Shown: in pieces, positions 1 to 64,000 of the stretch | Layout: each line of letters begins with the position of its first letter | Position numbering within the stretch: the stretch's first letter is position 1 | Origin: Verrucomicrobiia bacterium | Lineage (GTDB): Bacteria > Verrucomicrobiota > Verrucomicrobiia > Limisphaerales > Palsa-1400 | Assembly (NCBI GenBank): GCA_036272955.1 | Contig: DATAXU010000188.1 | Coordinates: 7,995-71,994, forward strand | Length of the DNA stretch: 64,000 nt | Reading direction: 5' to 3' | Translations under genes and position numbers: made by a program | The notes under the pieces: generated by a model | Databases searched by the model: none | What the model saw: the letters and a program-made list of their open reading frames with translations, nothing else | What the model was told of the DNA's origin: nothing

Positions 1-1604
1 GTTCCAATCCCCGAAAACCGGATCGCCGGATTGCGGCATTTCGGTTCCGGACAAACCGCCGGGGCCTTCGCCTCGTAATTGCAAATGTGACACCGCAACT
101 GACCGGCCTGCCGATGATACGTCAGCGCCAGGCTGCAATTCGGGCACTGCGCCACGTAGCCGCACAAAGGGCATTGCAACGCCGTCGCAAACCCGCGTCG
201 ATTCAAAAACAAAAGCGTTTGTTCCTTCCGGTCCAGCCGCTTGAGGATCGCCTCCTTCAGCTCCTGCGAAAAAATCGGCGCCGCTTTTTCCCGCCGCGCC
301 GCCATCCGCATATCGACAATTCGGACGACCGGCATTTTCTTGTCATCCGCCCGCTGTGGCATTTCCAGCAGCCGGTATTTGCCTTTCTTAACGTTGAAAA
401 AGCTTTCCATCGAAGGCGTCGCCGAGCCTAGCACCACCACCGCGCCTTCCATTTGCCCGCGCACCACGGCCACGTCGCGCGCATGGTAGCGCGGCGCCTC
501 TTCCTGTTTGTAGGAATACTCGTGCTCCTCATCCACAATGATCAACCCAAGCGGGTCCACCGGCGCGAAGATCGCCGAACGCGCCCCAATGACAATTCGA
601 GCCCGCCCCTGGCGGATTTTGTGCCACTCATCGTGCCGTTCCCCCGTCGATAAATGACTGTGCAAAACCGCGACCAGCGTTTGCAGCGGCCCGCTGCTGA
701 ACCGCGCCTTGAAACGCTCCACCGTTTGCGGCGTCAGCGAAATCTCCGGCACCAAAACAATCGCTCCCTTCCCGTTCTGCAACGCCCGCGCAATCGCTTG
801 CAGATAAACTTCCGTCTTCCCGCTCCCAGTCACTCCGTGAAGAAGAAAAACCGCGCTCGCCGGTTTGTTTTCCGACCCCGATTCAGCGCCCACGATTTCA
901 TCCACCGCATGTTTTTGCGCATCGTTCAAAGTCAGCGCCTGCGTCGGCAAAATCGTCTCACGCGCATAAGGATCGCGCTCCGAGATTTGCGGGGCGACAT
1001 GGAGCAGCCCCTTGTCTTCGAGCTTTCGCAACGTTCCCGCCGTGGAATTGGTTTGCAGCAAAAACGCCCGCAACGGCGCTTCCTTCTGCGTGCGCAGCGC
1101 CGCCAGGATTTCCGCCTGACGCCGCGTCAACTTCGGTTCCACCGCATCCGCGGGCAAGGGCAGGGCGCGCACAAAAAGCTGCTCGCGCCACCCCTCCTTC
1201 TCCCGGCGCACCGCCTCCGGCAAAACCGTCTTGAGCGCAATTTCCGCCGGGCAGCAATAATAATCCCCCATCCACCTCGCCAACTCCAAAATCTTTGGTG
1301 TGACAAGCGATTGCCGTCCGATCTTTTTAAGAATGGGCCGAAGCCCTTCATGCGGCGAAGACTCCACCAGCGCCGTCACACATCCGAGCACCTGTCGATT
1401 CGCAAAAGGCACTTTGACACGCGTGCCCACTTCGATTTCCCCATCCAGTTCAGACGGGATCAGATAATCGAACTCCTTTCCAAGTGCTATTTCCAGCGTC
1501 ACGCGCGCAATCACGCCCGTAGCAAAATGCAAAGACGCCCCGGAAAAAAGGGAAAAATCGGAAATAAAATCAGCCGAACTCTCGGCAGCTTCAAGAATGT
1601 TCAT
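1..1604 (-). CDS. priA: Primosomal protein N' (PriA helicase), 3' end truncated by window start
   Basis: Minus-strand frame is open from ATG at 1604 to position 1 (absent from the ORF track because it is partial). My translation shows Walker A HGVTGSGKTEVY, the DEEH box (IIVDEEHEYSYKQEE) and the Cys-rich zinc-binding region (CPLCGY..CPNC..CHIC). Plus-strand Arg-rich ORFs here are shadows. Confidence 0.85.
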   Translation of the reverse strand, partial: MNILEAAESSADFISDFSLFSGASLHFATGVIARVTLEIALGKEFDYLIPSELDGEIEVGTRVKVPFANRQVLGCVTALVESSPHEGLRPILKKIGRQSLVTPKILELARWMGDYYCCPAEIALKTVLPEAVRREKEGWREQLFVRALPLPADAVEPKLTRRQAEILAALRTQKEAPLRAFLLQTNSTAGTLRKLEDKGLLHVAPQISERDPYARETILPTQALTLNDAQKHAVDEIVGAESGSENKPASAVFLLHGVTGSGKTEVYLQAIARALQNGKGAIVLVPEISLTPQTVERFKARFSSGPLQTLVAVLHSHLSTGERHDEWHKIRQGRARIVIGARSAIFAPVDPLGLIIVDEEHEYSYKQEEAPRYHARDVAVVRGQMEGAVVVLGSATPSMESFFNVKKGKYRLLEMPQRADDKKMPVVRIVDMRMAARREKAAPIFSQELKEAILKRLDRKEQTLLFLNRRGFATALQCPLCGYVAQCPNCSLALTYHRQAGQLRCHICNYEAKAPAVCPEPKCRNPAIRFSGIG

Positions 1605-1725
1605 TTTTCGCGCTCTTCGTGGTGAGCTTTCCGGATCGCCTGGAAGTACTGTTTCGAATCTAACACTGGGTGCGCTAACTCAGCCTGAGCGCCTTCTAGT
1701 CCGGAGCTATCTCATTAGTTGGCCG

Positions 1726-2166
1726 TTATAAACTTCTCGCAAAGCTGCTAACAAGGGCCAAAACCGCTCCAAAGACGAGCCAGACAATCATCAACTCGCG
1801 AATATGGCCGGATAACAAAAGCGCGCCCGACCACGCAATGATCAATTGAAACGCCAGAAGTAACGAGACATCGTAGTAACTCCAATCTTCAAGATGGCTG
1901 CATTTGTAAATGATCGCCACCACGAGAGCCGGGATAAACAACGCCCGTCCAGCCCCTGGAGCGTAGGCTAACACTGCCCATACACTTCCCCCTTCGACCA
2001 AAGACGCAATAGCTGCTATCACCGCTTCCTGCCCAGTGCTGCGCAACGTAAGATCGTTCGCTATCAAAGTACAGTAAATGTTCGTGAGTAATAAGGCTAT
2101 AAGTAGCGTCGCGAAGCCGATGCCCCAAAAAAGAAAAAAGGTGCATCGCCGTGTGCATGTTTTCAT
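1726..2166 (-). CDS. Hypothetical integral membrane protein (about 4 TM segments)
   Basis: 146-aa ORF with several long hydrophobic stretches. No recognisable family. Confidence 0.45.
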   Translation of the reverse strand: MKTCTRRCTFFLFWGIGFATLLIALLLTNIYCTLIANDLTLRSTGQEAVIAAIASLVEGGSVWAVLAYAPGAGRALFIPALVVAIIYKCSHLEDWSYYDVSLLLAFQLIIAWSGALLLSGHIRELMIVWLVFGAVLALVSSFARSL

Positions 2167-2271
2167 ATTACAGCGGGCCGCCCATTATTCAATCAGGGCC
2201 TTCGTCGGCGATTTTGCTTGCATTCACAGTCAAATACCGTCAGAAATGCGCCCGCCAAATCTTTAATCCAA

Positions 2272-4095
2272 ATGACAAAAGCAGTATTCGGAATTCTTTG
2301 CATTACAATATCCCTCATAAAACAGGCCGATGCTCAAAGTTTTTTGACCAACGGCCTGGTGGCATATTATCCCTTCAACAACGGCAGTCTGGCGGATCTG
2401 AGCGGCCAGGGCCATGTCCTTTCCAATTTTGGCGCAACCGTTTGTCCGGACCGGTTCGGTGATGCGGAGCAGGCGCTCAATTTCAATGGAAGCGCTTATC
2501 TTGCCGCGACAAACTCGCCTTTAAGCACGATCGACAACTGGACTCTGACTGCCTGGGTGCAGCCCACGAACTTTAACCCGGGAGAAGAGTATGTCATGTG
2601 CATGGGCTTTGATAATGGCAATAGCGGCAATGGATACGCCTTTGGCGTTGAAGGAGGCCAGTTAGCCGGTTGGTTTGGCGGCGTAAATGGTTTTTACGCA
2701 AATTACACCTTTCCGGCCACAAACCAGTGGCATCAGGTTGTGATGAGCCGCGATTCCGGCACAACCGCGTTTTATGTGGACGGAGTTTCGACGGGCACCA
2801 CCAGTACACTGGTCCCGTTAGCACCAACCGCCTTTTCTATTGGCTCTGCCAGCAGCATTCGATTTTTTACCGGAGCCATTGACGACGTCCGTGTTTACAA
2901 CCGGCCTCTTTCGGTTTCAGAGATTCGTGAACTTTACCAATACGAATCGCTGCCCAACCTGTCTTATCAGGCAACCGGGGTTGCACAGTTGACCAGCACT
3001 TTTGTGACTGCTGTGGTCGTCACCTATGGCGGGTTTGGCTACACGAACGTCCCTGACGTCACGCTCAGTGGCGGCGGCGGCTCCGGCGCCGAGGCTGTGG
3101 CGGTCGTTAACGATGGCATAGTCACGGCAGTCAACGTTGTGGACGCGGGTCACAGTTACACAAACCCGCCGCAGGTCGTCATCGCCGCCCCTTTGTATCC
3201 TTATCCGGCAAGCGCCATTGCTGTCCTGACCAACGGGTTTGTGACCGGCGTCGCTATTGTATTTGGCGGCAATCGTTATACAAACCCCCCTGCTGTGAAA
3301 ATCGTCGGCGGTGGCGGCAGCGGCGCGGAAGCCGTTGCGGTGGTCAGCAACGGCGTGGTTACGGCAATCGACATGTTGGACGCGGGTTCTGGCTACACCA
3401 ATACGCCCATGATCTTTATCGATCCGCCTTTTATTCCCAATCCCATATTGAGCGTCGCCCGCATTCCAACCCTTACCTTTTCCAACCTCGTTGTTGGCGA
3501 CAACTATCAGTTGCAGGAGTTGACCGAGGGTTATTATTGGACGAACCAACCGCTGAACTTCACAGCCACGGCCTCCGTCTTTACCCTGCCCATCCCGGGA
3601 TCCGTGACCGCTGGAAATTACAGATTGACTCTCAATCCAGTTCCGGCCCAGGCATTCGCCGAGCCGGACGTCGTTTATAGCTTCCTGGTTGACGCCACCG
3701 TCACGTCCGGAGGTTCCGGCTACGTCACTAACCCTGCCGTCAACATTGTCGGTGGCAACGGCGAGGGCGCGACTGCCATTGCCCACGTGTCCGGCGGTGC
3801 CGTGACGAACATCACCATCACCGACGCCGGAATTGGCTACACCAATACGGTCCAGATTGAAATCGCCCCACCGCCCGCCACCTCATTCTCGCCAACCGTC
3901 CAGGAGGTAATGCAGATCAACTCCACCGATCTCGCCCCCTACGACAATTATCAGGTTCAGTCCGCCCCGAGTCTTGGCGGCCCCTGGTCGAACTGGAGCG
4001 GAGGACCGTTCATTCCTACCTACGTGACAAACGCCCAATACCTCGCCGTTCCGAACGACACTATGTTTTTCCGTGTTCAGTATTTGCACCCCTGA
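2272..4095 (+). CDS. Secreted LamG (concanavalin A-like lectin) domain protein with six ~33-aa GxGYTxxP repeats
   Basis: ORF 2218..4095. The likely start is Met19 (MTKAVFGILCITISLIKQADAQ signal peptide). LamG signature: LVAYYPFNNGS..WTLTAWVQP..FYVDGV..IDDVRVYNRPLSxSEI. The C-terminal module ends in FFRV. Confidence 0.75.
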   Translation: MTKAVFGILCITISLIKQADAQSFLTNGLVAYYPFNNGSLADLSGQGHVLSNFGATVCPDRFGDAEQALNFNGSAYLAATNSPLSTIDNWTLTAWVQPTNFNPGEEYVMCMGFDNGNSGNGYAFGVEGGQLAGWFGGVNGFYANYTFPATNQWHQVVMSRDSGTTAFYVDGVSTGTTSTLVPLAPTAFSIGSASSIRFFTGAIDDVRVYNRPLSVSEIRELYQYESLPNLSYQATGVAQLTSTFVTAVVVTYGGFGYTNVPDVTLSGGGGSGAEAVAVVNDGIVTAVNVVDAGHSYTNPPQVVIAAPLYPYPASAIAVLTNGFVTGVAIVFGGNRYTNPPAVKIVGGGGSGAEAVAVVSNGVVTAIDMLDAGSGYTNTPMIFIDPPFIPNPILSVARIPTLTFSNLVVGDNYQLQELTEGYYWTNQPLNFTATASVFTLPIPGSVTAGNYRLTLNPVPAQAFAEPDVVYSFLVDATVTSGGSGYVTNPAVNIVGGNGEGATAIAHVSGGAVTNITITDAGIGYTNTVQIEIAPPPATSFSPTVQEVMQINSTDLAPYDNYQVQSAPSLGGPWSNWSGGPFIPTYVTNAQYLAVPNDTMFFRVQYLHP

Positions 4096-4221
4096 TACGG
4101 CTGGTGGTTTTTAATTTAGCTGTGTCAAGTTTTCTGTCCCTCTTCTTCGTGAACTTCGCGTCCTTCGTGGTAAATTCATCAGTTTGCCCTGCCATTTCAG
4201 AAAGTATTTTTGGCAATCGCT

Positions 4222-5637
4222 CTAACTCAATAGCTGTGGTCGCTCAGCGTGGACTTTGAGGATCAATTCCCCAAAAATCGTATTCGCCCACGCGAACCAG
4301 GCACGCGTGAATTTTGACGGGTTATCCTCGTTAAACGACTCATGCATGAACCCGGTGCCCGCGTGTGTCCTCCGCAGTGTATCAAGGCACCGCGCAATTT
4401 CGTCGTCGCTCGTGCTCGTCAGGCCCTGGACGATAAGACCGAGCGGCCAGATCATCCCCATCCCCGCGTGCGGCCCGCCTGGCCCGCTGGCCGCCTTTCC
4501 CTCGCAGTAATAGGGATTGCTGCCCGACAAAATAAAACGGCGCGTGGCGTCATAAGTGGCGTCGTTGGGCGCTGTGGCCCCCAGATACGGCAACGAAAGA
4601 AGGCTCGGGACATTCCCGTCGTCAATGCAATAGGAATTGCCATAAGCATCCACCTCGTAAGCGTAAATCCGTCCCGATTGCGCATGGTCCACCGTCGCGT
4701 ATTGACCCAATGCCTGCTCAACCTCATCAGCCAGCGCGCGGCAATCCGCCGCTGTTTTCGAATCGTGCAGAATCTCTTCCAGCATCTCCCCCGCCTGCCG
4801 CAGACTGGTCACCGCGAAAAAATTAGACGGGATCAAATAAGGAAACACCGTCGCGTCATCGCTGGGTCGGAACATGGAACAGATCAGCCCCACGGGCTTG
4901 GCCGGCCTCCCATAACCCCTGCCGGGAAGAGTGTCCGTCGCCACCTCCGTGCGCCGCTGAAAACGATACGGCCCTTTGCTGGTCTTCCGTTGCTGCTCGC
5001 GAAAAGTTTGAACAATGCGCTGAATCGCATCGCCCCATTTCGGAGTAAACGGCCCCGTGTCCTGCGTCTGCTTCCAATACCCATGTGCCAGGCGCATCGG
5101 GTAACAAAGCGAATCCACCTCCCACTTGCGTTCGTGAACCCCCGGTTTCATCTCCGTCCGATCGCTGTCCCACTGGCTCTTTTTATGTTCGTCTTTGTAA
5201 AACGCGTTCGCGTAAGGGTCCAAAAGAATGCACCGCGTCTGCCGGTTAATCACCCCCGCGATCAACTGCTGCAAGCGCGGATCAAGTCGCATCAGAGGAA
5301 GGTAGGGCCAAACCTGGGCCGAACTATCGCGCAGCCACATCGCGTCAATATCGCCCGTGATGACGTAAGTGTCAGGCTCTCCATTTACCACCTCGAAATC
5401 CACCGTGGTATCCAGCGTATTCGGAAAACAATTGCCGAACATCCACGCCAGCTCCTTATTGCCGATCGACGATTGGATGCGCTGGATCGTCTTCTCGACA
5501 GCCGCGCTGGTAAATTTCCTCTTGGCCTCCGGCGTGCGCACGATTGGAAACGTCGTTTCCTGCGCCGTGCCAAGCGAGCTAAAAAGCACCCCCGTTGCGG
5601 CGAGAGATGTTCGTCGAATAAATCCTCTTCGGTTCAT
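4222..5637 (-). CDS. Glycoside hydrolase family 125 (DUF1237, exo-alpha-1,6-mannosidase-like), Tat signal
   Basis: ITGDIDAMWLRDSSAQVWPYLPL is the GH125 hallmark motif. The N-terminus MNRRGFIRRTSLAATGVLF is twin-arginine-like. The ORF track start at 5703 is probably over-extended. Confidence 0.8.
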   Translation of the reverse strand: MNRRGFIRRTSLAATGVLFSSLGTAQETTFPIVRTPEAKRKFTSAAVEKTIQRIQSSIGNKELAWMFGNCFPNTLDTTVDFEVVNGEPDTYVITGDIDAMWLRDSSAQVWPYLPLMRLDPRLQQLIAGVINRQTRCILLDPYANAFYKDEHKKSQWDSDRTEMKPGVHERKWEVDSLCYPMRLAHGYWKQTQDTGPFTPKWGDAIQRIVQTFREQQRKTSKGPYRFQRRTEVATDTLPGRGYGRPAKPVGLICSMFRPSDDATVFPYLIPSNFFAVTSLRQAGEMLEEILHDSKTAADCRALADEVEQALGQYATVDHAQSGRIYAYEVDAYGNSYCIDDGNVPSLLSLPYLGATAPNDATYDATRRFILSGSNPYYCEGKAASGPGGPHAGMGMIWPLGLIVQGLTSTSDDEIARCLDTLRRTHAGTGFMHESFNEDNPSKFTRAWFAWANTIFGELILKVHAERPQLLS

Positions 5638-5712
5638 ATATCCTTTGTAAGGAAAACAGGAAATCCGAACCGATGCCTCATGTCGAGCGCGATTTTCTTC
5701 CAACCAATATCG

Positions 5713-6273
5713 TTAAAGTAAGAGTTTACGCGCGGCGGCATCCGCAATCCGCCATTGCCCGGCGCCTAGGTCACCCAAGTCGTAAGTACCTATCCGCACA
5801 CGAATTAGCCGCAACGTGGGAAAACCTATCGCCGCCGTCATGCGGCGCACCTGCCGATTTTTCCCCTCCGTCAACTCCATCGAAATCCAGCAATCCGGCA
5901 CCGATTTGCGAAAACGAATCGGAGGATCGCGCGGAGGCGCCTTCGGCTGCGGTTCCAGGACCCACGCCCGGCACGGCAAAGTTTTGCGCCCTTGAACAAC
6001 GATCCCCCCCGCCAACTTCTCCAATTCGTCCACCCTTGGAATTCCCTCCACCTGCACCCAATAACGTCGCGTGTGCCCCTGTCGCGGATGCAGCAGGCGG
6101 GCGTTCAATTCCGTCTCATCACTCAGCAACAGAAGACCTTCCGAATCCGCGTCCAGCCGCCCAATCGGATAGACCCGCGCCGGAAACCCAAACTCCGCCA
6201 GCGTCCGATTCTTCGACCCATCCCCCGTAAATTGCGACAGCACCCCAAACGGCTTATGAAAAACAAGGAGCAT
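5713..6273 (-). CDS. rluE: 23S rRNA pseudouridine synthase, RluE-like (RsuA family)
   Basis: Colinear with E. coli RluE as I recall it: FHKPFGVLSQFT, GRLDADSEGLLLLSDE, YWVQVEGIP, EGKNRQVRRMTAAIGFPTLRLIR. Confidence 0.8.
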   Translation of the reverse strand: MLLVFHKPFGVLSQFTGDGSKNRTLAEFGFPARVYPIGRLDADSEGLLLLSDETELNARLLHPRQGHTRRYWVQVEGIPRVDELEKLAGGIVVQGRKTLPCRAWVLEPQPKAPPRDPPIRFRKSVPDCWISMELTEGKNRQVRRMTAAIGFPTLRLIRVRIGTYDLGDLGAGQWRIADAAARKLLL

Positions 6274-6355
6274 TGCGCGCTTTTTTGTGAATTTTCACGA
6301 AATTTTGGACATATTGCCGATTTTATGCGTATTTATGCGTATTTATCACTTCCAA

Positions 6356-9300
6356 CTACTCAGCTGGCGCTCCCAACAAACAAAGCTTGTTCGTGTCCGT
6401 TTCGACCGCCAGCTTCCGCCCATCCGGCGAAAACCGCACCCACAAGCCCGCCTGCGGTTCATTCAAGGAAATCACCTCCCGCAAGGTCGGCAAATGCCAG
6501 AGCTTCACCGACTCATTCCGGCAGATCGACGCCAGCGTCTTCCCATCCGGCGAAATATCGACACCCGTCGTCTCCTGCATATGCCCCGCCAGCGCGCCGA
6601 TCGTTTCCCCGCTCCTCGTATCCCACAACCGGATCGTCCCATCCATGCTCCCCGTCGCCAAAACCAACCCATCCGGCGAAAACGAGAGCCCGCTGATGAA
6701 ATCCCGATGCCCCGTCAGCTTCCGTTCCACCCCCGTCGCACAATCGTAAAGCAGCGCCACATTTTCCCGGCTGACCGACACCGCAATTTGTTTTGTGTGC
6801 GCCGACAGCACCGCATTGCGGATCGGTGGAACAGGCCCGTGAATGGCATTCAACAGCCGCCCGCTGTCCGCGTCCCAAATCCGAATCAACCCCGTCGAAT
6901 CAATCGCAAAAAAACTTTCCTGTCCCGGCGACATCCCGGAAATCGCCAACTCCTGTCCCGCCGTCAGTCCTTCCAGCTTCACTTCCCGGTATGGGTAAAC
7001 TCCCGTCGGCAGCCAGAGTTTCAGGGTCGAGTTGTCGCTATCCAGCGACGCAACGTATTTGGAATCCGGCGAAAACCCGACCACGTTGCACCCGCCCGCA
7101 AAATCGTCAGTGACAACCGTTCCGTCATTCGCGTTGTACAACATCGGCTTGTCCGTATCAGGCTTCACCGTGACGATCCATTTTCCGTCCGGCGAAAAAA
7201 TCGGTCGAAAATCCATGTCGTGCAGCAACTCATTCTCCCTCGGTGGCGCTCCCACGGCCCACAGCAGGACGTTTTGGTCCTTACCGCCTGTTGCAAGCAA
7301 CTTTCCGTCAGGGCTGAAAGCAGCGCACCACACTTCGCTCCCGTGCCCGCGCAAAGTAGATTTCTGTTTCAGCGTCCGCGCGTCCCACAGCCGCACCGTT
7401 TGATCCGAACTCGTCGTCGCGATTGTCGCCCCATCATCGGAAAACACCGCCGACCAAACGTGAAGCTGATGGCCGGTAATAACTTGCAAAGCCCCATCCC
7501 CATCCGTCCTCCAAACATCAACGCCGCTCGACCATCCCGTCGAAAGAAGTTCCCGGCCATCCGGCGAAAAATTCATGGACCACACCGGGCTTTTCGTCGG
7601 CCATTCATGCAAGAGCTTTCCCGTCGTCGTGTCCCAAACAGCGATCCCCGTCTTCGCGCCGGCAATCGCCAATAGTCCTCCGTCCGATGTCAATGCAATC
7701 GCCCGTCCCGGTTGTTCAAATCGGCGAAGCAACTCTCCCGTGCGCCAATTCCACAGCCTCACCGTCCCCGCCGCTTCCCAATAAAACGGACTCGATGCCG
7801 CCGTCGCCAACAAAGTTCCAGTTTTCGAAATTGCCGCCATTTCCCCCGGAAAATTTGTCCGTGCCTGCCATGAACCCGTGTCCCAGAATTGAATTTTTTC
7901 ATTGCACCCCGTCATCAACTCTTTCCCATCCGGCGTAAATGCCAGCGACCAGACAGCCGTGCGAGTGACATTGAGAACGGCAGCGGAAGTGTGTTTCCTG
8001 ACATCCCAAATCCGCGCGGTGCCGTCGTGCCCGCCGGTCGCCAGCAGGCTTCCATCCGGCGAAAACGCGGCGCAGGTCACCGTCCCGTCATGTCCCGTCA
8101 AAGTCGCCAATTGGTTGCCCCGGCACAGATTCCAAAGGTAGTTCCACTCGAATCCGCGCAAATCCGTTTCCCCATGTTTTGGTCGCAATCCATCCAGCGT
8201 GCGCTGCGCCCGCCCGAAGTTGCCGGCCTGAATGGCTTGAGAAGCGACGGCTATGTCCGCCGCGTAGAGATTCAGTCGCGTTTCAGCGGCGTCTTTCTCG
8301 GCGATCACGCGCTGTTTCAATTCCCCCTGGGCATGGAACTCCGCCTGGCGCCATTGCCACACGATCCCCCACACGCCCGCGACCACCGCCGCCACCAATG
8401 CCCCCGTCATCGCCGCGATTACCGGACGCCGCCGGCACCAAAGCCACGCCCTTTCCAGCAACGCTACCGGACGCGCTCGGATCGGTTTGTTCTCCAGGAA
8501 AAATCCCAAGTCATCCGCCAATGCCTGGGCCGATCCGTAACGGCGCGCCGGGTCCTTTTGCAGACATTTCAAGCAAATGGTTTGCAAGTCCGGCGGAATG
8601 CCGGGGTTTAACCGCCGTGGCGGCACTGGCTCAGCCCCCTCCACCTGCGCCAGTATCGAATGCAGATTCTCCCCCTGAAACGGCGGCCGTCCCGTCAGCA
8701 ATTCATACAGAATCGCCCCCAGCGAATAAACATCCGACGCCGGCCCGCTTTGCGAAAATTTCCCCGCCGCCTGTTCCGGCGGCATATAATTCGGCGAGCC
8801 AAGGACCTGTCCCGGCACCGTCAATTCCCCCGCGCCGCTGACAAGTTTCGCCAGCCCAAAATCCGTCACGCGCGGCTGGTCAAATATATCGAGCAAAATA
8901 TTCGACGGCTTCAAATCCCGGTGCAACACCCCGCGCTGATGCGCGTGCTCCACGGCTTCGGCGATTGTTTTCAGGTAGGTCGCCGCCCGCCGCGCCGGCA
9001 ATGGTTGTTTGCGCGCCAATCCCGCAAAACTCCTCCCCTCCACAAATTCCAGCGATAGAAAATGATTCCCCCCCTGTTCGCCGATCTCGTAAATGGCCAC
9101 GATATTCGGATGCCGCAACGACGCCACCGCTTGTGCTTCCTGTCGAAAACGCCGGACAAAATCCGTGCTGGAAAATGGCCCGTGCAGGACCACTTTCAAC
9201 GCCACGATCCGGTTCAGGCTCAATTGCCTGGCGCGATACACCACCCCCATTCCGCCCCGCGCAATTTCTTCCATCAATTCATAATCCCCCAGCCGCAGCA

Positions 9301-9439
9301 ACCCGCTCCCTTTGGGATCGTCGGACTCAGGAAGAAACCCCAGCCGCCCAAGGCATTTCAGGCACAGGTCCTCCTCCGCGTCGTCGGGTATTTCCGAGCC
9401 GCAAGTCGGGCATTTTCTGGTTGTGCTCATCAAGAACAA
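6356..9439 (-). CDS. Ser/Thr protein kinase with N-terminal zinc ribbon, one TM segment and a WD40 beta-propeller C-terminal region
   Basis: CPTCGSE..CLKC. Hanks kinase motifs: GGMGVVYRA, HRDLKPSNILL, DFGLAK, SDVYSLGAILYELLTGRPPF. Then a hydrophobic segment and many WD40 units (GHDGTV..FSPDG..LATGG.DGT.R.WD). Confidence 0.9.
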   Translation of the reverse strand: MFLMSTTRKCPTCGSEIPDDAEEDLCLKCLGRLGFLPESDDPKGSGLLRLGDYELMEEIARGGMGVVYRARQLSLNRIVALKVVLHGPFSSTDFVRRFRQEAQAVASLRHPNIVAIYEIGEQGGNHFLSLEFVEGRSFAGLARKQPLPARRAATYLKTIAEAVEHAHQRGVLHRDLKPSNILLDIFDQPRVTDFGLAKLVSGAGELTVPGQVLGSPNYMPPEQAAGKFSQSGPASDVYSLGAILYELLTGRPPFQGENLHSILAQVEGAEPVPPRRLNPGIPPDLQTICLKCLQKDPARRYGSAQALADDLGFFLENKPIRARPVALLERAWLWCRRRPVIAAMTGALVAAVVAGVWGIVWQWRQAEFHAQGELKQRVIAEKDAAETRLNLYAADIAVASQAIQAGNFGRAQRTLDGLRPKHGETDLRGFEWNYLWNLCRGNQLATLTGHDGTVTCAAFSPDGSLLATGGHDGTARIWDVRKHTSAAVLNVTRTAVWSLAFTPDGKELMTGCNEKIQFWDTGSWQARTNFPGEMAAISKTGTLLATAASSPFYWEAAGTVRLWNWRTGELLRRFEQPGRAIALTSDGGLLAIAGAKTGIAVWDTTTGKLLHEWPTKSPVWSMNFSPDGRELLSTGWSSGVDVWRTDGDGALQVITGHQLHVWSAVFSDDGATIATTSSDQTVRLWDARTLKQKSTLRGHGSEVWCAAFSPDGKLLATGGKDQNVLLWAVGAPPRENELLHDMDFRPIFSPDGKWIVTVKPDTDKPMLYNANDGTVVTDDFAGGCNVVGFSPDSKYVASLDSDNSTLKLWLPTGVYPYREVKLEGLTAGQELAISGMSPGQESFFAIDSTGLIRIWDADSGRLLNAIHGPVPPIRNAVLSAHTKQIAVSVSRENVALLYDCATGVERKLTGHRDFISGLSFSPDGLVLATGSMDGTIRLWDTRSGETIGALAGHMQETTGVDISPDGKTLASICRNESVKLWHLPTLREVISLNEPQAGLWVRFSPDGRKLAVETDTNKLCLLGAPAE

Positions 9440-9507
9440 TCTGGGTCCCCACTATTTAAGAAGTAAAAAATACCCAAAATTACAGGAAGAATTGCGCCAC
9501 ACCGCCG

Positions 9508-10257
9508 CTACTGGTTCAACACCTCGAACAAATATCGCATTTCCTCCTCCAGTTCCATCGGACTTGAAACAGTTTGGGACACTTCCGCGCGCACTAGTTC
9601 CCGGTATCGCTGGCGCAGCCTATGCACCAACACCGGCACCGAGGAAGCTTCGACGTCCAGCCTAGTTGCGACGTCAGAGTAGTCGCCGGGCGCCGCGTTC
9701 ACCGTCAGAAAGGGTTTTAAGACCTCGAACGTCCCGCGTTTGTCCGATTGCGCCATCTCCTCCTTCAACTGCCGCAACGCCGTTTGCACAATCGTTTGCG
9801 CCCAGCGCTTGTCATAAAGTTTTCCCGGCGAAACTTCTTCCGTCGCCACGACCTCGCCCAATTCACCGCCGCTAAATTGGTCCAGGGAAAAGGTCAGTCG
9901 CCCTCCGCCTCGTTTTTGCGCGTTGGCGCGGTCGTATTCGTTGGCCAGAAAATGGGTGAATGCCGCGAGCAAAAAAGTGCGAAATTTCCCCCTGCTCGGG
10001 TCAAGCCCCGTAAAGTCCTTCCGCTCCAGCAGGCGCGCAAAAAACTCCTGCGTCAAATCCTTGGCATCCTCCTCAGGCCATCCTTTGCGTCGCGCAAATG
10101 CGCAAACCGGCTGCCAGTAGTTCCGGCACAGCTTTTCCAGCGCCGCCTCGCTTTCCGGTGACATCTCCTGACCCGCCAGCAAGACCACGCTCCACCGCGT
10201 CGTCGAGAATCGACCGGAGGTTCTTGAGTCACCGTCATTTAGCGTTGCATCTGACAT
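9508..10257 (-). CDS. ECF-type RNA polymerase sigma-70 family factor
   Basis: 249 aa. N-terminal TTRWSVVLLAG motif, region-2-like YWQPVCAFARRKG..DAKDLTQEFF, and region-4-like C-terminus. Lies immediately upstream of the kinase (68-nt gap, same strand). Confidence 0.85.
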   Translation of the reverse strand: MSDATLNDGDSRTSGRFSTTRWSVVLLAGQEMSPESEAALEKLCRNYWQPVCAFARRKGWPEEDAKDLTQEFFARLLERKDFTGLDPSRGKFRTFLLAAFTHFLANEYDRANAQKRGGGRLTFSLDQFSGGELGEVVATEEVSPGKLYDKRWAQTIVQTALRQLKEEMAQSDKRGTFEVLKPFLTVNAAPGDYSDVATRLDVEASSVPVLVHRLRQRYRELVRAEVSQTVSSPMELEEEMRYLFEVLNQ

Positions 10258-10432
10258 CTCAGCCGATGCTCAGCATGGCACAGTGAAACTCTCAAGCCAA
10301 GCCAAAGACTTTGAACTATTCGTTGTCAATCGCGGTCAAATGACTGAAAATAAACCTAGAGCCTGATTTGAAGATACCCCCACGGGGATTTTCTCATAAC
10401 ACGCTCTCGACTAATTCCGCAACCAATGAATT

Positions 10433-10927
10433 ATGACTGCTAAACACATCCTTCTCGTGGAGGACGATCTTCGCGACTCCGATCTCACCCTCGCCGCTTT
10501 GGAAGATTACAGCGTAGGCAACGAAATCTTCGTCGTCCGCGACGGCCAGGAGGCTCTGGATTATTTGTATTTCCGGGGAAAATATAAAAGCCGCGAACGA
10601 CGCCATCCCGTCGTCGTCTTGCTTGACAACAAAATGCCCAAACTCAGCGGCCTGGATGTTTTGAAAGCGGTCAAATCCGACGAGCATTTAAAAACCATTC
10701 CCGTCGTCGTACTGAGTTCCTCCAGTGACACGCCGGATTTGATTGAGTTCTACCGCCATGGCGTCAACGCCTACGTCGTCAAACCCACCGTCTTTTCCGA
10801 GTTCATGACCAAGGTCAAACAACTAGGCGAATTCTGGGCCGTCATCAACGAACCTCCCCCATTCGTAGCGCCGCTGGAAGCCGCAATCAGCAACGCCACT
10901 CCCCACCCAAAACGCTCCCCCCGGTAA
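10433..10927 (+). CDS. Single-domain response regulator (CheY-like receiver)
   Basis: ILLVEDD..D..VVLLDNKMPKLSGLDVLKAVK..PVVVLSSS..AYVVKP. No output domain. Confidence 0.85.
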   Translation: MTAKHILLVEDDLRDSDLTLAALEDYSVGNEIFVVRDGQEALDYLYFRGKYKSRERRHPVVVLLDNKMPKLSGLDVLKAVKSDEHLKTIPVVVLSSSSDTPDLIEFYRHGVNAYVVKPTVFSEFMTKVKQLGEFWAVINEPPPFVAPLEAAISNATPHPKRSPR

Positions 10928-11132
10928 ATCACTTCTGAACGAATCGCAGGGAAGGTGGGTTTACCGCGCCGAAGCGCTCCGCGCTAAGGCGGGCCGAAAC
11001 AGAGCAGGGGGCGGTAAACACCTTATATCGCCCGATGTGTTTTACAGCGTAGCATCACCCCATGAATGTGATTTACACCCGGCACGCTGAACAGATCGCC
11101 TTATAATTTCTTGAATACGCCAAAACAAAATT

Positions 11133-13154
11133 ATGGGCCATCTGGATATTCAATGGGCATGGAAACGTCGTCATTCGACCCTGGTGATTCTTTCGCTGTT
11201 CCTCTCACCGTTCGCATACAGCCAGCAACAGGCGCCGGGCGCTCCGAAGTCACCGCCAGCGCAAACTATTGTTTTACCCAAGTCCGTCCCGGATCCAATC
11301 GAACCGTTCAACCGGGCGATGTGGGCTTTCAACAAGGGCCTCCTGACCGGCGTTATCAAGCCGACGGCAAGGGTTTACAGGGCTGTCGTCATCAAGCCCA
11401 TCCGCACGGGAATCGGTAACTTCGGCACGAATCTTACTTACCCGGCGCGGTTGCTCGACAACCTCCTACAGGCCAGATGGGCCGGCGCCCGTGACGAATC
11501 TTACAGGTTCCTTTGCAACACCACCGTCGGCATCGGTGGCTTCTTCGATGTCGCTGACAAATGGAAAATCCCCAGGTCCGACGCCGATTTTGGCCAGACA
11601 TTAGCCAAGTGGGGTTGGCAGCCTCACTTTTTCCTGATGCTGCCGATATTCGGCCCTAGCAACGATCGCGATGCAGTCGGTCTCGCAGTTGACACCGCCG
11701 CCAATCCTCTGATTTATATCTCCCCCTACAACCTCGTCGCGTCCGACCCCCTGACTTATCTCGGCCCTTACACTTACTTCACCTACGTTGTCACATATAA
11801 CAATATGGCCGACACCGTCAATGAAGACGTGCGCTTCATGCAGGCCGAAATGGACCCTTACGCTGAACTCGAATATGCGTGGACATTCGTCAGGGCCAAC
11901 CGCGTCGCCAATTTCCAGGTCAAAGGGAAACAAGACGAAGCCGCATTGGAAACTCTCGAGTCGGTTTTCTTCACCTACAAAAATCCCAATTTTCCAAACC
12001 TCGCCAAGACCCGTTCTGTTCTTATTCCGTCCACCGGCCGCCGTCTCAAATTCACATTCTGGTTGCAGCCGGATCCGGCCCCGGTGGTCTATATAATTCC
12101 CGGTCTGGGTTCCCATCGCCTTGCGGAAACTTCCATGGCCTTGGCGGAGTTGGTTTACAGCAATGGTTACTCCGCCGTAACCGTCAGCAGCCCGTTTAAC
12201 TCCGAATTCATGGAACACGCTTCGACGGCCGCTTTGCCCGCCTATTTGCCCGTCGATGGCGACGACATGCACGTCGCCCTAACCGAAATCGACCACCGCT
12301 TGAATGTGCTCTATCCAAACCGATTGGGGCCGAAAGCTTTGATGGGCTATTCCATGGGCGCTTTCGAGTCGTTGTATATCGCATCGACCCAGTCCACGAA
12401 TCAATCTTCCCTCATAAAATTCGACCGCTACCTCGCCATCGATACCCCCGTGCGGCTGCTTCACGGAATGGGCAAGCTCGACCAATTCTACCAGGCCCCC
12501 CTGCGATGGCCCGCCGCCGAGCGAACCAATGACATGGAAAACACCTTCCTCAAAGTGGCTGACTTGAGCAAACGCACCATGACGCCCCGTGCCACCCTTC
12601 CTTTCAGCGACATCGAGTCCGAGTTTCTTATCGGCGTGGATTTTCGTTTCATCCTTCGCGATATTATTTACAGCAGCCAGCGCCGATACAACGAGCACGT
12701 TCTTCGCCGCCCGCTTTGGAGAGTCAGGCGTGACCCCGTCTATGAGGAAATAATGAAGTACTCCTACGACGACTATTTCAGCAAGTTTGCCGTCCCCTAT
12801 TACAAAGCCTGGGGCATCGCATCGGGAACCGCCGCCGCCTTGGATCACGCAGGCGATTTGCGGACCTACGAAACCGGGATTCGGGCCAATCCCGGCATCC
12901 GCGTCATCGTCAACGACAATGATTTCCTCCTCACGGACCAGGACAGGCACTGGCTTCATGCCACATTCACTCCCGATCAATTGACTGTTTTTCCAAAAGG
13001 CGGCCACCTCGGAAACCTTTTCAATCCAAACGTTCAAAAGACCATATTGGAAGACCTGTCCGAATTGAAGCCCCCTTCCAAACGGAACGAGCCATTGAAA
13101 GTCGCCCCCTCCACTAACGCCCCCGCCGGTACAAAGCCGATCCTGGCCCCATGA
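11133..13154 (+). CDS. MlaA/VacJ-family lipoprotein domain fused to a C-terminal alpha/beta-hydrolase-like domain
   Basis: The N-terminal third matches MlaA (DPIEPFNRAMWAFN..IRTGIGNFGTNLTYPARLLDNLLQ..TTVGIGGFFDVA..DFGQTLAKWG..LMLPIFGPSNDRD). The C-terminal half has a GYSMG nucleophile elbow (Ser codon 12351..12353), VIVNDNDFL and GGHLGN. Confidence 0.75.
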   Translation: MGHLDIQWAWKRRHSTLVILSLFLSPFAYSQQQAPGAPKSPPAQTIVLPKSVPDPIEPFNRAMWAFNKGLLTGVIKPTARVYRAVVIKPIRTGIGNFGTNLTYPARLLDNLLQARWAGARDESYRFLCNTTVGIGGFFDVADKWKIPRSDADFGQTLAKWGWQPHFFLMLPIFGPSNDRDAVGLAVDTAANPLIYISPYNLVASDPLTYLGPYTYFTYVVTYNNMADTVNEDVRFMQAEMDPYAELEYAWTFVRANRVANFQVKGKQDEAALETLESVFFTYKNPNFPNLAKTRSVLIPSTGRRLKFTFWLQPDPAPVVYIIPGLGSHRLAETSMALAELVYSNGYSAVTVSSPFNSEFMEHASTAALPAYLPVDGDDMHVALTEIDHRLNVLYPNRLGPKALMGYSMGAFESLYIASTQSTNQSSLIKFDRYLAIDTPVRLLHGMGKLDQFYQAPLRWPAAERTNDMENTFLKVADLSKRTMTPRATLPFSDIESEFLIGVDFRFILRDIIYSSQRRYNEHVLRRPLWRVRRDPVYEEIMKYSYDDYFSKFAVPYYKAWGIASGTAAALDHAGDLRTYETGIRANPGIRVIVNDNDFLLTDQDRHWLHATFTPDQLTVFPKGGHLGNLFNPNVQKTILEDLSELKPPSKRNEPLKVAPSTNAPAGTKPILAP

Positions 13155-13732
13155 TCAGCCGCGCTCTAATTTTTGTTTTTGCCGCATTCTCACTCCTCCC
13201 CGCCGGGTGTCAAATTCCGAAACCCCCGCCAGAGCCACCCCCCGGAAGCCCCATGGTGTTATCAATCCGAAACAACAGCTACAGCCTTCTCTATCAGCTC
13301 CTGAGCGAGGAAAAAAACGTCGGTCTTCTCCGGTTGGTCAAGCGCGAAAAACCGGACATCAAAGACCTCGTTAAAAAGATCGGCGACACATCGCGCGCCG
13401 ACGCAAAACTGCTCGAAAAACTAGCCGCCGAAGACCCCACGCTCAATCTCCATGAAACTCGACTCCCTCCCGGCGAAGTAGCCACCCGCGCCGCCATCGC
13501 TTCCACCAAGGAAAAAGATCTCCTGTCCGAAAAAGGCGACAAACTCGACTTGACGCTATTGATAACCCAATTCGAAGCTCTGAACTACGGCTGGCACCTC
13601 GCCCGCGTCGCCGGCGACTACGAATCCCAGCCCAACCGCGCTCGCGTCCTCGAAGCCATCAGCGACGACCTGGAAAACCTAAACCGCCAACTCTTCGCCC
13701 TCGTGCTGTCCAAAATAAGTTCGCGGCCTTAG
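13151..13732 (+). CDS. Hypothetical lipoprotein, translationally coupled to the MlaA-fusion gene
   Basis: ATGA start/stop overlap with the upstream gene. Signal plus lipobox: FAAFSLLPAGC. No confident family. Confidence 0.55.
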   Translation: MISRALIFVFAAFSLLPAGCQIPKPPPEPPPGSPMVLSIRNNSYSLLYQLLSEEKNVGLLRLVKREKPDIKDLVKKIGDTSRADAKLLEKLAAEDPTLNLHETRLPPGEVATRAAIASTKEKDLLSEKGDKLDLTLLITQFEALNYGWHLARVAGDYESQPNRARVLEAISDDLENLNRQLFALVLSKISSRP

Positions 13733-14204
13733 TTTTATTCCTGGAAAACCTACGATGCCTTGGAGCAACCGCCACGCACGGCGGCGATGCCCCCGGGCGC
13801 AATTCCAACAGATCCACTCGCTTGAAGCCGCCTTGCGCGTGCGTCGCGTGGACTGAAATCTTGTAAGCAATAGCCGGGAGGGATGTCGGTCGTCAGCGCA
13901 GACCGAGATGCTCCTTTTCAGAATAGCCAAATCGCATCCTCTTCGGAAGAGCGCGTGCATGAGTGGAGACCCAAAGTAAACGCAAATATCGGGAAAAAGC
14001 TGGGGTGGACAAAACGGCCTCGAACATCCCGCTGTCAAAGAAAAACCGAGAATGGCCTTGCAAACCGGTGCCAATGGAAGACGATCGCGCCGTACGCCGT
14101 AGGATCGCGCTCCCTGTGGGCGAGAGTCCAAATGGGAAATCTCAGTTTATACTGATTCCAAAACCATTATAAAAATTATCCCCGATCGGCTTATTCCAAA
14201 CATC

Positions 14205-17200
14205 ATGCAAAAATTCATATTGCTCTGCTCGTGCGTGTTTGTCTCCATGCTGGCCGAGACCACGGCCATGGCTCAACTGACGGTCTGGTCCAATGTGTGG
14301 GGCGCCGGCTGGGAAAATTATAGCTATAATTCAACACTGAATTTCCAAAATACTTCACCTCTCACCAACAGCAGCGAATATTCCATCGCTGTGACGATCA
14401 CCGCTGAATACGGCGGCTTTGTGCCCTACATCCCTCCCACGTCGGATGCGGCTTACGGCAGCGTCAGCTTCTGGATCAACGGCGGCCCGGCCGGCGGGCA
14501 GCATCTCCAAATGTACGGCAATCTTGGAACAGGGCCTTCGACTCAGGCCAGTCGCGTTGCTTTAAGCCCCAAGGCCAATACCTGGACGCATTACACAATC
14601 TCACTGGCGTCTCTGGACGTGTCGAACCAGGCGATTTTCAGCGGTTTCGCCATTCAGGATTCCGCAGGAACGGCTGAGCCAGTGTTTTATCTGGATAACA
14701 TGCTGCTCACCAGTTCAACTCCGTTGACGGCGAACGCTGGGACCGGCCAGACAAATTGCATGGGTGGCAGCACAACCATCGGGAGCAATCCCACCGCCAT
14801 CGGCGGCGGTGGTGGATACACTTACAGTTGGAGTCCCGCCACGGGTCTTAACAGCGCGACGGTGGCGAATCCAACCGCTTCGCCCACGGCCACTACCACC
14901 TATACGGTCACAGTCACCGACGCCGCGGAAAGCACCGCGCTCTCCACCGTGACGGTGACCGTCAGCCCTGACGAGGCGGGCACGGCGAGCGCGGGCACCA
15001 ACCAGACGATTGCCGCCGGCAACAACACGGCGGGCCTGGGCGGTTCGGTGGGCGGCGGCGCCACGGGCGGCATCTGGACGACATCCGGCTCGGGCACCTT
15101 TGTGCCAGGCGCGACCACGTTGAATGCCATCTATGATCCGTCAGCAAACGATATTGCGGCTGGCACGGTTACTCTGACGCTGACCACGACCGGGCCGGTT
15201 TCGCCTTGCGCCGCGGCCACGGCACAAGTGGTGGTGACCATTCAGGGCACGACGGTGATCTACTCCAATGCACTGGTGAACGGCTGGGTTGACGCCAGTT
15301 ATGAGACCACGCTGAATTACGCCAATACTTCCCCGGTCAATTCCGGAAGCGAGGATTCCATTAGCGCGACCATTACCAGCTCTTACGGCGGCTTTGGGGT
15401 CTATCATGCGCCGATGTCGGACAGCGCCCGCGCCAGTGTCAGCTTCTGGCTCAACGGCGGCGCAACCGGCGGGCAAAATCTGCAAATGTATGGCACGGAG
15501 GGGGGCTACCCTGAAGGTTTCTGCACGTTGACCGCACCGCTGGCCAACTCCTGGCAGCAGTACTTCGTGCCGTTGTCGGCCCTGGGCGTGGAGGACGCGA
15601 CGAACTTCACCGGGTTCGTCATACAGGATTCCGCCGGCACGGGGGAGCCAACATTTTACGTGGATGACATCGAACTCACCAGCGCCACGGCGCCACCGCT
15701 AACGACGCTGACGGTGAACGCCGGCCAGCCCATCCGCATGGCGGACCCACGCCTGTTCGGATTGAACACGGCAATATGGGACGGCAATCTTGACACACCG
15801 GACACGATCATGCTGCTGACCAATATGGGTGTGAATGCGTTGCGTTACCCGGGTGGGTCTGATTCCGACAATTATCACTGGGTTTCCAACGGGCTGGCCG
15901 GGGGAGGTTATGCGTCCCCGTCAGCCAGCCTGGCAAGTTTCATACAAGTGATCACCAACATTGGCGGGGAAACCATGATCACGATGAACTATGGCACAGG
16001 CACATCGAATGAAGCCGCGGCGTGGGTGGCGTATGTCAACGCCTCGACCACGAATACGACATCTTTGGGCGTGGACGAATACGGCATCAACTGGCAAACC
16101 GCCGGGTATTGGGCCTCGTTGCGAGCGGCCGAGCCGTTGAAGTCCGACGACGGCAAAAACTTTCTGCGCATCTCCCACACCGCGCCGCTGGGTTTCGAGT
16201 ATTGGGAGATTGGCAACGAGGTTTACGGCGCTTCCTGGGAAACTGATAATAACGTCGTGGCTCATGATCCTTACACCTATGCGATGCGGTCGGCCGGATA
16301 CATCGGCTTGATTAAAGCAGTTGATCCGACGGTCAAAATCGGGGTGGTGGTCGAGACCGGCGAGGATAGCTATATCAATAACTACGACCATTATGTGCTG
16401 AACCCGGTTACGGAACGGTCTCACTACGGTTGGACGCCGGTTTTGCTGGCAACTTTGAGCAGCCTGGGCGTGACGCCGGACTTTGCCATTTTCCATAATT
16501 ATCCGCAGAATCCTGGCAGCGAGTCCGACGCAGGGTTGCTGGCATCCTCAACCGGGTCCGGAGGATGGGCGGATGACGCGGCGAATCTGCGCATGATGCT
16601 CACCGATTATATGGGTTCCGCGGGCGCGAACACGGAATTGGTCTGCACCGAAAACAACTCGGTTTCTTCCGGCCCCGGCAAACAATCGGTGAGCCTCGTC
16701 AACGGACTTTACAAGTTGGACAGCCAGGCCCAACTCATGCAGACGGAATTCAACGGACTTTTCTGGTGGGATTTGCGCAACGGCCAAAGCTCCGATTATA
16801 ATGACAGCGCCACGCTTTACGGTTGGCGTGAGTATGGCGATTACGGTATCGCGAATTCGGATTCGGACCTCGGGGAGACAGACCTTTACCCAACTTATTA
16901 CGTGAGCGAATTGATGAAAAATTTCGTGCAGGAAAACGATACCGTTATCGCCGCCGCAAGCACGTATCCGCTGCTTTCCATTTATGCGGTTCAGCGCCAG
17001 GACGGCAGAGTGACGGCGTTGGTCATTAACAAAGACCCTGTCAACACTCTCGCAGGAGAGGTGCAGGTGAGCGGCTTTACCCCGGCTTCAGGCGGGGTGG
17101 TCTATTCTTACGGAATTCCCCAGGACAATGCCGTGGAAAACGATACCGGCTCACCGAACGTGGCCCAAACCGCCATTTCCGTCAGCGGAACAAACATCAG

Positions 17201-17465
17201 CTATGCCTTCGCGCCTTACTCGGCCACGGTAATTTCACTCTCCCCGTCGCCGGCAACATTGCAGGCCGTTACCCAAAGCGCCGGCCAGTTCGTCTTTCAA
17301 CTGCAGGGTCAGTCGGGCGTTCCTTATGTGATCGAGACTTCGACCAATATGATCACCTGGACTCAGGTCAGCGCCAACACGCCTCTCTCGAACATGCTGA
17401 ATATCACCAATTCCGTGACTCCAACGCAGCCGGAGCAATTTTGGCGGGTAGTCTGGAAACCCTAG
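14205..17465 (+). CDS. Secreted multidomain glycoside hydrolase (GH51-like / clan GH-A arabinofuranosidase-like) with two N-terminal CBM-like modules
   Basis: Signal peptide. Two paralogous ~170-aa modules (..SVSFW(I/L)NGG..GGQ.LQMYG..F(S/T)GF.IQDSAGT.EP.FY.D). Catalytic-domain motifs LRYPGGSDSDNYHW and YWEIGNEVYG resemble GH51 (IRYPGGNF..YNW, LGNEMDG). The C-terminal module ends in FWRV. Confidence 0.7.
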   Translation: MQKFILLCSCVFVSMLAETTAMAQLTVWSNVWGAGWENYSYNSTLNFQNTSPLTNSSEYSIAVTITAEYGGFVPYIPPTSDAAYGSVSFWINGGPAGGQHLQMYGNLGTGPSTQASRVALSPKANTWTHYTISLASLDVSNQAIFSGFAIQDSAGTAEPVFYLDNMLLTSSTPLTANAGTGQTNCMGGSTTIGSNPTAIGGGGGYTYSWSPATGLNSATVANPTASPTATTTYTVTVTDAAESTALSTVTVTVSPDEAGTASAGTNQTIAAGNNTAGLGGSVGGGATGGIWTTSGSGTFVPGATTLNAIYDPSANDIAAGTVTLTLTTTGPVSPCAAATAQVVVTIQGTTVIYSNALVNGWVDASYETTLNYANTSPVNSGSEDSISATITSSYGGFGVYHAPMSDSARASVSFWLNGGATGGQNLQMYGTEGGYPEGFCTLTAPLANSWQQYFVPLSALGVEDATNFTGFVIQDSAGTGEPTFYVDDIELTSATAPPLTTLTVNAGQPIRMADPRLFGLNTAIWDGNLDTPDTIMLLTNMGVNALRYPGGSDSDNYHWVSNGLAGGGYASPSASLASFIQVITNIGGETMITMNYGTGTSNEAAAWVAYVNASTTNTTSLGVDEYGINWQTAGYWASLRAAEPLKSDDGKNFLRISHTAPLGFEYWEIGNEVYGASWETDNNVVAHDPYTYAMRSAGYIGLIKAVDPTVKIGVVVETGEDSYINNYDHYVLNPVTERSHYGWTPVLLATLSSLGVTPDFAIFHNYPQNPGSESDAGLLASSTGSGGWADDAANLRMMLTDYMGSAGANTELVCTENNSVSSGPGKQSVSLVNGLYKLDSQAQLMQTEFNGLFWWDLRNGQSSDYNDSATLYGWREYGDYGIANSDSDLGETDLYPTYYVSELMKNFVQENDTVIAAASTYPLLSIYAVQRQDGRVTALVINKDPVNTLAGEVQVSGFTPASGGVVYSYGIPQDNAVENDTGSPNVAQTAISVSGTNISYAFAPYSATVISLSPSPATLQAVTQSAGQFVFQLQGQSGVPYVIETSTNMITWTQVSANTPLSNMLNITNSVTPTQPEQFWRVVWKP

Positions 17466-17523
17466 CGGCCGAGAGCGATTCTTCCCGGTCGGCAAACGGG
17501 ATTGCTTTCGCTGGATTTATGCG

Positions 17524-19521
17524 ATGTCCGGCGCGAGATTGAGGGAAATGAACTTGTCGCGCGCCGTCAAAATCGTTGTGTCCGCGATCCTGGTTGTCCA
17601 GCCGGGCAGGGGATTGGATGGCCAAACCGTTTCAATTGATACCTCACAAACGGGTCGCGCTCAGGTGATCGACGGATTCGGGACTTGCCTCTCCGGGACG
17701 GAGGCGAGTCAAACAACGTGGTGGACCAACTTATATTTCGGCGATTTGCAGGCCTCGATGCTGCGGATGGATCTGACGCCCAATTTCAAGTCTCCCTATT
17801 CGGCCAATAGCTACAACTCACCCGGTTACGGCAATCCTGGCCCGGGCGGCAACTACGTTCGCACCTACACCAACGCGACCACCTACACCAACCTGTTTAA
17901 CGGAAGCCAGGCGCCAATCGCCGTCATGGGGCCGAACATCGATTCCAACATCGCTTACTTCAATTTCACCGGATCGGGGACTGGCCAGCAGGTGGCGGGG
18001 CTGACTGCCCAAACCGGCAAGGCGCTGATTACCAATCTGGGCGATTTCAAACTGTTCGCTTCGCTATGGTCCCCAATGCCGTGGGTGAAACTGGTTGATG
18101 GCAATACCTACAATAGCGGCGGCAGTAATCTTCCGACGAACGGAACTCCCTATCCGTTCATCTGGCTTGGCAATTTCGCCGGCGGCTCGCTCGATGTTTC
18201 CGGCGTGCCACGATCCGAGTTTGATGACTCCGCGCTGGGCGGAAATGGGCCGACCAGCGCTCTGACACAGTTTGCCCGTTGCATGGCTGCCTACCTGCGC
18301 GGTTTTCAAAATACGTACGGAGTTTCGTTTTACGCGATTAGCATTCAAAACGAGTTGGACTTTGATGAGTATTATAACAGCTGCTATTATCCTCTGACCA
18401 ACGGCTATATCGCCGCGCTCACCGCAGTCAGGTCCGAGCTAAACCAATACCCGGACCTCGCGGGCATCAAAATCATGGGGCCTGAAGATGTCTTGGGCGG
18501 TGATGCCTACGGGATGTGGCAGTACGGCGGCGGCAGCACCGCCTCCGCCAAGAACCTCCAATTTCTGCAAGGCGTGGGCGCCAATCCGACCGCCTCCGCC
18601 GCCGAGGCCTATTTCTGCGTTCATGGCTATGACAGCGACGGCGTTTCGGCGGCCGCCGCCACTCCGACTCAATGGCTCTGGTGGGTCAACGGCTGGACTG
18701 CAAGCCCCGCGGCGGGAATTCCGGCCAAGGTCGCCGGCTTCGGCTCTTTCGGAAAAAAATCCTGGATGACCGAAACTTCGGGTGAGAATCCAGCGTGGCT
18801 GTATCCGACCAGCGGATTTCCGGGCGGAGGCGCGTGGAGCATCGCGCTGAGGATCCAACAAGCGCTCACCGCCGGACGGGAGAGCGGTTGGGCTTACTGG
18901 CAAATGACAGACGGCAGCCCCATCGGCGCTGAGACTCTTACGGATTCATCCACGCTACAGAACTCGCCCAAATACGTCGCCGCAAAACATTTCCTTCGTT
19001 ACATCCGGCCCAATTCGATTTGCGTGAACGCCACGGTCAGCGGTGATCCCGCGCTCACAGCTTCCGCCTTTTTGCATACGACCAACGGCACGATGACCAT
19101 CGTGCTCATCAATGCGACCAACACGCCGGTTCAAGCGGTTGTCAATTCACCCGCGCAGCCCGCCGGGATAACTTCGTGGCAGACCTTCACTTCGAGCGCC
19201 GGAAGCTATTGGCAAATCTCGAGCAACACGATCACCAACGGCCACGCGAACGTGAATGTCCCGGGTTACGGTGTGGTGACCCTTTACGGAATGGCGCCGC
19301 CTCAACTGAGCGCCTCCCTCCTCGCAAGCGGGCAAATAAACCTGGCATGGCCTCCCAGCGCCAACGGCTTCCAACTTCAGACGTCAACCAACCTGAACTC
19401 CCCATGGATCAATGTCGCGAGTGGAGCGGTGACAATTACTGGGCTATCCAACGGCTTGGTAAGCGCGACATTTCTTCCGACGAACAGTGCGATGTTCTTA
19501 CGCCTGATGCAGCCGTTTTAG
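17524..19521 (+). CDS. Secreted glycoside hydrolase family 30-like protein
   Basis: GFGTCLSG, SLWSPMPWVK, YAISIQNELDF (acid/base Glu context) and KKSWMTETSG (nucleophile Glu context) are GH30-like. The C-terminal module ends in FLRL. Confidence 0.65.
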   Translation: MSGARLREMNLSRAVKIVVSAILVVQPGRGLDGQTVSIDTSQTGRAQVIDGFGTCLSGTEASQTTWWTNLYFGDLQASMLRMDLTPNFKSPYSANSYNSPGYGNPGPGGNYVRTYTNATTYTNLFNGSQAPIAVMGPNIDSNIAYFNFTGSGTGQQVAGLTAQTGKALITNLGDFKLFASLWSPMPWVKLVDGNTYNSGGSNLPTNGTPYPFIWLGNFAGGSLDVSGVPRSEFDDSALGGNGPTSALTQFARCMAAYLRGFQNTYGVSFYAISIQNELDFDEYYNSCYYPLTNGYIAALTAVRSELNQYPDLAGIKIMGPEDVLGGDAYGMWQYGGGSTASAKNLQFLQGVGANPTASAAEAYFCVHGYDSDGVSAAAATPTQWLWWVNGWTASPAAGIPAKVAGFGSFGKKSWMTETSGENPAWLYPTSGFPGGGAWSIALRIQQALTAGRESGWAYWQMTDGSPIGAETLTDSSTLQNSPKYVAAKHFLRYIRPNSICVNATVSGDPALTASAFLHTTNGTMTIVLINATNTPVQAVVNSPAQPAGITSWQTFTSSAGSYWQISSNTITNGHANVNVPGYGVVTLYGMAPPQLSASLLASGQINLAWPPSANGFQLQTSTNLNSPWINVASGAVTITGLSNGLVSATFLPTNSAMFLRLMQPF

Positions 19522-19596
19522 TGTGTTCTTGATTGTCAGCCGTCGTCACTTCCTTATTCTGAAGTCCTGAGCGAATTCACACAAATTCTGGAACGG

Positions 19597-20139
19597 GTGG
19601 AGCGGGGTGATCCCAAAGCCGCCGGCGAACTGCTCCCCATCGTTTATGAGGAACTCCGCCGTGTGGCTGCGCAAAAAATGGCGCGCGAAGCGGCGGGACA
19701 TACTCTCCAGCCGACTGCGCTGGTTCACGAGGCATGGATGCGGCTGGGCGGAAGTGAGGCTCCGACTTTTCAGAATCGCGCCCATTTCTTTGGCGCGGCG
19801 GCCGAGGCGATGCGCCGCATTCTGATCGAGCACGCGCGGCGAAGATTGGCGAGAAAGCGAGGCGCGGGCGCGGAGGTGGTGGACCTGGATGGACTCGAGA
19901 TTTCCTCTCCGCTGGCCGATGACGACCAGTTGCTCGCGGTGAACGAAGCGCTGGAAAAACTTTCGGCCGTTGATCCGCGCAAGGCGGAACTGGTGAAGCT
20001 GCGTTACTTCGTCGGACTCAATTTCGAGGATACCGCCGCCGCGCTCGGGATCGCGGTGCCCACGGCTAAACAGTGGTGGGCGTACACGCGGTCGTGGCTG
20101 ACGGTTGAGATGGGCGGGGCGGCGCGGGTTTTTAAGTGA
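19597..20139 (+). CDS. ECF sigma factor (Sigma70_ECF / TIGR02999-like)
   Basis: GDPKAAGELLPIVYEELRRVAAQKMAREAAGHTLQPTALVHEAWMRL plus the C-terminal VKLRYFVGLNFEDTAAALGI HTH. The frame is open upstream to a TTG at 19534, and the conserved-looking N-terminus (SEFTQILERVERGD) suggests the true start is upstream of the GTG at 19597. Confidence 0.85.
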   Translation: MERGDPKAAGELLPIVYEELRRVAAQKMAREAAGHTLQPTALVHEAWMRLGGSEAPTFQNRAHFFGAAAEAMRRILIEHARRRLARKRGAGAEVVDLDGLEISSPLADDDQLLAVNEALEKLSAVDPRKAELVKLRYFVGLNFEDTAAALGIAVPTAKQWWAYTRSWLTVEMGGAARVFK

Positions 20140-20231
20140 GAAATGGGAATAAATTCGTCTAAAAATCCAACGGTTGGATTTTGGAAGATTTATTAATACT
20201 TTTTGTCCCTCGCTTGCGCATGTAGTCTTGA

Positions 20232-21125
20232 ATGAGCAAATCAAAGTCAGAGATGCAATCACCCCAGGAACGCGAGGAAGCGCTGTTTCAGGCCGCTGTG
20301 CAACTAAATGGCGCTGAACGGGTTGTATTCCTAAATGGCGCCTGCCTTGGCGACGATACCCTGCGGCAACGCCTGGAGGCATTGCTGGCCGCGCATGACG
20401 CGCCGGACGAAACCGCCGCCGTTGAGACGATGAAACTGGAGCCGGCCGACACGGCGGACGAAGCCGTGGGCCAAATGCTTGGGCCTTACAAGCTTTTGGA
20501 GCGCCTTGGCGAAGGCGGTTGCGGCGTGGTCTATGTCGCGGAGCAAACCCGGCCAGTGCGCCGTCGCGTGGCGCTCAAGGTCATCAAGCTGGGGATGGAT
20601 ACCAAGGCCGTTGTCGCGCGCTTCGAGGCGGAACGGCAGGCGCTGGCGATGATGGATCATCCCAATATCGCCAAGGTGCTCGATGCCGGGTCCACGGAGA
20701 CTGGCCGGCCATTCTTTGTGATGGAATTGGTGCGGGGCATCCGGATCACCGAATATTGCGACCAGAATAATCTCACCACACATGACCGGCTCGATTTGTT
20801 CATCAAGATCTGCCACGCCATTCAGCACGCACACCAGAAGGGCATCATTCACCGGGACATCAAGCCGTCCAACATTCTGGTGACGCTGCACGACGGGGTG
20901 CCGGTGCCGAAGGTGATCGACTTCGGGATCGCCAAGGCGACGGAGGGAAGACTCACTGATGCAACGGTTTACACGCAATTGCACCAGTTTATCGGCACAC
21001 CGGCTTATATGAGCCCGGAGCAGGCGGAGATGAGCGGGTTGGACATCGATACGCGGAGCGACATCTATACTGTTTCCAGGAATCATCAGCAGTCATCCCG
21101 ACCAATGTTTACTAAGGTTTCATGA
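20232..21125 (+). pseudogene. 5' fragment of a disrupted Ser/Thr protein kinase gene (N-terminal region plus kinase subdomains I-VIII)
   Basis: [45 protein letters not shown], then TRSDIY. Homology stops after nt 21068 and 18 unrelated residues run to a stop. Confidence 0.85.
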
Positions 21126-21173
21126 AAGTCGTATTGTCCTGAATCATCACGAATTTGCGTGAAAAACACCAAA

Positions 21174-21198
21174 CAGTATCAGATTGCAGTATCAGATT
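21174..21198. repeat. Tandem 12-nt direct repeat (CAGTATCAGATT x2, 13-bp period), iteron-like
   Basis: Read directly: cagtatcagatt g cagtatcagatt. It lies in the 434-bp non-coding left arm of the insertion. Confidence 0.6.
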
Positions 21199-21502
21199 TG
21201 ATGGCGGGTGACGGAAATCTCCTGCCTTGAGTGGAGTCGAAATCTTCCCCCTTCGTGTTCCCGTGTAGTGATTCGGATTGCTAAACTCATTAAGGCCAAG
21301 CCGAATGCCAACACGCGAACACTCCACCCCGACAAATGCCTGGTCGTGTCGTCATTGGCATCGGGATTGCGCCCCTTTCACCCCCGAAACACCGCTTCCA
21401 ATGCCAACACCGCCAGGAGGGGATTTTCTCACGGGCCGATATGAGTCCCGGCGACCCCCGTTGGGATGTCTTGTCCGCGCCATTTATACGTAAGACCACA
21501 AT

Positions 21503-22339
21503 TCAGGGACCGTTAACAAAAGCGGGGTTCCAATCGACATGCCAGTAATAAGTCCAAAGGTCTGGCAATTTTACCAACTCGGCGTGGCCGTCAGCGCAAC
21601 TGAGATTGATTGCGCCGGGCAGCGGTTGGCCCGAGGTGTACGGAACAGAACTGCCAGCGGTCCGCCCGCCGTGTCTCAAGATCGTAGAACAACCCATGCC
21701 TACTCGGACGTACGAATTCGGGTTTTGTTGCCCGGTATAGAGGTCGTTCGCAGCGCGATCTGTTTCTAAAGGAATCATCGTATCATAATTCTGATCGTAA
21801 ACCAATGGCGTTTGCGCAGGTTTCAGAACCGAGGAAAATTTCGGGAAAAAGTACCTAGCTAGGCTGCCTCCTCCCAAAGCTGGCGGTGCCTTCGTCATGA
21901 AATCTGTAAACCACCCGTTGAATCCATAGCTCCCAACCACAGGAAGAACGCCACCAGTGCCGCCTACCACCCATGCAAGGTCAGCAGCCCCGCCTCCTTG
22001 ATTTAGCGGTAATAAAGGCTGGCGCGTTGAGGGACAAAGTCTAACTTGGTCAAACACTCCGTAATTAGTAAACGCCTCTTCCCAGAATTCCGGAATCGTC
22101 GGATCGTAGGTTGGGAAATTTGGCACGTTATTTGGGATACCACTGGGATTATCGTTCAAATACATTAAACCCGCGACCGTGATTTGTTTAACGTTATTGA
22201 GACAATTGATCTGCCGAGCCTGCATTTTCGCTTGGGCCAAGGCAGGAAGCAATAGCGCGGCCAGAATAGCAATGATGCCAACGACCACCAGTAGTTCCAC
22301 TAATGTAAAACCACGCCATGACCTGACTTTTCCGCGCAT
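21503..22339 (-). CDS. Prepilin-type N-terminal cleavage/methylation domain protein (pseudopilin-like, H-X9-DG family)
   Basis: [26 protein letters not shown] is a class III signal. The C-terminus [18 protein letters not shown] matches the H-X9-DG-type motif common in the PVC group. The likely start is Met9 of ORF 21503..22363. Confidence 0.75.
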
Positions 22340-22395
22340 TGTCACTTCAATAAAATATATCACCTGATCGTCAAGACCTCAAGCGCCTCGAACCG

Positions 22396-25101
22396 CTAAT
22401 TTGAGCCATTAGTCCAAGTGTAAGTATTGGTCGTAATCAGGACAAAGCCTTGGCCCACATTAAGCATGGGGACACCACTGGACCATGTACCGGAACTATA
22501 CGTGTGCGAAATATAAGCCTGTGTGTTGGTGCTCCAAACCTGGACGATGTCACCGTTCTGCGGCAGGTACCCTGTCACGTTCGTTATCGCTCCCGCCATT
22601 GGGAACGTGGAACTCAAATAGTTTGTTTTGCTCGTAATGTGAAATACCTGCTGTTCCTGGACAAGTCCAGCAAACGAAGCCGTGAACGAATGGCCCGTAC
22701 CATTACTGACCAGCACGCTTGACCCCGGTATCAACGTCATGTCTCCACCCGAAAGCCACGTGGGAAAGTGAGCGTCGTTGTAGCTATCTGCATTGAAGCT
22801 GGTTCCGTTCCACTTAAACACTTGCGTTGGGTCCTGAGTGGTACTCCAAGGGTTCACCAGTGTGAATAGCGCACTCAATGTGTTCATAGGCCAGCATTGA
22901 AATGCCTCTGGCCCGCCTGCATAGAACTCTAAATATTCCACTTCGTCATCCACTTGATAAAGCTGATTGGCGACAAGATTCGTTCCAGGCGCAATAGTTA
23001 AATTTACAAACCCAATTATTCTTGAACAACAATTGCTATTGCACAGTTGATAAAACCGTTGCGACCCCCCGGTGACACTGGTGTCTGTAAAGGTATTGGT
23101 GCCTGACGCATTCGTGCTTCCAGCAGCATTTAACGGCAAATTTGACGCAATCTCAACCCAATTTGATAGATTTGTGGAAGAATAGACATTCCACAGGGTG
23201 TTCGCCTGTCCGACAATTCTAAACGTGAACTCACCGCTAATACTATTTGTTTCTTGCGATAAAAAGGGCGGATTGCACGTTGTCCCAACTGGGACAACAG
23301 TCCCCTGTTGACCCGTGTGGCTCGGATTCTGTTGATACATCGGCCAAGGCGCGTTTGTCTCAAGCGACCCAGACCCCCAAAGAGCGTACAAGGTGCCATT
23401 GTCGCAACCGAAAATAATCGTTCCGTCAGCAGCAATTAGCGGACTGGAGAGGATTGGAGACCCCGTATAAAATGTCCAAGCTTGAACCCCGTTCGTCAGG
23501 GCGTAAAGGCCCCCATCGTCACAGCCAAAATACTCCCAGCCGCCAGTGCCTAACGCCACGGATGTGCTCACATAGTTGTCGTCAAGCCCAAACATCCACC
23601 GTTGAGTACCGTCAGAATTGATGCAAAAAACATCTCCCGCATCTACGAAATAATCCTCAGAATAAGAGCTTCCAATTCCAAAATAAATTTCGTTGTCAGG
23701 GCCAATTGTTGGCCCGGACTGAATTACTCCAAAGCTTCCATCAGGTTGAACAACATCAAAAATCCACATCAATGAACCGTCTGGGGCCACTTTATACAAA
23801 TAATCTGAATAGGACCCTATAACAATGTTGCCATCAGAATCAATAGCGGGCGAGGAGTCCGGTTCATCGTCACCTGCCACTGGCAAGAACCATTTTAAGT
23901 TGCCACTGCTGGAAATGGCATAAAGTCTGTGACCTTCCGCCAAAAAATACACGGTTCCGTCAGCGGCTACTACGGGGTTGCAGTCGATGTCCCCCGCGTT
24001 TCCGTAAAAGAGGTCCTGTGGTTGAAACATCCAATTGGTTGCCCCGCTGATCGAGTTAAGAGAGGTAAGTCCTGTAATAGGATTGAATACCCGCCCCGCC
24101 AATGTTTCATCGGTCGTCACATATACCTCTCCATTAGTGCCCAGCGACGGCGTGGAATAAATGGCGCTGAAGTTTCCTAAATTGAACACGGCATTTGTCG
24201 TACCATCGGGATTGATTACGTATAAATGTCCATCGGTAGAACCGACAAATATCTGGCCGCTGGGACTCACGATTGGGGAACTCGTCATTTCCGCTGGTTG
24301 TGGAAACACGCCGTTACTCGCAAAGAGGCTGCCGTTAAAAATACGATCACTCCATTTCACAATCCCGGTTAGAAAGTCAACCGCATAAAGCGTGTTGCTG
24401 GCCGTTGCCATGTACACTGTTTGACCGTCAGGTGACAATGCGGGGGAAGCATCCATTCCGTAACCAAACGCATCTTGGTTTGTGGCAGTGGCCGGATTGT
24501 ACAGTTGCACAGCCCAACGCACCGTTCTCGGCACAGCCTGCAAAGCTCGAAAGAAAACGCCTTCATACGAAGTGTCAATCAGAACAGGCTGCGCGAGCGA
24601 AACCGTATTCGTTGCCAGTAACGATTGATTCGTATACCACGGCCCAAGAAGATTGGTTGCAATTTCCAGCACGTAAGGGAGTCCGGGAATTGTGTTCGAC
24701 AGCGTCACCTGCACTTCGTTTGTCGAAATTTGTGTGATGAATAGCCAAAGGTTCGTGCCCGGTTCGAGAAGGTTATACGTAACGGTGGTGCCGCCGCCAC
24801 CGCCAGTTCCGACGTACGGGGTAGGTGGGCCGCTATCATCCGGTTCCAAACCACCGCTTGTGCGGCCCATTGGCGTGATCGACCCGTCAGGGTTATCCCA
24901 TCCAAATCCGATGCGATAAGCGGAGCCATCCCATTGGATGTAATTGGCCGTTCCCGGCGGAGCAGGTGGAGGCACAATGTCCTGGGCCACTACTGAAACT
25001 CCGATGCCTAACGTAGCGAGGAGGAATAGGAATTGATCGAAGCGAAACAGTGAAGCCGGAACATTCTGGGCCAGTCTTTCGCGGATTGTCGAGTTGGTCA
25101 T
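22396..25101 (-). CDS. Secreted PQQ-like (BamB-type) beta-propeller repeat protein, about 900 aa
   Basis: The likely start is Met68 (MTNSTIRERL..FLFLLATLGIGVSVVAQD signal). At least six repeats of the G..(V/I)Y.....G.LYA(V/I/L)...G...W type. Two copies of the recurrent module (..YVLEIATNLLGPW..VFFRAL, ..YSSTNLSNW..RFYQL). Confidence 0.75.
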   Translation of the reverse strand: MTNSTIRERLAQNVPASLFRFDQFLFLLATLGIGVSVVAQDIVPPPAPPGTANYIQWDGSAYRIGFGWDNPDGSITPMGRTSGGLEPDDSGPPTPYVGTGGGGGTTVTYNLLEPGTNLWLFITQISTNEVQVTLSNTIPGLPYVLEIATNLLGPWYTNQSLLATNTVSLAQPVLIDTSYEGVFFRALQAVPRTVRWAVQLYNPATATNQDAFGYGMDASPALSPDGQTVYMATASNTLYAVDFLTGIVKWSDRIFNGSLFASNGVFPQPAEMTSSPIVSPSGQIFVGSTDGHLYVINPDGTTNAVFNLGNFSAIYSTPSLGTNGEVYVTTDETLAGRVFNPITGLTSLNSISGATNWMFQPQDLFYGNAGDIDCNPVVAADGTVYFLAEGHRLYAISSSGNLKWFLPVAGDDEPDSSPAIDSDGNIVIGSYSDYLYKVAPDGSLMWIFDVVQPDGSFGVIQSGPTIGPDNEIYFGIGSSYSEDYFVDAGDVFCINSDGTQRWMFGLDDNYVSTSVALGTGGWEYFGCDDGGLYALTNGVQAWTFYTGSPILSSPLIAADGTIIFGCDNGTLYALWGSGSLETNAPWPMYQQNPSHTGQQGTVVPVGTTCNPPFLSQETNSISGEFTFRIVGQANTLWNVYSSTNLSNWVEIASNLPLNAAGSTNASGTNTFTDTSVTGGSQRFYQLCNSNCCSRIIGFVNLTIAPGTNLVANQLYQVDDEVEYLEFYAGGPEAFQCWPMNTLSALFTLVNPWSTTQDPTQVFKWNGTSFNADSYNDAHFPTWLSGGDMTLIPGSSVLVSNGTGHSFTASFAGLVQEQQVFHITSKTNYLSSTFPMAGAITNVTGYLPQNGDIVQVWSTNTQAYISHTYSSGTWSSGVPMLNVGQGFVLITTNTYTWTNGSN

Positions 25102-25537
25102 ATGGGGAATATTTCTTGGCCGATTTTTCTCACAGACGCCTGAAAGGCGCACGCCCCGTGCTCCCCCAGGAGGCAACCCGCTAAGGCGCCTTACAGAAAA
25201 AACACAAGACGGCGCCCATTGGGGCGTCGCCTTGGCCTCGTTTCTGTATTTGCCTTTAAAAAAAATTAGCGGGTTTTTCCTGTGGCTTTGAGTAGCGGCC
25301 AACGCTACGCAAAATCTAAATTATTTAAAGAACTGCCTTTTCTTTTGACCAAATCACCTTTCAAATGCAAGGCATATCTCTCGTTTTGTCCGCAAATCCC
25401 CGGACGGCTCTTAGAATGTGATCTTTAAATGACGTTTTCACGTAGTTTCGCAAGCGAGGGATCAGACGGAGCTTCTGCCCTCCGAATCCGCGCGGCTTAA
25501 ATTTCGGGACAGTTATTAGTGTATTAAACAAGGTTAA

Positions 25538-25580
25538 GGGCGGCGAGGGGCCGGGCTAAAGCCCGGCCCGCCCGCCGCCC
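25538..25580 (-). terminator. GC-rich ~19-bp stem / 4-nt loop hairpin 13 nt downstream of the 109-aa ORF (terminator or rolling-circle origin candidate)
   Basis: gggcggcgaggggccgggc taaa gcccggcccgcccgccgccc. The arms are complementary apart from a small internal mismatch/bulge. Confidence 0.45.
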
Positions 25581-25592
25581 CTTCACTCTCCG

Positions 25593-25922
25593 TCATGCCA
25601 CCATTTCGGCCTCTTTGATGAGGAAACGCTTGTCCCGTTCTTCCCATCGCATCACTTTCAACGTGACTTGCTGGAATTCCGGCAACTTCGGAAACGCGAC
25701 GACGTTTTCGCCGTCGAGCTTAACCTGGCCGTCTTTCGGGTCGTGGAACACTTCCCACACCGCCATTCCCGGTTGCAACGCCATTTCATGCCGAACGATG
25801 ACGAATACGCCCGTTCCGTCTTTGCGCTTGTGCGCTTTGGCGGCACTCGACATGACCACGCCGCGCACGAACAAGCCGTTCAGCTTGTCGTTGTGAGCAG
25901 GTTGTTTTGCATTATCAGCCAT
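25593..25922 (-). CDS. Hypothetical 109-aa protein of the inserted element (speculatively an OB-fold/ssDNA-binding accessory protein)
   Basis: Internal ATG (MADNAKQP..) preceded by AAGGAGGG 8 nt upstream. It overlaps the 3' end of the Rep gene by 43 nt. No recognised family. Confidence 0.5.
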   Translation of the reverse strand: MADNAKQPAHNDKLNGLFVRGVVMSSAAKAHKRKDGTGVFVIVRHEMALQPGMAVWEVFHDPKDGQVKLDGENVVAFPKLPEFQQVTLKVMRWEERDKRFLIKEAEMVA

Positions 25923-26764
25923 AACGATAATCCCTCCTTTCTTGGTATGATTATTTCCCCGCTGCCTTTGTAGCGACCATCCAGCGCAGCGGACAAAACC
26001 AGATGATCGAAAATCTCCCGATACGGAATGCGAAATAGAACCGTCCGAACCGTGCCATTTAATCGAATCGCCGCCATGCGAGCCCATCGCCGGAATCGTT
26101 CACCGATTGTGTAGGAGGCCCGCGGTTCCTTTTTCTCTGTTGATTCGGCTTCCGGTTCTGGACGGTACGCAGGGCGGTTGGCTGGTTTGAGAAAACCCTT
26201 TGTGCTTTGAAATACTCGCAGTCGATTCCGTTCTTTCAGCCATTCCGGCAATTCGTCAGGCTTCGTGACGTATTTCAGCAGATAATGAAAATCCCGGTTC
26301 GTGATTCGCTGGACTTTCACCCACCCCAAACCCCACAACTCCGACAGCAGTTCCTTAGGCAGAAAACGGCGCGTCAGGAAAATGACGTGGTAATGCACCC
26401 ATCCGCTTTCGTGGAATTCAACCTTGACGCAATACGGCGCGTCTATGGTGTAAGTCTTGCCTTCGTGCTCGACACCGTGCCGGAGTTGAAAGAAAACTTT
26501 GCGCAACCAATCCCGGCTGTCGTCAAATGCGCTTTCCTCGTTGGCGTAAAGTTTCGGGTCCAGTGTGAAGGTCAGAAACAGCTTTCCGCTTACATCCGGC
26601 AGGCGATCCCAAAGTCGAGCCAGAACTTTGTAAATCCCGACCGGGTGAAACCATGAAGCGGGGACGAATTCCTTTATCGTTTGCTCACATCCTGGAGGTT
26701 TAATCAAAGTCGCGCCGCTCACAGTGGCCGCCCCGACGCACCCTGCGGCCACTATTCGCCCCAC
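25880..26764 (-). CDS. HUH-superfamily rolling-circle replication initiator (phiX174 gpA / Microviridae VP4-like, Y2 type)
   Basis: Motif I FLTFTL (aa 63-68), motif II HYHVIF (nt 26378..26395), and motif III YLLKYVTK with two Tyr spaced YxxxY (nt 26261..26284, compare phiX174 YVAKYVNK). 294 aa with a GTG start 25 nt from the right junction. Confidence 0.75.
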   Translation of the reverse strand: MGRIVAAGCVGAATVSGATLIKPPGCEQTIKEFVPASWFHPVGIYKVLARLWDRLPDVSGKLFLTFTLDPKLYANEESAFDDSRDWLRKVFFQLRHGVEHEGKTYTIDAPYCVKVEFHESGWVHYHVIFLTRRFLPKELLSELWGLGWVKVQRITNRDFHYLLKYVTKPDELPEWLKERNRLRVFQSTKGFLKPANRPAYRPEPEAESTEKKEPRASYTIGERFRRWARMAAIRLNGTVRTVLFRIPYREIFDHLVLSAALDGRYKGSGEIIIPRKEGLSLWLIMQNNLLTTTS

Positions 26765-26789
26765 CGTCGCGACTGATGGAGACTCATAA

Positions 26790-29700
26790 TCGCTGGGTGT
26801 GTTGCTCTACGAACTGCTCGCCGGCAGCACGCCGTTTGACGCAAACGAGTTGATGTCGCAAGGCATTGACCAGATGCGCAAGACGATTCGGGAGCAGGAA
26901 CCGCCTCGCTCGAGCACGCGCCTTGCGACCCTCGGAGCCGCCGAACTGACGACCACAGCCAAGCGTCGCTCCGCCGATACTTCGAGGCTGATGCACCAGC
27001 TCAAGGGCGACCTGGACTGGATCGTGATGAAGTGCCTGGAGAAAGACCGCATGCGGCGCTACGAGACGGCCAACGGACTTGCCGCCGACTTGAAACGGCA
27101 CCTGAACAATGAAACGGTGATCGCCCGGCCGCCGAGCGCCGCCTACAAATTTCAAAAGGCGTTCCGACGTAACAAGCTGGTGTTTACCGCCGCGGGAGCG
27201 GTGACGGCGGCATTGGTGTTGGGCATTATTGCCAGCACCTGGCAATCGATTCGGGCCAACCATGCCAAACAACAGGCCCTGGCAGCCGAGGCGCGAGCCA
27301 TCCAGGCGCAAGCCGATGAAACGAAACAGCGGCAACTTGCCGAGAAGGAGGCGCGGCAGGCCGAGCAGGCGAAGGAGGTCGCCGATCGAGAATCCATTGC
27401 GGCACGGCGGACGGCGGCCGAGTCTGATGCGCATTACCTTCTCCATGAAGGGCTTCTACCCGACGCGCTCGCCAAAGCGACCGAGGCGTTCAAACTGGGC
27501 GGGGCGTGGGAAGACGGGCTTCTAATTAACGATATTGCCGAGACGGCGCGGCAAAACTGGGTATTATCCGCCCGTGTTCCGTTAAGCGAACCGGCGAACG
27601 TGGCCTGTGTGACACGATTTAAAGACAGACCGTGCCTGGTTATGTCCGTAGCCAGCGGACTTCGTGTGATAGATGCGCTTAACGGCGCCATGCTTGGGTC
27701 AGTGCCTTTCTCGGAACATGTATGGCAATTATTCCAAGGTGTGGATTCGAACACCGTAGTGGCGGTTTCTGATGCATCGGTTTCGCTCTTTTCGCTTCCA
27801 TCGCTCACGGTCGCGGCAAAAGAAGAGCTGCCGGCCCCGTTGGGCTTCGCGGCGGCAAATGGCACCAGCCTCATTCTTTTGCTCAACAACCACGATGTGC
27901 ATATACTTGACCTTTCCAACGTGTCGGAAGTGGCATCCTTCAATTGGGACACGAATCCGGGGACGAAAAAATTTCAAGCGCCGCGTCATGCGTGCGTTTC
28001 GCCCGACGGCAAACTTGCGCTGCTTCATGGCGGGAGTTATCTCGACCCCGTGGTGGTTTGGGACCGACGAAGCGATCCGCCGACATTTACGGCGCGGGAC
28101 ATCCCGATGCAGGAGTTCAAATTTATTGACAACAAACGTTTCGCGACGTGGGAGCTAGTAGGCAACGGAGAAACAGAGACGCCGGACAATATCAACGTCT
28201 ATGACGCGGAGCACACGCCGGTGGCCGTCATGTCGCAGTCCATTCCCAACGATAACATCAAGGGGCACGTGGAGTTCCAGGCTTGGAGCGCAAAAGAGTG
28301 GGGTTTCGAAACGGATTTTCCGATTGTCGGCGGCATCGGGCCGTCCGGTCTTGGGTTCAAGGGGATGGACACCACCGGGGAGTTTCAAGGGGATTTCAGT
28401 TTCAGTGATCGCTACGCCAATCTGCTGCCGTCGGATGCGGACACGCTGAAATTTCTTGCGGCCGGCATGGACAAAGGGGTGCTGGCGCTTCAATCGGCGA
28501 GCAACCTTTTGATTTTCCAGTTGAGCTGGCTGCACTGGAGCGGCGCGACCCGGGACTACTGCGCGACAGCCTGCTCCAACGGCCTTCTTTACATGAGCCG
28601 AGCCATCAAACCGGCGCCGATACTCACGTTTATTCCCTTTGACCCGCGGCAAAAGCCCGCGCGCTTCAGCCTGCAATGGCCGTCGGACAGCAAATGGCTC
28701 CCGTGGGCCGTCGCCGCCACGCCGGACGCCTCCACCGTCGCGGTCGTTGGACAGGAGACGGATTCCGGCAACAGGTTCAACGCGCACTATGGTCGCGTCC
28801 GCGCCCTGATTTACCGTACGGGTAGCTTGACGGACGGACCTTCGGCCTGGCCCATCCAAAACGCCTTCCAGATTGATGCGCCTGATTGTCTTTCGTTCAC
28901 GCCGCGTTTTTTGGCGCTGGATACTGAGGGTCACGCGTTGCTGTACTGGAATTCCACCAGCACGGTCAACCGATATGATTGCCGCGATGGCAAACCTCTC
29001 GGGACTCTCGAACTGGGACTTGTCAGCGCGCGCTCGCGCGATGGGCGGCGCGTTGCCTCAGTCTCCCCCGACGGGCGGATCCGTGTCTATGACTTGTCCA
29101 CCGGCGACGTGGTTCTTGACCAGCAGAGCAAGCCGGCCGCGGGAATCTGTTTGTCCCCGGAAGGCTCGCGCCTTGTGGCGTCCCAGGAGGGGATGCTCAA
29201 AGAGTACGACGTGGCGTCGGGGCGTGTGCTTTCGTCGGTTCCCTCCAAATTGTTGCCGCTGGCCTGCCCTGCACACGGAAGCCACTTGCTTGCGTTTCAG
29301 CCGGACACGACTGGACTTGGAGGCTCGGTCGTTTTGGCGGACACGGGGGATGCGCGGGTTGCCGCCGTGCTGAATCGGGCGGGAACCAGTTTTACGCCGG
29401 CCTATTTCAGCGATTCCGGGAATCAAATTGCCATTATTAGCAGGTTTGATACCAAGGTTGTTCGCTCGCTGCGGCCGGAAGAAATTCCAGCAGTGTTGAA
29501 CACGCCCCTTCCTGAGACGACCGAGCTTCAACCTTTGGCTCCTGCGACTATTGCGACAACGGCCGTTTCGGCAACCGCGGTTGGATCAGAAGACGTTTTC
29601 GATGCGGGAAACATTTCGGGGCTGCAATCGCACATGGGGGACCTGGTGACGATTCAAGGGAGCGTTCGGGATGTCAACCTGGTCACTGCCGGGAATGCGG

Positions 29701-29969
29701 CCAATATTTACTTTGAAACGGCGGGGACAACGCCGGTCCAGGTGTGGGTGCCGTGGGATCCGTTTCCGAAATTGAAAACCCGCCTTGGCAAAGACCTTGA
29801 GGCGGCGTTGCATGGGCGCACGATTAAAGCCACGGGACGGCTGTCGCTTTACCGGGGAAACATTGAACTTACTTTGTCTGATGCGGGTAAATTCGTGATT
29901 GTCTCTCCAGGTGTAGCGATCGGGACATTCACCACGAAGGCCACGAAGGAAGACGAAAAGAAAAATTGA
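26790..29969 (+). pseudogene. 3' fragment of the disrupted Ser/Thr kinase gene (subdomains IX-XI, TM segment, large extracytoplasmic region)
   Basis: SLGVLLYELLAGSTPFD..DLDWIVMKCLEKDRMRRYETANGLAADL, then the TM segment LVFTAAGAVTAALVLGIIA and about 850 aa. A TAA lies immediately upstream at 26787..26789. An internal GTG at 26799 could still permit expression of a kinase-less protein. Confidence 0.85.
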
Positions 29970-29980
29970 AATACCTGGAA

Positions 29981-32900
29981 CTAGTCTAAATGGCGTTTGC
30001 GCCAGAGGACGTAGATCACGGGGTATAGGAGCAATTCCAAGATTCCGGATGTGATGACGCCGCCAATCATTGGGGCGGCAATGCGTTTCATTACGTCGGC
30101 GCCGCTTTGTGTCGTGGCCGACCACATGATGGGCAGCAATCCAAATAGGATGGCGCAAATGGTCATGAGCTTGGGGCGGACGCGGTTGACGGCTCCTTCA
30201 ATTACGGCGGCGCGGAGATCGTCCATGGACTTCATGCGGCCCTGGGCGCGGAATTTTTCCCATGCCTGGTCGAGATAGAGCAGCATGACGACACCGGTTT
30301 CGGCGTCGAGGCCCGCCAGCGCGATGAGGCCCACCCAGACCGCCACGCTCATGTTGTAGCCGAGCAGGTACAAAAGCCAAAAGGCTCCGATGAGCGAAAA
30401 TGGCACGGCCAGCAGGACGATGAGCGTTTTCACGGCGGACCTGGTGTTCATGTAGATGAGCGTGAAAATAATCATCAGTGTGAATGGCACCACTATTTTA
30501 AGGCGCTGCTCGGCGCTTTTGAGATATTCGAATTGGCCGGCCCATTGGATGTAGTAACCGGGCGGAAATTTCACAACGTCGTTGATGCGCTTGGACGCGG
30601 CATCGACGTAGCCTTGAATATCAGAGCTGGTAATATCCACGAAAACAAATCCGACAAGCTGGCCGTTTTCGTTGCGAATGGAAGGCGGGCCGGTCTTGTA
30701 ACTGATGTCCGCCAGCATCGAAATTGGAATTTGAGCAGGCGAGGTGGCGCCAGCCATCGGGACCGGCACCAGGACCCGCTTGAGGCTGTTGAGGTCTCCA
30801 CGAAAATCCCGGGCGTAACGGACGTTGATGGGATAGCGCTCGCGGCCTTCAACGGTGGTGGCGATGGTTTTGCCGCCGATGGCAGTCTCGACGATATCGT
30901 TGACATCGCCAACGGTCAGACCGTAGCGGGCGGCCGCTTTGCGATTCGGGGTGAAATCCAGGAAGTAACCGCCCGTGGTGCGCTCCGCAAAGGCGCTTCG
31001 AGTATTGGGAAAATCGCTGAGGGCGCGTTCGATTTGCACGCCGATGTCCTGAATCGTGCCGAGGTCGGGGCCAAAGACCTTGATGCCGAGAATGGACCGG
31101 AAGCCGGTGGTCAGCATTTCCGTGCGGGTTTGGATCGGCATCCAAAAAATGTTCGCCATGCCGGGCGTCTTGACGTTGGCGTTCATTTCCGCGAGCAGCT
31201 TTTCCCAGGTCATTCCGGACGGCCATTGATCGGGCGGCTTGAGTTTCACCACCGTTTCAATCATGGAGAGCGGCGCGGGATCGGTGGGCGTTTCCGATTG
31301 GCCCGCCTTGCCGAAGACGGTTTCCACTTCGGGAAATTTCCGCAACATCCGGTCCTGAATTTGCAGAATCTTCACCGCTTCATCGATGGAGATGCCCGGG
31401 ACGGCGGTGGGCATGTAAAGGATGTCGCCTTCGTTGAGCGGCGGCATGAATTCCTTGCCGAGTCGCTTGTAAGGATAAATTGTCGCCGCCATCGCGAGCA
31501 GGGCGAGAATCAGCGTGAGCCACCGAAAGCGCAGCACGAAATTCACGAAAGGGCGGTACGCCCAAATGAGGAAACGATTGACGGGATTTTTTATTTCCGG
31601 CGTGATCCTGCCGCGAATGAACAGCAACATCAGAACGGGCACGAGCGTCACGCCGAGCACTGCCGCAAAAAACATCGAGAATGTTTTCGTAAAGGCCAGC
31701 GGTTTGAATAATCGCCCTTCCTGCGCGACCAGCGAGAACACCGGAATGAAACTCACGGTGATGACAAGCAACGCAAAAAACAACGGGCGGCCAACGCTTT
31801 TTGCCGCCGCAATAATCACTTCGACGCGTTCGGGATTCGTCGGCTCACGCTGGTGTTCGTCCCGAAAATGTTCCAGGTATTTGTGCGCGTTCTCGACCAT
31901 GATAATGGCGGAATCGACCATCGCGCCGATGGCAATGGCGATGCCGCCGAGCGACATAATGTTCGAGGTCAGGTGCAACCCGAACATCGGCAGAAATGAA
32001 AGAAGGATGGCGATGGGAAGGGTGATGATGGCCACGAGCGCGGAGCGGATATGCCAGAGGAACACCAGGCAAACCAGCGCCACGACGATGCATTCCTCGA
32101 TCAGCTTTTCGCGGAGCGTTGCGATGGACCGCTTGATGAGTTCGCTCCGGTCATACGTGGGGACGATGGTTACTCCATCCGGCAACGACGATTTGATTTC
32201 TTCGAGCTTCTTTTTGATTCCATCGATGACGTTGAGGGCGTTCTCCCCGTAACGCATTACGACGATCCCGCCGACCACTTCGCCTTCACCATTCAATTCG
32301 GCGGCGCCGCGACGCAAATCCGGTCCTAGATGGACTGTGCCTACGTTTTTGACATAAACCGGCGTGCCTTTATCCGTCTTGAGCGGAATGTCCTCAATAT
32401 CCCCAATATTCTGAATGTAGCCGCGGCCTCGCACGTAATATTCGGTCGAAGCCACTTCGAAAACCTTGCCGCCGACGTCGCCGTTGGAGGCGCGAATTTT
32501 GGCAACTATTTCGCTGATGGGAATGCCGTAAGCGAGCAACTTATCCGGATCGAGATCGACCTGGTATTCTTTGACAAAGCCTCCGACCGGCGCTACTTCG
32601 GCCACGCCTTTGACCGATTCAAGGGCGTAGCGCAAATGCCAATCCTGAAGCGAGCGCAAGTCGGCGAGGTTATGTTTTCCGCTTTTATCCACCAGGGCGT
32701 ATTCGTAAACCCAACCGACGCCCGTGGCGTCCGGGCCTATAACGGGATTCACGCCGTCCGGCAGGCTGCCGCGCACTGAATTCAAATACTCCAGCACGCG
32801 CGACCGCGCCCAATAGATGTCCGTTCCATCCTCGAAAATCACGTACACAAAAGATTTGCCGAACATGGATTCGCCCCGGACGAATTTTACTTTCGGCGCC

Positions 32901-33169
32901 GCGATGAATTCGGTCGAGATGGGATACGTAATCTGGTCTTCGACCAGGTCCGGCGAGCGGCCTTCCCAATCCGTGTAAACAATCACCTGGACATCGCTGA
33001 GATCGGGAATGGCGTCGAGGGGAGTCTTCATCAACGCCCAAATGCCTCCGGCGACGCCGAAAATGGACAGCAGAATGACGAAGAAAACATTGCGCGCGCT
33101 GGCCTCGATAATCCGTTCGAGAATGAAAGGCTTGCGCTCGTTCGCCAGGGTGGGGGAGGTGGTTTCCAT
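29981..33169 (-). CDS. CusA/CzcA-family heavy-metal efflux RND transporter
   Basis: 1062 aa with 12-TM RND architecture and the typical N-terminus (ERIIEASARNVFFVILLSIFGV..GIWALMKTPLDAIPDLSDVQVIV). Confidence 0.9.
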   Translation of the reverse strand: METTSPTLANERKPFILERIIEASARNVFFVILLSIFGVAGGIWALMKTPLDAIPDLSDVQVIVYTDWEGRSPDLVEDQITYPISTEFIAAPKVKFVRGESMFGKSFVYVIFEDGTDIYWARSRVLEYLNSVRGSLPDGVNPVIGPDATGVGWVYEYALVDKSGKHNLADLRSLQDWHLRYALESVKGVAEVAPVGGFVKEYQVDLDPDKLLAYGIPISEIVAKIRASNGDVGGKVFEVASTEYYVRGRGYIQNIGDIEDIPLKTDKGTPVYVKNVGTVHLGPDLRRGAAELNGEGEVVGGIVVMRYGENALNVIDGIKKKLEEIKSSLPDGVTIVPTYDRSELIKRSIATLREKLIEECIVVALVCLVFLWHIRSALVAIITLPIAILLSFLPMFGLHLTSNIMSLGGIAIAIGAMVDSAIIMVENAHKYLEHFRDEHQREPTNPERVEVIIAAAKSVGRPLFFALLVITVSFIPVFSLVAQEGRLFKPLAFTKTFSMFFAAVLGVTLVPVLMLLFIRGRITPEIKNPVNRFLIWAYRPFVNFVLRFRWLTLILALLAMAATIYPYKRLGKEFMPPLNEGDILYMPTAVPGISIDEAVKILQIQDRMLRKFPEVETVFGKAGQSETPTDPAPLSMIETVVKLKPPDQWPSGMTWEKLLAEMNANVKTPGMANIFWMPIQTRTEMLTTGFRSILGIKVFGPDLGTIQDIGVQIERALSDFPNTRSAFAERTTGGYFLDFTPNRKAAARYGLTVGDVNDIVETAIGGKTIATTVEGRERYPINVRYARDFRGDLNSLKRVLVPVPMAGATSPAQIPISMLADISYKTGPPSIRNENGQLVGFVFVDITSSDIQGYVDAASKRINDVVKFPPGYYIQWAGQFEYLKSAEQRLKIVVPFTLMIIFTLIYMNTRSAVKTLIVLLAVPFSLIGAFWLLYLLGYNMSVAVWVGLIALAGLDAETGVVMLLYLDQAWEKFRAQGRMKSMDDLRAAVIEGAVNRVRPKLMTICAILFGLLPIMWSATTQSGADVMKRIAAPMIGGVITSGILELLLYPVIYVLWRKRHLD

Positions 33170-33179
33170 GAGTGATTTC

Positions 33180-34427
33180 CTACCAGGATTTCAAAGCGCC
33201 CTGGACCTGGGCCTCTGCGTCAATCAAAAAATTCGCGCTGGTGACGACGCGGTCGTCTTCCTTCAACCCCGATTTTACCTCGTAGAAGCCGTCGTATTCG
33301 CGGCCAAGCTCAAGGAAGCGCGGTTCCAGTTTTCCGCCGCCCTTGTCAACAAAGGCGATATTGTGCAACCCCGTCGGGAGAACGGCGTCGGCGGGCACAG
33401 CCAGGCCTTCGCCCGAATCGATGGACAATTCGACATCCGCATACATATCGGGGCGGAGTTTGAAATTGGGATTTTGAACATCGATGCGCACTCGAACCGT
33501 GCGGGTCGCGTTGTCGATAAAAGGGTCGATGATGGAAATTTTTCCGCCGAATTTTTCGCCGGGATAGGCGGACGTTGTGATTGTGACGGGCAGCCCGTTG
33601 CTCAGCGTCGCCACGTCATCCTGATAGAATTGCGCCCATACCCAAACGACGGAAAGGTCAGCGATCTCCACAACGCGGTCGCCGGCCATGACCTTTCGCC
33701 CCTGGTCCACACCGATTTCCTCCACAACTCCTTTGAACGGCGAGAAGAGGGTTAAATACTCCTGGGGCTTTTGGGTCTTTTCCAAATTGGAAATTTGGCC
33801 GTCGGTAATGTTCCAGAGGCGCAATCGCTCCTTCGCGGAGGTCAGAAGTTCGTCGGCGCTGTTCAGCACTGACGCGCTGTTGTTGGACTGGGCGCTGGCG
33901 CGCATTTGGAGGACGTCCACAAATTCTTTCTGCGCGGTGAAAAGTTCCGGGCTGTAGATTGTCAGCACGGGCGCGTTGCTTTCAACAAGTTCGCCCGGCG
34001 AAAACACGAACAGCTTTTGAATGTAGCCTTCGACGCGGGGGACGTACTCCCAGCGTCTCTCCTTATCGGAGGTCACCAGGCCAACGGTCCGAATCGTTTC
34101 GTGAAGCGGCTGTTTTCGCACCGTCGTGTAAGTGACACCAATTTGCTGCTGGCGCTCGACGGGGACGACGAATTCGCCGGGCGTCTCCGTGTTGGTTTCG
34201 GCGGAAGGAATTGCCATTGCAGATTTCTTTTTGACTGGAACGAGATCCATTCCGCAAATCGGACATTTGCCGTGCGGGTCCTGGGACCTTACGGAGGGGT
34301 GCATGGTGCAGGTGTAATAATCCACATCCGCGGGCTTGGATTCTCCGCCGGCTTTCTTGCACCCAACAAGAAGCAGCGCGACTGCGACCGCATAGAGGGC
34401 CAGCTTGAAACAGGATGATTTATTCAT
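33180..34427 (-). CDS. Efflux RND periplasmic adaptor (CusB/CzcB-like) with N-terminal heavy-metal-binding motif
   Basis: Lipoprotein signal (LLLVGC). YTCTMHPSVRSQDPHGKCPICGMDLVP metal-binding domain, then an MFP barrel-sandwich/beta-barrel region. The likely start is Met19 (ATG at 34427), overlapping the upstream gene by 8 nt. Confidence 0.85.
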   Translation of the reverse strand: MNKSSCFKLALYAVAVALLLVGCKKAGGESKPADVDYYTCTMHPSVRSQDPHGKCPICGMDLVPVKKKSAMAIPSAETNTETPGEFVVPVERQQQIGVTYTTVRKQPLHETIRTVGLVTSDKERRWEYVPRVEGYIQKLFVFSPGELVESNAPVLTIYSPELFTAQKEFVDVLQMRASAQSNNSASVLNSADELLTSAKERLRLWNITDGQISNLEKTQKPQEYLTLFSPFKGVVEEIGVDQGRKVMAGDRVVEIADLSVVWVWAQFYQDDVATLSNGLPVTITTSAYPGEKFGGKISIIDPFIDNATRTVRVRIDVQNPNFKLRPDMYADVELSIDSGEGLAVPADAVLPTGLHNIAFVDKGGGKLEPRFLELGREYDGFYEVKSGLKEDDRVVTSANFLIDAEAQVQGALKSW

Positions 34428-35715
34428 GTGCGTGATGGGAAGAAACGGAATTTGCCGGCTGGGGCGGAAGATCAGTGCCAATCAACGATTCCAATTCAGC
34501 CAGCGCCGTTTTGTAGTGCATCAAGTGGTCCCAATACATGGACTCAACGTCTTGCGCGGTTTCCTGCGCCGTCAGAATTTCCAGGAAGCCGCCAGTGTCG
34601 GATTGGTAGTCAACGCGCTGGGCATTGACACTTTCGTGCGCGAGCGGCAACAGCTTGGCCAGGTAAAGCTCGGTATGATGATGGAACGTTTCGACCCGAT
34701 AAAACTGATCGACCACCATGCCCAACGTTTCGCTTCGCACCGCTTCCAATTCCTGCTGGGCCGCTTCGAGCAGTTTTTTATTCTCCTGAATTTCCGCGCG
34801 GTACTTGGAACGATTGAACCACGGCAGGTCGATGGAGAACCCGGCGTCGAGTTCGCTGATCACTTGTCCGGCATCGTTGTAGCGCTCTCCCTCGACACGA
34901 AAACTCGGATCGGGAATCCGTTCATTGCGGGCAGCCTTCAGCCGCGCTTGCGCCGCTTCAATTTTCCTTTGCGCAATGACCAATTCGGGACGGTTGGCAA
35001 GCGCCAGACCTTCAAGGTCCGGCAACGATAAATCGACGGGCTGAAACGACAAGTCCGCGGGGCGGCCCAAAGGCGATTCGGGGGGCCGATTCATCAGCAC
35101 GTTCAATTCGGTTTGCGCCTCGGAGATTTCGCGCTGAAAATCGAATTGCGCTTCGTCGAGCTTTGCCAATTCAGTATCGGCGCTCAGCACCTCTGCCTGC
35201 GATCTTGCGCCCGTCGCCATTTTCGCGCGGCTGATTTCCGCGAATTGTTTGAGCAAGTCGGAATTTTTGCGGTTCAATTCAAGTTGCTTGTAGGAATTGG
35301 CCAAACGGAAGTAGGCCGATCTCGCCCTTGCGACCGCATCCAGTTGTTTGCGCCGGAAATACTCGAACGCGCTGGCCGCTTCCGCCGTAGCCGCATCGCC
35401 GCGAAGACGATTTTTGCCGGAAATGGGCACTGTTTGTTCGGCCATTAGCTTTTCGTCCGAAAACGAGTTGGGCGCGACGCTGACAAAGCGCGCGATCCGT
35501 TGATCGAATCCCAGCCGTGGATCAGGCCAGGCGCGCGCCTGCGGGATGCGTTCCCTCATGGCTTCGAAGGCGGCATTTGCCGCTTTGAGCGTGGGATTGT
35601 TTGTAAGCACTTCGCTTACAACAGTATCGAGAGACAAAGACTCAGGCGCCGCGCCAATCTGGAATCCGGCCAGCGTCGCTGTCGCGACGAGGCAAAAGAA
35701 TAATCTGTGTTTCAT
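34420..35715 (-). CDS. TolC-family outer-membrane efflux protein (CzcC/CusC-like)
   Basis: 431 aa with a signal peptide and two OEP-type repeats. It is the first of the three canonical genes of the efflux operon. Confidence 0.85.
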   Translation of the reverse strand: MKHRLFFCLVATATLAGFQIGAAPESLSLDTVVSEVLTNNPTLKAANAAFEAMRERIPQARAWPDPRLGFDQRIARFVSVAPNSFSDEKLMAEQTVPISGKNRLRGDAATAEAASAFEYFRRKQLDAVARARSAYFRLANSYKQLELNRKNSDLLKQFAEISRAKMATGARSQAEVLSADTELAKLDEAQFDFQREISEAQTELNVLMNRPPESPLGRPADLSFQPVDLSLPDLEGLALANRPELVIAQRKIEAAQARLKAARNERIPDPSFRVEGERYNDAGQVISELDAGFSIDLPWFNRSKYRAEIQENKKLLEAAQQELEAVRSETLGMVVDQFYRVETFHHHTELYLAKLLPLAHESVNAQRVDYQSDTGGFLEILTAQETAQDVESMYWDHLMHYKTALAELESLIGTDLPPQPANSVSSHHAHE

Positions 35716-35781
35716 TTTCGTGCATAAACTTCACATCCAACGAACGCCCCCAATGGGCACACTACAGGCGTGAAACACGAA

Positions 35782-36141
35782 TCAGATTATGTAGCAGCAA
35801 TTCCGCTGATACAGCGGCGCCGCAAAAGAAGGACCGACGAGGAACGAAGAAGCAAAAGTGACCGCGCGGGTTTTCGCCAAGGGGGAAAGTTGAATCGAAA
35901 CGGCGGATACAAACTGCAAATCATTTTGGGAAAAGCCATGGGACGGAACCGCCGGGACAGGCTGGCGGGAACCTGAATCATTGTTGCCCACGCAGCAGCA
36001 TTTTCCCTTGCATGCCCCGCAATGGCCGCAACACTTTGGGACGCTGGCCTTTTGTCCCCCGAAATCTCCCGCACCGTTAATGCAAGCCGCCTGCGACAGG
36101 ATCAGCACGACGCTGAACAGCATGGCAAGCAAACTTTTCAT
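35782..36141 (-). CDS. Small secreted Cys-rich hypothetical protein upstream of the efflux operon
   Basis: Signal peptide MKSLLAMLFSVVLILSQAAC followed by PKCCGHCGACKGKCCCVG (9 Cys plus 1 His in 18 aa). 66 nt upstream of the TolC-like gene on the same strand. The coding status of the C-terminal half is uncertain. Confidence 0.4.
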   Translation of the reverse strand: MKSLLAMLFSVVLILSQAACINGAGDFGGQKASVPKCCGHCGACKGKCCCVGNNDSGSRQPVPAVPSHGFSQNDLQFVSAVSIQLSPLAKTRAVTFASSFLVGPSFAAPLYQRNCCYII

Positions 36142-36181
36142 TCAGCCTAAAATAGCCTATTCGGAATTCCTGTCAATTAAG

Positions 36182-36397
36182 CTATTTCAACCGCCAGGTA
36201 ATCCGCGCTTTCGACAAATCATAGGGCGACATTTCCATTTTTACACGATCGCCGACAGTCAGACGCACCCAGCGTTTGCGCATCTTGCCGCAAATTGTCG
36301 CTAATACCAGGTGCTTGTTGTCCAATTCAACCCGGAACATCGTGCCCGGCAGCACCGTCTGCACGCGTCCTTCGACTTCAATATGTTCTTCCTTCAA
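36182..36397 (-). CDS. infA: Translation initiation factor IF-1
   Basis: [68 protein letters not shown] matches IF-1 along its full length. TTG start at 36397 with GGAG about 7 nt upstream. The 110-aa ORF in the track is over-extended. Confidence 0.85.
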
Positions 36398-36527
36398 TAG
36401 CCACTCCGCAATTCCACCGGTCTTGGGTGAAGGCACTCCTCCGGCAGACCAGCACAGGTCGGAAGCGGCCGTAAAAAAGAATCGAGATCCAGCAAAGCCG
36501 GACCTCGAATGCACTCAGGACAGAAGA

Positions 36528-36839
36528 TTAATAACGGCTGCGTGAAGCGCCGCTATAAGAACGGCGTTGGCCGCCGTCTGAGGGACGCTCTTCGCGCGGG
36601 CGCGCAATGTTGACATTGAGGGCGCGTCCGTCAACGGACTTGCCGTTCATCGCCGTAACGGCGGCCTGGGCCTCCTGGTCCGAACTCATGGTGACGAAGG
36701 CGAACCCGCGGGGGCGGCCCGTTGCGCGGTCCGTCACGAGGTTGGTTTCCACGACGGTGCCGTGAGCGGCGAACGCGTCTTGCAGGTCATTCTCGGTGGT
36801 ATTGAAGGAAAGATTTCCAACAAACAATTTATTATTCAT
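36528..36839 (-). CDS. RRM-type RNA-binding protein
   Basis: RNP-2 KLFVGNLSF and RNP-1 RGFAFVTM, with a Gly/Arg/Ser-rich tail. Confidence 0.85.
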   Translation of the reverse strand: MNNKLFVGNLSFNTTENDLQDAFAAHGTVVETNLVTDRATGRPRGFAFVTMSSDQEAQAAVTAMNGKSVDGRALNVNIARPREERPSDGGQRRSYSGASRSRY

Positions 36840-36850
36840 GTGATGTTAAC

Positions 36851-36872
36851 TGTCTCGAACATGTCTCGAACA
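36851..36872. repeat. Perfect tandem 11-bp repeat (TGTCTCGAACA x2) in the 5' leader of the RRM protein gene
   Basis: Read directly, 12 nt upstream of the start codon (minus-strand sense ATGTTCGAGAC x2 in shifted register). Confidence 0.6.
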
Positions 36873-37031
36873 TTTCTATTAATTCCAGACTGTTCCCGGT
36901 CATCGGGTTTAAAATCATCACTGAACCAAAGTTCACCTGAGGATTCCCATATCGTGAAAGCGACAAGTTGTCGAACAGGAGGCAATCATAACCGACGTCC
37001 GGCGGATGTCAAAATTAATTCGCGCTTATTT

Positions 37032-40000
37032 TTAGAACGCCAATTGCAGCCGGATTGACCAGACACGCTCGCGCGGCAGTTCTTCGTACGGAGTGAGCGG
37101 GTTGAGGCGGTAGTTCCGTCCGTTAATATCCTGCAAGCCAGCCATAAAGGCGCCGTATCGCCGCGGGAGGCGGTAACCGATAAAGAGGTTGACCTGGTAG
37201 AATTCGTCGCCGGGCAAAGGCGTGCCGTAGCCGGAATTGCTTTGGGAATACCAGGGCGCCTCAAGGCGGACGAACACTCCCGACGGATGATTTACCAGGA
37301 TGTAGGGCGTCACTTGTTGCAAAACCGCGTGGACATCCGGATCGGGTGCGGCGCCATAAAAGGAGAGGGGATCGGGAATTCCGGGGAAGGCGGTTTCCAA
37401 TCTCGAACGCGTGACCTGGTAAACCGCGCCGAAGGATAATTCGTTGCCGACCAGTTGGTTGAAGGTCGCGATCAGCGATTGCTCCGTGTAGTTGAAACGT
37501 TGCGTGCTTGACGTGGCCGGGAAATTTGTGCCCGACGCCGTTTCAAAAAGGCCGAATGTTTCATCGGCCTCCGACTGGATTAATTCAGCCTGAACGCTGA
37601 TATAAGTCCGGCTGCTCAGCTTGAGGTCCAGGGCCGCGCCGAATGTGTTGAAGGAAGGCGCTGAAACATCGGCGGCGGGAATGACGGGCATGACGTTGCG
37701 GAAGGCCTGGGTAAACCCGGCAAGTTGGACCGGTTCGAGGCGGTAGCTTTCGTCGATGCTCACACCGCCCATCGACCGGGCATAAACGCCGCGGAGTGTG
37801 ACTTCCGGAATGGGGGTCCAGATAAGGGCGGCTTTGGGCTCAAGGTCATTTCGGCGGCCCTGGCCGGGCGAAACGGGTGCGTTCTGGAAGTTGAGCGGGT
37901 AAGTGATGGTGTCGTAGGCAACGCCGCCCGTCAGCATTAAATGATCCGGCAACTGCGCGGTGTAGTAACCGTAACCGGACGCTCGTTCAAATCCTTCCCG
38001 CACGGAATGGTTTGCGGGATCGAACAGGCCGATCATTTGCGTTTCCGAGTTCGTTGGTATCAGTTGATCTTGCGCGCCAAATGTCCCTGATTGAAAACGC
38101 CCGCCAAAAATGAGAGTGGAGTGCTCTCCCTGAAAAATCTGATTCAGCTCGGCCCCATACACTGTCAGTTCATTGCGGTAGGAAATATTGAACGGGAAAG
38201 TATCGAGATAGCTGGTGGCGCCAGGTTTGCCGCCCGAAACGAGAAGATAATAGTCCGCGTCCTTATCGGTAAACTGTTGATCCGCGGACAAGCGCGTGCC
38301 CAGGAAAAGGGTATGCACGCCGGGCACCCATTCGTGGTGGTAACCGAGGATTACCGTCGGCGTCTGCTCTTGTCGTGCATTGTAGTTTGTTTGGACGCTT
38401 ACATCGGGATTGTAATATTGAAAATTATCGCCGGAATGGTAATCGACGACGGCAGTTTGCACCTCCACGGTGTCATCGGGCGTCAATTGTTGTTTGAGGG
38501 TAACGGCGCCGGCGAAGTAATCGAGCGCGTTGTTTGGTCGCACACCGCTGAAGTGCCGGTCCTCGCCATCAATGGAATAACTGGTGTTGCCAAAGGTGCC
38601 GAACTGCGAGGCCAACTGGTCGAATTGCCCATCGCTTCGGTAACTCGTGTCCGAAGTAAATCCGGGCAAGTTATTTTCAAACAGCTTCGAGTACTCCTGC
38701 TGGGTGATCGATTGCGAAAGAGCGCCGGCACCCACAGGGGCAAGGAGATTCGCCAGGAGCAATTCGTTGATCCAGGCGGTCTCGTATCGCAGATTAAAAA
38801 GCGTGGGATCGCGCAGGGCATCCAGGCTGTTCGCGAGAAATAGATGAGCCGAATAATTGCCATAGTCCGCACTGACAGCCTTGGCGGCTTCCCGTTCGGC
38901 CACCTGGTCCATTCCGTCACTGCCATAAATGGTCGCGAGGCTGGTGCTCCGCACGGCGCGATCCTCGTCCAATAATAACTGGGAGCGATACACGCGTCGA
39001 TTATCGTTCAGGTCCAGCGACTGTTCGAGGCTGTCAACTCCTTCGTTAATCCGATTCTCCCGTTCATCGAGAAGGGCGGAATACAGCGGTGGCGTAGGGT
39101 CGTAGGGGTCCAGTCGCCGCGCCAGCGCCAGTTCCTTTTCAGCAAGATGCCCATTATAGACGTTGTCGAAGGCTTTGCCAAGATAGCTCCGCAACAAGGA
39201 ACGGTTCGGTTCGACCGCGGCGGCGGTTTCAAGATCGCCCAATCCGCCCACGTCATCTCCTCCGCGAATGCGGCAGAGGCCGCGCCCGAGCCAGGCATTT
39301 CCCAACGCGCCATCCGCGTGAATGGCCTCCTCGAAAGCCTCCCGTGCCGCGGCGACATGATTTTCCGCGCTTAATAGAAATCCGCGCAATGCCAGCGCCT
39401 GCGCATTTTTCGGCGAAAGACGCAGCGACTCTTCCAAAGCTTTTTTCGCGGCTTCCGTGTGGCCAAATGAAAACTCCAGTTCGCCGACCCGCTCCCACGC
39501 GAACCCAAACGTCGGGGACTTCGCAACGGCGGCGCGCGCGGACTGCAATGCCGCCAGCAGGTTGGTGGGTTGTTGCACGTAAGACATCGCCAGCGATTCG
39601 GTGGCGAACGTGGTCGGCGGGTCGGGCGGCATCGGGCTTGAACTGACAACTGAAATGATCTGCCGCAATGCGATGGCTTGCGGCGAGTCTGGGCGCACGA
39701 GGGCCAGCAGCGCGTCCGCTTTGTCCACCTGTCCAACGGAGAGCAGCAGGCCCGCATAATAAAGTCGCTCCGCTTCAGTCTGCGGCGTTCGCCCCGCTGG
39801 ATAAAACTGAAGCGCGGCCTTCAGATCGCCCGCCTTATAAGCTGTAATCGAGGCCGAAAAGACGGCGCGTTCGCCGGGCGTGAAGTTCAATTCATCGACG
39901 TCCAGAACGCCGGGATAATACGACCACCACTGGACGACTTTTATGGTCTCGATCACCGCCGTTTTCACCGGAGCTTGACCGGCCTGAATGGAACCCTGCT

Positions 40001-40511
40001 CGCCGGTGCCCAGCACAATCCCCCCGCGCGCGTTGGTGACTTCCATTTCCCCGTCAAACACGGTGATAATCGTCCGGCCGTCCGCCTTGACTTCCGCGGC
40101 AAATTCCGTTCCGCGCGAGGCCGCGAGGGCGTAGGGCGTTTGGAGAATAAACTCGCGCGGCCTCTCGCGCGTAAAAAAATAGATGGCGCCTGTTTTCAGG
40201 TCGAGGGTCGCTTTGCTGGTGGCGGCTTTCGGGGGAAGTATCTCAAGGGTAGTCAGTTCGTCGATCCGCATTCGCCCCAACTCCGCGAGCCGAACGCTGG
40301 CGCGACTGAGGGCCAGCGTGCGCAAGCGATCCTGCACTTTGAGTTTCAAGCCTGGATCAGCCGGCTTCCAGCCTGGCGCGGGGCCGCCGATCTCCACCGT
40401 GCCTTCCTTGGTCAGCAATTCCCCTTGCTCACTGGTGTCCGCCGCGTAAGCCGACCCCACAATGCAGGCCAGCGCCAGCACGCCGATTCTGAACGACGTT
40501 CCAAAGATCAT
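37032..40511 (-). CDS. FecR-domain / TPR-repeat / C-terminal beta-barrel outer-membrane protein
   Basis: Signal peptide. FecR-like region (LDLKTGAIYFFT..ASRGTEFAAEV..ITVFDGEMEV). Multiple TPR-like helices in aa ~250-620. An alternating-polarity beta-rich C-terminal half ends in ..IRLQLAF (OMP-type terminal Phe). Confidence 0.7.
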   Translation of the reverse strand: MIFGTSFRIGVLALACIVGSAYAADTSEQGELLTKEGTVEIGGPAPGWKPADPGLKLKVQDRLRTLALSRASVRLAELGRMRIDELTTLEILPPKAATSKATLDLKTGAIYFFTRERPREFILQTPYALAASRGTEFAAEVKADGRTIITVFDGEMEVTNARGGIVLGTGEQGSIQAGQAPVKTAVIETIKVVQWWSYYPGVLDVDELNFTPGERAVFSASITAYKAGDLKAALQFYPAGRTPQTEAERLYYAGLLLSVGQVDKADALLALVRPDSPQAIALRQIISVVSSSPMPPDPPTTFATESLAMSYVQQPTNLLAALQSARAAVAKSPTFGFAWERVGELEFSFGHTEAAKKALEESLRLSPKNAQALALRGFLLSAENHVAAAREAFEEAIHADGALGNAWLGRGLCRIRGGDDVGGLGDLETAAAVEPNRSLLRSYLGKAFDNVYNGHLAEKELALARRLDPYDPTPPLYSALLDERENRINEGVDSLEQSLDLNDNRRVYRSQLLLDEDRAVRSTSLATIYGSDGMDQVAEREAAKAVSADYGNYSAHLFLANSLDALRDPTLFNLRYETAWINELLLANLLAPVGAGALSQSITQQEYSKLFENNLPGFTSDTSYRSDGQFDQLASQFGTFGNTSYSIDGEDRHFSGVRPNNALDYFAGAVTLKQQLTPDDTVEVQTAVVDYHSGDNFQYYNPDVSVQTNYNARQEQTPTVILGYHHEWVPGVHTLFLGTRLSADQQFTDKDADYYLLVSGGKPGATSYLDTFPFNISYRNELTVYGAELNQIFQGEHSTLIFGGRFQSGTFGAQDQLIPTNSETQMIGLFDPANHSVREGFERASGYGYYTAQLPDHLMLTGGVAYDTITYPLNFQNAPVSPGQGRRNDLEPKAALIWTPIPEVTLRGVYARSMGGVSIDESYRLEPVQLAGFTQAFRNVMPVIPAADVSAPSFNTFGAALDLKLSSRTYISVQAELIQSEADETFGLFETASGTNFPATSSTQRFNYTEQSLIATFNQLVGNELSFGAVYQVTRSRLETAFPGIPDPLSFYGAAPDPDVHAVLQQVTPYILVNHPSGVFVRLEAPWYSQSNSGYGTPLPGDEFYQVNLFIGYRLPRRYGAFMAGLQDINGRNYRLNPLTPYEELPRERVWSIRLQLAF

Positions 40512-40541
40512 GCGCCTTCAGAAGAAGTTGCCGGAAACATA

Positions 40542-43500
40542 TCAAAGTGAAGGACAGGTAATCCACTTTGCGCGGTAGTATCGGTCGCCGGTCGTCAAGG
40601 GGTCTGTAATTGTAACAGAATTCGCCGGGGGTACGAGCGTTTGCTGTCCCAGGCTGATCCATGTGGGGTTCAGCAAGCTTGTAGTGTACTCCAGGTCAAA
40701 GGTGTAGTTGGTGTAATTGAGGTTGGGTTGCGAAAGCGATAGCACGACGTTTTTGGATGCAGTGGTGATGAGCAGATTCGGCGAGGGCGACGGCGCGAGA
40801 TACGGAAGTAACACCAGGGCGGTTGCTCCCGATGTAATCGTGATTTGATGGGCTTGGTATGGCAAAGCGTAGCTTCCGTCTTGAATGCACTGAAACTCGA
40901 CGTTGGCAGTGGCTCCGCCGCCCACCACCACTGTGTCTTTCAGATCCGTCTGCAAAGCCATGTTCTGGCCGGCGGTTAAATGCCAGCCTCCCTTTGCTTG
41001 CAGAGCCGCAATCGGTCCTGTCTGAATCTGCAAAAGCGCGATCGTTGGCGATGCGTTCATGACTATGGGGCTGTTGGTCGCGCCAACTATTATTCCTCCA
41101 CCCAGCGTGTGCGGCCCACTCGGGTCCGGGACGGAGAGATACGAAGTCGCCGAAAGCTCCGCCACATTGAGCAACTCCGAGACATTCGCATCTATCGCGC
41201 GGACGGTGAGCATATTCGTGACCTGGCTCGGACCGAGATAGATTCCCGCCGGATAATAATTGCCATCGTCCGCCAAAACTTCCAACGCCCCCCCGTCCAT
41301 TCCCGTATAACCGCTTATGGCGGTCGTACCAAAAAGATTGGAATTCGACTGGAGTTGTATAAGAGGGCTTGAGTTGCTGGGGGTCGCCATGAGCTGGCCC
41401 TGGCTGTTGCCCGAGACGGATCCTGACGGGTAACCCACCACCATTTTTGACCGGGAGGACGTCAACCAATGGGAGTTGTCATCGGACATAACATAACCGC
41501 CATAACCGCCGCGGCCCGCCGGTTGCAGAAAATAAACCGCCGCGGCGTCCATGCTTTGAGCCTGCAAGCTTTCGGTACCCGGGCTGTTGTCAGCCTGCAC
41601 CTGCGCCGCGTATCCGGAAAGCAAATGGAAGCCGCGCGGAATTTGTGGCACCGGTTCGTAATTGCCGTTATAGCGTTGAAAATACCATGAGGCGTCGTTG
41701 ACGTAGCTCAGACTCTGGCTGTTGAAGAGCAGGTGACTTGCTGTCAAGACAACGCCGCTGCTCACCACCGTTGCGCTGCCAGTTCCCAGGTCGGTTTGCA
41801 ATTGCCCTGTGTAAGCGTAGGGCTGTTGTTGCGTGGCGACTCCAAAACTGACTGTCTGCGGGTATTCACCGTTACCCTCGGTGGAGGAATAATACGTGCT
41901 GTTGGCGGCAAGCGATTCAACCCCTTCGTAGGGTAGGATCGTCAAGATGTCGTTTTGCGGCGCCAGCCAGCCGGAGACGGGTTTGAATTCAATTGGGAAA
42001 ATCAAGCCGGCGGCGAGGTTGGTAATTTCGTCACCGCTATCGAGCCAAGTTGCGTAGCCGACCGGACGCCATTGAGCCCGGTGGTTAACGTCCGCATTGC
42101 TTGCCAAAGTTCCGGGATAAAGTGTTTCGGTCAGGTAGCCGGTGCCGGGGCTGGTTTCAAATAGGTTGGGTTGGTAAAGGGCGGGCGCCACGCTGAATGC
42201 TCCGGAACTGACGGACACCAGCATGTGATCCGGCTGTAAATAGCCCGTGAGCGGCATGAACTCGACATAGTAATTGCCTGTGACAAGGTTGCTGATGGTC
42301 GCGCCGCCGCTTTGCCACGTGGTCTGCCCGGCCAGACGCCACTCCGCGCCGCTGAGTCCAGGCGGAAAAGTCACGGTGAAACTGCCCGTGGCCGGCGGCA
42401 ATGGCGACGGCGCCACATTGGTCATGACGGAACCGACAGGCACGAGCGGGTCAGTGTTGGCGATCGTGACCGTCGTCACCGCCTCAATGGCGCCGTTGGT
42501 CGGATTGTAGAGATCGAGGTTGAATGTTTTGTCCCCGTCGAATTCCGTATTGTTATCGATATCGATGACAATGTTCATGTTGGTGTCCCCGGGGCCAAAA
42601 TTGAGCGTCCCGCTTGCGGCGGTATAGTCAACACCGTTGGTGATGGGCGGCGAATCGCTGTATGTAAATTGCGTCACCAATCCTGCAGTGTCAGTGTCGC
42701 CGGTGGGGCTGTCGGCGGGGCCGAGGACTCTCGATACCGGGTCGCCCGTTGCGAAGGTCGAATCAAAGGGGAGCGTGTCTCCTCCGTCCGTGTTTACCAC
42801 GTCCATCAACAGATTCCCATTTGTTGGCTGGTAAAAGAACGGCGTGGTCAACGGAATGACGATGTCGAATGCGGGCGGGTTTCCTATGTCGGCGCTGCTC
42901 AGACTTAACGGTCCATTGAATACGATTGTCTCGTCGGGGCCGACATTGCTGGCGAAATTCGTGCTCAAGCCGTCGGGTCCATTTGACGTTGTCGTCAGGG
43001 AAATCGTGACGGCGCCCAGCGTATTGGAGAACGGGCCGAAATTTACGAAGGGCCGAAATTGTATGCCGGTAATGTAACCGCCATTTGGCGGCATCGCCCC
43101 AAATTGCGAGGCCGCGTAAACCTGCTGGTAATGCATGTTGGTTGGGCCTATATCGAACGGATACCCATTGTTGGCCCCGCCCAATGAATTGGAGGCAAAA
43201 TTAGGCACCACGACGGTGCTCTCAGGCAGGACGCCAACGGCGCTCCCGTTGGTGGTGAAGTAACCAATGCTGCCGGATGCCGCGCCATCCTTTTCGACGG
43301 ATATGACGATCTCTCCCGCATCTTCGTCCACGGTCAGGGTCGAACCAAGGAAACTGAAAGCCGGCTGTTGCACCGCCCCGAGATTCAGCGTGGCCGAGGC
43401 GCTGCCGATGCCATTGGTCGTCTCATTCAATGCTGCATACGCCGTGACCGAGCCGTTGGTCCCCGTAAAAATCAATCCCGCCGATCCTTCCGCCAGGGTT

Positions 43501-45914
43501 ATGAAATTTCCGGGCAAAACTGGCGTCACCCCGTCGCTTAGAAAAATGGACGTCGCATTGATCGCCGTGATCTGGAAAGCGGTCACTGCCGGTCCGTCGG
43601 CGGGGCTTGGTAAGATCTCGAATGTGTCGCTTGAAGTTTCTGTCATGATCGGCGCATCGACCACGGCCAGATACGCGAAGCCATTGCGCAACGACGGATA
43701 CGTCCCGCCGATTTGTCGGAATGATCCTCCGAGATAGACATTTTGCCCGCTGGTCTGAATGGCTTGGACCGTTCCATTCGGAGCAGGTGTCCACGAGGTG
43801 CTCACCGTTCCCGGCTCGCTGATGCCCGCGCTCAGGAGATTCGCGGATATGCTGGAAGTAAAACTGCCTCCTACGTAGAGGTTCGACCCGGCAACGCCCA
43901 ATGCATAAACTCTCGACAGCTTGGGAGGAAATAGCGCGCCTGCATTCCACAGCGGATCCACAGCACCGGGACTTGCCGTGGTTACTTTGGCCAGGCTCTG
44001 TCTGCTCAGCCCGCCGACCGTCTGGAACGCGCCGCCCATGAACAAATTCGTCCCGCTGACGGCCAAAGAGTAAACCGCGTGATCCGCCGCTACATTCCAG
44101 TTCGTATCAACAAAACCAGATCCATTGTCCACATATCTGACGATGTTCGAGCGCGCCTGACCGCCAATGGAGATAAATTGCCCGCCGGCAAAAAGATCGC
44201 CGCCGCTCAGCGCCAACGCATACACCGGCCCGTTCGCAACCTGAGTCCAGTTTGTTGCCGCCAACCCGCTGCCGCCGGTGCTGAACACCGCGATGGAAAC
44301 ATTGCTGATGCCGCTGATACCAAGATTCGCCCCGCCCACGTAAAGATTATTGTTCGAGTCCGCCGCGAGTGCTGAAATCGCCGCGGTGGAGGAAATCGGC
44401 GGGTTCCAAGTCGCATTCACCAGGTCGGTGCCGCTGGTATCCACTTCGGCAAGTCCATTCCGGCTCTGCCCGCTGATATTGGCAAATGGGCCTCCCACGA
44501 ACAGGTTCGTTCCGCTCAACGCCAGCGCTGTCACGACGCCGTCCGTCGCCGGCGTCCATTGGGTGTCCAGGCTTCCATCCGTGTTGATCCGCGCCAGGTG
44601 AGGGCACTCCGTCTGTTCCGAGAGCCAAAAATCTCCGCCAACAATGATTTTGCCATCCAATTGCTCGGCCAGGGCATACACAATCCCCGGAATTTCGACT
44701 TCGCCCACAAACGAATCATCCATAACCGCCGTTTGCTGGTCGAGTTTCGTGATTCCGAGGGAAACGGTATCGTTGACAAGACTGAAATTCCCTCCCACAA
44801 ACAGCCAACTCTCATTGGTCAACAATACATTGATGGTGGCCGAATTGAACGACGCGAACCAATTGCTCGACGCCTCCCCAGAACCGAGGGTGCTCAAGCT
44901 GGCAAGGTTCGTCACATACTGGCCGCCGATCTCCGTAAAGCCGCCTCCCACGAAAAGAGTCGTGCCGTTGAGGGCGAGCGCAAAATTCCCGCTCGCGGAA
45001 ACAGGATTCGGGTTCCATGAGGAATCTGTCGCGCCGCTTCCCGTGGCGACAACTTTGGCCAGGTCAGTCCTCGCATATCCCCCTACATTCGTGAAAGTGC
45101 CGCCGGCATATAAATTGGAGGCGCCCAACGCCATTGACGTAACGAAGGAGGAACCAATCGGAGACCCTTCGTCCACTTCCGGGTCCCAACAGCAATCGAC
45201 AGCGCCCGATCCTGCCGAACTGACCATCGCCAGCCGATTTCGCGTTATTCCGCCGACTTGGGTGAAATAACCTCCCAGATAGACATTGTTTCCGCTTGCG
45301 ATGATGCAGTTGACAGTGGAATTGGGATTCGGAGTCCACGGAAGCGCGATCGCCGGGCTGCCGGTGGCGTTGAATTCCGCCGCGTTGCTCTGCACTTCGC
45401 CTCCCGCGAGGCTGAAATCCCCGCCGATGAAAAGGTTGGAGTCCGACAACTCCAACGCCATGACAATCGAACCGTCCTCGAATTGCGGTGTCCACGCCGG
45501 ATCCGCCGCACCGTTTCCGGTTGTGCTGACGCGAGCGAGCGCCGTCTGATTAAGTCCTCCTATGCCTGAGAAGTATCCCCCGACAAACACATTTGAGCCG
45601 CTGACAGCCAGCGCCGAAACAATGTCGTCGGGATTCGGCGTCCAATCGGCATCCACCGCCCCTTGTGTGGTGATGCGGGCGAGGTTCGTCACCGGGACCC
45701 CGTTTACGGAGCTGAAGGAGCCTCCGATGATGATTTTTCCATCTCCCTCCACGGCCATCGCATAGACCGTTCCAGCCTTGGAAAGGTTCAAGTCCGGTAA
45801 CGTTGCGACAGGTGACTGGGTAATCGGTTGGCCGGCAAAAGAATCGGATGCGGCCAATAACCACAAACCGATCAGCCCGGACCGGGGAACAAAACTGTAC
45901 AAATAATTTTTCAC
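40542..45914 (-). CDS. Giant secreted protein: >12 delta-60/DUF5122-type beta-propeller repeats, Calx-beta domains, degenerate trypsin-like domain
   Basis: Signal peptide. ~55-aa repeats (GKIIIGG.F..VNG....NLAR....G..D..W.P). Calx-beta signature (VDYTAASGTLNFGPGDTNMNIVIDIDNNTEFDGDKTF). VVLTASHLL and GMDGGAL of a trypsin-like fold. The C-terminal module ends in YYRAKW. Confidence 0.75.
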   Translation of the reverse strand: MKNYLYSFVPRSGLIGLWLLAASDSFAGQPITQSPVATLPDLNLSKAGTVYAMAVEGDGKIIIGGSFSSVNGVPVTNLARITTQGAVDADWTPNPDDIVSALAVSGSNVFVGGYFSGIGGLNQTALARVSTTGNGAADPAWTPQFEDGSIVMALELSDSNLFIGGDFSLAGGEVQSNAAEFNATGSPAIALPWTPNPNSTVNCIIASGNNVYLGGYFTQVGGITRNRLAMVSSAGSGAVDCCWDPEVDEGSPIGSSFVTSMALGASNLYAGGTFTNVGGYARTDLAKVVATGSGATDSSWNPNPVSASGNFALALNGTTLFVGGGFTEIGGQYVTNLASLSTLGSGEASSNWFASFNSATINVLLTNESWLFVGGNFSLVNDTVSLGITKLDQQTAVMDDSFVGEVEIPGIVYALAEQLDGKIIVGGDFWLSEQTECPHLARINTDGSLDTQWTPATDGVVTALALSGTNLFVGGPFANISGQSRNGLAEVDTSGTDLVNATWNPPISSTAAISALAADSNNNLYVGGANLGISGISNVSIAVFSTGGSGLAATNWTQVANGPVYALALSGGDLFAGGQFISIGGQARSNIVRYVDNGSGFVDTNWNVAADHAVYSLAVSGTNLFMGGAFQTVGGLSRQSLAKVTTASPGAVDPLWNAGALFPPKLSRVYALGVAGSNLYVGGSFTSSISANLLSAGISEPGTVSTSWTPAPNGTVQAIQTSGQNVYLGGSFRQIGGTYPSLRNGFAYLAVVDAPIMTETSSDTFEILPSPADGPAVTAFQITAINATSIFLSDGVTPVLPGNFITLAEGSAGLIFTGTNGSVTAYAALNETTNGIGSASATLNLGAVQQPAFSFLGSTLTVDEDAGEIVISVEKDGAASGSIGYFTTNGSAVGVLPESTVVVPNFASNSLGGANNGYPFDIGPTNMHYQQVYAASQFGAMPPNGGYITGIQFRPFVNFGPFSNTLGAVTISLTTTSNGPDGLSTNFASNVGPDETIVFNGPLSLSSADIGNPPAFDIVIPLTTPFFYQPTNGNLLMDVVNTDGGDTLPFDSTFATGDPVSRVLGPADSPTGDTDTAGLVTQFTYSDSPPITNGVDYTAASGTLNFGPGDTNMNIVIDIDNNTEFDGDKTFNLDLYNPTNGAIEAVTTVTIANTDPLVPVGSVMTNVAPSPLPPATGSFTVTFPPGLSGAEWRLAGQTTWQSGGATISNLVTGNYYVEFMPLTGYLQPDHMLVSVSSGAFSVAPALYQPNLFETSPGTGYLTETLYPGTLASNADVNHRAQWRPVGYATWLDSGDEITNLAAGLIFPIEFKPVSGWLAPQNDILTILPYEGVESLAANSTYYSSTEGNGEYPQTVSFGVATQQQPYAYTGQLQTDLGTGSATVVSSGVVLTASHLLFNSQSLSYVNDASWYFQRYNGNYEPVPQIPRGFHLLSGYAAQVQADNSPGTESLQAQSMDAAAVYFLQPAGRGGYGGYVMSDDNSHWLTSSRSKMVVGYPSGSVSGNSQGQLMATPSNSSPLIQLQSNSNLFGTTAISGYTGMDGGALEVLADDGNYYPAGIYLGPSQVTNMLTVRAIDANVSELLNVAELSATSYLSVPDPSGPHTLGGGIIVGATNSPIVMNASPTIALLQIQTGPIAALQAKGGWHLTAGQNMALQTDLKDTVVVGGGATANVEFQCIQDGSYALPYQAHQITITSGATALVLLPYLAPSPSPNLLITTASKNVVLSLSQPNLNYTNYTFDLEYTTSLLNPTWISLGQQTLVPPANSVTITDPLTTGDRYYRAKWITCPSL

Positions 45915-46074
45915 AGCGAATATCCTTTCGATTCCGTGCGAACAACTCTTGAATTGCGAAAATGCCGCCGCTTGAAACTTGGCTTTAATCTGGCGGCGCT
46001 ATGGCTAAGAGATGGTTTTGTATCAAATACAGCGCGCTTATTGCAAGCGCTAAACGGGGTCCCCCAAACCTTGT

Positions 46075-46686
46075 TCAGCTTTGACTGCGGCCGCCCGCGA
46101 TAACGTGGTCCCGGACGATTTGCGCCCACGTTTCCATTTTATCGTAATGGGCGGAGAGTTCGGCGGCTGTTTTCCACGCGGCGGTGTATTTCTCAGGCTC
46201 CATGATGGTGTAACGGGGAGTCGCCGTGCGCAGGACGAATACGAAGCCCATGTGAACGCGCGAAACATCGTTGGAATCGTCATTGATGATGCCCGCCAAC
46301 TCGCAAGACTGCTCACCTTCGACGGCGATTTCCTCCGTCAATTCGCGCCGCATTCCCGTCAGGATGATATTCTGGTCGCCCGAAGGAATATCCGTGTCGT
46401 TGATGTGCCCGCCGACGCCCAGGGAGTAAAGATTGTGAAGCCGGGTTTCGGTCTGTTTGCTCGTCCGCCAGATCAAAAGATAATGGTCTTCGTGCTGGAC
46501 GACGACGTACGGAATGACCTGTTTGAAATTGTAATCCTTCTCCGCCAGATTTCGTTGCAGGAACCGGCAATTGGCCAGCACCGCCTTTTCCACCGGCGCG
46601 GCGTCTGGCGTGAAAACGTTTTTGCAAAACGGTTCAATGGCCGTTCGCGGCACAACCAAAACCGACTCCTGTATTTCGTCGCTCAT
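46075..46686 (-). CDS. NUDIX-hydrolase-like protein
   Basis: GGHIND..(insert)..GMRRELTEEIAVEG resembles a Nudix box (REUxEExGU) with an extended spacer. The family call is tentative. Confidence 0.5.
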   Translation of the reverse strand: MSDEIQESVLVVPRTAIEPFCKNVFTPDAAPVEKAVLANCRFLQRNLAEKDYNFKQVIPYVVVQHEDHYLLIWRTSKQTETRLHNLYSLGVGGHINDTDIPSGDQNIILTGMRRELTEEIAVEGEQSCELAGIINDDSNDVSRVHMGFVFVLRTATPRYTIMEPEKYTAAWKTAAELSAHYDKMETWAQIVRDHVIAGGRSQS

Positions 46687-46780
46687 CGTGGTGATCGTTT
46701 ACTGTCCCCGCCCGATTTGTCAAAGCTTTCCCGCAACTAGGGCTTGCGCGCGGGCGAGATAAATAGTTTTCTTAAGTATT

Positions 46781-47962
46781 GTGATCCTCGTGCCGTCCAA
46801 AATGGGACAATGGAACAAGCGCGCCTTGCTGGCACGATTGCAATTACTCGGCAGCGCCTCGCGCGCGGAATTAGCCAAATCCCTCGGCCTGAGCCAGCCG
46901 ACGGCGGGGAAAATTGTCGATGAAATGCTCGAGATCGGCCTGTTGCGGGAGTTCGACGAAGACCGCCGGCAAACGGCAACGCTCGGGCGGCCGGGCCGTA
47001 TGTTGCGTTTCGATAACCGCCGTCCCCGGTTGGTCACGATCCAGTTGGGAGTCACGGAGACGAGTGTGAGCGCCGCTGCCGTCGGCGCCATTGGCGAGGA
47101 CGACTGGCAGATTCAATTCGCCACGCCGTCCGCTCCCGCGAAATGGCGGAGTGCGCTCGGCAAGGCCGCCGGACGCATCGTGGGCAAAGGCCTTTGGGGT
47201 GTCGTCGCCAGCGTGCCCGGCGTCGTGGACGAAAATAATGGAACAGTGCTTTTCTCGCCTAATTTGCATTGGACCGAAGGCTCCGTATTGCCCGGATTGA
47301 TCGGCCAAATTTGGAGCGCTCCAATCGCCTTGGTGCAGGAGGAACGCGCGCTGGCCCTCGGCCATCAGGCCGCCGCCCCGACGCAGGAGGATTTTCTTTT
47401 GGCGGATTTCGGCGAAGGGGTTGGCGGCGCGGCGATGATCGGCGGCAAACCCTTCGTTCCGCCGCTGCCCATCAGTGGCGAATTGGGCCACACTCCCGTC
47501 CTCGGAAACAAGCGGCCCTGCGGCTGCGGCGGAGTCGGCTGCCTGGAAACGCTCGTTTCGACTTCCGGTTTGCTGCGAAGTTTTGCCGCTTCTCGACCCA
47601 GGGCGGATGCCACCTGGCCCGGCTTTGTTCGATTCATAGCGGGGCAGGGGATTGTCCCCTGGCTGGCGGACACGTTGGAATCCGCGGCCGGCATTATCGC
47701 GGGCGCCCTCAATGTCTGGGGACTTCGCCGTGTTGTCGTCACTGGTTGCCTGGGGGAATTGCACCCTGGCGTATTGCGTTATCTGGCCGCGGCCATCGAG
47801 CGCGGCAGCCTCTGGGCGCGATTGGGAAGGGTCGAAGTCGAGAGCGCTCCCCGCCGCCGGACTGCCGGTTTGGTGGCCACGGGCATTGAACGATTGGTCC
47901 TGCCGATGATCGAAGGAGAATCCGGGACCGCGAATCTGATTAAAAAATATGAGCACAGGTAA
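46781..47962 (+). CDS. ROK-family transcriptional regulator (NagC/XylR-like)
   Basis: N-terminal wHTH (RAELAKSLGLSQPTAGKIVDEMLEIGLL). ROK sugar-kinase-like fold with the CGCGGVGCLET zinc motif. Adjacent to the arabinose genes. Confidence 0.8.
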   Translation: MILVPSKMGQWNKRALLARLQLLGSASRAELAKSLGLSQPTAGKIVDEMLEIGLLREFDEDRRQTATLGRPGRMLRFDNRRPRLVTIQLGVTETSVSAAAVGAIGEDDWQIQFATPSAPAKWRSALGKAAGRIVGKGLWGVVASVPGVVDENNGTVLFSPNLHWTEGSVLPGLIGQIWSAPIALVQEERALALGHQAAAPTQEDFLLADFGEGVGGAAMIGGKPFVPPLPISGELGHTPVLGNKRPCGCGGVGCLETLVSTSGLLRSFAASRPRADATWPGFVRFIAGQGIVPWLADTLESAAGIIAGALNVWGLRRVVVTGCLGELHPGVLRYLAAAIERGSLWARLGRVEVESAPRRRTAGLVATGIERLVLPMIEGESGTANLIKKYEHR

Positions 47963-49889
47963 GAAAATCGCCGCCATTTCGGCCGGCCTCGTTTGTTGCG
48001 CCGTTGGATTGTTCGCCGAGCCGGCAAAGGATTATCCGTTGCAGCCGGTGCCCTTTACGGCCGTGCATCTCACAGACGAATTCTGGGCGCCGCGAATCGA
48101 AACCAACCGCGTGACGACGATCCCGTATGCGTTTCAGAAATGCGAAGATACGGGGCGCATGGACAATTTTTTGCGCGCCGCAAAAGCCCTTCGCGGTGAA
48201 ACGCTCACGAACACAAATCCCCCCGGCTACCCCTTCGACGACACCGATGTCTATAAAGTCCTCGAAGGCGCTTCGTATGCTTTGGCCGTCCAGCCGGACC
48301 CGAAAATGCGCGAATATTTGGACAGCATAATTGCCGAGATCGGCGCGGCCCAGGAGCCGGACGGCTATCTTTACACCGCGCGCACCATCAACCCCAAACA
48401 TCCCCACCCATGGTCGGGTCCAGTCCGCTGGCTGCGCGATCCTGAGTTGAGCCACGAACTCTACGATGCCGGCCATTTGTTCGAGGCCGCCGCCGCCCAT
48501 TACCAGGCGACGGGCGAAACTAATTTGCTCCACATCGCACTTAAAGAAGCCGATTTGCTCTGCCGCACTTTTGGCCCCGCCACCAACCAACTCCACCTCT
48601 GGCCGGGGCACGAAGTTGTCGAAATGGGGCTGGTCAAACTGTACCGGATTACCGGCGAGCCGCGCTACCTCGCTCTCGCCAAATATTTCATCGATGTCCG
48701 CGGCCCCGGTGGCGACGATTACCACCAATCCCGCATCAAACCCGTCGATCAAACCAACGCCATCGGCCACGCGGTGCGCGCGGGCTATCTTTACAGCGGT
48801 ATGGCGGACGTCGCGGCGCTCACGGGCGACGCCAGCTACGTCAACGCCATCGACAGGATTTGGCAAAATGCCGTGGGCGATAAATTATATATTACAGGCG
48901 GCATCGGCGCGGTTCCCAACGGCGAGGCGTTCGGTCCGGACTATTTTCTGCCGAACAGTACCGCCTACTGCGAGACGTGCGCCGCCGTGGCGAATGATTT
49001 TTGGAACGAGCGATTGTTTCTCCTTCATGGCGAGGCAAAGTATGCCGACGTTATGGAGCGGACGCTCTACAACGGCCTGCTTTCGGGAGTATCGCTCGAT
49101 GGAAAGCTTTTCTTTTATCCCAATCCGCTCGCGTCGGCGGGGCAGAATTCCCGGAGTCCCTGGTTTGGATGCGCCTGTTGCCCCGGCAACATCACGCGTT
49201 TCATGGCGTCCGTTCCCGGTTATTTCTATGCGCGCCAGGGCAAGTCCATTTACGTCAATCTTTTCGCGTCCGGCGTGGCGGAGATCAAATTGGACAACGG
49301 CCCTTTTGTGAAATTGACCCAGGAGACGCACTATCCTTGGGACGGCGCGGTGCGCATTCAGGTCAGCCCGGATAAATCCTCAAAGTTTGCATTGCGCGTC
49401 CGCGTGCCCGGATGGGCGCGGGACGAGGCGGTCCCGGGCGGTTTGTACACGTTTATTGACAAGGAAACCGAACAGCCTTCGTTGCAGGTGAACGGGCGGC
49501 CTGTCGCGCTCAAGACCGACGATGGCTACGCAGTGATCGAGCGCCGGTGGAAGAAAGGCGATACCGTCCTTTTGACCCTGCCGATGCCGGTGCGCCGCGT
49601 GGCCGCCCGTGAAGAGGTCGTCGCTGACCGCGGGCGCGTCGCCTTGCAACGTGGGCCTTTGGTTTATTGCCTGGAGTGGCCGGACAACCCCGGAGTCCAT
49701 GTCCCGGACGTGGTCTTGCCCGACAACGAAGAACTGACGGCGCAATTCGAGCCGGACCTGCTCAACGGCGTCGAAACCATCAAAGGAAGGCGCGTTACGG
49801 CCATTCCTTATTATGCCTGGGCCAACCGCGGCAAAGGGGATATGGAGGTCTGGATTCGCGATTCCGGACAGTCGCAATCGAAGAATTGA
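47949..49889 (+). CDS. Glycoside hydrolase family 127 (beta-L-arabinofuranosidase, DUF1680)
   Basis: Typical N-terminus (VPFTAVHLTDEFWAPRIETNRVTTIPYAFQKCEDTGRMDNF). YCETCA and GCACCPGN match the Glu/Cys Zn site and catalytic Cys context of HypBA1-type enzymes. Confidence 0.85.
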   Translation: MSTGKKIAAISAGLVCCAVGLFAEPAKDYPLQPVPFTAVHLTDEFWAPRIETNRVTTIPYAFQKCEDTGRMDNFLRAAKALRGETLTNTNPPGYPFDDTDVYKVLEGASYALAVQPDPKMREYLDSIIAEIGAAQEPDGYLYTARTINPKHPHPWSGPVRWLRDPELSHELYDAGHLFEAAAAHYQATGETNLLHIALKEADLLCRTFGPATNQLHLWPGHEVVEMGLVKLYRITGEPRYLALAKYFIDVRGPGGDDYHQSRIKPVDQTNAIGHAVRAGYLYSGMADVAALTGDASYVNAIDRIWQNAVGDKLYITGGIGAVPNGEAFGPDYFLPNSTAYCETCAAVANDFWNERLFLLHGEAKYADVMERTLYNGLLSGVSLDGKLFFYPNPLASAGQNSRSPWFGCACCPGNITRFMASVPGYFYARQGKSIYVNLFASGVAEIKLDNGPFVKLTQETHYPWDGAVRIQVSPDKSSKFALRVRVPGWARDEAVPGGLYTFIDKETEQPSLQVNGRPVALKTDDGYAVIERRWKKGDTVLLTLPMPVRRVAAREEVVADRGRVALQRGPLVYCLEWPDNPGVHVPDVVLPDNEELTAQFEPDLLNGVETIKGRRVTAIPYYAWANRGKGDMEVWIRDSGQSQSKN

Positions 49890-49942
49890 TATTTCCGCTT
49901 TACTTAACACTGTTTATATAATAGACAACACGGACTGCCTGC

Positions 49943-51454
49943 ATGATTGATTTCAAACAATTCGAAATCTGGTTCGTCACGGGGAGCCAGCACCTTTACG
50001 GTCCGGCTGCGTTGGAGAAAGTCGCGGCCAACGCCCGCCAGGTCGCCGGCCACCTCAACGACTGCCGCCATGTCCCGGCGAAAGTCGTTTTCAAGCCCGT
50101 CGTCAAAAGCGCGGAGGACGCCACCGCCCTTTGCGAACAGGCCGGCAACGACCCAAAATGCGCGGGCCTGATTACCTGGTGCCACACCTTTTCCCCGTCG
50201 AAAATGTGGATTAACGGCCTGCGCCTCCTGCGCAAGCCGTTGCTCCATTTTCACACCCAGCACAATCGCGATATCCCATGGGCCACCATTGACATGGATT
50301 TCATGAACCTCAACCAGGCCGCCCACGGCGACCGCGAACACGGCTTCATTATGAGCCGCATGAGGATGGAGCGCGCGGTCGTGGTCGGTTTCTGGCAGGA
50401 TGTGGACACCCAGATTCAAATCGGCGAATGGACGCGCGCCGCCGTCGCCTGGCAGGATTGGCAGGGCGCCAAATTCTGCCGCTTCGGGGACAACATGCGC
50501 GAAGTCGCCGTGACCGAAGGTGACAAGGTCGCCGCCCAAATCCAGTTTGGATATTCCGTCAACGGCTACGGCATGGGCGATCTGGTCAAACGCGTGAACC
50601 AGGTTTCTGACCGCGAGATCGATGGTTTGATTTCTGAATATGAAGCCAGCTACAAAGTCGCCCCCAAATTGCGGGCGGGCGGCGCCATGCGCGCTTCCCT
50701 GCGTGAGGCGGCGCGAATTGAGGCCGGCCTTCGCGCATTTCTGACAGACGGCAATTTCAAGGGCTTCACCGATACGTTCGAGGATTTGCACGGCTTGCAA
50801 CAATTGCCCGGCATCGCGGCCCAGCGCCTCATGGCCGAGGGTTATGGGTTTGGCGCGGAAGGGGATTGGAAAACCGCCGCGTTGGTGCGGGCGATGAAAG
50901 TCATGGCGAGCGGTCTCAAAGGCGGTTGTTCGTTCATGGAGGACTACACGTATCACCTCGCGCCCAACAACATGAAAGTGCTCGGCGCGCACATGCTCGA
51001 AATTTGCCCCAGCATCGCGCACGGCAAACCGTCCATGGAAATCCATCCGCTCGGAATCGGCGGCAAGGCTGACCCCGTGCGATTGGTGTTTGACACTCCG
51101 CCCGGTGCGGGCCTCAACGCTTCTATTATTGACATGGGAAATCGCTTTCGTTTGCTCATCAACGAAGTCGATGTCGTCCGCCCCGGCAAACCGCTCCCCA
51201 GATTGCCGGTCGCACGCGCGGTGTGGCTCTGCCGCCCCGATCTTCCGACCGCCGCCGCCGCGTGGATTTATGCCGGAGGCGCGCACCACACGGGATTCAG
51301 CCAGGCCGTCACCACCGGGATGCTCGAACATTTCGGAAACATGGCTGGGATTGAAATTGTTATTATTGACGCAAATACCCGCCTGCGCGAGTTCAGGAAA
51401 GAATTGCGCTCCAACGAGGTTTATTACGCGCTCGCGCGCGGCTTTGGCCGATGA
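49943..51454 (+). CDS. araA: L-arabinose isomerase
   Basis: [21 protein letters not shown].. and full-length (503 aa) AraA-like sequence. Confidence 0.9.
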
Positions 51455-53133
51455 AAGCGATTCCCGCATACACCATCGGTTTGGATTACGGCACCAATTC
51501 CGTTCGCGCCTTGATTGTCGATAGCGCCGATGGCCGCGAAATCGCCAGCGCCGTTTGGGTTTACGAGCACGGCGACTCCGGCGTCATCCTTTCCCGCGAT
51601 CCCAACCTCGCCCGCCAGCACCCCGCCGACTATCTCAAAGGCGCCGAACTCACCATCAAAAAGGCGCTTGCGGACGCGAAGAGAAAAACACGCGGATTCA
51701 AGCCGGACCAGGTTGTTGGAATTGGTGTTGACACAACCGGCAGCACGCCTTTGCCTGTGGATGCCCGGGGAAATGCCCTCGCGTTGGACCGGCGTTTTGC
51801 GAAAAACCCGGCGGCGATGGCTTGGTTATGGAAAGACCACACCGGAGTCGAGGAAGCGGCCGACATCACCGGCCTGGCGAAAAAAATCCGCCCGCAATAC
51901 CTCGCCAAATGCGGTGGCGCTTATTCGAGCGAATGGTTTTTCAGTAAAATCCTCCGCTGCTTGCGCGGCAACCCCGAAGTCTATGACGCCGCCGCATCCT
52001 GGGTTGAACTGGCAGACTTTGTCCCGGCGGCTTTGACCGGAACCCAGGCGCGCGAAAATTTCACCGCCGGCATTTGCGCCGCGGGCCACAAGGCGATGTA
52101 CAACGAGGATTGGGGCGGCTATCCCGATTCGGAATTTCTCGCGCGGCTTTCGCCCAGGCTTGGCCCTTTGCGCGATCGTCTCTGCAAAAAAGCGCGCAAC
52201 GTCAGCTCCAGCGCGGGCGGCCTTTCGCGGGAATGGGCGCTGCGCACTGGCTTGCGCGAGGGGATTCCCGTGGCGATCGGCGCTTTCGACGCGCATTTGG
52301 GTGCCATCGGCGCCGGGATTGCCCCGGGCACGCTGGTCAAAATCATAGGCACCAGCACCTGTGACATTGCCGTTTGGCCGCTAAAGGAAATGCTCCCCGA
52401 CATCCCCGGCCTTTGTGGCATTGTCAGCGGCAGTGTACTGCCGGATTGCTACGGCCTGGAAGCGGGCCAATCCGCCGTAGGCGACATCTTCAACTGGTTT
52501 GTCAATTATATTCAGCCCGGCGGAAAAAAAATAGGCTCGCACGAGGCCCTCACTCGCGGCGCTTCCAAATTGCGCCCCGGCGAATCCGGCTTGCTGGCCC
52601 TGGATTGGAACAACGGCAACCGGACCGTCCTGGTGGACCAGCGCCTCACCGGCCTGATGCTCGGACAGACTCTTTACACCTCGCCTCCGGAAATTTATCG
52701 CGCGCTGATTGAAGCCACCGCCTTCGGCGCGCTGACGATCATCAATCGCTTTGAGGAATACGGCGTCAAAATTGACCAGGTCGTCAATTGCGGTGGCATC
52801 GCGGAGAAGAACCCGCTTGTCATGCAGATTTACGCCGATGTCACCGGCCGTCCGATGAAGATTTCGCGTTCGGCGCAGACCTGCGCGTTGGGCGCCGCCA
52901 TGGCCGCCGCGGTGGTCGCCAAAGCGCACCGGGATTTCGCCGCTGCCGGCAAAGCGATGACCGGTTTGAAGCCCCAAGTCGCAAAGCCTGATCCCGCCGC
53001 CCACGCCGTTTACCGCGATCTGTATTCTTTATATGCGGTATTGCATGACGCCTTCGGCACGGCACAATGGAACGGAAGCCTGCACCATGTGATGAAACGT
53101 TTGATTGACCTGCGCAATCGCGCCCGTGTTTGA
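51451..53133 (+). CDS. araB: Ribulokinase
   Basis: [22 protein letters not shown]-kinase N-terminus, 560 aa. ATGA overlap with araA. Confidence 0.9.
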
Positions 53134-53137
53134 ACCT

Positions 53138-53839
53138 ATGCTGGAGGCGCTTAAAAAAGCCGTCTGCAAGGCCAATCTCGATTTGGTCAAGGAGGGCCTT
53201 GTGGTTCACACATGGGGGAACGCCAGCGGAATCGATCGCGCCCGCGGCTTGGTGGTCATCAAACCTTCGGGTGTTCCCTACGCCGGCATGAAACCGTCGC
53301 AAATGGTCGTGGTCGCTCTCGATACCGGAAAGGTTGCGGAAGGCGCGTTCAAGCCAAGTTCAGACACCGCGACCCATCTCGAACTTTACCGCGCCTTCGC
53401 CGCCATTGGTGGAATTGTTCACACTCACAGTTTTTATGCGACCGCCTGGGCGCAATCCCGCCGCGGCATTCCCGCCTTGGGCACAACGCACGCGGATTAT
53501 TTTCACGGCGACATCCCCTGCACCCGCGCAATGACCCCGCGGGAAGTGAAAACGGACTACGAATCGAACACTGGCCGCGTCATCATCGAGCGCTTCAAGC
53601 GATTGGACCCGCTGCATCATCCCGCCGTGTTGGTGGCCAGCCACGGGCCATTCGCGTGGGGCGTGGATGTCGCGGAAGCCGTCCATAACGCCGCCGTCGT
53701 GGAATTTATCGCCCGATTGGCCGCCCAGACTTTTTCTCTCCAGCCGGCCATTCAACCGGTGCCCGCCGTGCTGCTGGGCAAGCATTTTTTCCGCAAGCAC
53801 GGAGCGGGCGCCTATTATGGACAAATCAAAAAACGATGA
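53138..53839 (+). CDS. araD: L-ribulose-5-phosphate 4-epimerase
   Basis: MLEALKKAVCKANLDL..HTWGNASGIDR..VIKPSGV..KPSSDTATH..GGIVHTHS..GTTHADYF..IPCTR..HGPFAWG..HNA..LLGKHFFRKHGAGAYYGQ is colinear with E. coli AraD. The start is Met12 of the track ORF. Confidence 0.9.
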   Translation: MLEALKKAVCKANLDLVKEGLVVHTWGNASGIDRARGLVVIKPSGVPYAGMKPSQMVVVALDTGKVAEGAFKPSSDTATHLELYRAFAAIGGIVHTHSFYATAWAQSRRGIPALGTTHADYFHGDIPCTRAMTPREVKTDYESNTGRVIIERFKRLDPLHHPAVLVASHGPFAWGVDVAEAVHNAAVVEFIARLAAQTFSLQPAIQPVPAVLLGKHFFRKHGAGAYYGQIKKR

Positions 53840-53857
53840 ACAGTTGACCTATTCTAT

Positions 53858-54997
53858 ATGAGAAACAAAATGATCCCTTGGATGTTCGCCCTGAGTGCCG
53901 GTGCTTGTCTCCTGGCCGGCTGCTCGAGCATGAACTCTTCGCCCCGCGAAATTACAAAAGAGCGTTTCGGCACGATGCCCACCGGCGAGCCGGTCTATAT
54001 TTATACCCTCCACAACAGCAAAGGCGCCGAAGCCCGCATCATGACTTACGGCGGCATTGTCGTTTCGCTGAAAATGCCCGACAAAAAAGGCCAGTTCAAT
54101 GACGTCGTCCTCGGTTTCGACAACCTGGATTCCTACATAAAAAGCAGCCCCTACTTTGGCGCGTTGATCGGACGCTACGGCAACCGCATCGCCGGCGGAA
54201 AATTCACCTTGGACGGCGAAACTTACAACCTCCCTATCAACGACGGCCCCAACACCCTTCACGGCGGCACCAAAGGATTCGACAAACGGCTCTGGGAGGC
54301 CAAAGCCCACAAATCCGCCGATGGCCCCCAGCTTATTCTTCATTATTTGAGCAAGGATGGCGAAGAGGGTTTCCCCGGCAATTTAGACGTCACCGCCGTC
54401 TATACGCTGACCGATGACAACGCCCTCCGCCTCGAATACACCGCCACGACCGACAAAGACACCGTCGTGAATCTCACCCACCATGGCTATTTTAACCTCG
54501 CCGGCAGCGGCGACATTCTCAGTCACGTCGTGATGATTCCGGCCAGCCATTACACCCCCGTCGATGCCACCCTCATCCCTACCGGAGAATTGGCCCCGGT
54601 CGAAAACACCCCGTTTGATTTTCGCAAGCCAACGCCCATCGGCGCGCGCATCGGCGAGGACAATGAACAGCTCAAATTCGGCAAGGGCTACGACCACAAT
54701 TGGGTCATCGACAAAAAATTTGGTGATCTCACTTTGATGGCCCGCGTCACCGAACCGACCTCCGGCAGGGTCATGGAAGTTTGGTCCACCGAGCCGGGCC
54801 TGCAATTCTATTCCGGCAATTTTCTCGACGGAACACTCATCGGCAAATACGGCTGGGTTTACGAGCATCGCGATGCCTTCTGCATGGAGCCGCAGCACTA
54901 TCCGGATTCCCCAAACAAGCCCCAATTCCCCACGACCGAACTCAAGCCCGGCGAGGTTTATCACAACCTGATCATGTACAAGTTCTCGACCCAATAA
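53858..54997 (+). CDS. galM: Aldose 1-epimerase (mutarotase), lipoprotein signal
   Basis: YGGIVVSL..DVVLGFDNLDSY..YFGALIGRYGNRIAGGKFTLDGETYNLPINDGPNTLHGG. N-terminal LLAGC lipobox. Confidence 0.85.
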   Translation: MRNKMIPWMFALSAGACLLAGCSSMNSSPREITKERFGTMPTGEPVYIYTLHNSKGAEARIMTYGGIVVSLKMPDKKGQFNDVVLGFDNLDSYIKSSPYFGALIGRYGNRIAGGKFTLDGETYNLPINDGPNTLHGGTKGFDKRLWEAKAHKSADGPQLILHYLSKDGEEGFPGNLDVTAVYTLTDDNALRLEYTATTDKDTVVNLTHHGYFNLAGSGDILSHVVMIPASHYTPVDATLIPTGELAPVENTPFDFRKPTPIGARIGEDNEQLKFGKGYDHNWVIDKKFGDLTLMARVTEPTSGRVMEVWSTEPGLQFYSGNFLDGTLIGKYGWVYEHRDAFCMEPQHYPDSPNKPQFPTTELKPGEVYHNLIMYKFSTQ

Positions 54998-55014
54998 TTC
55001 CAAAATAAACCTCC

Positions 55015-56823
55015 ATGAACCCCATATTTGCCGCCGTCGGCGCAACAACTCTCACCGGCATCGATTGGTTGGCCATCGCCTGCTACTTCGCGATTCTCGG
55101 AGGCGTCGCATGGTGGGTGGTCACGAAGGCCAAGGACAACGCCACCGATTACTTCCTGGCCGGGCGCAATCTCGGCTGGTGGGTCATTGGCGCTTCCATC
55201 TTCGCTTCCAACATCGGCAGCGAGCACATCGTCGGACTGGCGGGGTCCGGCGCCAAGGACGGCGTGGCTCTGGCCCATTACGAATTGCACGCCTGGTGCC
55301 TCCTCGTGCTCGCCTGGGTTTTCGTTCCGTTTTATGCCCGCTCCCTCGTTTTCACGATGCCGGAATTTTTGGAGCGCCGATTTTCCCCCGGCTCGCGCTA
55401 TGTCCTTTCAATCGCTTCGTTAGTCACGTTCATCGTCTCCAAGATTGCCGTCGGGATCTTCGCGGGCGGCGTCGTGTTTGGCACTCTGTTGCCGGAAATG
55501 CACATCAATATTGCGGGCCACGACTTTGACAGCTTCTGGGTCGGCACCGTTCTGGTGGTCATCCTGACCGGAATTTATACCATCGTCGGGGGAATGCGCG
55601 CTGTCGCCTATAACGATGCCGTGCAGGTCATCGTCCTGATTGGCGGCTCCGCGCTGCTCACGTTCTATGGACTGGCAAAACTCGGCGGCTGGCACGAACT
55701 GAGGCGGCTTTGCGGCTCGGACATGTTCAATCTCTGGAAACCCCTGATTCCCCACGGCGTTCAGGCAACCTGGGCCCCCGTCCTTGAGAAAAACGCCAAG
55801 GGCGACCTCGTCCGCGAAGCCTGGTACTTCAACGGCAATTACCCCTGGCTTGGAATGGCGATTTGCGCCCCTGTCATCGGCTTGTGGTATTGGTGTACCG
55901 ATCAATATATTGTACAGCGCGCCCTCGGCGCCCCCAACGAACAAACCGCCCGCCGCGGCAGTATTTTCGCGGCGTTCCTCAAATTATTCCCCGTCTATCT
56001 CTTCATCATTCCGGGCCTGATTTGTTTCGCGCTCGCCAAAAGCGGCAAGGTCCCCGGATTGGACCAAGTCTATGATCCGCAAACCCACCAGGCCACTTCC
56101 GCCGCCCAGGGTGCGTTCCCTCTGATGGTGGAATATCTCCTGCCGCCCGGCCTTCGCGGCATCGTGGTCGCCGGCCTTCTCTCCGCGCTGATGGGCTCCC
56201 TGGCCGGCGTATTTAACGCCTGTTCCACTCTCTTTACGGTGGACCTCTATGAAAAATGGCGGCCCAAAGCCTCCCAGCACGAGCTGGTTCGCATGGGCCG
56301 GATCGCCACCGCTGTCAGCGTTATTATCGCCATGTTATGGATCCCCATCGTCAAAGGCGCCGACGATCTCTACAATTATTTGCAAGCCGTTCAGGGCTAT
56401 CTCGCCCCGCCCATTTTCGTTGTGTTTTTCTTCGGCGTCTTCTGGAAACGCCTCAACGCCAAAGGCTGCTTTTGGGCCATGGTCATCGGTTTTCTCGTCG
56501 GCATCTTTCGAATGGCTGTGGACACCCCAGTCACGATGAAAACGATTTCCCAGTACCGCGAAGGCTCGTTCCTCTGGATCGTCAATAATATCAATTTCCA
56601 ATATTTCAGCATCCTCATCACGATCATTTCCGCCATCGTGATGGTGCTCGTCAGTTACGCGACGGCCCCTCCGGACTATTCGAAGATCAAGAGCCTCACC
56701 TTCGCGACCGCCACCGCTGAAGACCGCGCCAAAACCAACGCCAGTTGGGGCGCCATGGAAGTCTTCGGCTCGATTTTCGTTCTCATTTGCATCATTGGCG
56801 CTTACCTTTATTTCACAGGTTAG
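55015..56823 (+). CDS. Sodium:solute symporter (SSS/SGLT family)
   Basis: 602 aa with about 14 TM segments. DYFLAGRNLGWWVIGASIFASNIGSEHIVGLAG is the SSS signature region. Confidence 0.85.
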   Translation: MNPIFAAVGATTLTGIDWLAIACYFAILGGVAWWVVTKAKDNATDYFLAGRNLGWWVIGASIFASNIGSEHIVGLAGSGAKDGVALAHYELHAWCLLVLAWVFVPFYARSLVFTMPEFLERRFSPGSRYVLSIASLVTFIVSKIAVGIFAGGVVFGTLLPEMHINIAGHDFDSFWVGTVLVVILTGIYTIVGGMRAVAYNDAVQVIVLIGGSALLTFYGLAKLGGWHELRRLCGSDMFNLWKPLIPHGVQATWAPVLEKNAKGDLVREAWYFNGNYPWLGMAICAPVIGLWYWCTDQYIVQRALGAPNEQTARRGSIFAAFLKLFPVYLFIIPGLICFALAKSGKVPGLDQVYDPQTHQATSAAQGAFPLMVEYLLPPGLRGIVVAGLLSALMGSLAGVFNACSTLFTVDLYEKWRPKASQHELVRMGRIATAVSVIIAMLWIPIVKGADDLYNYLQAVQGYLAPPIFVVFFFGVFWKRLNAKGCFWAMVIGFLVGIFRMAVDTPVTMKTISQYREGSFLWIVNNINFQYFSILITIISAIVMVLVSYATAPPDYSKIKSLTFATATAEDRAKTNASWGAMEVFGSIFVLICIIGAYLYFTG

Positions 56824-57580
56824 CGTGGAGTCGAATCTCGAAGTCCTTTTTAGCCCCGCCGAATTTTCCGCGTTGAATGCGCCGGAATTATCGGAAGTTG
56901 TCTGCGTCGTTTTCGACGTTCTTCGCGCGACCACTTCGATGCTCACCGCCCTGGCAAACGGCGCCTCCCGTATCTTTCCCGTCCGCGAAATCTCCGATGC
57001 GATGGAATTGCGCCGCGCGCATCCGGACGCATTGCTCGCCGGCGAACGTCACGGCGTCCGCATTTTAAGCGCCCAAACCGGCGGCGTGGATTTCGATCTC
57101 GGCAATTCCCCCCGCGAATTCACCCGCGACCGCGTCACCGGTCGCGAGATTATCATGACAACCACCAACGGCACCCGCGCCCTCCAGTCCTGTGTCGGCG
57201 CCCGTCGGATTCTCGCCGGCGGCTTCGTGAATTTGCGCGCATTGGCCGGCTCCATCAGAAAAGACAATCCCGCCAAATTGCTCGTCATTTGTGCCGGCAC
57301 ATTCGAGGAAACCGCCTACGAAGACACGCTCGCTGCCGGTGCGTTATGTGATTTGGTTTGGAGCCAATTCGAACGCGGCCCCGTCGCCGATTCCGCGCAA
57401 ATCGCCCGCCAGATTTATCTCTCCGCCCAAACCAGCATGGAGAAATCCATCCAGCTTTCTCGCAACGCCCGCCGTCTCCTTGCCAATCCCGATTTGCGCG
57501 ACGACGTCAGTTTCTGCCTCCGCCGCGACAGCTTTGAAATCGTCGCCGAACTTCGCGCCGGTTCAGTCCTTCTGCAATAG
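56795..57580 (+). CDS. 2-phosphosulfolactate phosphatase (ComB) family protein
   Basis: VVFDVLRATTSMLTALANGA..IFPV..LLAGERHG.. matches the ComB family. The TTG at 56795 overlaps the symporter gene, and a GTG at 56825 is an equally plausible start. Confidence 0.7.
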   Translation: MALTFISQVSVESNLEVLFSPAEFSALNAPELSEVVCVVFDVLRATTSMLTALANGASRIFPVREISDAMELRRAHPDALLAGERHGVRILSAQTGGVDFDLGNSPREFTRDRVTGREIIMTTTNGTRALQSCVGARRILAGGFVNLRALAGSIRKDNPAKLLVICAGTFEETAYEDTLAAGALCDLVWSQFERGPVADSAQIARQIYLSAQTSMEKSIQLSRNARRLLANPDLRDDVSFCLRRDSFEIVAELRAGSVLLQ

Positions 57581-60500
57581 AAACACCTTCCCGCTTTTCT
57601 GTCCCAGCGTGGATTCCACTTTCAGCAGGCTCGCATAATCCGGCGGCGGAATGATCGCGGGCGCCGTTTTGAATTCGTGTGTGATCGCATATTTCCCCTC
57701 GCTGTCCGTGGACGTGATTTCCGCCTCGCCGCTGCGGTCCGGCCCGTCGAGCGTTTCGCTGCCGGGCGCCATCACCACGTGCCGGAATCCCGCCGGCAAT
57801 TCAATTTCCGTCCGCACCGTGTAGTCGCTCGGATATGAAATAAAATACGGCAACGCCCTCCGGTCCGCCCCCGCCGGAAACAGCGACGGACTGAACGGTA
57901 GGTCGAAGTAACAATAATTCCCGTCCAGCACGCTGTAATTATCCACGTCCGCCGTGAATTGCTCCACGCCCGGATACGTGTCGAAGTGCGTCGTCAGGTC
58001 TCCGACGGCCCGCGCGCCCTGGGCAAGTCCCGAGACAGCTTCCTGGAAGTAGCGCCGCCTTTCCTCCGGCGGCAATTCCGAGAAGTAGCGGTTTTTTTCA
58101 TCGTAATCTTCGCCGTAATACCGGCGCGTCACGCTCACTCGCGTCCGCCCCGTGTTATCCGGCGCCAGCGCGTAATCCGTCTCCGTTTTATTTTCGCAAT
58201 CGGGCGCCGCGCGCAGAATTTCCGGCGTCTGGCTCGCCAGCGTCACGCCCATCCGCCCATCGAATCCCGTCGCCCCCAATTTCGCGTATTGGTCGGTGTC
58301 ATTGAGGTAATAGGTCGTTCCATCGACATTCACCCGCACCAGCGGATAGTCAAACGTCCCCGGCATCGGAAACGTTCGCGCCACGTTGCTGATCCCGTCA
58401 ATCGGCGGCAAATCGGATCCAAGCACAAATTCCGGGCTAAATCCCGCCGCCGAAAGCATCGCGTGCAAAAGGATCGCGCGATCGGCCGAATGTCCGTAAC
58501 CATCCGCCAGCGTCGTGTCCGCCGCGGAAAGCTCATTCAATGGCAACTCCGTAAATGACGGCCCCGCCAGCCGGATCGATTTGACGACGAAATCCCGCAC
58601 CGCCGTCAACGTCCCCAGTTTCCCGTGCGCTTGACTCGCCAATTCCTCCGCCTTCGCCGCCGCCTTCGTCGATTGTTTGGCGCGATCTGCCATCGTCTCA
58701 TCAAGCGCCGCGAGGTACGACGGCATATCGCCGATAAAGTAGCTGACGCCCGAGTCATAGACCCATTCCGGCGGCAATTGCGGTTCCTCCGGCAGGGCAG
58801 GGACATGCGCCGCCGTCCAGACGTACTTCTGTTTGCCGCCTTCCGTCGAATGCTCCTCCGCAATCCGCCCCGCCGCGCCGCTGACCCGCGTATGAATTTC
58901 AAGCCCCGCGGGCGCCGTCAGTGTAAAAGTTTTGGTGTCCAGGTCATCCGGCAATTGGAACGATTCGAATCCGGAAATAAACGGTTTGTTTGTTGACGTA
59001 ATCTCGATCCCCACGTCGATGACAGACCCAATTTCCACCCCCGGCAAACTCGCCACCATGATCTTTTCCCCCGTATAACGTTTCGCCGAAGCGTTCCATC
59101 CGGCGTCCATCACATTTAATTCCACCGGCGAAATCTCCTGCGTCTGCCCCGTCTTCGATGTCACCACGCCACGCGTCAACTTCACCATTTCGCACGCCGG
59201 ATCGTAGGCCACCTTGATCTCCGAATCGCGAATCTTCCCCGCATAAGTCAGGATGCGCTTCATAAAGTGGATCTTCATGGTGGACGTATGCGCGTCCGTC
59301 ACGTCGAGTTCCTTCTGGCTTTCCAAAATTTCCGCATTCGCCTCAACCGGCGGCAGCGCGCCGTTGTCCGGCTTGGGGTCCGCCGCCATCGCCGTATCCG
59401 AGACCGCCAGGATCGGCGCTTTGCGCTGATCGTACTCCAGCGACTTCAGCGCTTTCTTGAGCGTCGCATATTGCGCGGGCGCAAACTCCACCACCTTCAG
59501 CGTCAACGCCCGCGAGGCCGTCAATTCCCCGTTGCGCGCCGTCACCTGTTCCTGGAAGCTCATGCTCGGATCGTCAATCGGCGAGTAGGAAGGCAGCGAA
59601 ATCGCGTCGCCGAATCCATCGGCCAGCTTCAACGAAATCCCTTCCGCAAGCCCGCACGCAACGTAGGTTTGCATCGGATATTTCCGCCGGTCCAATCCAG
59701 CCCCATTCAAAATGAAATTCACGATCCCAAAATTCTTCCCAATCCACGGCAGGCTCACAATCGCCTTGCCGTGTCCCGTTGCCGTCATGCCGTCCACCGA
59801 ATATTCCATTTCCGCGTGAAGCGCCGACGACATATCCAGCATGTCCGCCGGCATGATCTTGAGCGACCGCAGCCGCGCGCCCGGCATCGAGCGTTTGAGA
59901 TTGCGCTCAAAAAAACGCCGCTGATCGTCCGGCTTCATATGCGCGAACGCATTTCGATACTCGTCATCATTCACCCCGTCGAAATACAACTCCGACTTCG
60001 CTTCCAGCGTCCCCGCCGCGGTCATCACGCCCGTCGTTTTAATGCGCATCAAATGCTCATCCGCTGGCTGCACCGAGCTGATTTTCAGCGCCTCGCCCTC
60101 CGGCCGGCAGACCAAAAAGCTTTGGTCACAATCCCCGGTCGGCAGCAGCGCGCGCGTATTCTCATCCGTCGGGTCCATCAAAATATAGTCGCCCGTCTTA
60201 AGTTGAACGCTCACGATGGCGTGGTTGAAATCCGGGTCCGGCACCTCCGCGTCGCGCTTGACCCCCACGCTGATCAGCACCGGGTACGATTTCAATCCCG
60301 CCTCCCGCAACATCGAAACCAGCAACGCCGCCTTGTCGCGGCAAACGCCGTATTTTTTCCCGAACGTAAGTTCCACATCGTGCGGTTCAAATCCAGGCCG
60401 GTCCTTCTCCGGCGTCACGCCCATGTAGCGCACTTTTTTTGAGACGAAATAAAAAACCGATTTGATCCTCTCCATCTCGCTGCTCTGGCCCGCCGTAAGC

Positions 60501-61405
60501 GAGTCCACCGTCTCCTTCATTTCCGGCGTGGTCGCGTCGAGATGCGGCTTGCTCAAATTCCAATACCATTTCGAAACCGTCTGCCAATCCGGCATCGTGC
60601 TCACAAAAAGCCGTTGCAAAACCATTTCATAAGGCGGCATCGCCGGCTCGTCATACATGCGCGGCACTTTGTTAATCTCCCAATGATGCACCACGCCGCC
60701 ATCCGCCCCGGTCGATTTCGTATATGTGACCGTCCCCGGCACTTCGTCCCTCAAAGCGATCCGCAACAGCGGACGGTCCGCCGGCGCGTGAACTTCATAA
60801 GACTCATGCAAAATAAAACTCGGCTCCTCCAGCACCGTTTCCTCCGAGTATTGACCCGGGACGAAAGAGCGTTCGATCGTCTGCCGCGTTACCGAATGGA
60901 TCAAATCCCCGACCTCCAGCCCCGGGATATTGAGTTGGAATATTTTCTCATTCGGATCGTAAATATTCGCCGACATCTGGCTGTCATCGATCGTCTCCTT
61001 GGAATTCGCCGCCACGTCCACCGTCACGACGCGCCCGTCCGCCTTGATCAATTCCAGCGACGGCGCCGACACGGTGGAGTAGGGGAGCATGAAGCTCAGC
61101 GTCAGCGTGCGATTATTCCGCCGCCCCTTTTCCGTGAGCACCTTCGTATAAGTTTCGTCCTGGCATTCTGCGGTGCCATCGGAGCGATAGACCCGCATCA
61201 TCTTTTTCTCCACCGTCACATCGTCGCAATTCGGATAACTGGCCGCCGTGATCTCCGCCGCCGCCGCCCGCGCCTTGCTCGCGTCAACAAGAGAAAAAAC
61301 CGCCCCGGAATAATCATTAGTCTGCGCGAATGCCGAACAGCCGAGAACCAGCGCTGCAGCCCATGTCAGACTGACCAATCGAAGTTTGGAGATAGAGAGA
61401 CTCAT
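57563..61405 (-). CDS. Large secreted transglutaminase-like (DUF3857/DUF3858-type) protein
   Basis: Signal peptide. Transglutaminase cysteine-protease core context GVCRDKAALLVSMLREAGL .. NHAIV .. LMDPTD. The architecture is duplicated over 1280 aa. Confidence 0.7.
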   Translation of the reverse strand: MSLSISKLRLVSLTWAAALVLGCSAFAQTNDYSGAVFSLVDASKARAAAAEITAASYPNCDDVTVEKKMMRVYRSDGTAECQDETYTKVLTEKGRRNNRTLTLSFMLPYSTVSAPSLELIKADGRVVTVDVAANSKETIDDSQMSANIYDPNEKIFQLNIPGLEVGDLIHSVTRQTIERSFVPGQYSEETVLEEPSFILHESYEVHAPADRPLLRIALRDEVPGTVTYTKSTGADGGVVHHWEINKVPRMYDEPAMPPYEMVLQRLFVSTMPDWQTVSKWYWNLSKPHLDATTPEMKETVDSLTAGQSSEMERIKSVFYFVSKKVRYMGVTPEKDRPGFEPHDVELTFGKKYGVCRDKAALLVSMLREAGLKSYPVLISVGVKRDAEVPDPDFNHAIVSVQLKTGDYILMDPTDENTRALLPTGDCDQSFLVCRPEGEALKISSVQPADEHLMRIKTTGVMTAAGTLEAKSELYFDGVNDDEYRNAFAHMKPDDQRRFFERNLKRSMPGARLRSLKIMPADMLDMSSALHAEMEYSVDGMTATGHGKAIVSLPWIGKNFGIVNFILNGAGLDRRKYPMQTYVACGLAEGISLKLADGFGDAISLPSYSPIDDPSMSFQEQVTARNGELTASRALTLKVVEFAPAQYATLKKALKSLEYDQRKAPILAVSDTAMAADPKPDNGALPPVEANAEILESQKELDVTDAHTSTMKIHFMKRILTYAGKIRDSEIKVAYDPACEMVKLTRGVVTSKTGQTQEISPVELNVMDAGWNASAKRYTGEKIMVASLPGVEIGSVIDVGIEITSTNKPFISGFESFQLPDDLDTKTFTLTAPAGLEIHTRVSGAAGRIAEEHSTEGGKQKYVWTAAHVPALPEEPQLPPEWVYDSGVSYFIGDMPSYLAALDETMADRAKQSTKAAAKAEELASQAHGKLGTLTAVRDFVVKSIRLAGPSFTELPLNELSAADTTLADGYGHSADRAILLHAMLSAAGFSPEFVLGSDLPPIDGISNVARTFPMPGTFDYPLVRVNVDGTTYYLNDTDQYAKLGATGFDGRMGVTLASQTPEILRAAPDCENKTETDYALAPDNTGRTRVSVTRRYYGEDYDEKNRYFSELPPEERRRYFQEAVSGLAQGARAVGDLTTHFDTYPGVEQFTADVDNYSVLDGNYCYFDLPFSPSLFPAGADRRALPYFISYPSDYTVRTEIELPAGFRHVVMAPGSETLDGPDRSGEAEITSTDSEGKYAITHEFKTAPAIIPPPDYASLLKVESTLGQKSGKVFLLQKD

Positions 61406-61466
61406 ATAGTAAGAATCAAAACCCAGTTTACGCCATTTGCCGGTGGTCGCCAGCCAAATCCTTTAT

Positions 61467-62201
61467 TCACGTCCCCAACGCCAAATCGCAAAACCAGAAT
61501 CCCTTGGTTCGTCGCCCGGACGGCAGCGGACACGGAACCGCCGCCGCACCCGGGTGCGTTTCTTCAATCGGCCGATAGACCTTTTCCCCAATTTCGATTC
61601 GCAACGGCCTTTGGAAAATCGGCCCCGCAAAAGCAAACGAATGATACTCCCCATTTTCCCCGCACGGATCCACGTCCGCCGGCAACCAACCGAGAAAATC
61701 CGAATCAATGTTCCGTCCCAACGCCGATTCATCCAGGTAAGCATCATTGACGCAACAAATCACCGACCCAAAACCGAGCGTGACAAATTCCCGGATCAAT
61801 TCCCGCGAATCCGCCTTCCAAATTGGAAAAACTCCGAGCAAACCCAATTGCGCAAGATTCTCCTCGCGCCAACGCTTGAGGTCCTCCAAAAAAATATCCC
61901 CAAAAGCGCAACGCGTAACGCCCTGCGCCTTATAAGCCAGCAAATGCCCCCTCATCTTTTCCGAATACTCCTCATTTGAACTGCGCTGGCTGACGAACAT
62001 CGTTTGCAGCGGAATCCCAATGGCCCGCGCTTGTTGCTCCAGCAGCTCGACCCGCACCCCATGCATGGAAACCCGCTGATAATGTTCATTGCAGGTCGTC
62101 AGCAGCGAAACCACCTCATACCGCCCCTCCACGAGCAGCCGATGCAACGCCAGCGCGGAATCCTTCCCGCCACTCCAACAAAAAACAATTTTCTCCTTCA
62201 T
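61467..62201 (-). CDS. PP-loop ATP pyrophosphatase, DUF71 / Dph6-related family
   Basis: N-terminal FCWSGGKDSALAL (SGGKDS PP-loop). Size and layout match MJ0570-like proteins. Confidence 0.7.
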   Translation of the reverse strand: MKEKIVFCWSGGKDSALALHRLLVEGRYEVVSLLTTCNEHYQRVSMHGVRVELLEQQARAIGIPLQTMFVSQRSSNEEYSEKMRGHLLAYKAQGVTRCAFGDIFLEDLKRWREENLAQLGLLGVFPIWKADSRELIREFVTLGFGSVICCVNDAYLDESALGRNIDSDFLGWLPADVDPCGENGEYHSFAFAGPIFQRPLRIEIGEKVYRPIEETHPGAAAVPCPLPSGRRTKGFWFCDLALGT

Positions 62202-62273
62202 GAAATCATTCGGACGCCGCCATCATCCTTGAATGATGCTCGACGCGTCAACCGCGTTGACGTAAACAACGTG

Positions 62274-63194
62274 ATGCCTTTCAGCTACGTTGAGCTTGAG
62301 CGGTTTTATGAGAAGCTAGTCGCCCGTGCCCAAGCCCGAGGAATCGCTTGCGCCATTACCAGCGGGATGGCGTGTGTGGCATTTGGCATTTCCGCGGCGA
62401 CGAAAGACTGCGACTTACTTTGCGCGCCAGACTCAACCAGTGCCCTCTTGCATCTGCTAGGCGAAGCGACTTTGGGCGGCCATTTGCCCAGTTACCGGGG
62501 CAATCTTACTGCGCCACTGGATGCGCGCTGGTTGCGCGGGGGATGGACGAGTCATTTCGTGTGGCCGCCTGCCGATTCCGGCGCATATCTTGATATCTTT
62601 GGTGTTGCCCCCAGGAGCAGTTCCCCGTGGGAGACGGAATTTCATGGCTTCTACGCAAGTCCGCATACCGTTGCGGAAATGAAGCGCACAAACCGCGATA
62701 AGGACTGGCCATTTGTAACCGCGCTTGGCGCGCGAATGATCGAGATGGGGGATGAGCGTGGTTGGCTGCATATTTATGATGAGAAGCTGTTACGCGAGTT
62801 CCCGGGTGCAAAACCGTCCAGTCATTTGCTCGAAAGGCGTCCTGTTCTGGCTCTAACAGTCGATTCTGATCCCAACCTTCGTCCTGCCCTGCGCGCAGAG
62901 ATTGAATACTGGCACGAACTGGATAGGGTTCGTGTGAGCATTTTCGAAAAAGCCGTCCGGCGATACATGGTCGAATTACGCAAATCCCGCCTTCCGCCAG
63001 GCTCCGGATTATTGGCCCAACACGAACTCCGCGTCCGATGCGCCGAAAAACATCTTCCGATGAATCCATTGCGCGATTACGGTTTGACTCGCATGATTTC
63101 CGAAGCGCGAGAGTCGCTCACGCAAATCATTAATCCCGCTGCTATGGCGTGGTTGCCAAACGTCCGCGAATACTTTAAATTTTTGGACGCGTGA
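62274..63194 (+). CDS. Hypothetical protein, possible minimal nucleotidyltransferase fold
   Basis: ATG at 62274 (the track ORF from 62004 overlaps the DUF71 gene antisense). ITSGMACVAFGISAATKDCDLL resembles the G[GS]-x(9-13)-DxD NTase motif. The assignment is weak. Confidence 0.45.
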   Translation: MPFSYVELERFYEKLVARAQARGIACAITSGMACVAFGISAATKDCDLLCAPDSTSALLHLLGEATLGGHLPSYRGNLTAPLDARWLRGGWTSHFVWPPADSGAYLDIFGVAPRSSSPWETEFHGFYASPHTVAEMKRTNRDKDWPFVTALGARMIEMGDERGWLHIYDEKLLREFPGAKPSSHLLERRPVLALTVDSDPNLRPALRAEIEYWHELDRVRVSIFEKAVRRYMVELRKSRLPPGSGLLAQHELRVRCAEKHLPMNPLRDYGLTRMISEARESLTQIINPAAMAWLPNVREYFKFLDA

Positions 63195-63412
63195 ACAAAA
63201 CTGGACAATCCCGAAAGAAATCCAGCCTGGCCGCGCGGCGCAGGTTTCGGAAGGCTGCTTATGATTTTCACGTCCGCGCCTTTGGAGAAGAGATGGCTCG
63301 CGTGAATCACCTCCCGCTCGCCGCCCGCCGTCGCTACGTCGCACAAATGGTTGACCACGCCACTCGAAAAGGCGTGAAGTTCAATAAGCTAGCTCTCGGA
63401 GTCGCCCCGTAG
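63191..63412 (+). CDS. Small basic hypothetical protein, start overlapping the upstream stop (GTGA)
   Basis: 73-aa Arg/Lys-rich ORF with a coupled start. No family recognised, so it may not be coding. Confidence 0.25.
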   Translation: MNKTGQSRKKSSLAARRRFRKAAYDFHVRAFGEEMARVNHLPLAARRRYVAQMVDHATRKGVKFNKLALGVAP

Positions 63413-64000
63413 GTGCTTGAATCACCCAGACGACCCCACCGTTCCTTTGAAAATGGTTCTCATATAAAATGGGAACCGTGCGTTTGGAATAATGGTTTCG
63501 TTGGCCATCAAAAATCAAAGCCCCAACCCAGGCTGCCCCAGGCTGGAGCCGGAGCTTGTTCATCCTACATACGCATCCGATAAACGTGGCCTTGGGCGAC
63601 GCGATTTAAATTTCCTAAATAAGCACAAGCGCACTTCTTGGAATTCGACAACGAGATTGAAGCAGCCAACGGCTGCCGGTCGCATTTAACAAAAATGCAT
63701 ATAATGCTATTTATTATGCTGATAATACGAAATATAAATATCTAAATGAGCGAAATACTGACAAAAGAAGCGTTGAATAGGGTCTTCAGGCTGCTCTCGG
63801 GAAGGCTCGAATTGGGGCATTTTATTTTATCGGCCGTTTGGATCAAATCTACTTCAAGCTCTACGCCGTGGCTGATAAACGCGACGACACGCACATTGCT
63901 GACCTGCGCGCGTTAAAACCAACTGAGGCCGAGTTGGCGGATGCCGCGCGGTGGGCGATGACTCACGATGTTTCGCAAGCCTTTAGGATGGCGCTTATCG

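Follow-up and report, generated by a model that had tools for sequence, protein, structure and literature searches.

How did a 5.7-kb segment whose only apparent gene for acting on DNA strands encodes an HUH Rep come to sit inside a kinase gene of a Verrucomicrobiia bacterium, leaving no duplication behind? An initial annotation of the window (the whole 64-kb stretch of DNA analyzed here) ascribed the insertion to the Rep itself. We have compared the insert, its ends and its target with related loci, and the comparison points to a tyrosine integrase that the insert no longer carries.

The kinase gene and its insert

The kinase gene is cleanly split, as initially described: deleting 21069..26789 (5721 bp) gives one continuous kinase domain. 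The open reading frame at 20232..21125 encodes the kinase through ..SDIY and then 18 unrelated residues (junk codons), and when 21068 is joined to 26790 a single Pfam Pkinase match spans the junction (residues 86-374, profile positions 1-256 of 263, E-value 6.8e-46). The search for empty sites that had been suggested returned uninterrupted full-length kinase orthologs (P0122-P0136) with 57-71% identity and around 1325 aa. The ortholog in locus L087, which also has an ECF sigma gene upstream, as in the window, reads ..AGCGACATTTATTCGTTGGG.. and has no extra bases at the insertion point. The concern that the junctions could be chimeric was not borne out either. Locus L091, from a different JGI sample, is 100% identical across window positions 20204-27138 and has both junctions, and locus L086, from a third sample, is 99.4% identical and has the right one. 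The insertion is not an assembly artefact, since the same insertion is present in these two further assemblies.

The insert is AT-richer than its surroundings, with a GC content of about 0.45-0.57 vs about 0.58-0.62 in the flanks; the direction of the difference had been correctly noted, while the hand-counted values of 33% and 70% were local extremes. Every ORF of the insert lies on the minus strand according to the ORF list, as annotated before (Table 1). Neither Pfam searches nor, for integrases, tblastn revealed an integrase or transposase in the insert or in the rest of the 64-kb window, and at 21069/26789 we found no flanking direct repeat, terminal inverted repeat or terminal hairpin, so the reported lack of a recombinase, of a target-site duplication and of terminal inverted repeats holds. 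Regarding the cargo, the gene caller places a later start in the beta-propeller gene (901 aa). Among 91 loci, this gene was found only in this copy and in the same insertion in L086 and L091. The 109-aa ORF, which extended upstream is the 164-aa ORF of the initial annotation, had no Pfam, PDB or PHROGs assignment, and its AlphaFold models were unreliable (pLDDT 41-43).

Table 1. Features of the split kinase gene and of the insert (window coordinates).
Feature	Position	Strand	Remarks
Kinase N-terminal part (Ser/Thr kinase)	20232..21068	+	ends ..SDIY
Putative pseudo-attB, left half	21057..21068	.	AGCGA + CATCTAT
Insert, integrase-less 5'-truncated int-xis-Rep family member	21069..26789	-	5721 bp
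attP P-arm remnant	21069..21240	-	conserved with L004, L005, L002, L006, L084
Paired arm repeat, putative integrase arm-type site	21175..21196	-	TCTGATACTGCAATCTGATACT
Cargo gene, prepilin-type N-methylation / DUF1559-like protein	21503..22363	-	286 aa
Cargo gene, beta-propeller (PQQ_2/BamB-like)	22396..25302	-	predicted N-terminal hydrophobic segment
Candidate replication origin	25507..25582	-	GC-rich hairpin, then near-invariant sequence
Invariant origin-candidate sequence			TTGTTTAATACTCTAATAAC
Conserved 109-aa ORF	25593..25922	-	overlaps rep 3' end, always follows rep
HUH Rep gene	25880..26764	-	Pfam PF23343 REP_ORF2-G2P
attL-like junction, Rep strand	26778..26794	-	AGCGA (kinase) / TTATGAG TCTCC (element)
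Kinase C-terminal part	26790..29969	+	SLGVLLYELLAG.., TM segment, large ectodomain
Rep-strand span of the element ends			GGAAACAGT/TTATGAGTC

A family of elements in tRNA genes

Window positions 25502..26687, in the conserved core of Rep, the 109-aa ORF, the hairpin and the invariant 34 nt, are 73-87% identical at the DNA level to all loci of a family that we define from 91 loci. The insert had been presented as an undescribed element class; instead, as 90 related loci show, Rep and the 109-aa ORF make up the core shared by small integrative elements (4-12 kb) that are widespread in Verrucomicrobiota. The family is apparently uncatalogued and, as a group of integrative rolling-circle elements, may merit its own survey. 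Canonical members start with attL, inside a tRNA gene, followed by tyrosine integrase, variable ORF, Xis-like HTH, HUH Rep of the G2P type, 109-aa ORF, hairpin and invariant origin-like sequence, variable cargo, P arm and attR.

From the 45 loci that are informative about the integrase (at least 2.8 kb upstream of rep), 40 have a same-strand Phage_integrase gene within 2.5 kb upstream of rep, the core following the tyrosine integrase and the Xis-like gene. One of the five exceptions is the insertion of the window itself as assembled in L086, and the other four make up a subfamily that has a tRNA 3' fragment and, as observed in L089, an integrase of a different kind located downstream of rep. 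Most long loci have a minus-strand tRNA gene 2.3-2.8 kb upstream of rep. We found both att copies in 11 loci, as repeats of 17-41 bp, which in ten cases begin 0-3 nt ahead of the first base of the anticodon loop and reach the 5' end of the tRNA. Canonical members recombine at the tRNA anticodon loop, regenerating the 5' half of the tRNA. Their paired arm repeats are present in both the P and the P' arm, with the P' copy just upstream of int, and covary with the integrase lineage. Decayed or composite copies are common; L001, for example, has a fragment of an integrase, and in L005 the attR is fused.

The window copy shares with the family the conserved core and the P arm. It has no integrase or Xis-like HTH gene of its own, no P' arm and no tRNA location with att repeats, and its Rep lacks about 19 codons at the N terminus (MKxTWGNPxRxVSQGGG..) that L004, L084 and L002 have. 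Given that the integrase and the Xis-like HTH are absent here and present in 40 of 45 relatives, we read it as a deletion derivative rather than a complete member.

Insert ends and target

The first 131 nt at the left end of the insert are homologous to the P arm of the tRNA-Met element in L004, the only full tRNA-Met reference available with both att sites, and the homology ends exactly at 21069. The P-arm motif GGGATGA..CCTG is present beside the core, with 24 nt from GGGATGA to the core compared to 32-33 nt in five canonical relatives, so that the P arm of the window is 9 nt shorter. TCTGATACTGCAATCTGATACT occurs once in the window, where only the P pair has been kept. The last 5 nt of the element, ACAGT, are those found beside the loop in the attR of L084. 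At the attR-like junction of the window copy the element end ..GGAAACAGT adjoins the host ATAGATG-TCGCT (21057..21068 on the Rep strand), that is, the host overlap and the host C' arm. At the Rep-side junction, AGCGA/TTATGAGTCTCC matches the anticodon stem-loop of tRNA-Met, AGCGATTATGAGTCGCC, as present in the L004 attL, in 16 of 17 positions. Part of the terminal TTATGAGTCTCC could be read as Rep codons (..G.G TCy CCA..), in which case fewer than 12 nt may derive strictly from att.

The target in the kinase gene, AGCGA-N7-TCGCT, mimics the anticodon stem of tRNA-Met, and the insertion falls at the stem/loop boundary; the expected number of such patterns is 0.59 per window when both strands are counted, or about 5e-6 per position. 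Its codons are those of the conserved kinase subdomain IX, AGC-GAC-ATC-TAT-TCG-CTG (SD-I-Y-S-L). In sequence, the 17 bp of the target mimic the anticodon stem-loop of tRNA-Met. The initial statement that there is no tRNA or dif-like target has to be amended in this one respect; no tRNA genes were found in the 64-kb window. A coding sequence, with one particular codon choice for SD-I-Y-S-L, can mimic a tRNA anticodon stem-loop and be an apparent target. Other copies had been proposed as a means to define the termini. Among the 91 loci, no copy located elsewhere shared these ends, the only recurrence being the same insertion in L086 and L091. The ends coincide with attP features of the family, the P arm on the left and the anticodon-loop core on the Rep side.

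The nature of the target bears on whether host XerC/XerD integrated the element at a dif-like site, a route taken by CTX-type filamentous phages. Inoviruses have the same type of Rep, and many of them use XerCD (PMC4246890). However, the target lies in kinase coding sequence, resembles the tRNA-Met anticodon stem-loop and is unlike dif by reading alone, and the relatives bring their own integrases and occupy tRNA genes, which leaves the XerCD route with next to no probability.

One could also argue that host repair or recombination pasted in, by illegitimate or microhomology insertion, a fragment of an already decayed int-less copy from a tRNA-Met locus. The fragment would extend from attL ..AGCGA TTATGAG.. 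to ..AAACAGT, with AGCGA as the microhomology at one junction. AGCGA is indeed common to the tRNA-Met attL and the kinase, so this junction could fall anywhere within it; the 9 nt missing on the P side are compatible with an imprecise end, and decayed or composite copies such as L001 and L005 are frequent in the family. Nevertheless, chance (about 1/500) would have to account for the second arm, TCGCT, at a distance of exactly 7 nt, microhomology is absent from the other junction, and no host base has been removed or added, which is unusual for repair-mediated capture. We therefore regard this origin as unlikely.

Rep and its candidate origin

The only Pfam match of Rep is PF23343 (REP_ORF2-G2P, E-value 2.4e-12, above the gathering score), and its PHROGs match is a replication initiation protein. 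Rep has an HUH motif (HYHVIF) and a tyrosine motif (YLLKYVTK), and 470 close homologs; no relatives were found in IMG/VR. Within the candidate origin, the hairpin (25539..25582) is variable in sequence with its pairing kept, and the near-invariant CCCTTAACCTTGTTTAATAC(T/A)CTAATAACTGTCC (25507..25541) is present in 40/40 distinct loci examined. The window copy of these 34 nt has one substitution, at a variable position. Hairpin and invariant sequence together are the best candidate for the Rep origin, and they are not terminal but lie some 1.25 kb into the insert.

In the Rep-driven scenario, the HUH (YxxKY) Rep would have nicked a circle and a chromosomal site and joined them without duplication, in an IS91/ISCR/Helitron-like or AAV-Rep-like manner. 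It would be in keeping with an intact Rep with HUH and two-tyrosine (YLLKY) motifs and with an insert that has no other recombinase and neither target-site duplication nor terminal inverted repeats; IS91/ISCR/Helitron and IS200/IS605 elements likewise combine an HUH enzyme with the absence of both. Yet Rep belongs to REP_ORF2-G2P and not to a transposase family, the origin candidate is internal rather than terminal, and the insert ends coincide with integrase att features. Among the 91 loci, these termini, or an integrase-less site outside a tRNA gene, are found only in the same insertion, and we found no IS91-type ori/ter termini shared by copies at different sites, the sole recurrences being this insertion. 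The scenario also leaves the tRNA-Met stem mimicry of the target unexplained, and in the relatives this Rep core almost always comes after a tyrosine integrase and an Xis-like gene, within a tRNA gene that has att repeats. All this makes an insertion by Rep, as initially put forward, very improbable. Membership of IS91/ISCR/Helitron was rejected given the lack of a Y2/HUH transposase family match and the PF23343 and PHROGs assignments, and that of IS200/IS605 given the lack of a Y1_Tnp Pfam match and of terminal hairpins or inverted repeats. Rep is best explained as the replication initiator of the element and not as its inserting enzyme. A rolling-circle replicon that encodes Rep and was probably circular is what remains of the earlier proposal.

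Proposed route of insertion

Any account has to start from the architecture of the family, its att structure, the junction sequences and the mimicry, all of which were observed. We consider it probable that an integrase inserted the element, now a decayed and stranded int-xis-Rep copy, at a secondary site. An integrase of the family with specificity for tRNA-Met, carried by the element itself at that time or provided in trans, would have recombined the attP core ..ACAGT-TTATGAG-TCGCC.. with a pseudo-attB, AGCGA-ATAGATG-TCGCT, in the kinase gene. Both 5-bp arms of this site mimic the anticodon stem of tRNA-Met, and the 7 nt between them are the correct spacing. The 7-nt overlaps of element and host are identical at only 3 of 7 positions, and therefore the heteroduplex or single-strand-exchange intermediate would be resolved by replication, leaving the element overlap at attL and the host overlap at attR in a clean-looking insertion. 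In this proposal, the missing duplication would be due to the mismatched overlap. Either after integration or earlier, in a plasmid form, the element would have lost its P' arm, int, variable ORF and xis along with ~19 codons at the start of Rep, and the integrase-less copy would now be stranded.

As the ends and the target fit an integrase family that uses tRNA genes, a new insertion mechanism is unnecessary. We infer the action of an integrase on the kinase site and the order of events; the enzyme is not itself observed, there being no integrase in the insert or the window. Against this route count the P arm, whose 9-nt shortening needs an extra event such as slippage between two ACAGT copies, and the overlap, with its low identity and a mismatch in the first base, at the inferred cleavage site. 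The single tRNA-Met reference (L004) and the possible reading of part of the terminal TTATGAGTCTCC as Rep codons count against it as well.

Alternatively, the insert could be a live integrase-less 'hitcher' replicon or, more radically, a Y2-type Rep could itself do the joining; we think this quite unlikely. Such a replicon would consist of Rep, origin, cargo and a minimal attP (P arm and core). It would have been born when a family integrase split a full-length circle between a pseudo-site within the rep 5' end and the core. Full-length relatives residing alongside it would provide the integrases that integrate and excise it in trans, and its targets would be anticodon-stem-loop mimics in protein-coding genes, such as the codons of kinase subdomain IX.

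An insertion without target-site duplication and with only an HUH Rep aboard can arise when a tyrosine integrase acts at a secondary site and the integrase module is later lost. Since such inserts can be explained in this way, the absence of a recombinase is weak evidence for a new mechanism.

Comparison with known systems

The pSAM2-type integrative elements of actinomycetes have a compact module of int, xis and a rolling-circle rep, integrate into tRNA genes and replicate after excision. The family resembles them in all these respects; no FtsK-like transfer gene was seen in it, and Rep family, host phylum and att polarity differ.

Among the integrase sublocation classes, those that target the anticodon loop make use of the symmetry of the anticodon stem, and their crossover region is the 7-nt loop. 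In tRNA-integrating islands of the Islander type, the target tRNA is split and regenerated by the element, and a displaced fragment marks the far end (PMC4383910). The family does the same with its tRNA targets, whereas the window copy lies outside a tRNA gene, in a protein-coding mimic, and has neither integrase nor direct repeat. Use of secondary attachment sites is known from the lambda/SGI1 type (PMC2297512). IntDOT is a tyrosine recombinase that tolerates overlap heterology and leaves different coupling sequences at the two ends without duplication (PMC2817482). In CTnDOT/IntDOT and Tn916-type systems, as in the proposed route, a non-identical overlap thus gives different end sequences and no duplication. 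In contrast to these systems, overlap heterology would be exceptional in the family, given that canonical members show 17-41 bp of identity, and tolerance of mismatches by its integrase is presumed.

Inoviridae-like (pro)phages share the G2P-type rolling-circle Rep with the insert and differ in their pI/Zot-like morphogenesis ATPase. None was found among the insert ORFs (Pfam, PHROGs) or the scanned cargo genes of L036, L038 and L084, and recognisable coat genes were likewise absent from the window copy and from the cargo genes scanned in a few relatives. In Pf prophages, integrases specific for tRNA-Met or tRNA-Gly are paired with a rolling-circle Rep (PMC7549136). The family resembles them in this inovirus-kind Rep, in integration into tRNA genes including tRNA-Met, in a tyrosine integrase type that correlates with the tRNA target and in an HTH_17-type excisionase (PMC7549136). 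Compared with Pf, the att block of the family is the tRNA 5' half from the anticodon loop, whereas the Pf attP fragments quoted for tRNA-Sec and tmRNA are 3'-terminal (ending in CCA), and family elements reach only 4-12 kb, with variable cargo.

Finally, defence genes are part of the cargo in some relatives, and one element of 12 kb has a complete type II CRISPR-Cas9 locus.

Interruption of the kinase gene

The Ser/Thr kinase ORF at 20232..21125 (+) carries kinase residues followed by 18 unrelated ones, and the kinase resumes at window position 26790 with SLGVLLYELLAG... When 21068 is joined to 26790, one continuous Pfam Pkinase match (residues 86-374, E 6.8e-46) spans the junction. Uninterrupted, full-length orthologs of about 1325 aa were also found (P0122-P0136, 57-71% identity), among them that of locus L087, where the DNA at the insertion point reads ..AGCGACATTTATTCGTTGGG.. 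without extra bases. These results confirm the proposal of the initial annotation that a 5.7-kb insert bisects the gene, and supply the empty site for which it had recommended a search. Its description of the insert also holds: GC content is about 0.50, as opposed to 0.58-0.62 in the flanks, and neither direct nor inverted repeats were present at the insert ends when we looked for them there, which agrees with the reported absence of a target-site duplication and of terminal inverted repeats. Directly 5' of the kinase there is an ECF sigma factor gene (window 19597-20139, +), found in the same place at L087 (167-703), which suggests a conserved sigma/kinase pair disabled by the insertion.

The same insertion was recovered from other samples, and an assembly artefact is not its source. 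A 6.9-kb contig from a different JGI sample (L091) is 100% identical over both junctions, and a 12.9-kb contig from a third sample (L086) has the right junction, with 99.4% identity. Compared with L086 over window 22853-35738, the element has 1 mismatch per 3937 nt and the flank 76 per 8949 nt. The flank divergence is uneven: the 2.9 kb of kinase gene adjoining the element contain 4 mismatches, and dense clusters lie beyond, such as the 15 in 29651-29738. The low divergence of the element had looked like a sign of recent or independent insertion, an inference not retained given these few mismatches in the first 2.9 kb and the patchiness of the rest. The pattern is consistent with patchy recombination between strains.

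Coding content of the insert

Every ORF of the insert lies on the minus strand.

Features of the insert in window coordinates
Feature	Position	Strand	Basis
HUH Rep; Pfam REP_ORF2-G2P, E 2.4e-12; HUH motif HYHVIF; tyrosine motif YLLKYVTK	25880..26764	-	Pfam, motifs
109-aa ORF, overlapping the rep 3' end	25593..25922	-	ORF calls, comparison with loci
GC-rich hairpin	25539..25582	-	comparison of loci
Beta-propeller protein	22396..25302	-	ORF call, Pfam
Prepilin/DUF1559-like protein	21503..22363	-	ORF call, Pfam
Non-coding stretch, 434 bp	21069..21502		ORF calls, Pfam

No recombinase of any class was detected in the insert or in the rest of the 64-kb window, and a search of the window for tRNA genes found none. 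Serine recombinases and DDE transposases were rejected as candidates (no Pfam match in any insert ORF), and so was a group II intron (no reverse transcriptase among the Pfam matches of the insert ORFs). Rfam gave only sub-threshold generic hairpin matches on the insert. Regarding the cargo, an exact-protein look-up of the 286-aa gene for a full-length progenitor returned no record, and the cargo genes have no homolog in the other loci.

The 109-aa ORF gave nothing significant in Pfam, PHROGs or a PDB profile search. AlphaFold2 models reached a pLDDT of about 42 whether built from one sequence or from 37 aligned sequences; such an alignment lacks sufficient depth, since all 284 homologs are at least 74% identical. 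The 164-aa ORF of the initial annotation (25593-26087, -) is this conserved ORF extended upstream into rep, and a 56-aa ORF (25361-25531, -), overlapping the invariant origin-like sequence, is unlikely to be a gene.

Relatives of the insert in tRNA genes

We fetched 91 loci for comparison. Rep has 470 close homologs (70-88% identity), which come from Verrucomicrobiota MAGs or metagenomes wherever the source is named, and every locus has the counterpart of window 25502..26687, a block containing rep, the 109-aa ORF, the hairpin and around 35 nt beyond. Of the 45 loci whose sequence extends at least 2.8 kb upstream of rep, 40 have a tyrosine integrase gene (Pfam Phage_integrase) on the same strand and at most 2.5 kb upstream, usually followed by a variable ORF and then by an HTH_17/MerR-type Xis-like gene abutting rep. 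Of the five exceptions, one is the window's own insertion in its L086 assembly, and the remaining four (L001, L085, L088 and L089) make up a subfamily with a tRNA 3'-end fragment and a 76-aa ORF upstream of rep; L089, the only one with enough downstream sequence, has a different, 434-aa integrase and an HTH_17 gene downstream of rep. The presence of a second subfamily with a different integrase module indicates that the Rep core swaps integration modules. The Reps nearest to that of the window (81-88%) belong to this subfamily (L001:9690-9920, L085:9335-9565, L088:9777-10001 and L089:2691-8254), whose tRNA fragment, GGAGCGGGTGAAGGGAATCGAACC, is fused to the conserved 76-aa ORF. Contigs L001, L085 and L088 break 200-300 nt past the 109-aa ORF, as expected if the sequence that follows is repeated or varies between strains in those populations.

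In most long loci, a minus-strand tRNA gene lies 2.3-2.8 kb upstream of rep, and the types targeted are Met, Ser-cga/gga/gct, Leu-taa/caa/tag, Arg-tct/cct and Phe. Both att copies are available in 11 loci, as direct repeats of 17-41 bp that bound elements of 4.1-12.1 kb. In 10 of the 11 the repeat runs from 0-3 nt before the first anticodon-loop base to the tRNA 5' end; it corresponds to the tRNA 5' half in the tRNA-Met element L004 (7647-7722 and 11804-11843) and likewise in L005, L006, L010, L011, L036, L038, L083, L084 and L090. The element therefore appears to supply the 5' half of the tRNA on the integrase side, and presumably the promoter as well. This polarity is unusual, because tRNA-integrating elements usually regenerate the 3' end.

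The P arm of each element, at the far end, contains a pair of short tandem repeats some 125-150 nt from the core, and the pair recurs in the P' arm, immediately before int. Their motif covaries with the integrase lineage (TCTGATACTG.., TTTGGATACTG.. or CTGTGCTAC..), and their arrangement is that of integrase arm-type sites, their putative role. At L005:13308-13400 there is a composite end, in which the CTGTGCTAG arm repeats of a tRNA-Leu-type element are joined directly to a P arm and 23-nt core of tRNA-Ser type, suggesting tandem or recombined elements. Terminal overlaps, tested on all fetched contigs as a sign of circular episomes, were absent, and thus none of these contigs was recognised as an episomal form.

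Ends of the window copy

On the Rep strand, the insert ends in 131 nt (window 21069..21199) that share 82% identity with the P arm of L004, with homology stopping exactly at 21069, and the arm-repeat pair is present once (21175..21196). At the Rep end, homology to the relatives continues upstream of the GTG start into N-terminal coding sequence (..SPSVATVGR..) and breaks around 10 nt short of the insert end. Missing are the codons for MKxTWGNPxRxVSQGGG, the xis-like gene, the variable ORF, int and the P' arm.

The terminal bases, TTATGAG TC, are the reverse complement of the whole anticodon loop of tRNA-Met and of two bases of its stem, as in the L004 att core (gaTTATGAGTCgcc). Read on the Rep strand, the Rep-side junction is AGCGA|TTATGAGTCTCC, identical at 16 of 17 positions to the L004 tRNA-Met sequence AGCGATTATGAGTCGCC, its first five bases (AGCGA) being kinase codons. 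The P-side junction is ..GGAAACAGT|ATAGATG TCGCT, and in a circular form the ends of the insert would join as GGAAACAGTTTATGAGTC. From the two junctions it follows that the uninterrupted kinase site was AGCGA-ATAGATG-TCGCT (centred on AGCGACATCTATTCGCT), in which 7 nt separate the arms of a perfect 5-bp inverted repeat. Compared with the tRNA-Met anticodon stem (AGCGA/TCGCC), these arms agree at 9 of 10 positions, and the insertion point is exactly the stem/loop boundary. As the expected number of AGCGA-N7-TCGCY occurrences over both strands of the entire window is only 0.59, an insertion would fall in this register by chance with a probability of roughly 1e-5. A paralogous kinase noticed in the initial annotation (..ASDVYSLGAILYELLTG.., window ~8680-8740, -) has the codons TCG GAT GTT TAT TCG CTG and thus no AGCGA-N7-TCGCT pseudo-att.

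Beside the core, the P arm of the window copy is 9 nt short: the distance from GGGATGA to the loop is 24 nt, compared with 32-33 nt in five canonical relatives. L004 has AAACAGT and then cTTGACgGA, while a further relative (L084) has ..TTGACAGT directly beside the loop. Conjecturally, a progenitor with both ACAGT copies could drop exactly 9 nt by slippage.

Probable integration at a pseudo-attB

The initial annotation attributed the insertion to the HUH Rep acting in the manner of IS91/ISCR/Helitron elements, in an undescribed class. A Rep replicon is indeed present; insertion by Rep and the new class are not supported in view of the internal candidate origin, the att-like ends and the relatives with an integrase. 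In all 40 distinct loci examined, the 109-aa ORF is followed downstream by a GC-rich hairpin that varies in sequence and keeps its pairing, and then by the near-invariant CCCTTAACCTTGTTTAATACTCTAATAACTGTCC (with the invariant CCTTGTTTAATACTCTAATAACTGTCC). Hairpin and invariant sequence are the best candidate for the Rep recognition/nick site. If Rep itself had joined the replicon to the kinase site, the circle should have opened there; however, the candidate origin (window 25507..25582) lies ~1.25 kb inside the insert. Moreover, the loci include no other copy with the window's termini and no integrase-less copy at an unrelated site, and Rep-mediated insertion leaves the tRNA-Met mimicry without a reason.

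The simplest account, and one that we consider fairly probable, is that a family integrase acted on the kinase site as a pseudo-attB. An integrase of tRNA-Met specificity would have recombined attP (..ACAGT|TTATGAG|TCGCC..) with this site, although the element and host overlaps (TTATGAG and ATAGATG) are identical at only 3 of 7 positions and tyrosine recombinases normally require overlap identity. Tolerance of overlap heterology is known for IntDOT (PMC2817482), and secondary-site use is documented for other elements (PMC2297512). Replication of a heteroduplex or single-strand-exchange intermediate would leave the element overlap at attL and the host overlap at attR, and the product would then look like an insertion without duplication, as seen. 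The P' arm, int, xis and the rep 5' end were perhaps deleted after integration, stranding the element; alternatively, the deletion may have come first, giving an integrase-less mini-replicon that integrated in trans. A P'-side deletion by the integrase via a pseudo-core in rep was considered as a candidate route. Other overlap registers, such as GAGTCGC/ATGTCGC (5/7 identity), were rejected since the attL they predict differs from the observed one, and dif/XerCD integration was set aside on target location and sequence.

Known systems and defence cargo

Among described systems, integrative filamentous prophages such as Pf come closest: their integrase type correlates with the target tRNA (tRNA-Met among others), their excisionase is of HTH_17 type and they replicate through a rolling-circle Rep (PMC7549136). 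The family likewise has a tRNA-linked integrase, an HTH_17-type Xis-like gene and a rolling-circle-type Rep. Also close are tRNA-integrating islands in general (PMC4383910). Unlike the described systems, family elements are very small, have no recognisable morphogenesis genes and regenerate the tRNA 5' half from the anticodon loop. No pI/Zot-like gene was seen in the insert or in the relatives' cargo genes scanned, and an IMG/VR search with the Rep alignment gave no relative; the family may consist of plasmid-like elements, satellites or inovirus relatives. The window copy itself lacks two defining features of complete members, an integrase and a location in a tRNA gene, and is best filed as a decayed family derivative at a secondary site; by the membership tests for IS91/Helitron-type and IS200/IS605-type elements it belongs to neither.

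The value of the case lies chiefly in the pseudo-att mimicry and in the defence cargo of the family, which includes a complete Cas9 locus. Cargo is carried between the origin-like sequence and the P arm, in a slot that looks like a hotspot for defence and accessory genes. In L038 (7293-19460), a 12.1-kb member in tRNA-Leu(taa), this slot holds a complete type II CRISPR-Cas locus, with an array of 23 repeats of 36 nt and 30-nt spacers (12116-13602) and, on the minus strand, cas2 (13826-14362), cas1 (14359-15393) and cas9 (15341-18562, encoding 1073 aa), together with a PIN-domain gene. Finally, PDC-M31, a candidate defence system of two genes, is encoded in a 7.1-kb member located in tRNA-Arg(tct) (L036:11333-13202; PADLOC E 2.9e-118 and 1.2e-75).

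Follow-up and report, generated by a model that had tools for sequence, protein, structure and literature searches.

What is a virus-like replication gene doing without a virus in the genome of a Verrucomicrobiia bacterium? The question is raised by one open reading frame in a 64,000-nucleotide stretch of contig DATAXU010000188.1 (the window). The answer that we consider highly probable is that this frame is the replication gene of a stranded, integrase-less derivative of a tRNA-targeting element, which would have been inserted into a secondary site by an integrase, knocking out one of the host's many Ser/Thr kinases, and which would have lost its integration module; no virus is involved. The features on which this answer is based are collected in Table 1.

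Table 1. Features of the inserted element and of its target in the window (a slash marks the junction between host and element DNA).
Feature	Position	Strand	Description
Host Ser/Thr protein kinase, 5' part	20232-21068	plus	cut after ...TRSDIY (kinase subdomain IX); Pfam Pkinase E = 2.8e-34
attR-like junction	21057-21073	minus	ACAGT/ATAGATG TCGCT: element arm end, host 7-nt spacer, host half-site TCGCT
Inserted element	21069-26789	minus	5,721 bp; every gene on the minus strand
Att-proximal arm (P arm)	21069-21502	minus	conserved, non-coding; blastn 73-82% identity to the arms of L006/L010, L008, L009 and L014
Tandem CAGTATCAGATT, two copies	21174-21198	plus	candidate arm-type integrase binding site
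Cargo protein, 286 aa	21503-22363	minus	prepilin-type N-terminal methylation motif (Pfam N_methyl 1.2e-5, NCBIfam TIGR02532); weak DUF1559 match
Cargo protein, 968 aa	22396-25302	minus	PQQ/BamB-like beta-propeller repeats, N-terminal hydrophobic segment
34-mer	25507-25540	minus	CCCTTAACCTTGTTTAATACACTAATAACTGTCC; invariant, AT-rich; candidate Rep recognition and nick site (double-strand origin)
Hairpin	25536-25582	minus	GC-rich, 21 bp, one-base bulge; directly 5' of the 34-mer
p109	25593-25922	minus	109 aa, predicted all-beta; always after and overlapping rep
Rep	25880-26764	minus	ORF with GTG start, 294 aa; two-tyrosine HUH rolling-circle initiator, 5'-truncated relative to the family
Rep motif III	26261-26284	minus	YLLKYVTK, aa 161-168 (Y161, Y165, K168)
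Rep HUH motif	26378-26395	minus	HYHVIF, aa 124-129 (HYH = 124-126)
Rep motif I	26561-26578	minus	FLTFTL, aa 63-68; T65 and T67 invariant
77-nt segment at the rep 5' end	26704-26780	minus	with 9-bp inverted repeat (26723-26731 / 26745-26753)
attL-like junction	26778-26794	minus	AGCGA/TTATGAGTCTCC; AGCGA host, remainder element
Interrupted kinase, 3' part	26790-29969	plus	SLGVLLYELL..., then transmembrane segment and WD40-like repeats

The reading frame, its GTG start and the three motifs, as given by the original prediction, were confirmed by arithmetic from the start codon and by conservation. The motifs follow each other in the order motif I (uTuTu), HUH and YxxxY (with the Lys). Among 39 close homologues of Rep, residues T65, T67, H126, Y161, K164, Y165 and K168 are invariant and H124 is nearly so, while in 74 distant representatives (23-47% identity) T65, T67, E116, H124, H126 and K168 are invariant, and Y161, K164 and Y165 are conserved in at least 90%. 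Rep matches the Pfam family PF23343 (REP_ORF2-G2P) over aa 62-169 with 47.4 bits (gathering cut-off 27.8, E = 2.4e-12), and the same family is matched by 74/74 of the distant representatives. With the family match above its cut-off and the catalytic residues conserved to this degree, the frame is, as far as sequence can tell, a genuine rolling-circle replication initiator, i.e., a two-tyrosine HUH endonuclease of PF23343 type, as had been proposed. AlphaFold2 models were poor (pLDDT of 55 for Rep and 46 for p109), too poor to speak against a structural role of X or p109, and Foldseek of both against the PDB returned no match at E <= 0.001; the Rep model gave faint HUH Rep domains only, and the p109 model nothing. 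Sequence searches of the PDB found no relatives, and profile searches there gave only matches of E~1, to HUH Rep domains.

The nearest phage relatives of Rep are the VP4 proteins of Microviridae, gokushovirus type (tblastn E of about 1e-3 to 1). When the Rep family profile was compared by hhalign with VP4 of Bajarodmic virus 301, a probability of 96.9% was obtained (E = 1.9e-10), with the catalytic core alone covered and the C-terminal 80-aa domain of Rep left without a counterpart; this VP4 itself belongs to PF23343 (1.5e-20). Microviridae VP4 and phiX174 gpA share with Rep the three motifs in the same order, and the tyrosine pair as YxxxY. Of the likeness to both proteins that had been claimed, the VP4 part stands, while the phiX174 part is weak: PF05840, the family of gpA, gives 11 bits on Rep (cut-off 31.4), the hhalign probability for gpA is 3.9%, and the two proteins appear only remotely similar. 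PF23343 is a generic two-tyrosine HUH core, which is found in gokushovirus VP4, in a Clostridium tailed phage, in Enterococcus modules of Rep and integrase, and in plasmids. A plasmid-borne Enterococcus Rep that adjoins a site-specific integrase also falls into PF23343 (1.2e-22), has ~29% identity over the core and reaches an hhalign probability of 97.1% against the family profile. Since the core is equally close in this integrase-adjoining Rep, and is also present in a tailed phage, the microvirus-derived origin suggested for Rep is not indicated, and caution is advisable, as PF23343/VP4-like Reps are no evidence of Microviridae.

The kinase frame breaks off after ...DIY (21068) and is taken up again with SLGVLLYELL (26790), and the repaired protein aligns gaplessly to intact homologues, which delimits the insert of 5,721 bp. 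Its GC content (0.46-0.55) is below that of the flanks (0.56-0.62). Of the cargo, the 286-aa protein has no PADLOC match and is absent from the 87 related loci, and the 968-aa protein matches Pfam PQQ_2 (6.7e-17) and Beta-prop_ACSF4 (1.3e-25), as well as PHROG 8401 ('beta-propeller repeat protein'), with no capsid family in profile searches and no PADLOC match. For p109, 284 homologues were found at 74-92% identity, 0 of them with a Pfam domain, and it directly follows Rep in 64/64 loci. The same insertion is present, identical, in two further metagenome contigs (L091 and L092; three samples altogether), which, together with the intact Rep and p109 frames, fits a recent event and is also compatible with continuing function.

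At the level of sequence profiles (Pfam, PHROGs, NCBIfam and PADLOC), no capsid, pilot, scaffold, morphogenesis, Zot/pI ATPase or coat gene was found in the window element. The Pfam name ('ORF2/G2P') and the small protein downstream of Rep could still recall a remnant of a filamentous prophage (inovirus or plectrovirus). We regard such a remnant as extremely improbable, as hhalign detected no similarity between Rep and M13 gpII (probability 0.2%), the Zot/pI ATPase and coat-like genes are missing here, the complete relatives examined have no pI-like ATPase either, and the Pfam domain is shared by microviruses, a tailed phage and plasmids.

Judged from its conserved gene neighbourhood, Rep marks an undescribed and abundant Verrucomicrobiota family of small elements (4-12 kb), comprising at least 470 protein clusters (90% identity) and no fewer than 155 metagenome loci, all of which bear only hypothetical annotations; in the literature we found no paper describing this Verrucomicrobiota family. 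The genes for the integrase (int), protein X, the HTH protein, Rep and p109 were mapped across 87 loci, and the order is as follows: tRNA, tyrosine integrase, X, excisionase-like HTH, Rep, p109, hairpin with 34-mer, variable cargo and att arm. The integrase belongs to PF00589, the HTH protein (~80 aa) is HTH_17/MerR-like and matches PHROG 66 ('excisionase and transcriptional regulator'), while X matches nothing in Pfam, PHROGs, NCBIfam or PADLOC. ARAGORN, run on 54 loci, placed a tRNA gene directly beside int in 38 of them, and 8 elements (4.1-12 kb) are bounded by perfect direct repeats of 23-41 bp that copy the 5' half of the tRNA. At least 8 tRNA anticodon species serve as att sites (Ser-CGA, Ser-GGA, Ser-GCT, Arg-TCT, Arg-CCT, Met, Leu-TAA, Leu-TAG, Phe). 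The smallest complete element (L008, 4.1 kb) consists of int, X, HTH, Rep and p109 only, and the cargo of relatives includes a Cas9 CRISPR locus, TIR-TM, PDC-M31 and a toxin-antitoxin pair. It can be seen from this range of sizes (complete relatives 4.1-12 kb, cargo variable) that the 5.7 kb of the window element, once taken as fitting Microviridae, is a coincidence. The family offers a compact and well-delimited mobile-element chassis (integrase, att sites, Rep and putative origin) in a phylum that has almost no genetic tools, with a natural cargo slot in which defence systems accumulate.

In the conserved core of the relatives, no capsid or morphogenesis family was found with Pfam, PHROGs and NCBIfam, and no transfer gene (FtsK/TcpA-like translocase or coupling protein) was recognised. 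The 2.9 million contigs of IMG/VR gave no match, either with the single Rep protein or with the profile; single-protein scans are weak (3 genome-collection loci, 0 viral loci). No excised circle was seen, and no fetched contig had terminal overlaps. These results agree with the non-viral integrative element that the original prediction gave as one of its two possibilities, and they separate the family from Microviridae, whose capsid, pilot and scaffold genes are absent, at profile level, from the Verrucomicrobiota elements, the elements in turn being missing in virome collections. It is nevertheless conceivable, though we find it very unlikely, that the family represents an ssDNA virus or phage satellite so divergent that its structural or packaging proteins (X, p109, cargo) escape recognition by sequence, and that Rep is a true relative of VP4. 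VP4 proteins are indeed the nearest phage proteins, the succession of Rep and a small all-beta protein (from a poor model) recalls gene II and gene V of filamentous phage, and the layout of integrase, HTH, replication and defence cargo is like that of tycheposons and PICI-like elements (Hackl et al., bioRxiv 10.1101/2020.12.28.424599); against this stand the empty IMG/VR search and the lack of circular contigs, the completeness of L008 with its five genes, the failure of X to match any of the four collections, and the Enterococcus Rep beside its integrase, which is as close as VP4. Tycheposons and PICI-like satellites share with the family that degenerate remnants are common, but their replication modules are primases and helicases according to the gene labels of the preprint (which does not state that HUH Reps are absent), their hosts are marine cyanobacteria and other plankton, and no packaging genes were seen in the Verrucomicrobiota family. 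To hypothesize, the module of Rep, p109 and origin could represent an unrecognised satellite- or virus-like class, in which rolling-circle ssDNA would be exported via a helper virus or vesicles and p109 would bind or coat ssDNA; we consider this rather unlikely, but if true, it would be a widespread vehicle carrying compact defence systems, including a Cas9 locus, among soil and peat bacteria.

As for the way in which the element entered the kinase gene, the attL-like junction matches the tRNA-Met anticodon arm AGCGATTATGAGTCGCC at 16/17 positions, and in the kinase site AGCGA-ATAGATG-TCGCT (AGCGA-N7-TCGCT) the two 5-nt half-sites agree at every position with the tRNA-Met stem of L045. We read the kinase target as a mimic of the tRNA-Met anticodon stem-loop, i.e., a pseudo-attB, and the window copy as a clear case in which an integrase has used a protein-coding sequence in this way. 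The intact (uninterrupted) kinase sequence at the target is GACATCTATTCGCTGGG, and the kinase site CCCAGCGAATAGATGTCGCTCC. The spacer is of the element type in attL and of the host type in attR. Tyrosine recombinases exchange strands at the edges of the overlap, and mixed spacers would be expected on one daughter strand after exchange flanking a non-identical 7-bp overlap. On the attR side, the arm end of the element reads ...GGAAACAGT. It aligns with the arm ends of L008, L009 and L006, and the arms of L008 and L014 extend 8 nt further; therefore, the insertion was apparently not a textbook reaction, or a small deletion occurred afterwards. In complete relatives, the CAGTATCAGATT motif of the P arm recurs immediately upstream of int, and in L008, L010, L014, L040, L042 and L087 each end has it as a pair. 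The perfect tRNA repeats flanking the relatives (23-41 bp) have no equivalent around the window element, which has the reconstituted arm (16/17) at one junction; its ends carry no terminal direct or inverted repeats beyond chance, and no target-site duplication was found at the junctions.

The absence of the integrase and of a target-site duplication, the position of rep at one end, and the two tyrosines, as in IS91 transposases, raise the idea that Rep inserted the element itself, either through rolling-circle transposition of the IS91, ISCR or Helitron type or through Rep-mediated integration. This is hardly credible in our opinion, as the IS91-type families (Y2_Tnp PF04986, Zn_Tnp_IS91) are absent from the Pfam scan of Rep at E <= 1, the putative origin lies within the element (some 1.25 kb away from its rep-side end), both junctions show a tyrosine-integrase att core in a target that mimics the tRNA-Met anticodon stem-loop, and the relatives are flanked by tRNA repeats with the integrase adjoining. 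With the tRNA-Met att core used by the family's tyrosine integrase at its junctions, the element, to judge by these sequences, was not integrated by Rep.

Compared with its relatives, the window copy is without the integrase, X, HTH, the first ~17 Rep codons and their ribosome-binding site, and neither int, X nor the excisionase-like HTH was found anywhere in the 64-kb window. Specifically, Rep is missing the conserved N-terminal peptide MKxTWGNPxRxVSQGGG, and the AAGGAGGTG box is missing as well. The 77-nt segment at the rep 5' end has 94.8% identity to positions 9985-10061 of L008, where it forms part of the rep 5' region and is preceded by int...HTH and by an in-frame MKPTWGNPIRNVSQGGG leader. 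The Rep start is indeed only 25 nt from the junction, as first reported, but the promoter then sought in host DNA or in the left arm gives way to a 5' truncation, because a block of integrase, X and HTH precedes Rep in 42/44 relatives with sufficient sequence. A promoter scan upstream of rep revealed no promoter-like site, with overall counts no better than in shuffles. An extension of the Rep frame over the joined ends of a circle was also considered and rejected, as the frame meets a TGA 6 codons into the left arm. The window copy has kept the Rep core, p109, the putative origin and the cargo intact. Since Rep is without an evident promoter, the window copy is probably immobile.

A copy that is still alive is an unlikely alternative: a non-autonomous mini-element would have lost int, X and HTH before the insertion, e.g., via aberrant excision at a secondary site in the rep 5' region. 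A complete sibling elsewhere in the genome would supply the integrase that mobilises it in trans, and Rep expression would depend on an unrecognised promoter. Consistent with this, the Rep core and p109 frames are intact, the P arm with its tandem CAGTATCAGATT and the core, which is almost intact (TTATGAG TCTCC vs TCGCC), were both kept, and the closest Rep (L004, 88%), as well as those of L016 and L078, have no upstream integrase. However, among the 44 informative loci int is missing from the L004/L005 contig only, and L004, with a truncated p109 and a different upstream module, looks like another remnant. Additionally, the P' arm repeats beside int, the conserved Rep N-terminus and the ribosome-binding box are gone, and the window offers neither a sibling element nor a promoter-like site. 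A stranded copy, which would have lost its integration module after the insertion, remains our preferred reading.

The window gene and its element belong to a known kind, the integrative elements with an integrase and a rolling-circle Rep, of which the window copy is an incomplete, derived form. Of the families against which Rep was to be checked, an IS91/ISCR placement did not hold, the Y2 families being absent, while integrase/Rep elements are known from Actinobacteria (PMC2440964) and Firmicutes (PMC5357655). In the integrative and mobilizable elements of Firmicutes, a tyrosine integrase is accompanied by a relative of rolling-circle initiators, of the classes Rel_PHA00330, Rel_PF01719 and Rel_PF02407 (Coluzzi et al. 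2017, PMC5357655), and the Enterococcus module of 'Rep protein + site-specific integrase' is an example of these elements. Like the Verrucomicrobiota family, they are small and integrated, with a tyrosine integrase, an HUH Rep-like protein and no conjugation pore. Unlike it, they live in another phylum, and their Rep-like protein is interpreted as a relaxase; in the Verrucomicrobiota family no TcpA/FtsK-like coupling protein was found, and its conserved partners X and p109 are new. Actinomycete AICEs, such as pSAM2, target tRNA genes with a tyrosine integrase and excisionase and have their own rolling-circle Rep (RepSA), replicating after excision, and remnants and secondary-site insertions are known among them (te Poele et al. 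2008, PMC2440964). AICEs are 9-24 kb long, with FtsK-like transfer genes and an attB overlapping the tRNA 3' end (PMC2440964), whereas the Verrucomicrobiota elements measure 4-12 kb, duplicate the 5' half of the tRNA and have no transfer gene that could be recognised. RepSA also belongs to a different Pfam family (PF20199), which gave no match to the window Rep in the Pfam scan.

A mechanism can be proposed on these grounds. The tyrosine integrase, probably aided by the excisionase-like HTH protein, would move the family element into and out of a tRNA gene, with the crossover in the anticodon loop and duplication of the tRNA 5' half. On the excised circle, Rep would cut at the 34-mer next to the GC hairpin and start rolling-circle replication, in which Tyr161 and Tyr165 may alternate, by analogy with phiX174 gpA. 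The slot between origin and att arm would take up variable cargo, often anti-phage defence genes. In the case of the window element, the family integrase would have used the kinase gene as a secondary site, and the integration module was most likely lost after the insertion, stranding the copy. The motifs, the architecture of the family, its att repeats, the junction sequences and the truncation are observed directly; episomal replication, the site of nicking, the sequence in which the events took place and the inactivity of the copy are what we infer from the comparisons above.

The candidate origin, hairpin and 34-mer, sits 3' of p109 and before the variable cargo. Over 52 distinct family sequences the 34-mer has at least 88% column identity at 33/34 positions, while the proteins are just ~70% identical. 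All hairpin variants fold (52/52, 47 of them distinct sequences with differing inner stems), with 17-22 pairs and dG of -37 to -52 kcal/mol, and a few have a short outer stem in addition (<=24 pairs in total). The variants were folded one by one; RNAalifold on a MAFFT alignment, which is not structure-aware, missed the long stem. Rfam gave no family at gathering score for the hairpin, only sub-threshold hairpin noise. From this conservation alone, the 34-mer beside the hairpin is assigned as the candidate nick site of Rep; following p109, the hairpin could also act as a transcription terminator. A phiX174-like origin was also considered for the 34-mer and rejected, as the phiX origin is merely one of several equal-scoring places in the phiX genome. 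The region of the 34-mer, beside the hairpin, can also be written as CCCTTAACCTTGTTTAATAC(A/T)CTAATAACTGTCC.

The Rep reading frame and its three rolling-circle motifs are real, with the coordinates of FLTFTL, HYHVIF and YLLKYVTK exactly as first claimed. A database search gave at least 470 homologous proteins, the best 120 at 70-88% identity, and in an alignment of 39 close homologues T65, T67, H126, Y161, K164, Y165 and K168 are invariant. Among 74 distant representatives (23-47% identity, drawn from an exhaustive profile search with 735 clusters at E <= 1e-3), T65, T67, E116, H124, H126 and K168 do not vary, and conservation is 90% or more at Y161, K164 and Y165; with the catalytic residues kept to this extent, the motifs are not a product of chance.

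The sole Pfam family above threshold for Rep is PF23343 "REP_ORF2-G2P" (47.4 bits, cut-off 27.8), while the phiX174-type PF05840 reaches 11 bits against a cut-off of 31.4. Judging by its matches, PF23343 describes a generic catalytic core: it also covers gokushovirus-like VP4 (1.5e-20), the protein gp31 from the tailed Clostridium phage PhiS63 (1.8e-16) and a "Rep protein" encoded on an Enterococcus plasmid (1.2e-22) with a site-specific integrase two genes away. Compared with the profile of a broad Rep family alignment, VP4 had a probability of 96.9% (E = 1.9e-10), the Enterococcus Rep 97.1% (E = 7.4e-11) and phiX174 gpA 3.9%, and M13 gpII gave no match. No solved structure is related to Rep by sequence, and the AlphaFold models were too poor to use. 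By the Pfam and profile results together, Rep is a bona fide two-tyrosine HUH initiator with VP4 among its nearest named relatives, and it is equally near to microviruses and to the Reps of integrase-bearing cellular elements, no closer to the former. The kinship with phiX174 gpA is thus not supported; the likeness to VP4 holds, but a microvirus derivation is not indicated, since the Enterococcus Rep is equally near.

The significance lies mainly with the element family to which this Rep belongs, and less with the window copy. We fetched 87 related loci (L-numbers) and mapped the neighbouring genes by tblastn; the common gene order is tRNA, tyrosine integrase (int), X, HTH, Rep, p109, non-coding block, cargo and arm, where X and p109 are conserved partner proteins and the arm is the att-proximal end. 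Of the 44 loci that extend far enough upstream, 42 have the integrase ahead of Rep; p109 comes after Rep in 64/64; and in 38 of the 54 loci scanned, ARAGORN placed a Ser, Arg, Met, Leu or Phe tRNA gene 80-200 nt before int. In eight loci, a segment of the int-side tRNA has a perfect copy (23-41 bp) at the opposite end, and the elements so bounded range from 4.1 kb (L008) to 12.1 kb (L042). The att repeat is the tRNA 5' half, positions 1 to ~40, ending at the anticodon loop (L008, L009, L010, L014, L023, L040, L042 and L087), and the element directly adjoins the 5' end of the tRNA; therefore, the element must supply the 5' half of the reconstituted tRNA, and presumably its promoter too. Among the homologues retrieved, the family is limited to Verrucomicrobiota MAGs and peat, bog, soil and lake metagenomes, with every member annotated as hypothetical. 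No member was found in IMG/VR, and no published description of this Verrucomicrobiota family was found in the literature.

Features of the element family, the window copy and selected related loci (motif residues counted from the start codon)
Locus	Feature	Position	Strand	Size	Remarks
Family	Tyrosine integrase			~380 aa	PF00589; adjoins tRNA gene
Family	X			~255 aa	between integrase and HTH protein
Family	HTH_17/MerR-like protein			~80 aa	resembles excisionases; just before Rep
Family	p109			109 aa	overlaps Rep; conserved non-coding block follows
Family	Variable cargo				between conserved non-coding block and conserved non-coding arm
Window	Inserted element	21069-26789		5,721 bp	GC below flanks
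Window	Rep ORF	25880-26764	minus	294 aa	GTG start
Window	FLTFTL	26561-26578	minus		aa 63-68
Window	HYHVIF (HUH)	26378-26395	minus		aa 124-129
Window	YLLKYVTK	26261-26284	minus		aa 161-168
Window	Hairpin	25536-25582
Window	34-mer	25507-25540
Window	Cargo 1			968 aa	PQQ/BamB-like beta-propeller protein
Window	Cargo 2			286 aa	prepilin-type protein
L008	att repeats	7683-7722 and 11804-11843
L042	Cargo	12022-18562			complete type II CRISPR-Cas; 12-kb element at tRNA-Leu
L042	cas9	15341-18562		1073 aa
L042	cas1	14359-15393
L042	cas2	13826-14362
L042	Repeat array	~12022-13700			seen as periodic translated motif
L040	Cargo	11333-13202			PDC-M31 A and B, E = 2.9e-118 and 1.2e-75
L014	Cargo	11408-12415			TIR-TM protein, 1.1e-63
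L001	Cargo	4452-5122			MazE/PIN toxin-antitoxin pair
L023	Cargo				YfhO-like membrane protein
L009	Cargo				DnaJ/Sel1 protein

Among the closest known kinds are Firmicutes integrative mobilizable elements, where a tyrosine integrase is always paired with a rolling-circle-initiator relative and one class of such proteins is defined by the viral PHA00330 domain (PMC5357655), and actinomycete AICEs, e.g., pSAM2, which combine tRNA targeting, integrase, excisionase and rolling-circle RepSA, and for which remnants and secondary-site insertions are documented (PMC2440964). Tycheposons and PICI-like satellites are similar in overall layout (bioRxiv 10.1101/2020.12.28.424599). Unlike AICEs, whose attB overlaps the tRNA 3' end (PMC2440964), the Verrucomicrobiota family duplicates the tRNA 5' half, which is unusual, and it differs from all these kinds in host phylum and in having X and p109, which are new, as conserved partners. 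The family has no recognisable gene for transfer or packaging. Of the original suggestion of a non-viral integrative element with a microvirus-derived Rep, the integrative nature and the lack of recognisable virion genes stand, while the microvirus derivation is not indicated.

In the window, the reading frame of a Ser/Thr kinase breaks after ...TRSDIY (21068) and picks up at SLGVLLYELL (26790), and the repaired kinase aligns without gaps to intact homologues, which therefore sets the limits of the insert. Two more metagenome assemblies (L091 and L092; JGI 3300036790 and 3300036820) share this kinase insertion and have an identical p109, so the insertion is fixed, or at least common, in the population; gene callers on these two place the Rep start 14 codons further in (280 aa). 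An ECF-type sigma factor-like ORF (180 aa, 19597-20139) immediately precedes the kinase gene (20232-21068/26790-29969), whose paralogues in Verrucomicrobiota form a very large family (~8000 matches at E <= 1e-50); losing one copy probably costs the host little.

The window element holds only the Rep-p109-origin-cargo-arm half, and int, X and HTH were found nowhere in the 64-kb window. Its left arm is homologous, right to its end, to the att-proximal arms of L008, L009, L006 and L014, and holds the tandem CAGTATCAGATT, which in complete elements flanks the att core at either side. The Rep-side junction, given for the Rep strand, reads host ...CCCAGCGA then TTATGAGTCTCC..., and the L008 tRNA-Met attL reads CCAAGCGA TTATGAG TCGCC; the 17-mer across the window junction differs from the tRNA-Met anticodon arm at a single position (16/17 identical). 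Between the uninterrupted kinase site (AGCGA-ATAGATG-TCGCT) and the L045 tRNA-Met stem-loop (AGCGA-TTATGAG-TCGCT), both 5-nt half-sites are identical at the same 7-nt spacing, with 3/7 spacer positions matching, for which the chance at a predetermined position is ~1e-6 by arithmetic. The spacer is of the element type (TTATGAG) at one junction and of the host type (ATAGATG) at the other. When a tyrosine recombinase exchanges strands at both edges of an overlap whose two copies differ, one daughter strand would, by the established mechanism, show this pair of spacers. From the tRNA-Met-like junction, the half-sites and the spacers, we conclude that the family integrase, not Rep, inserted the element at a secondary site mimicking the anticodon stem-loop; given these integrase-type junctions, the element is judged not to be a Rep-driven transposon.

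Right after TTATGAGTC, the window has a 77-nt segment 95% identical to one within the rep 5' region of L008. Because in L008 this segment is downstream of int, X, HTH and an in-frame leader MKPTWGNPIRNVSQGGG bearing the AAGGAGGTG box, the stretch between the P' side of the att core and about codon 17 of rep (~2.3 kb) is missing from the window copy. The simplest account is that this stretch would have been deleted after integrase-driven insertion into the kinase mimic, an alternative being an aberrant excision product mobilised in trans. At the other junction (window 21057-21073 compared with L008:11780-11806 and L014:13715-13740), the window arm is 8 nt shorter, with 8 vs 16 nt from TCCTG to the spacer; an imprecise event, a microdeletion afterwards or natural variation may be the cause. 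Both the Rep and the p109 reading frame are still intact; neither account explains this or the shorter arm. Rep is probably silent here because no promoter-like site was found upstream of it and the kinase 3' fragment diverges from it. Since integrase, excisionase and att repeats are absent, the window copy is best called a truncated derivative, not a complete element.

A GC-rich hairpin is directly 3' of p109 in 52/52 distinct family sequences (17-22 base pairs, dG -37 to -52 kcal/mol); 47 different hairpin sequences occur, the inner stems varying by subgroup with pairing kept. The 34-mer that follows, CCCTTAACCTTGTTTAATAcTCTAATAACTGTCC, is 88-100% conserved at 33/34 positions, while the flanking proteins are only ~70% identical. 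Non-coding sequence more conserved than the adjacent genes points to a cis-acting protein site, from which we infer a putative Rep binding and nick site, i.e., a probable origin; alternatively, the block may be a terminator. The 34-mer resembles the phiX174 origin no more than expected by chance.

Neither window cargo protein matches a capsid, morphogenesis or PADLOC defence family, and neither was found in the other 87 loci by tblastn. In the same slot, L040, L014 and L001 hold candidate anti-phage systems. Since the smallest complete element, L008, has no cargo, the conserved core is free of any recognisable structural gene; X has no match in four libraries, and p109 is predicted, with low confidence, to be all-beta. 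The reported absence of recognisable virion genes is thereby confirmed at the level of sequence profiles, and the element is judged not to be a cryptic microvirus.

Several minor observations concern variation within the family. Most members have a nucleotide-conserved box GGGGAAACCCG..AAGAAACGTAAGCCAAGGAGGTGGGG upstream of the Rep core (e.g., L006:2420-2500, L012, L013, L003 and L087), followed by a variable segment with differing strong inverted repeats, e.g., GGCGTTTCGG...CCGAAACGCC, or AGTGGCCGC...GCGGCCACT in the window (26704-26780); some of these segments hold a tRNA T-arm-like GGGGATTCGAACC. Possible roles for this region are those of a regulatory leader, single-strand origin or secondary att-like site. 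In L003 (3998-5029), as in L018, L048, L066, L070 and L074, the hairpin and 34-mer are closely followed by a second, divergent gene for a tyrosine recombinase, which is on the opposite strand. The arm of L009, an element at tRNA-Leu, retains a tRNA-Ser-type att core AATTTCGAGTCAGGTGCCTTCAACG followed by extra sequence and the Leu repeat (13300-13570), which suggests module swapping or tandem integration among members of differing tRNA specificity. In a sub-lineage that includes the Rep nearest to the window Rep (88%), the HTH gene upstream of Rep is replaced by a different module (L004:9660-10050, L016:1032-1270, L078:1201-1410), consisting of a reverse-complemented tRNA 3' end (TGGAGCGGGCGAAGGGAATCGAACC...) and then a 76-106-aa ORF, with no integrase nearby; p109 of L004 is truncated after 54 codons. 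Such loci have the appearance of additional remnants, or of a variant that uses another integration module.
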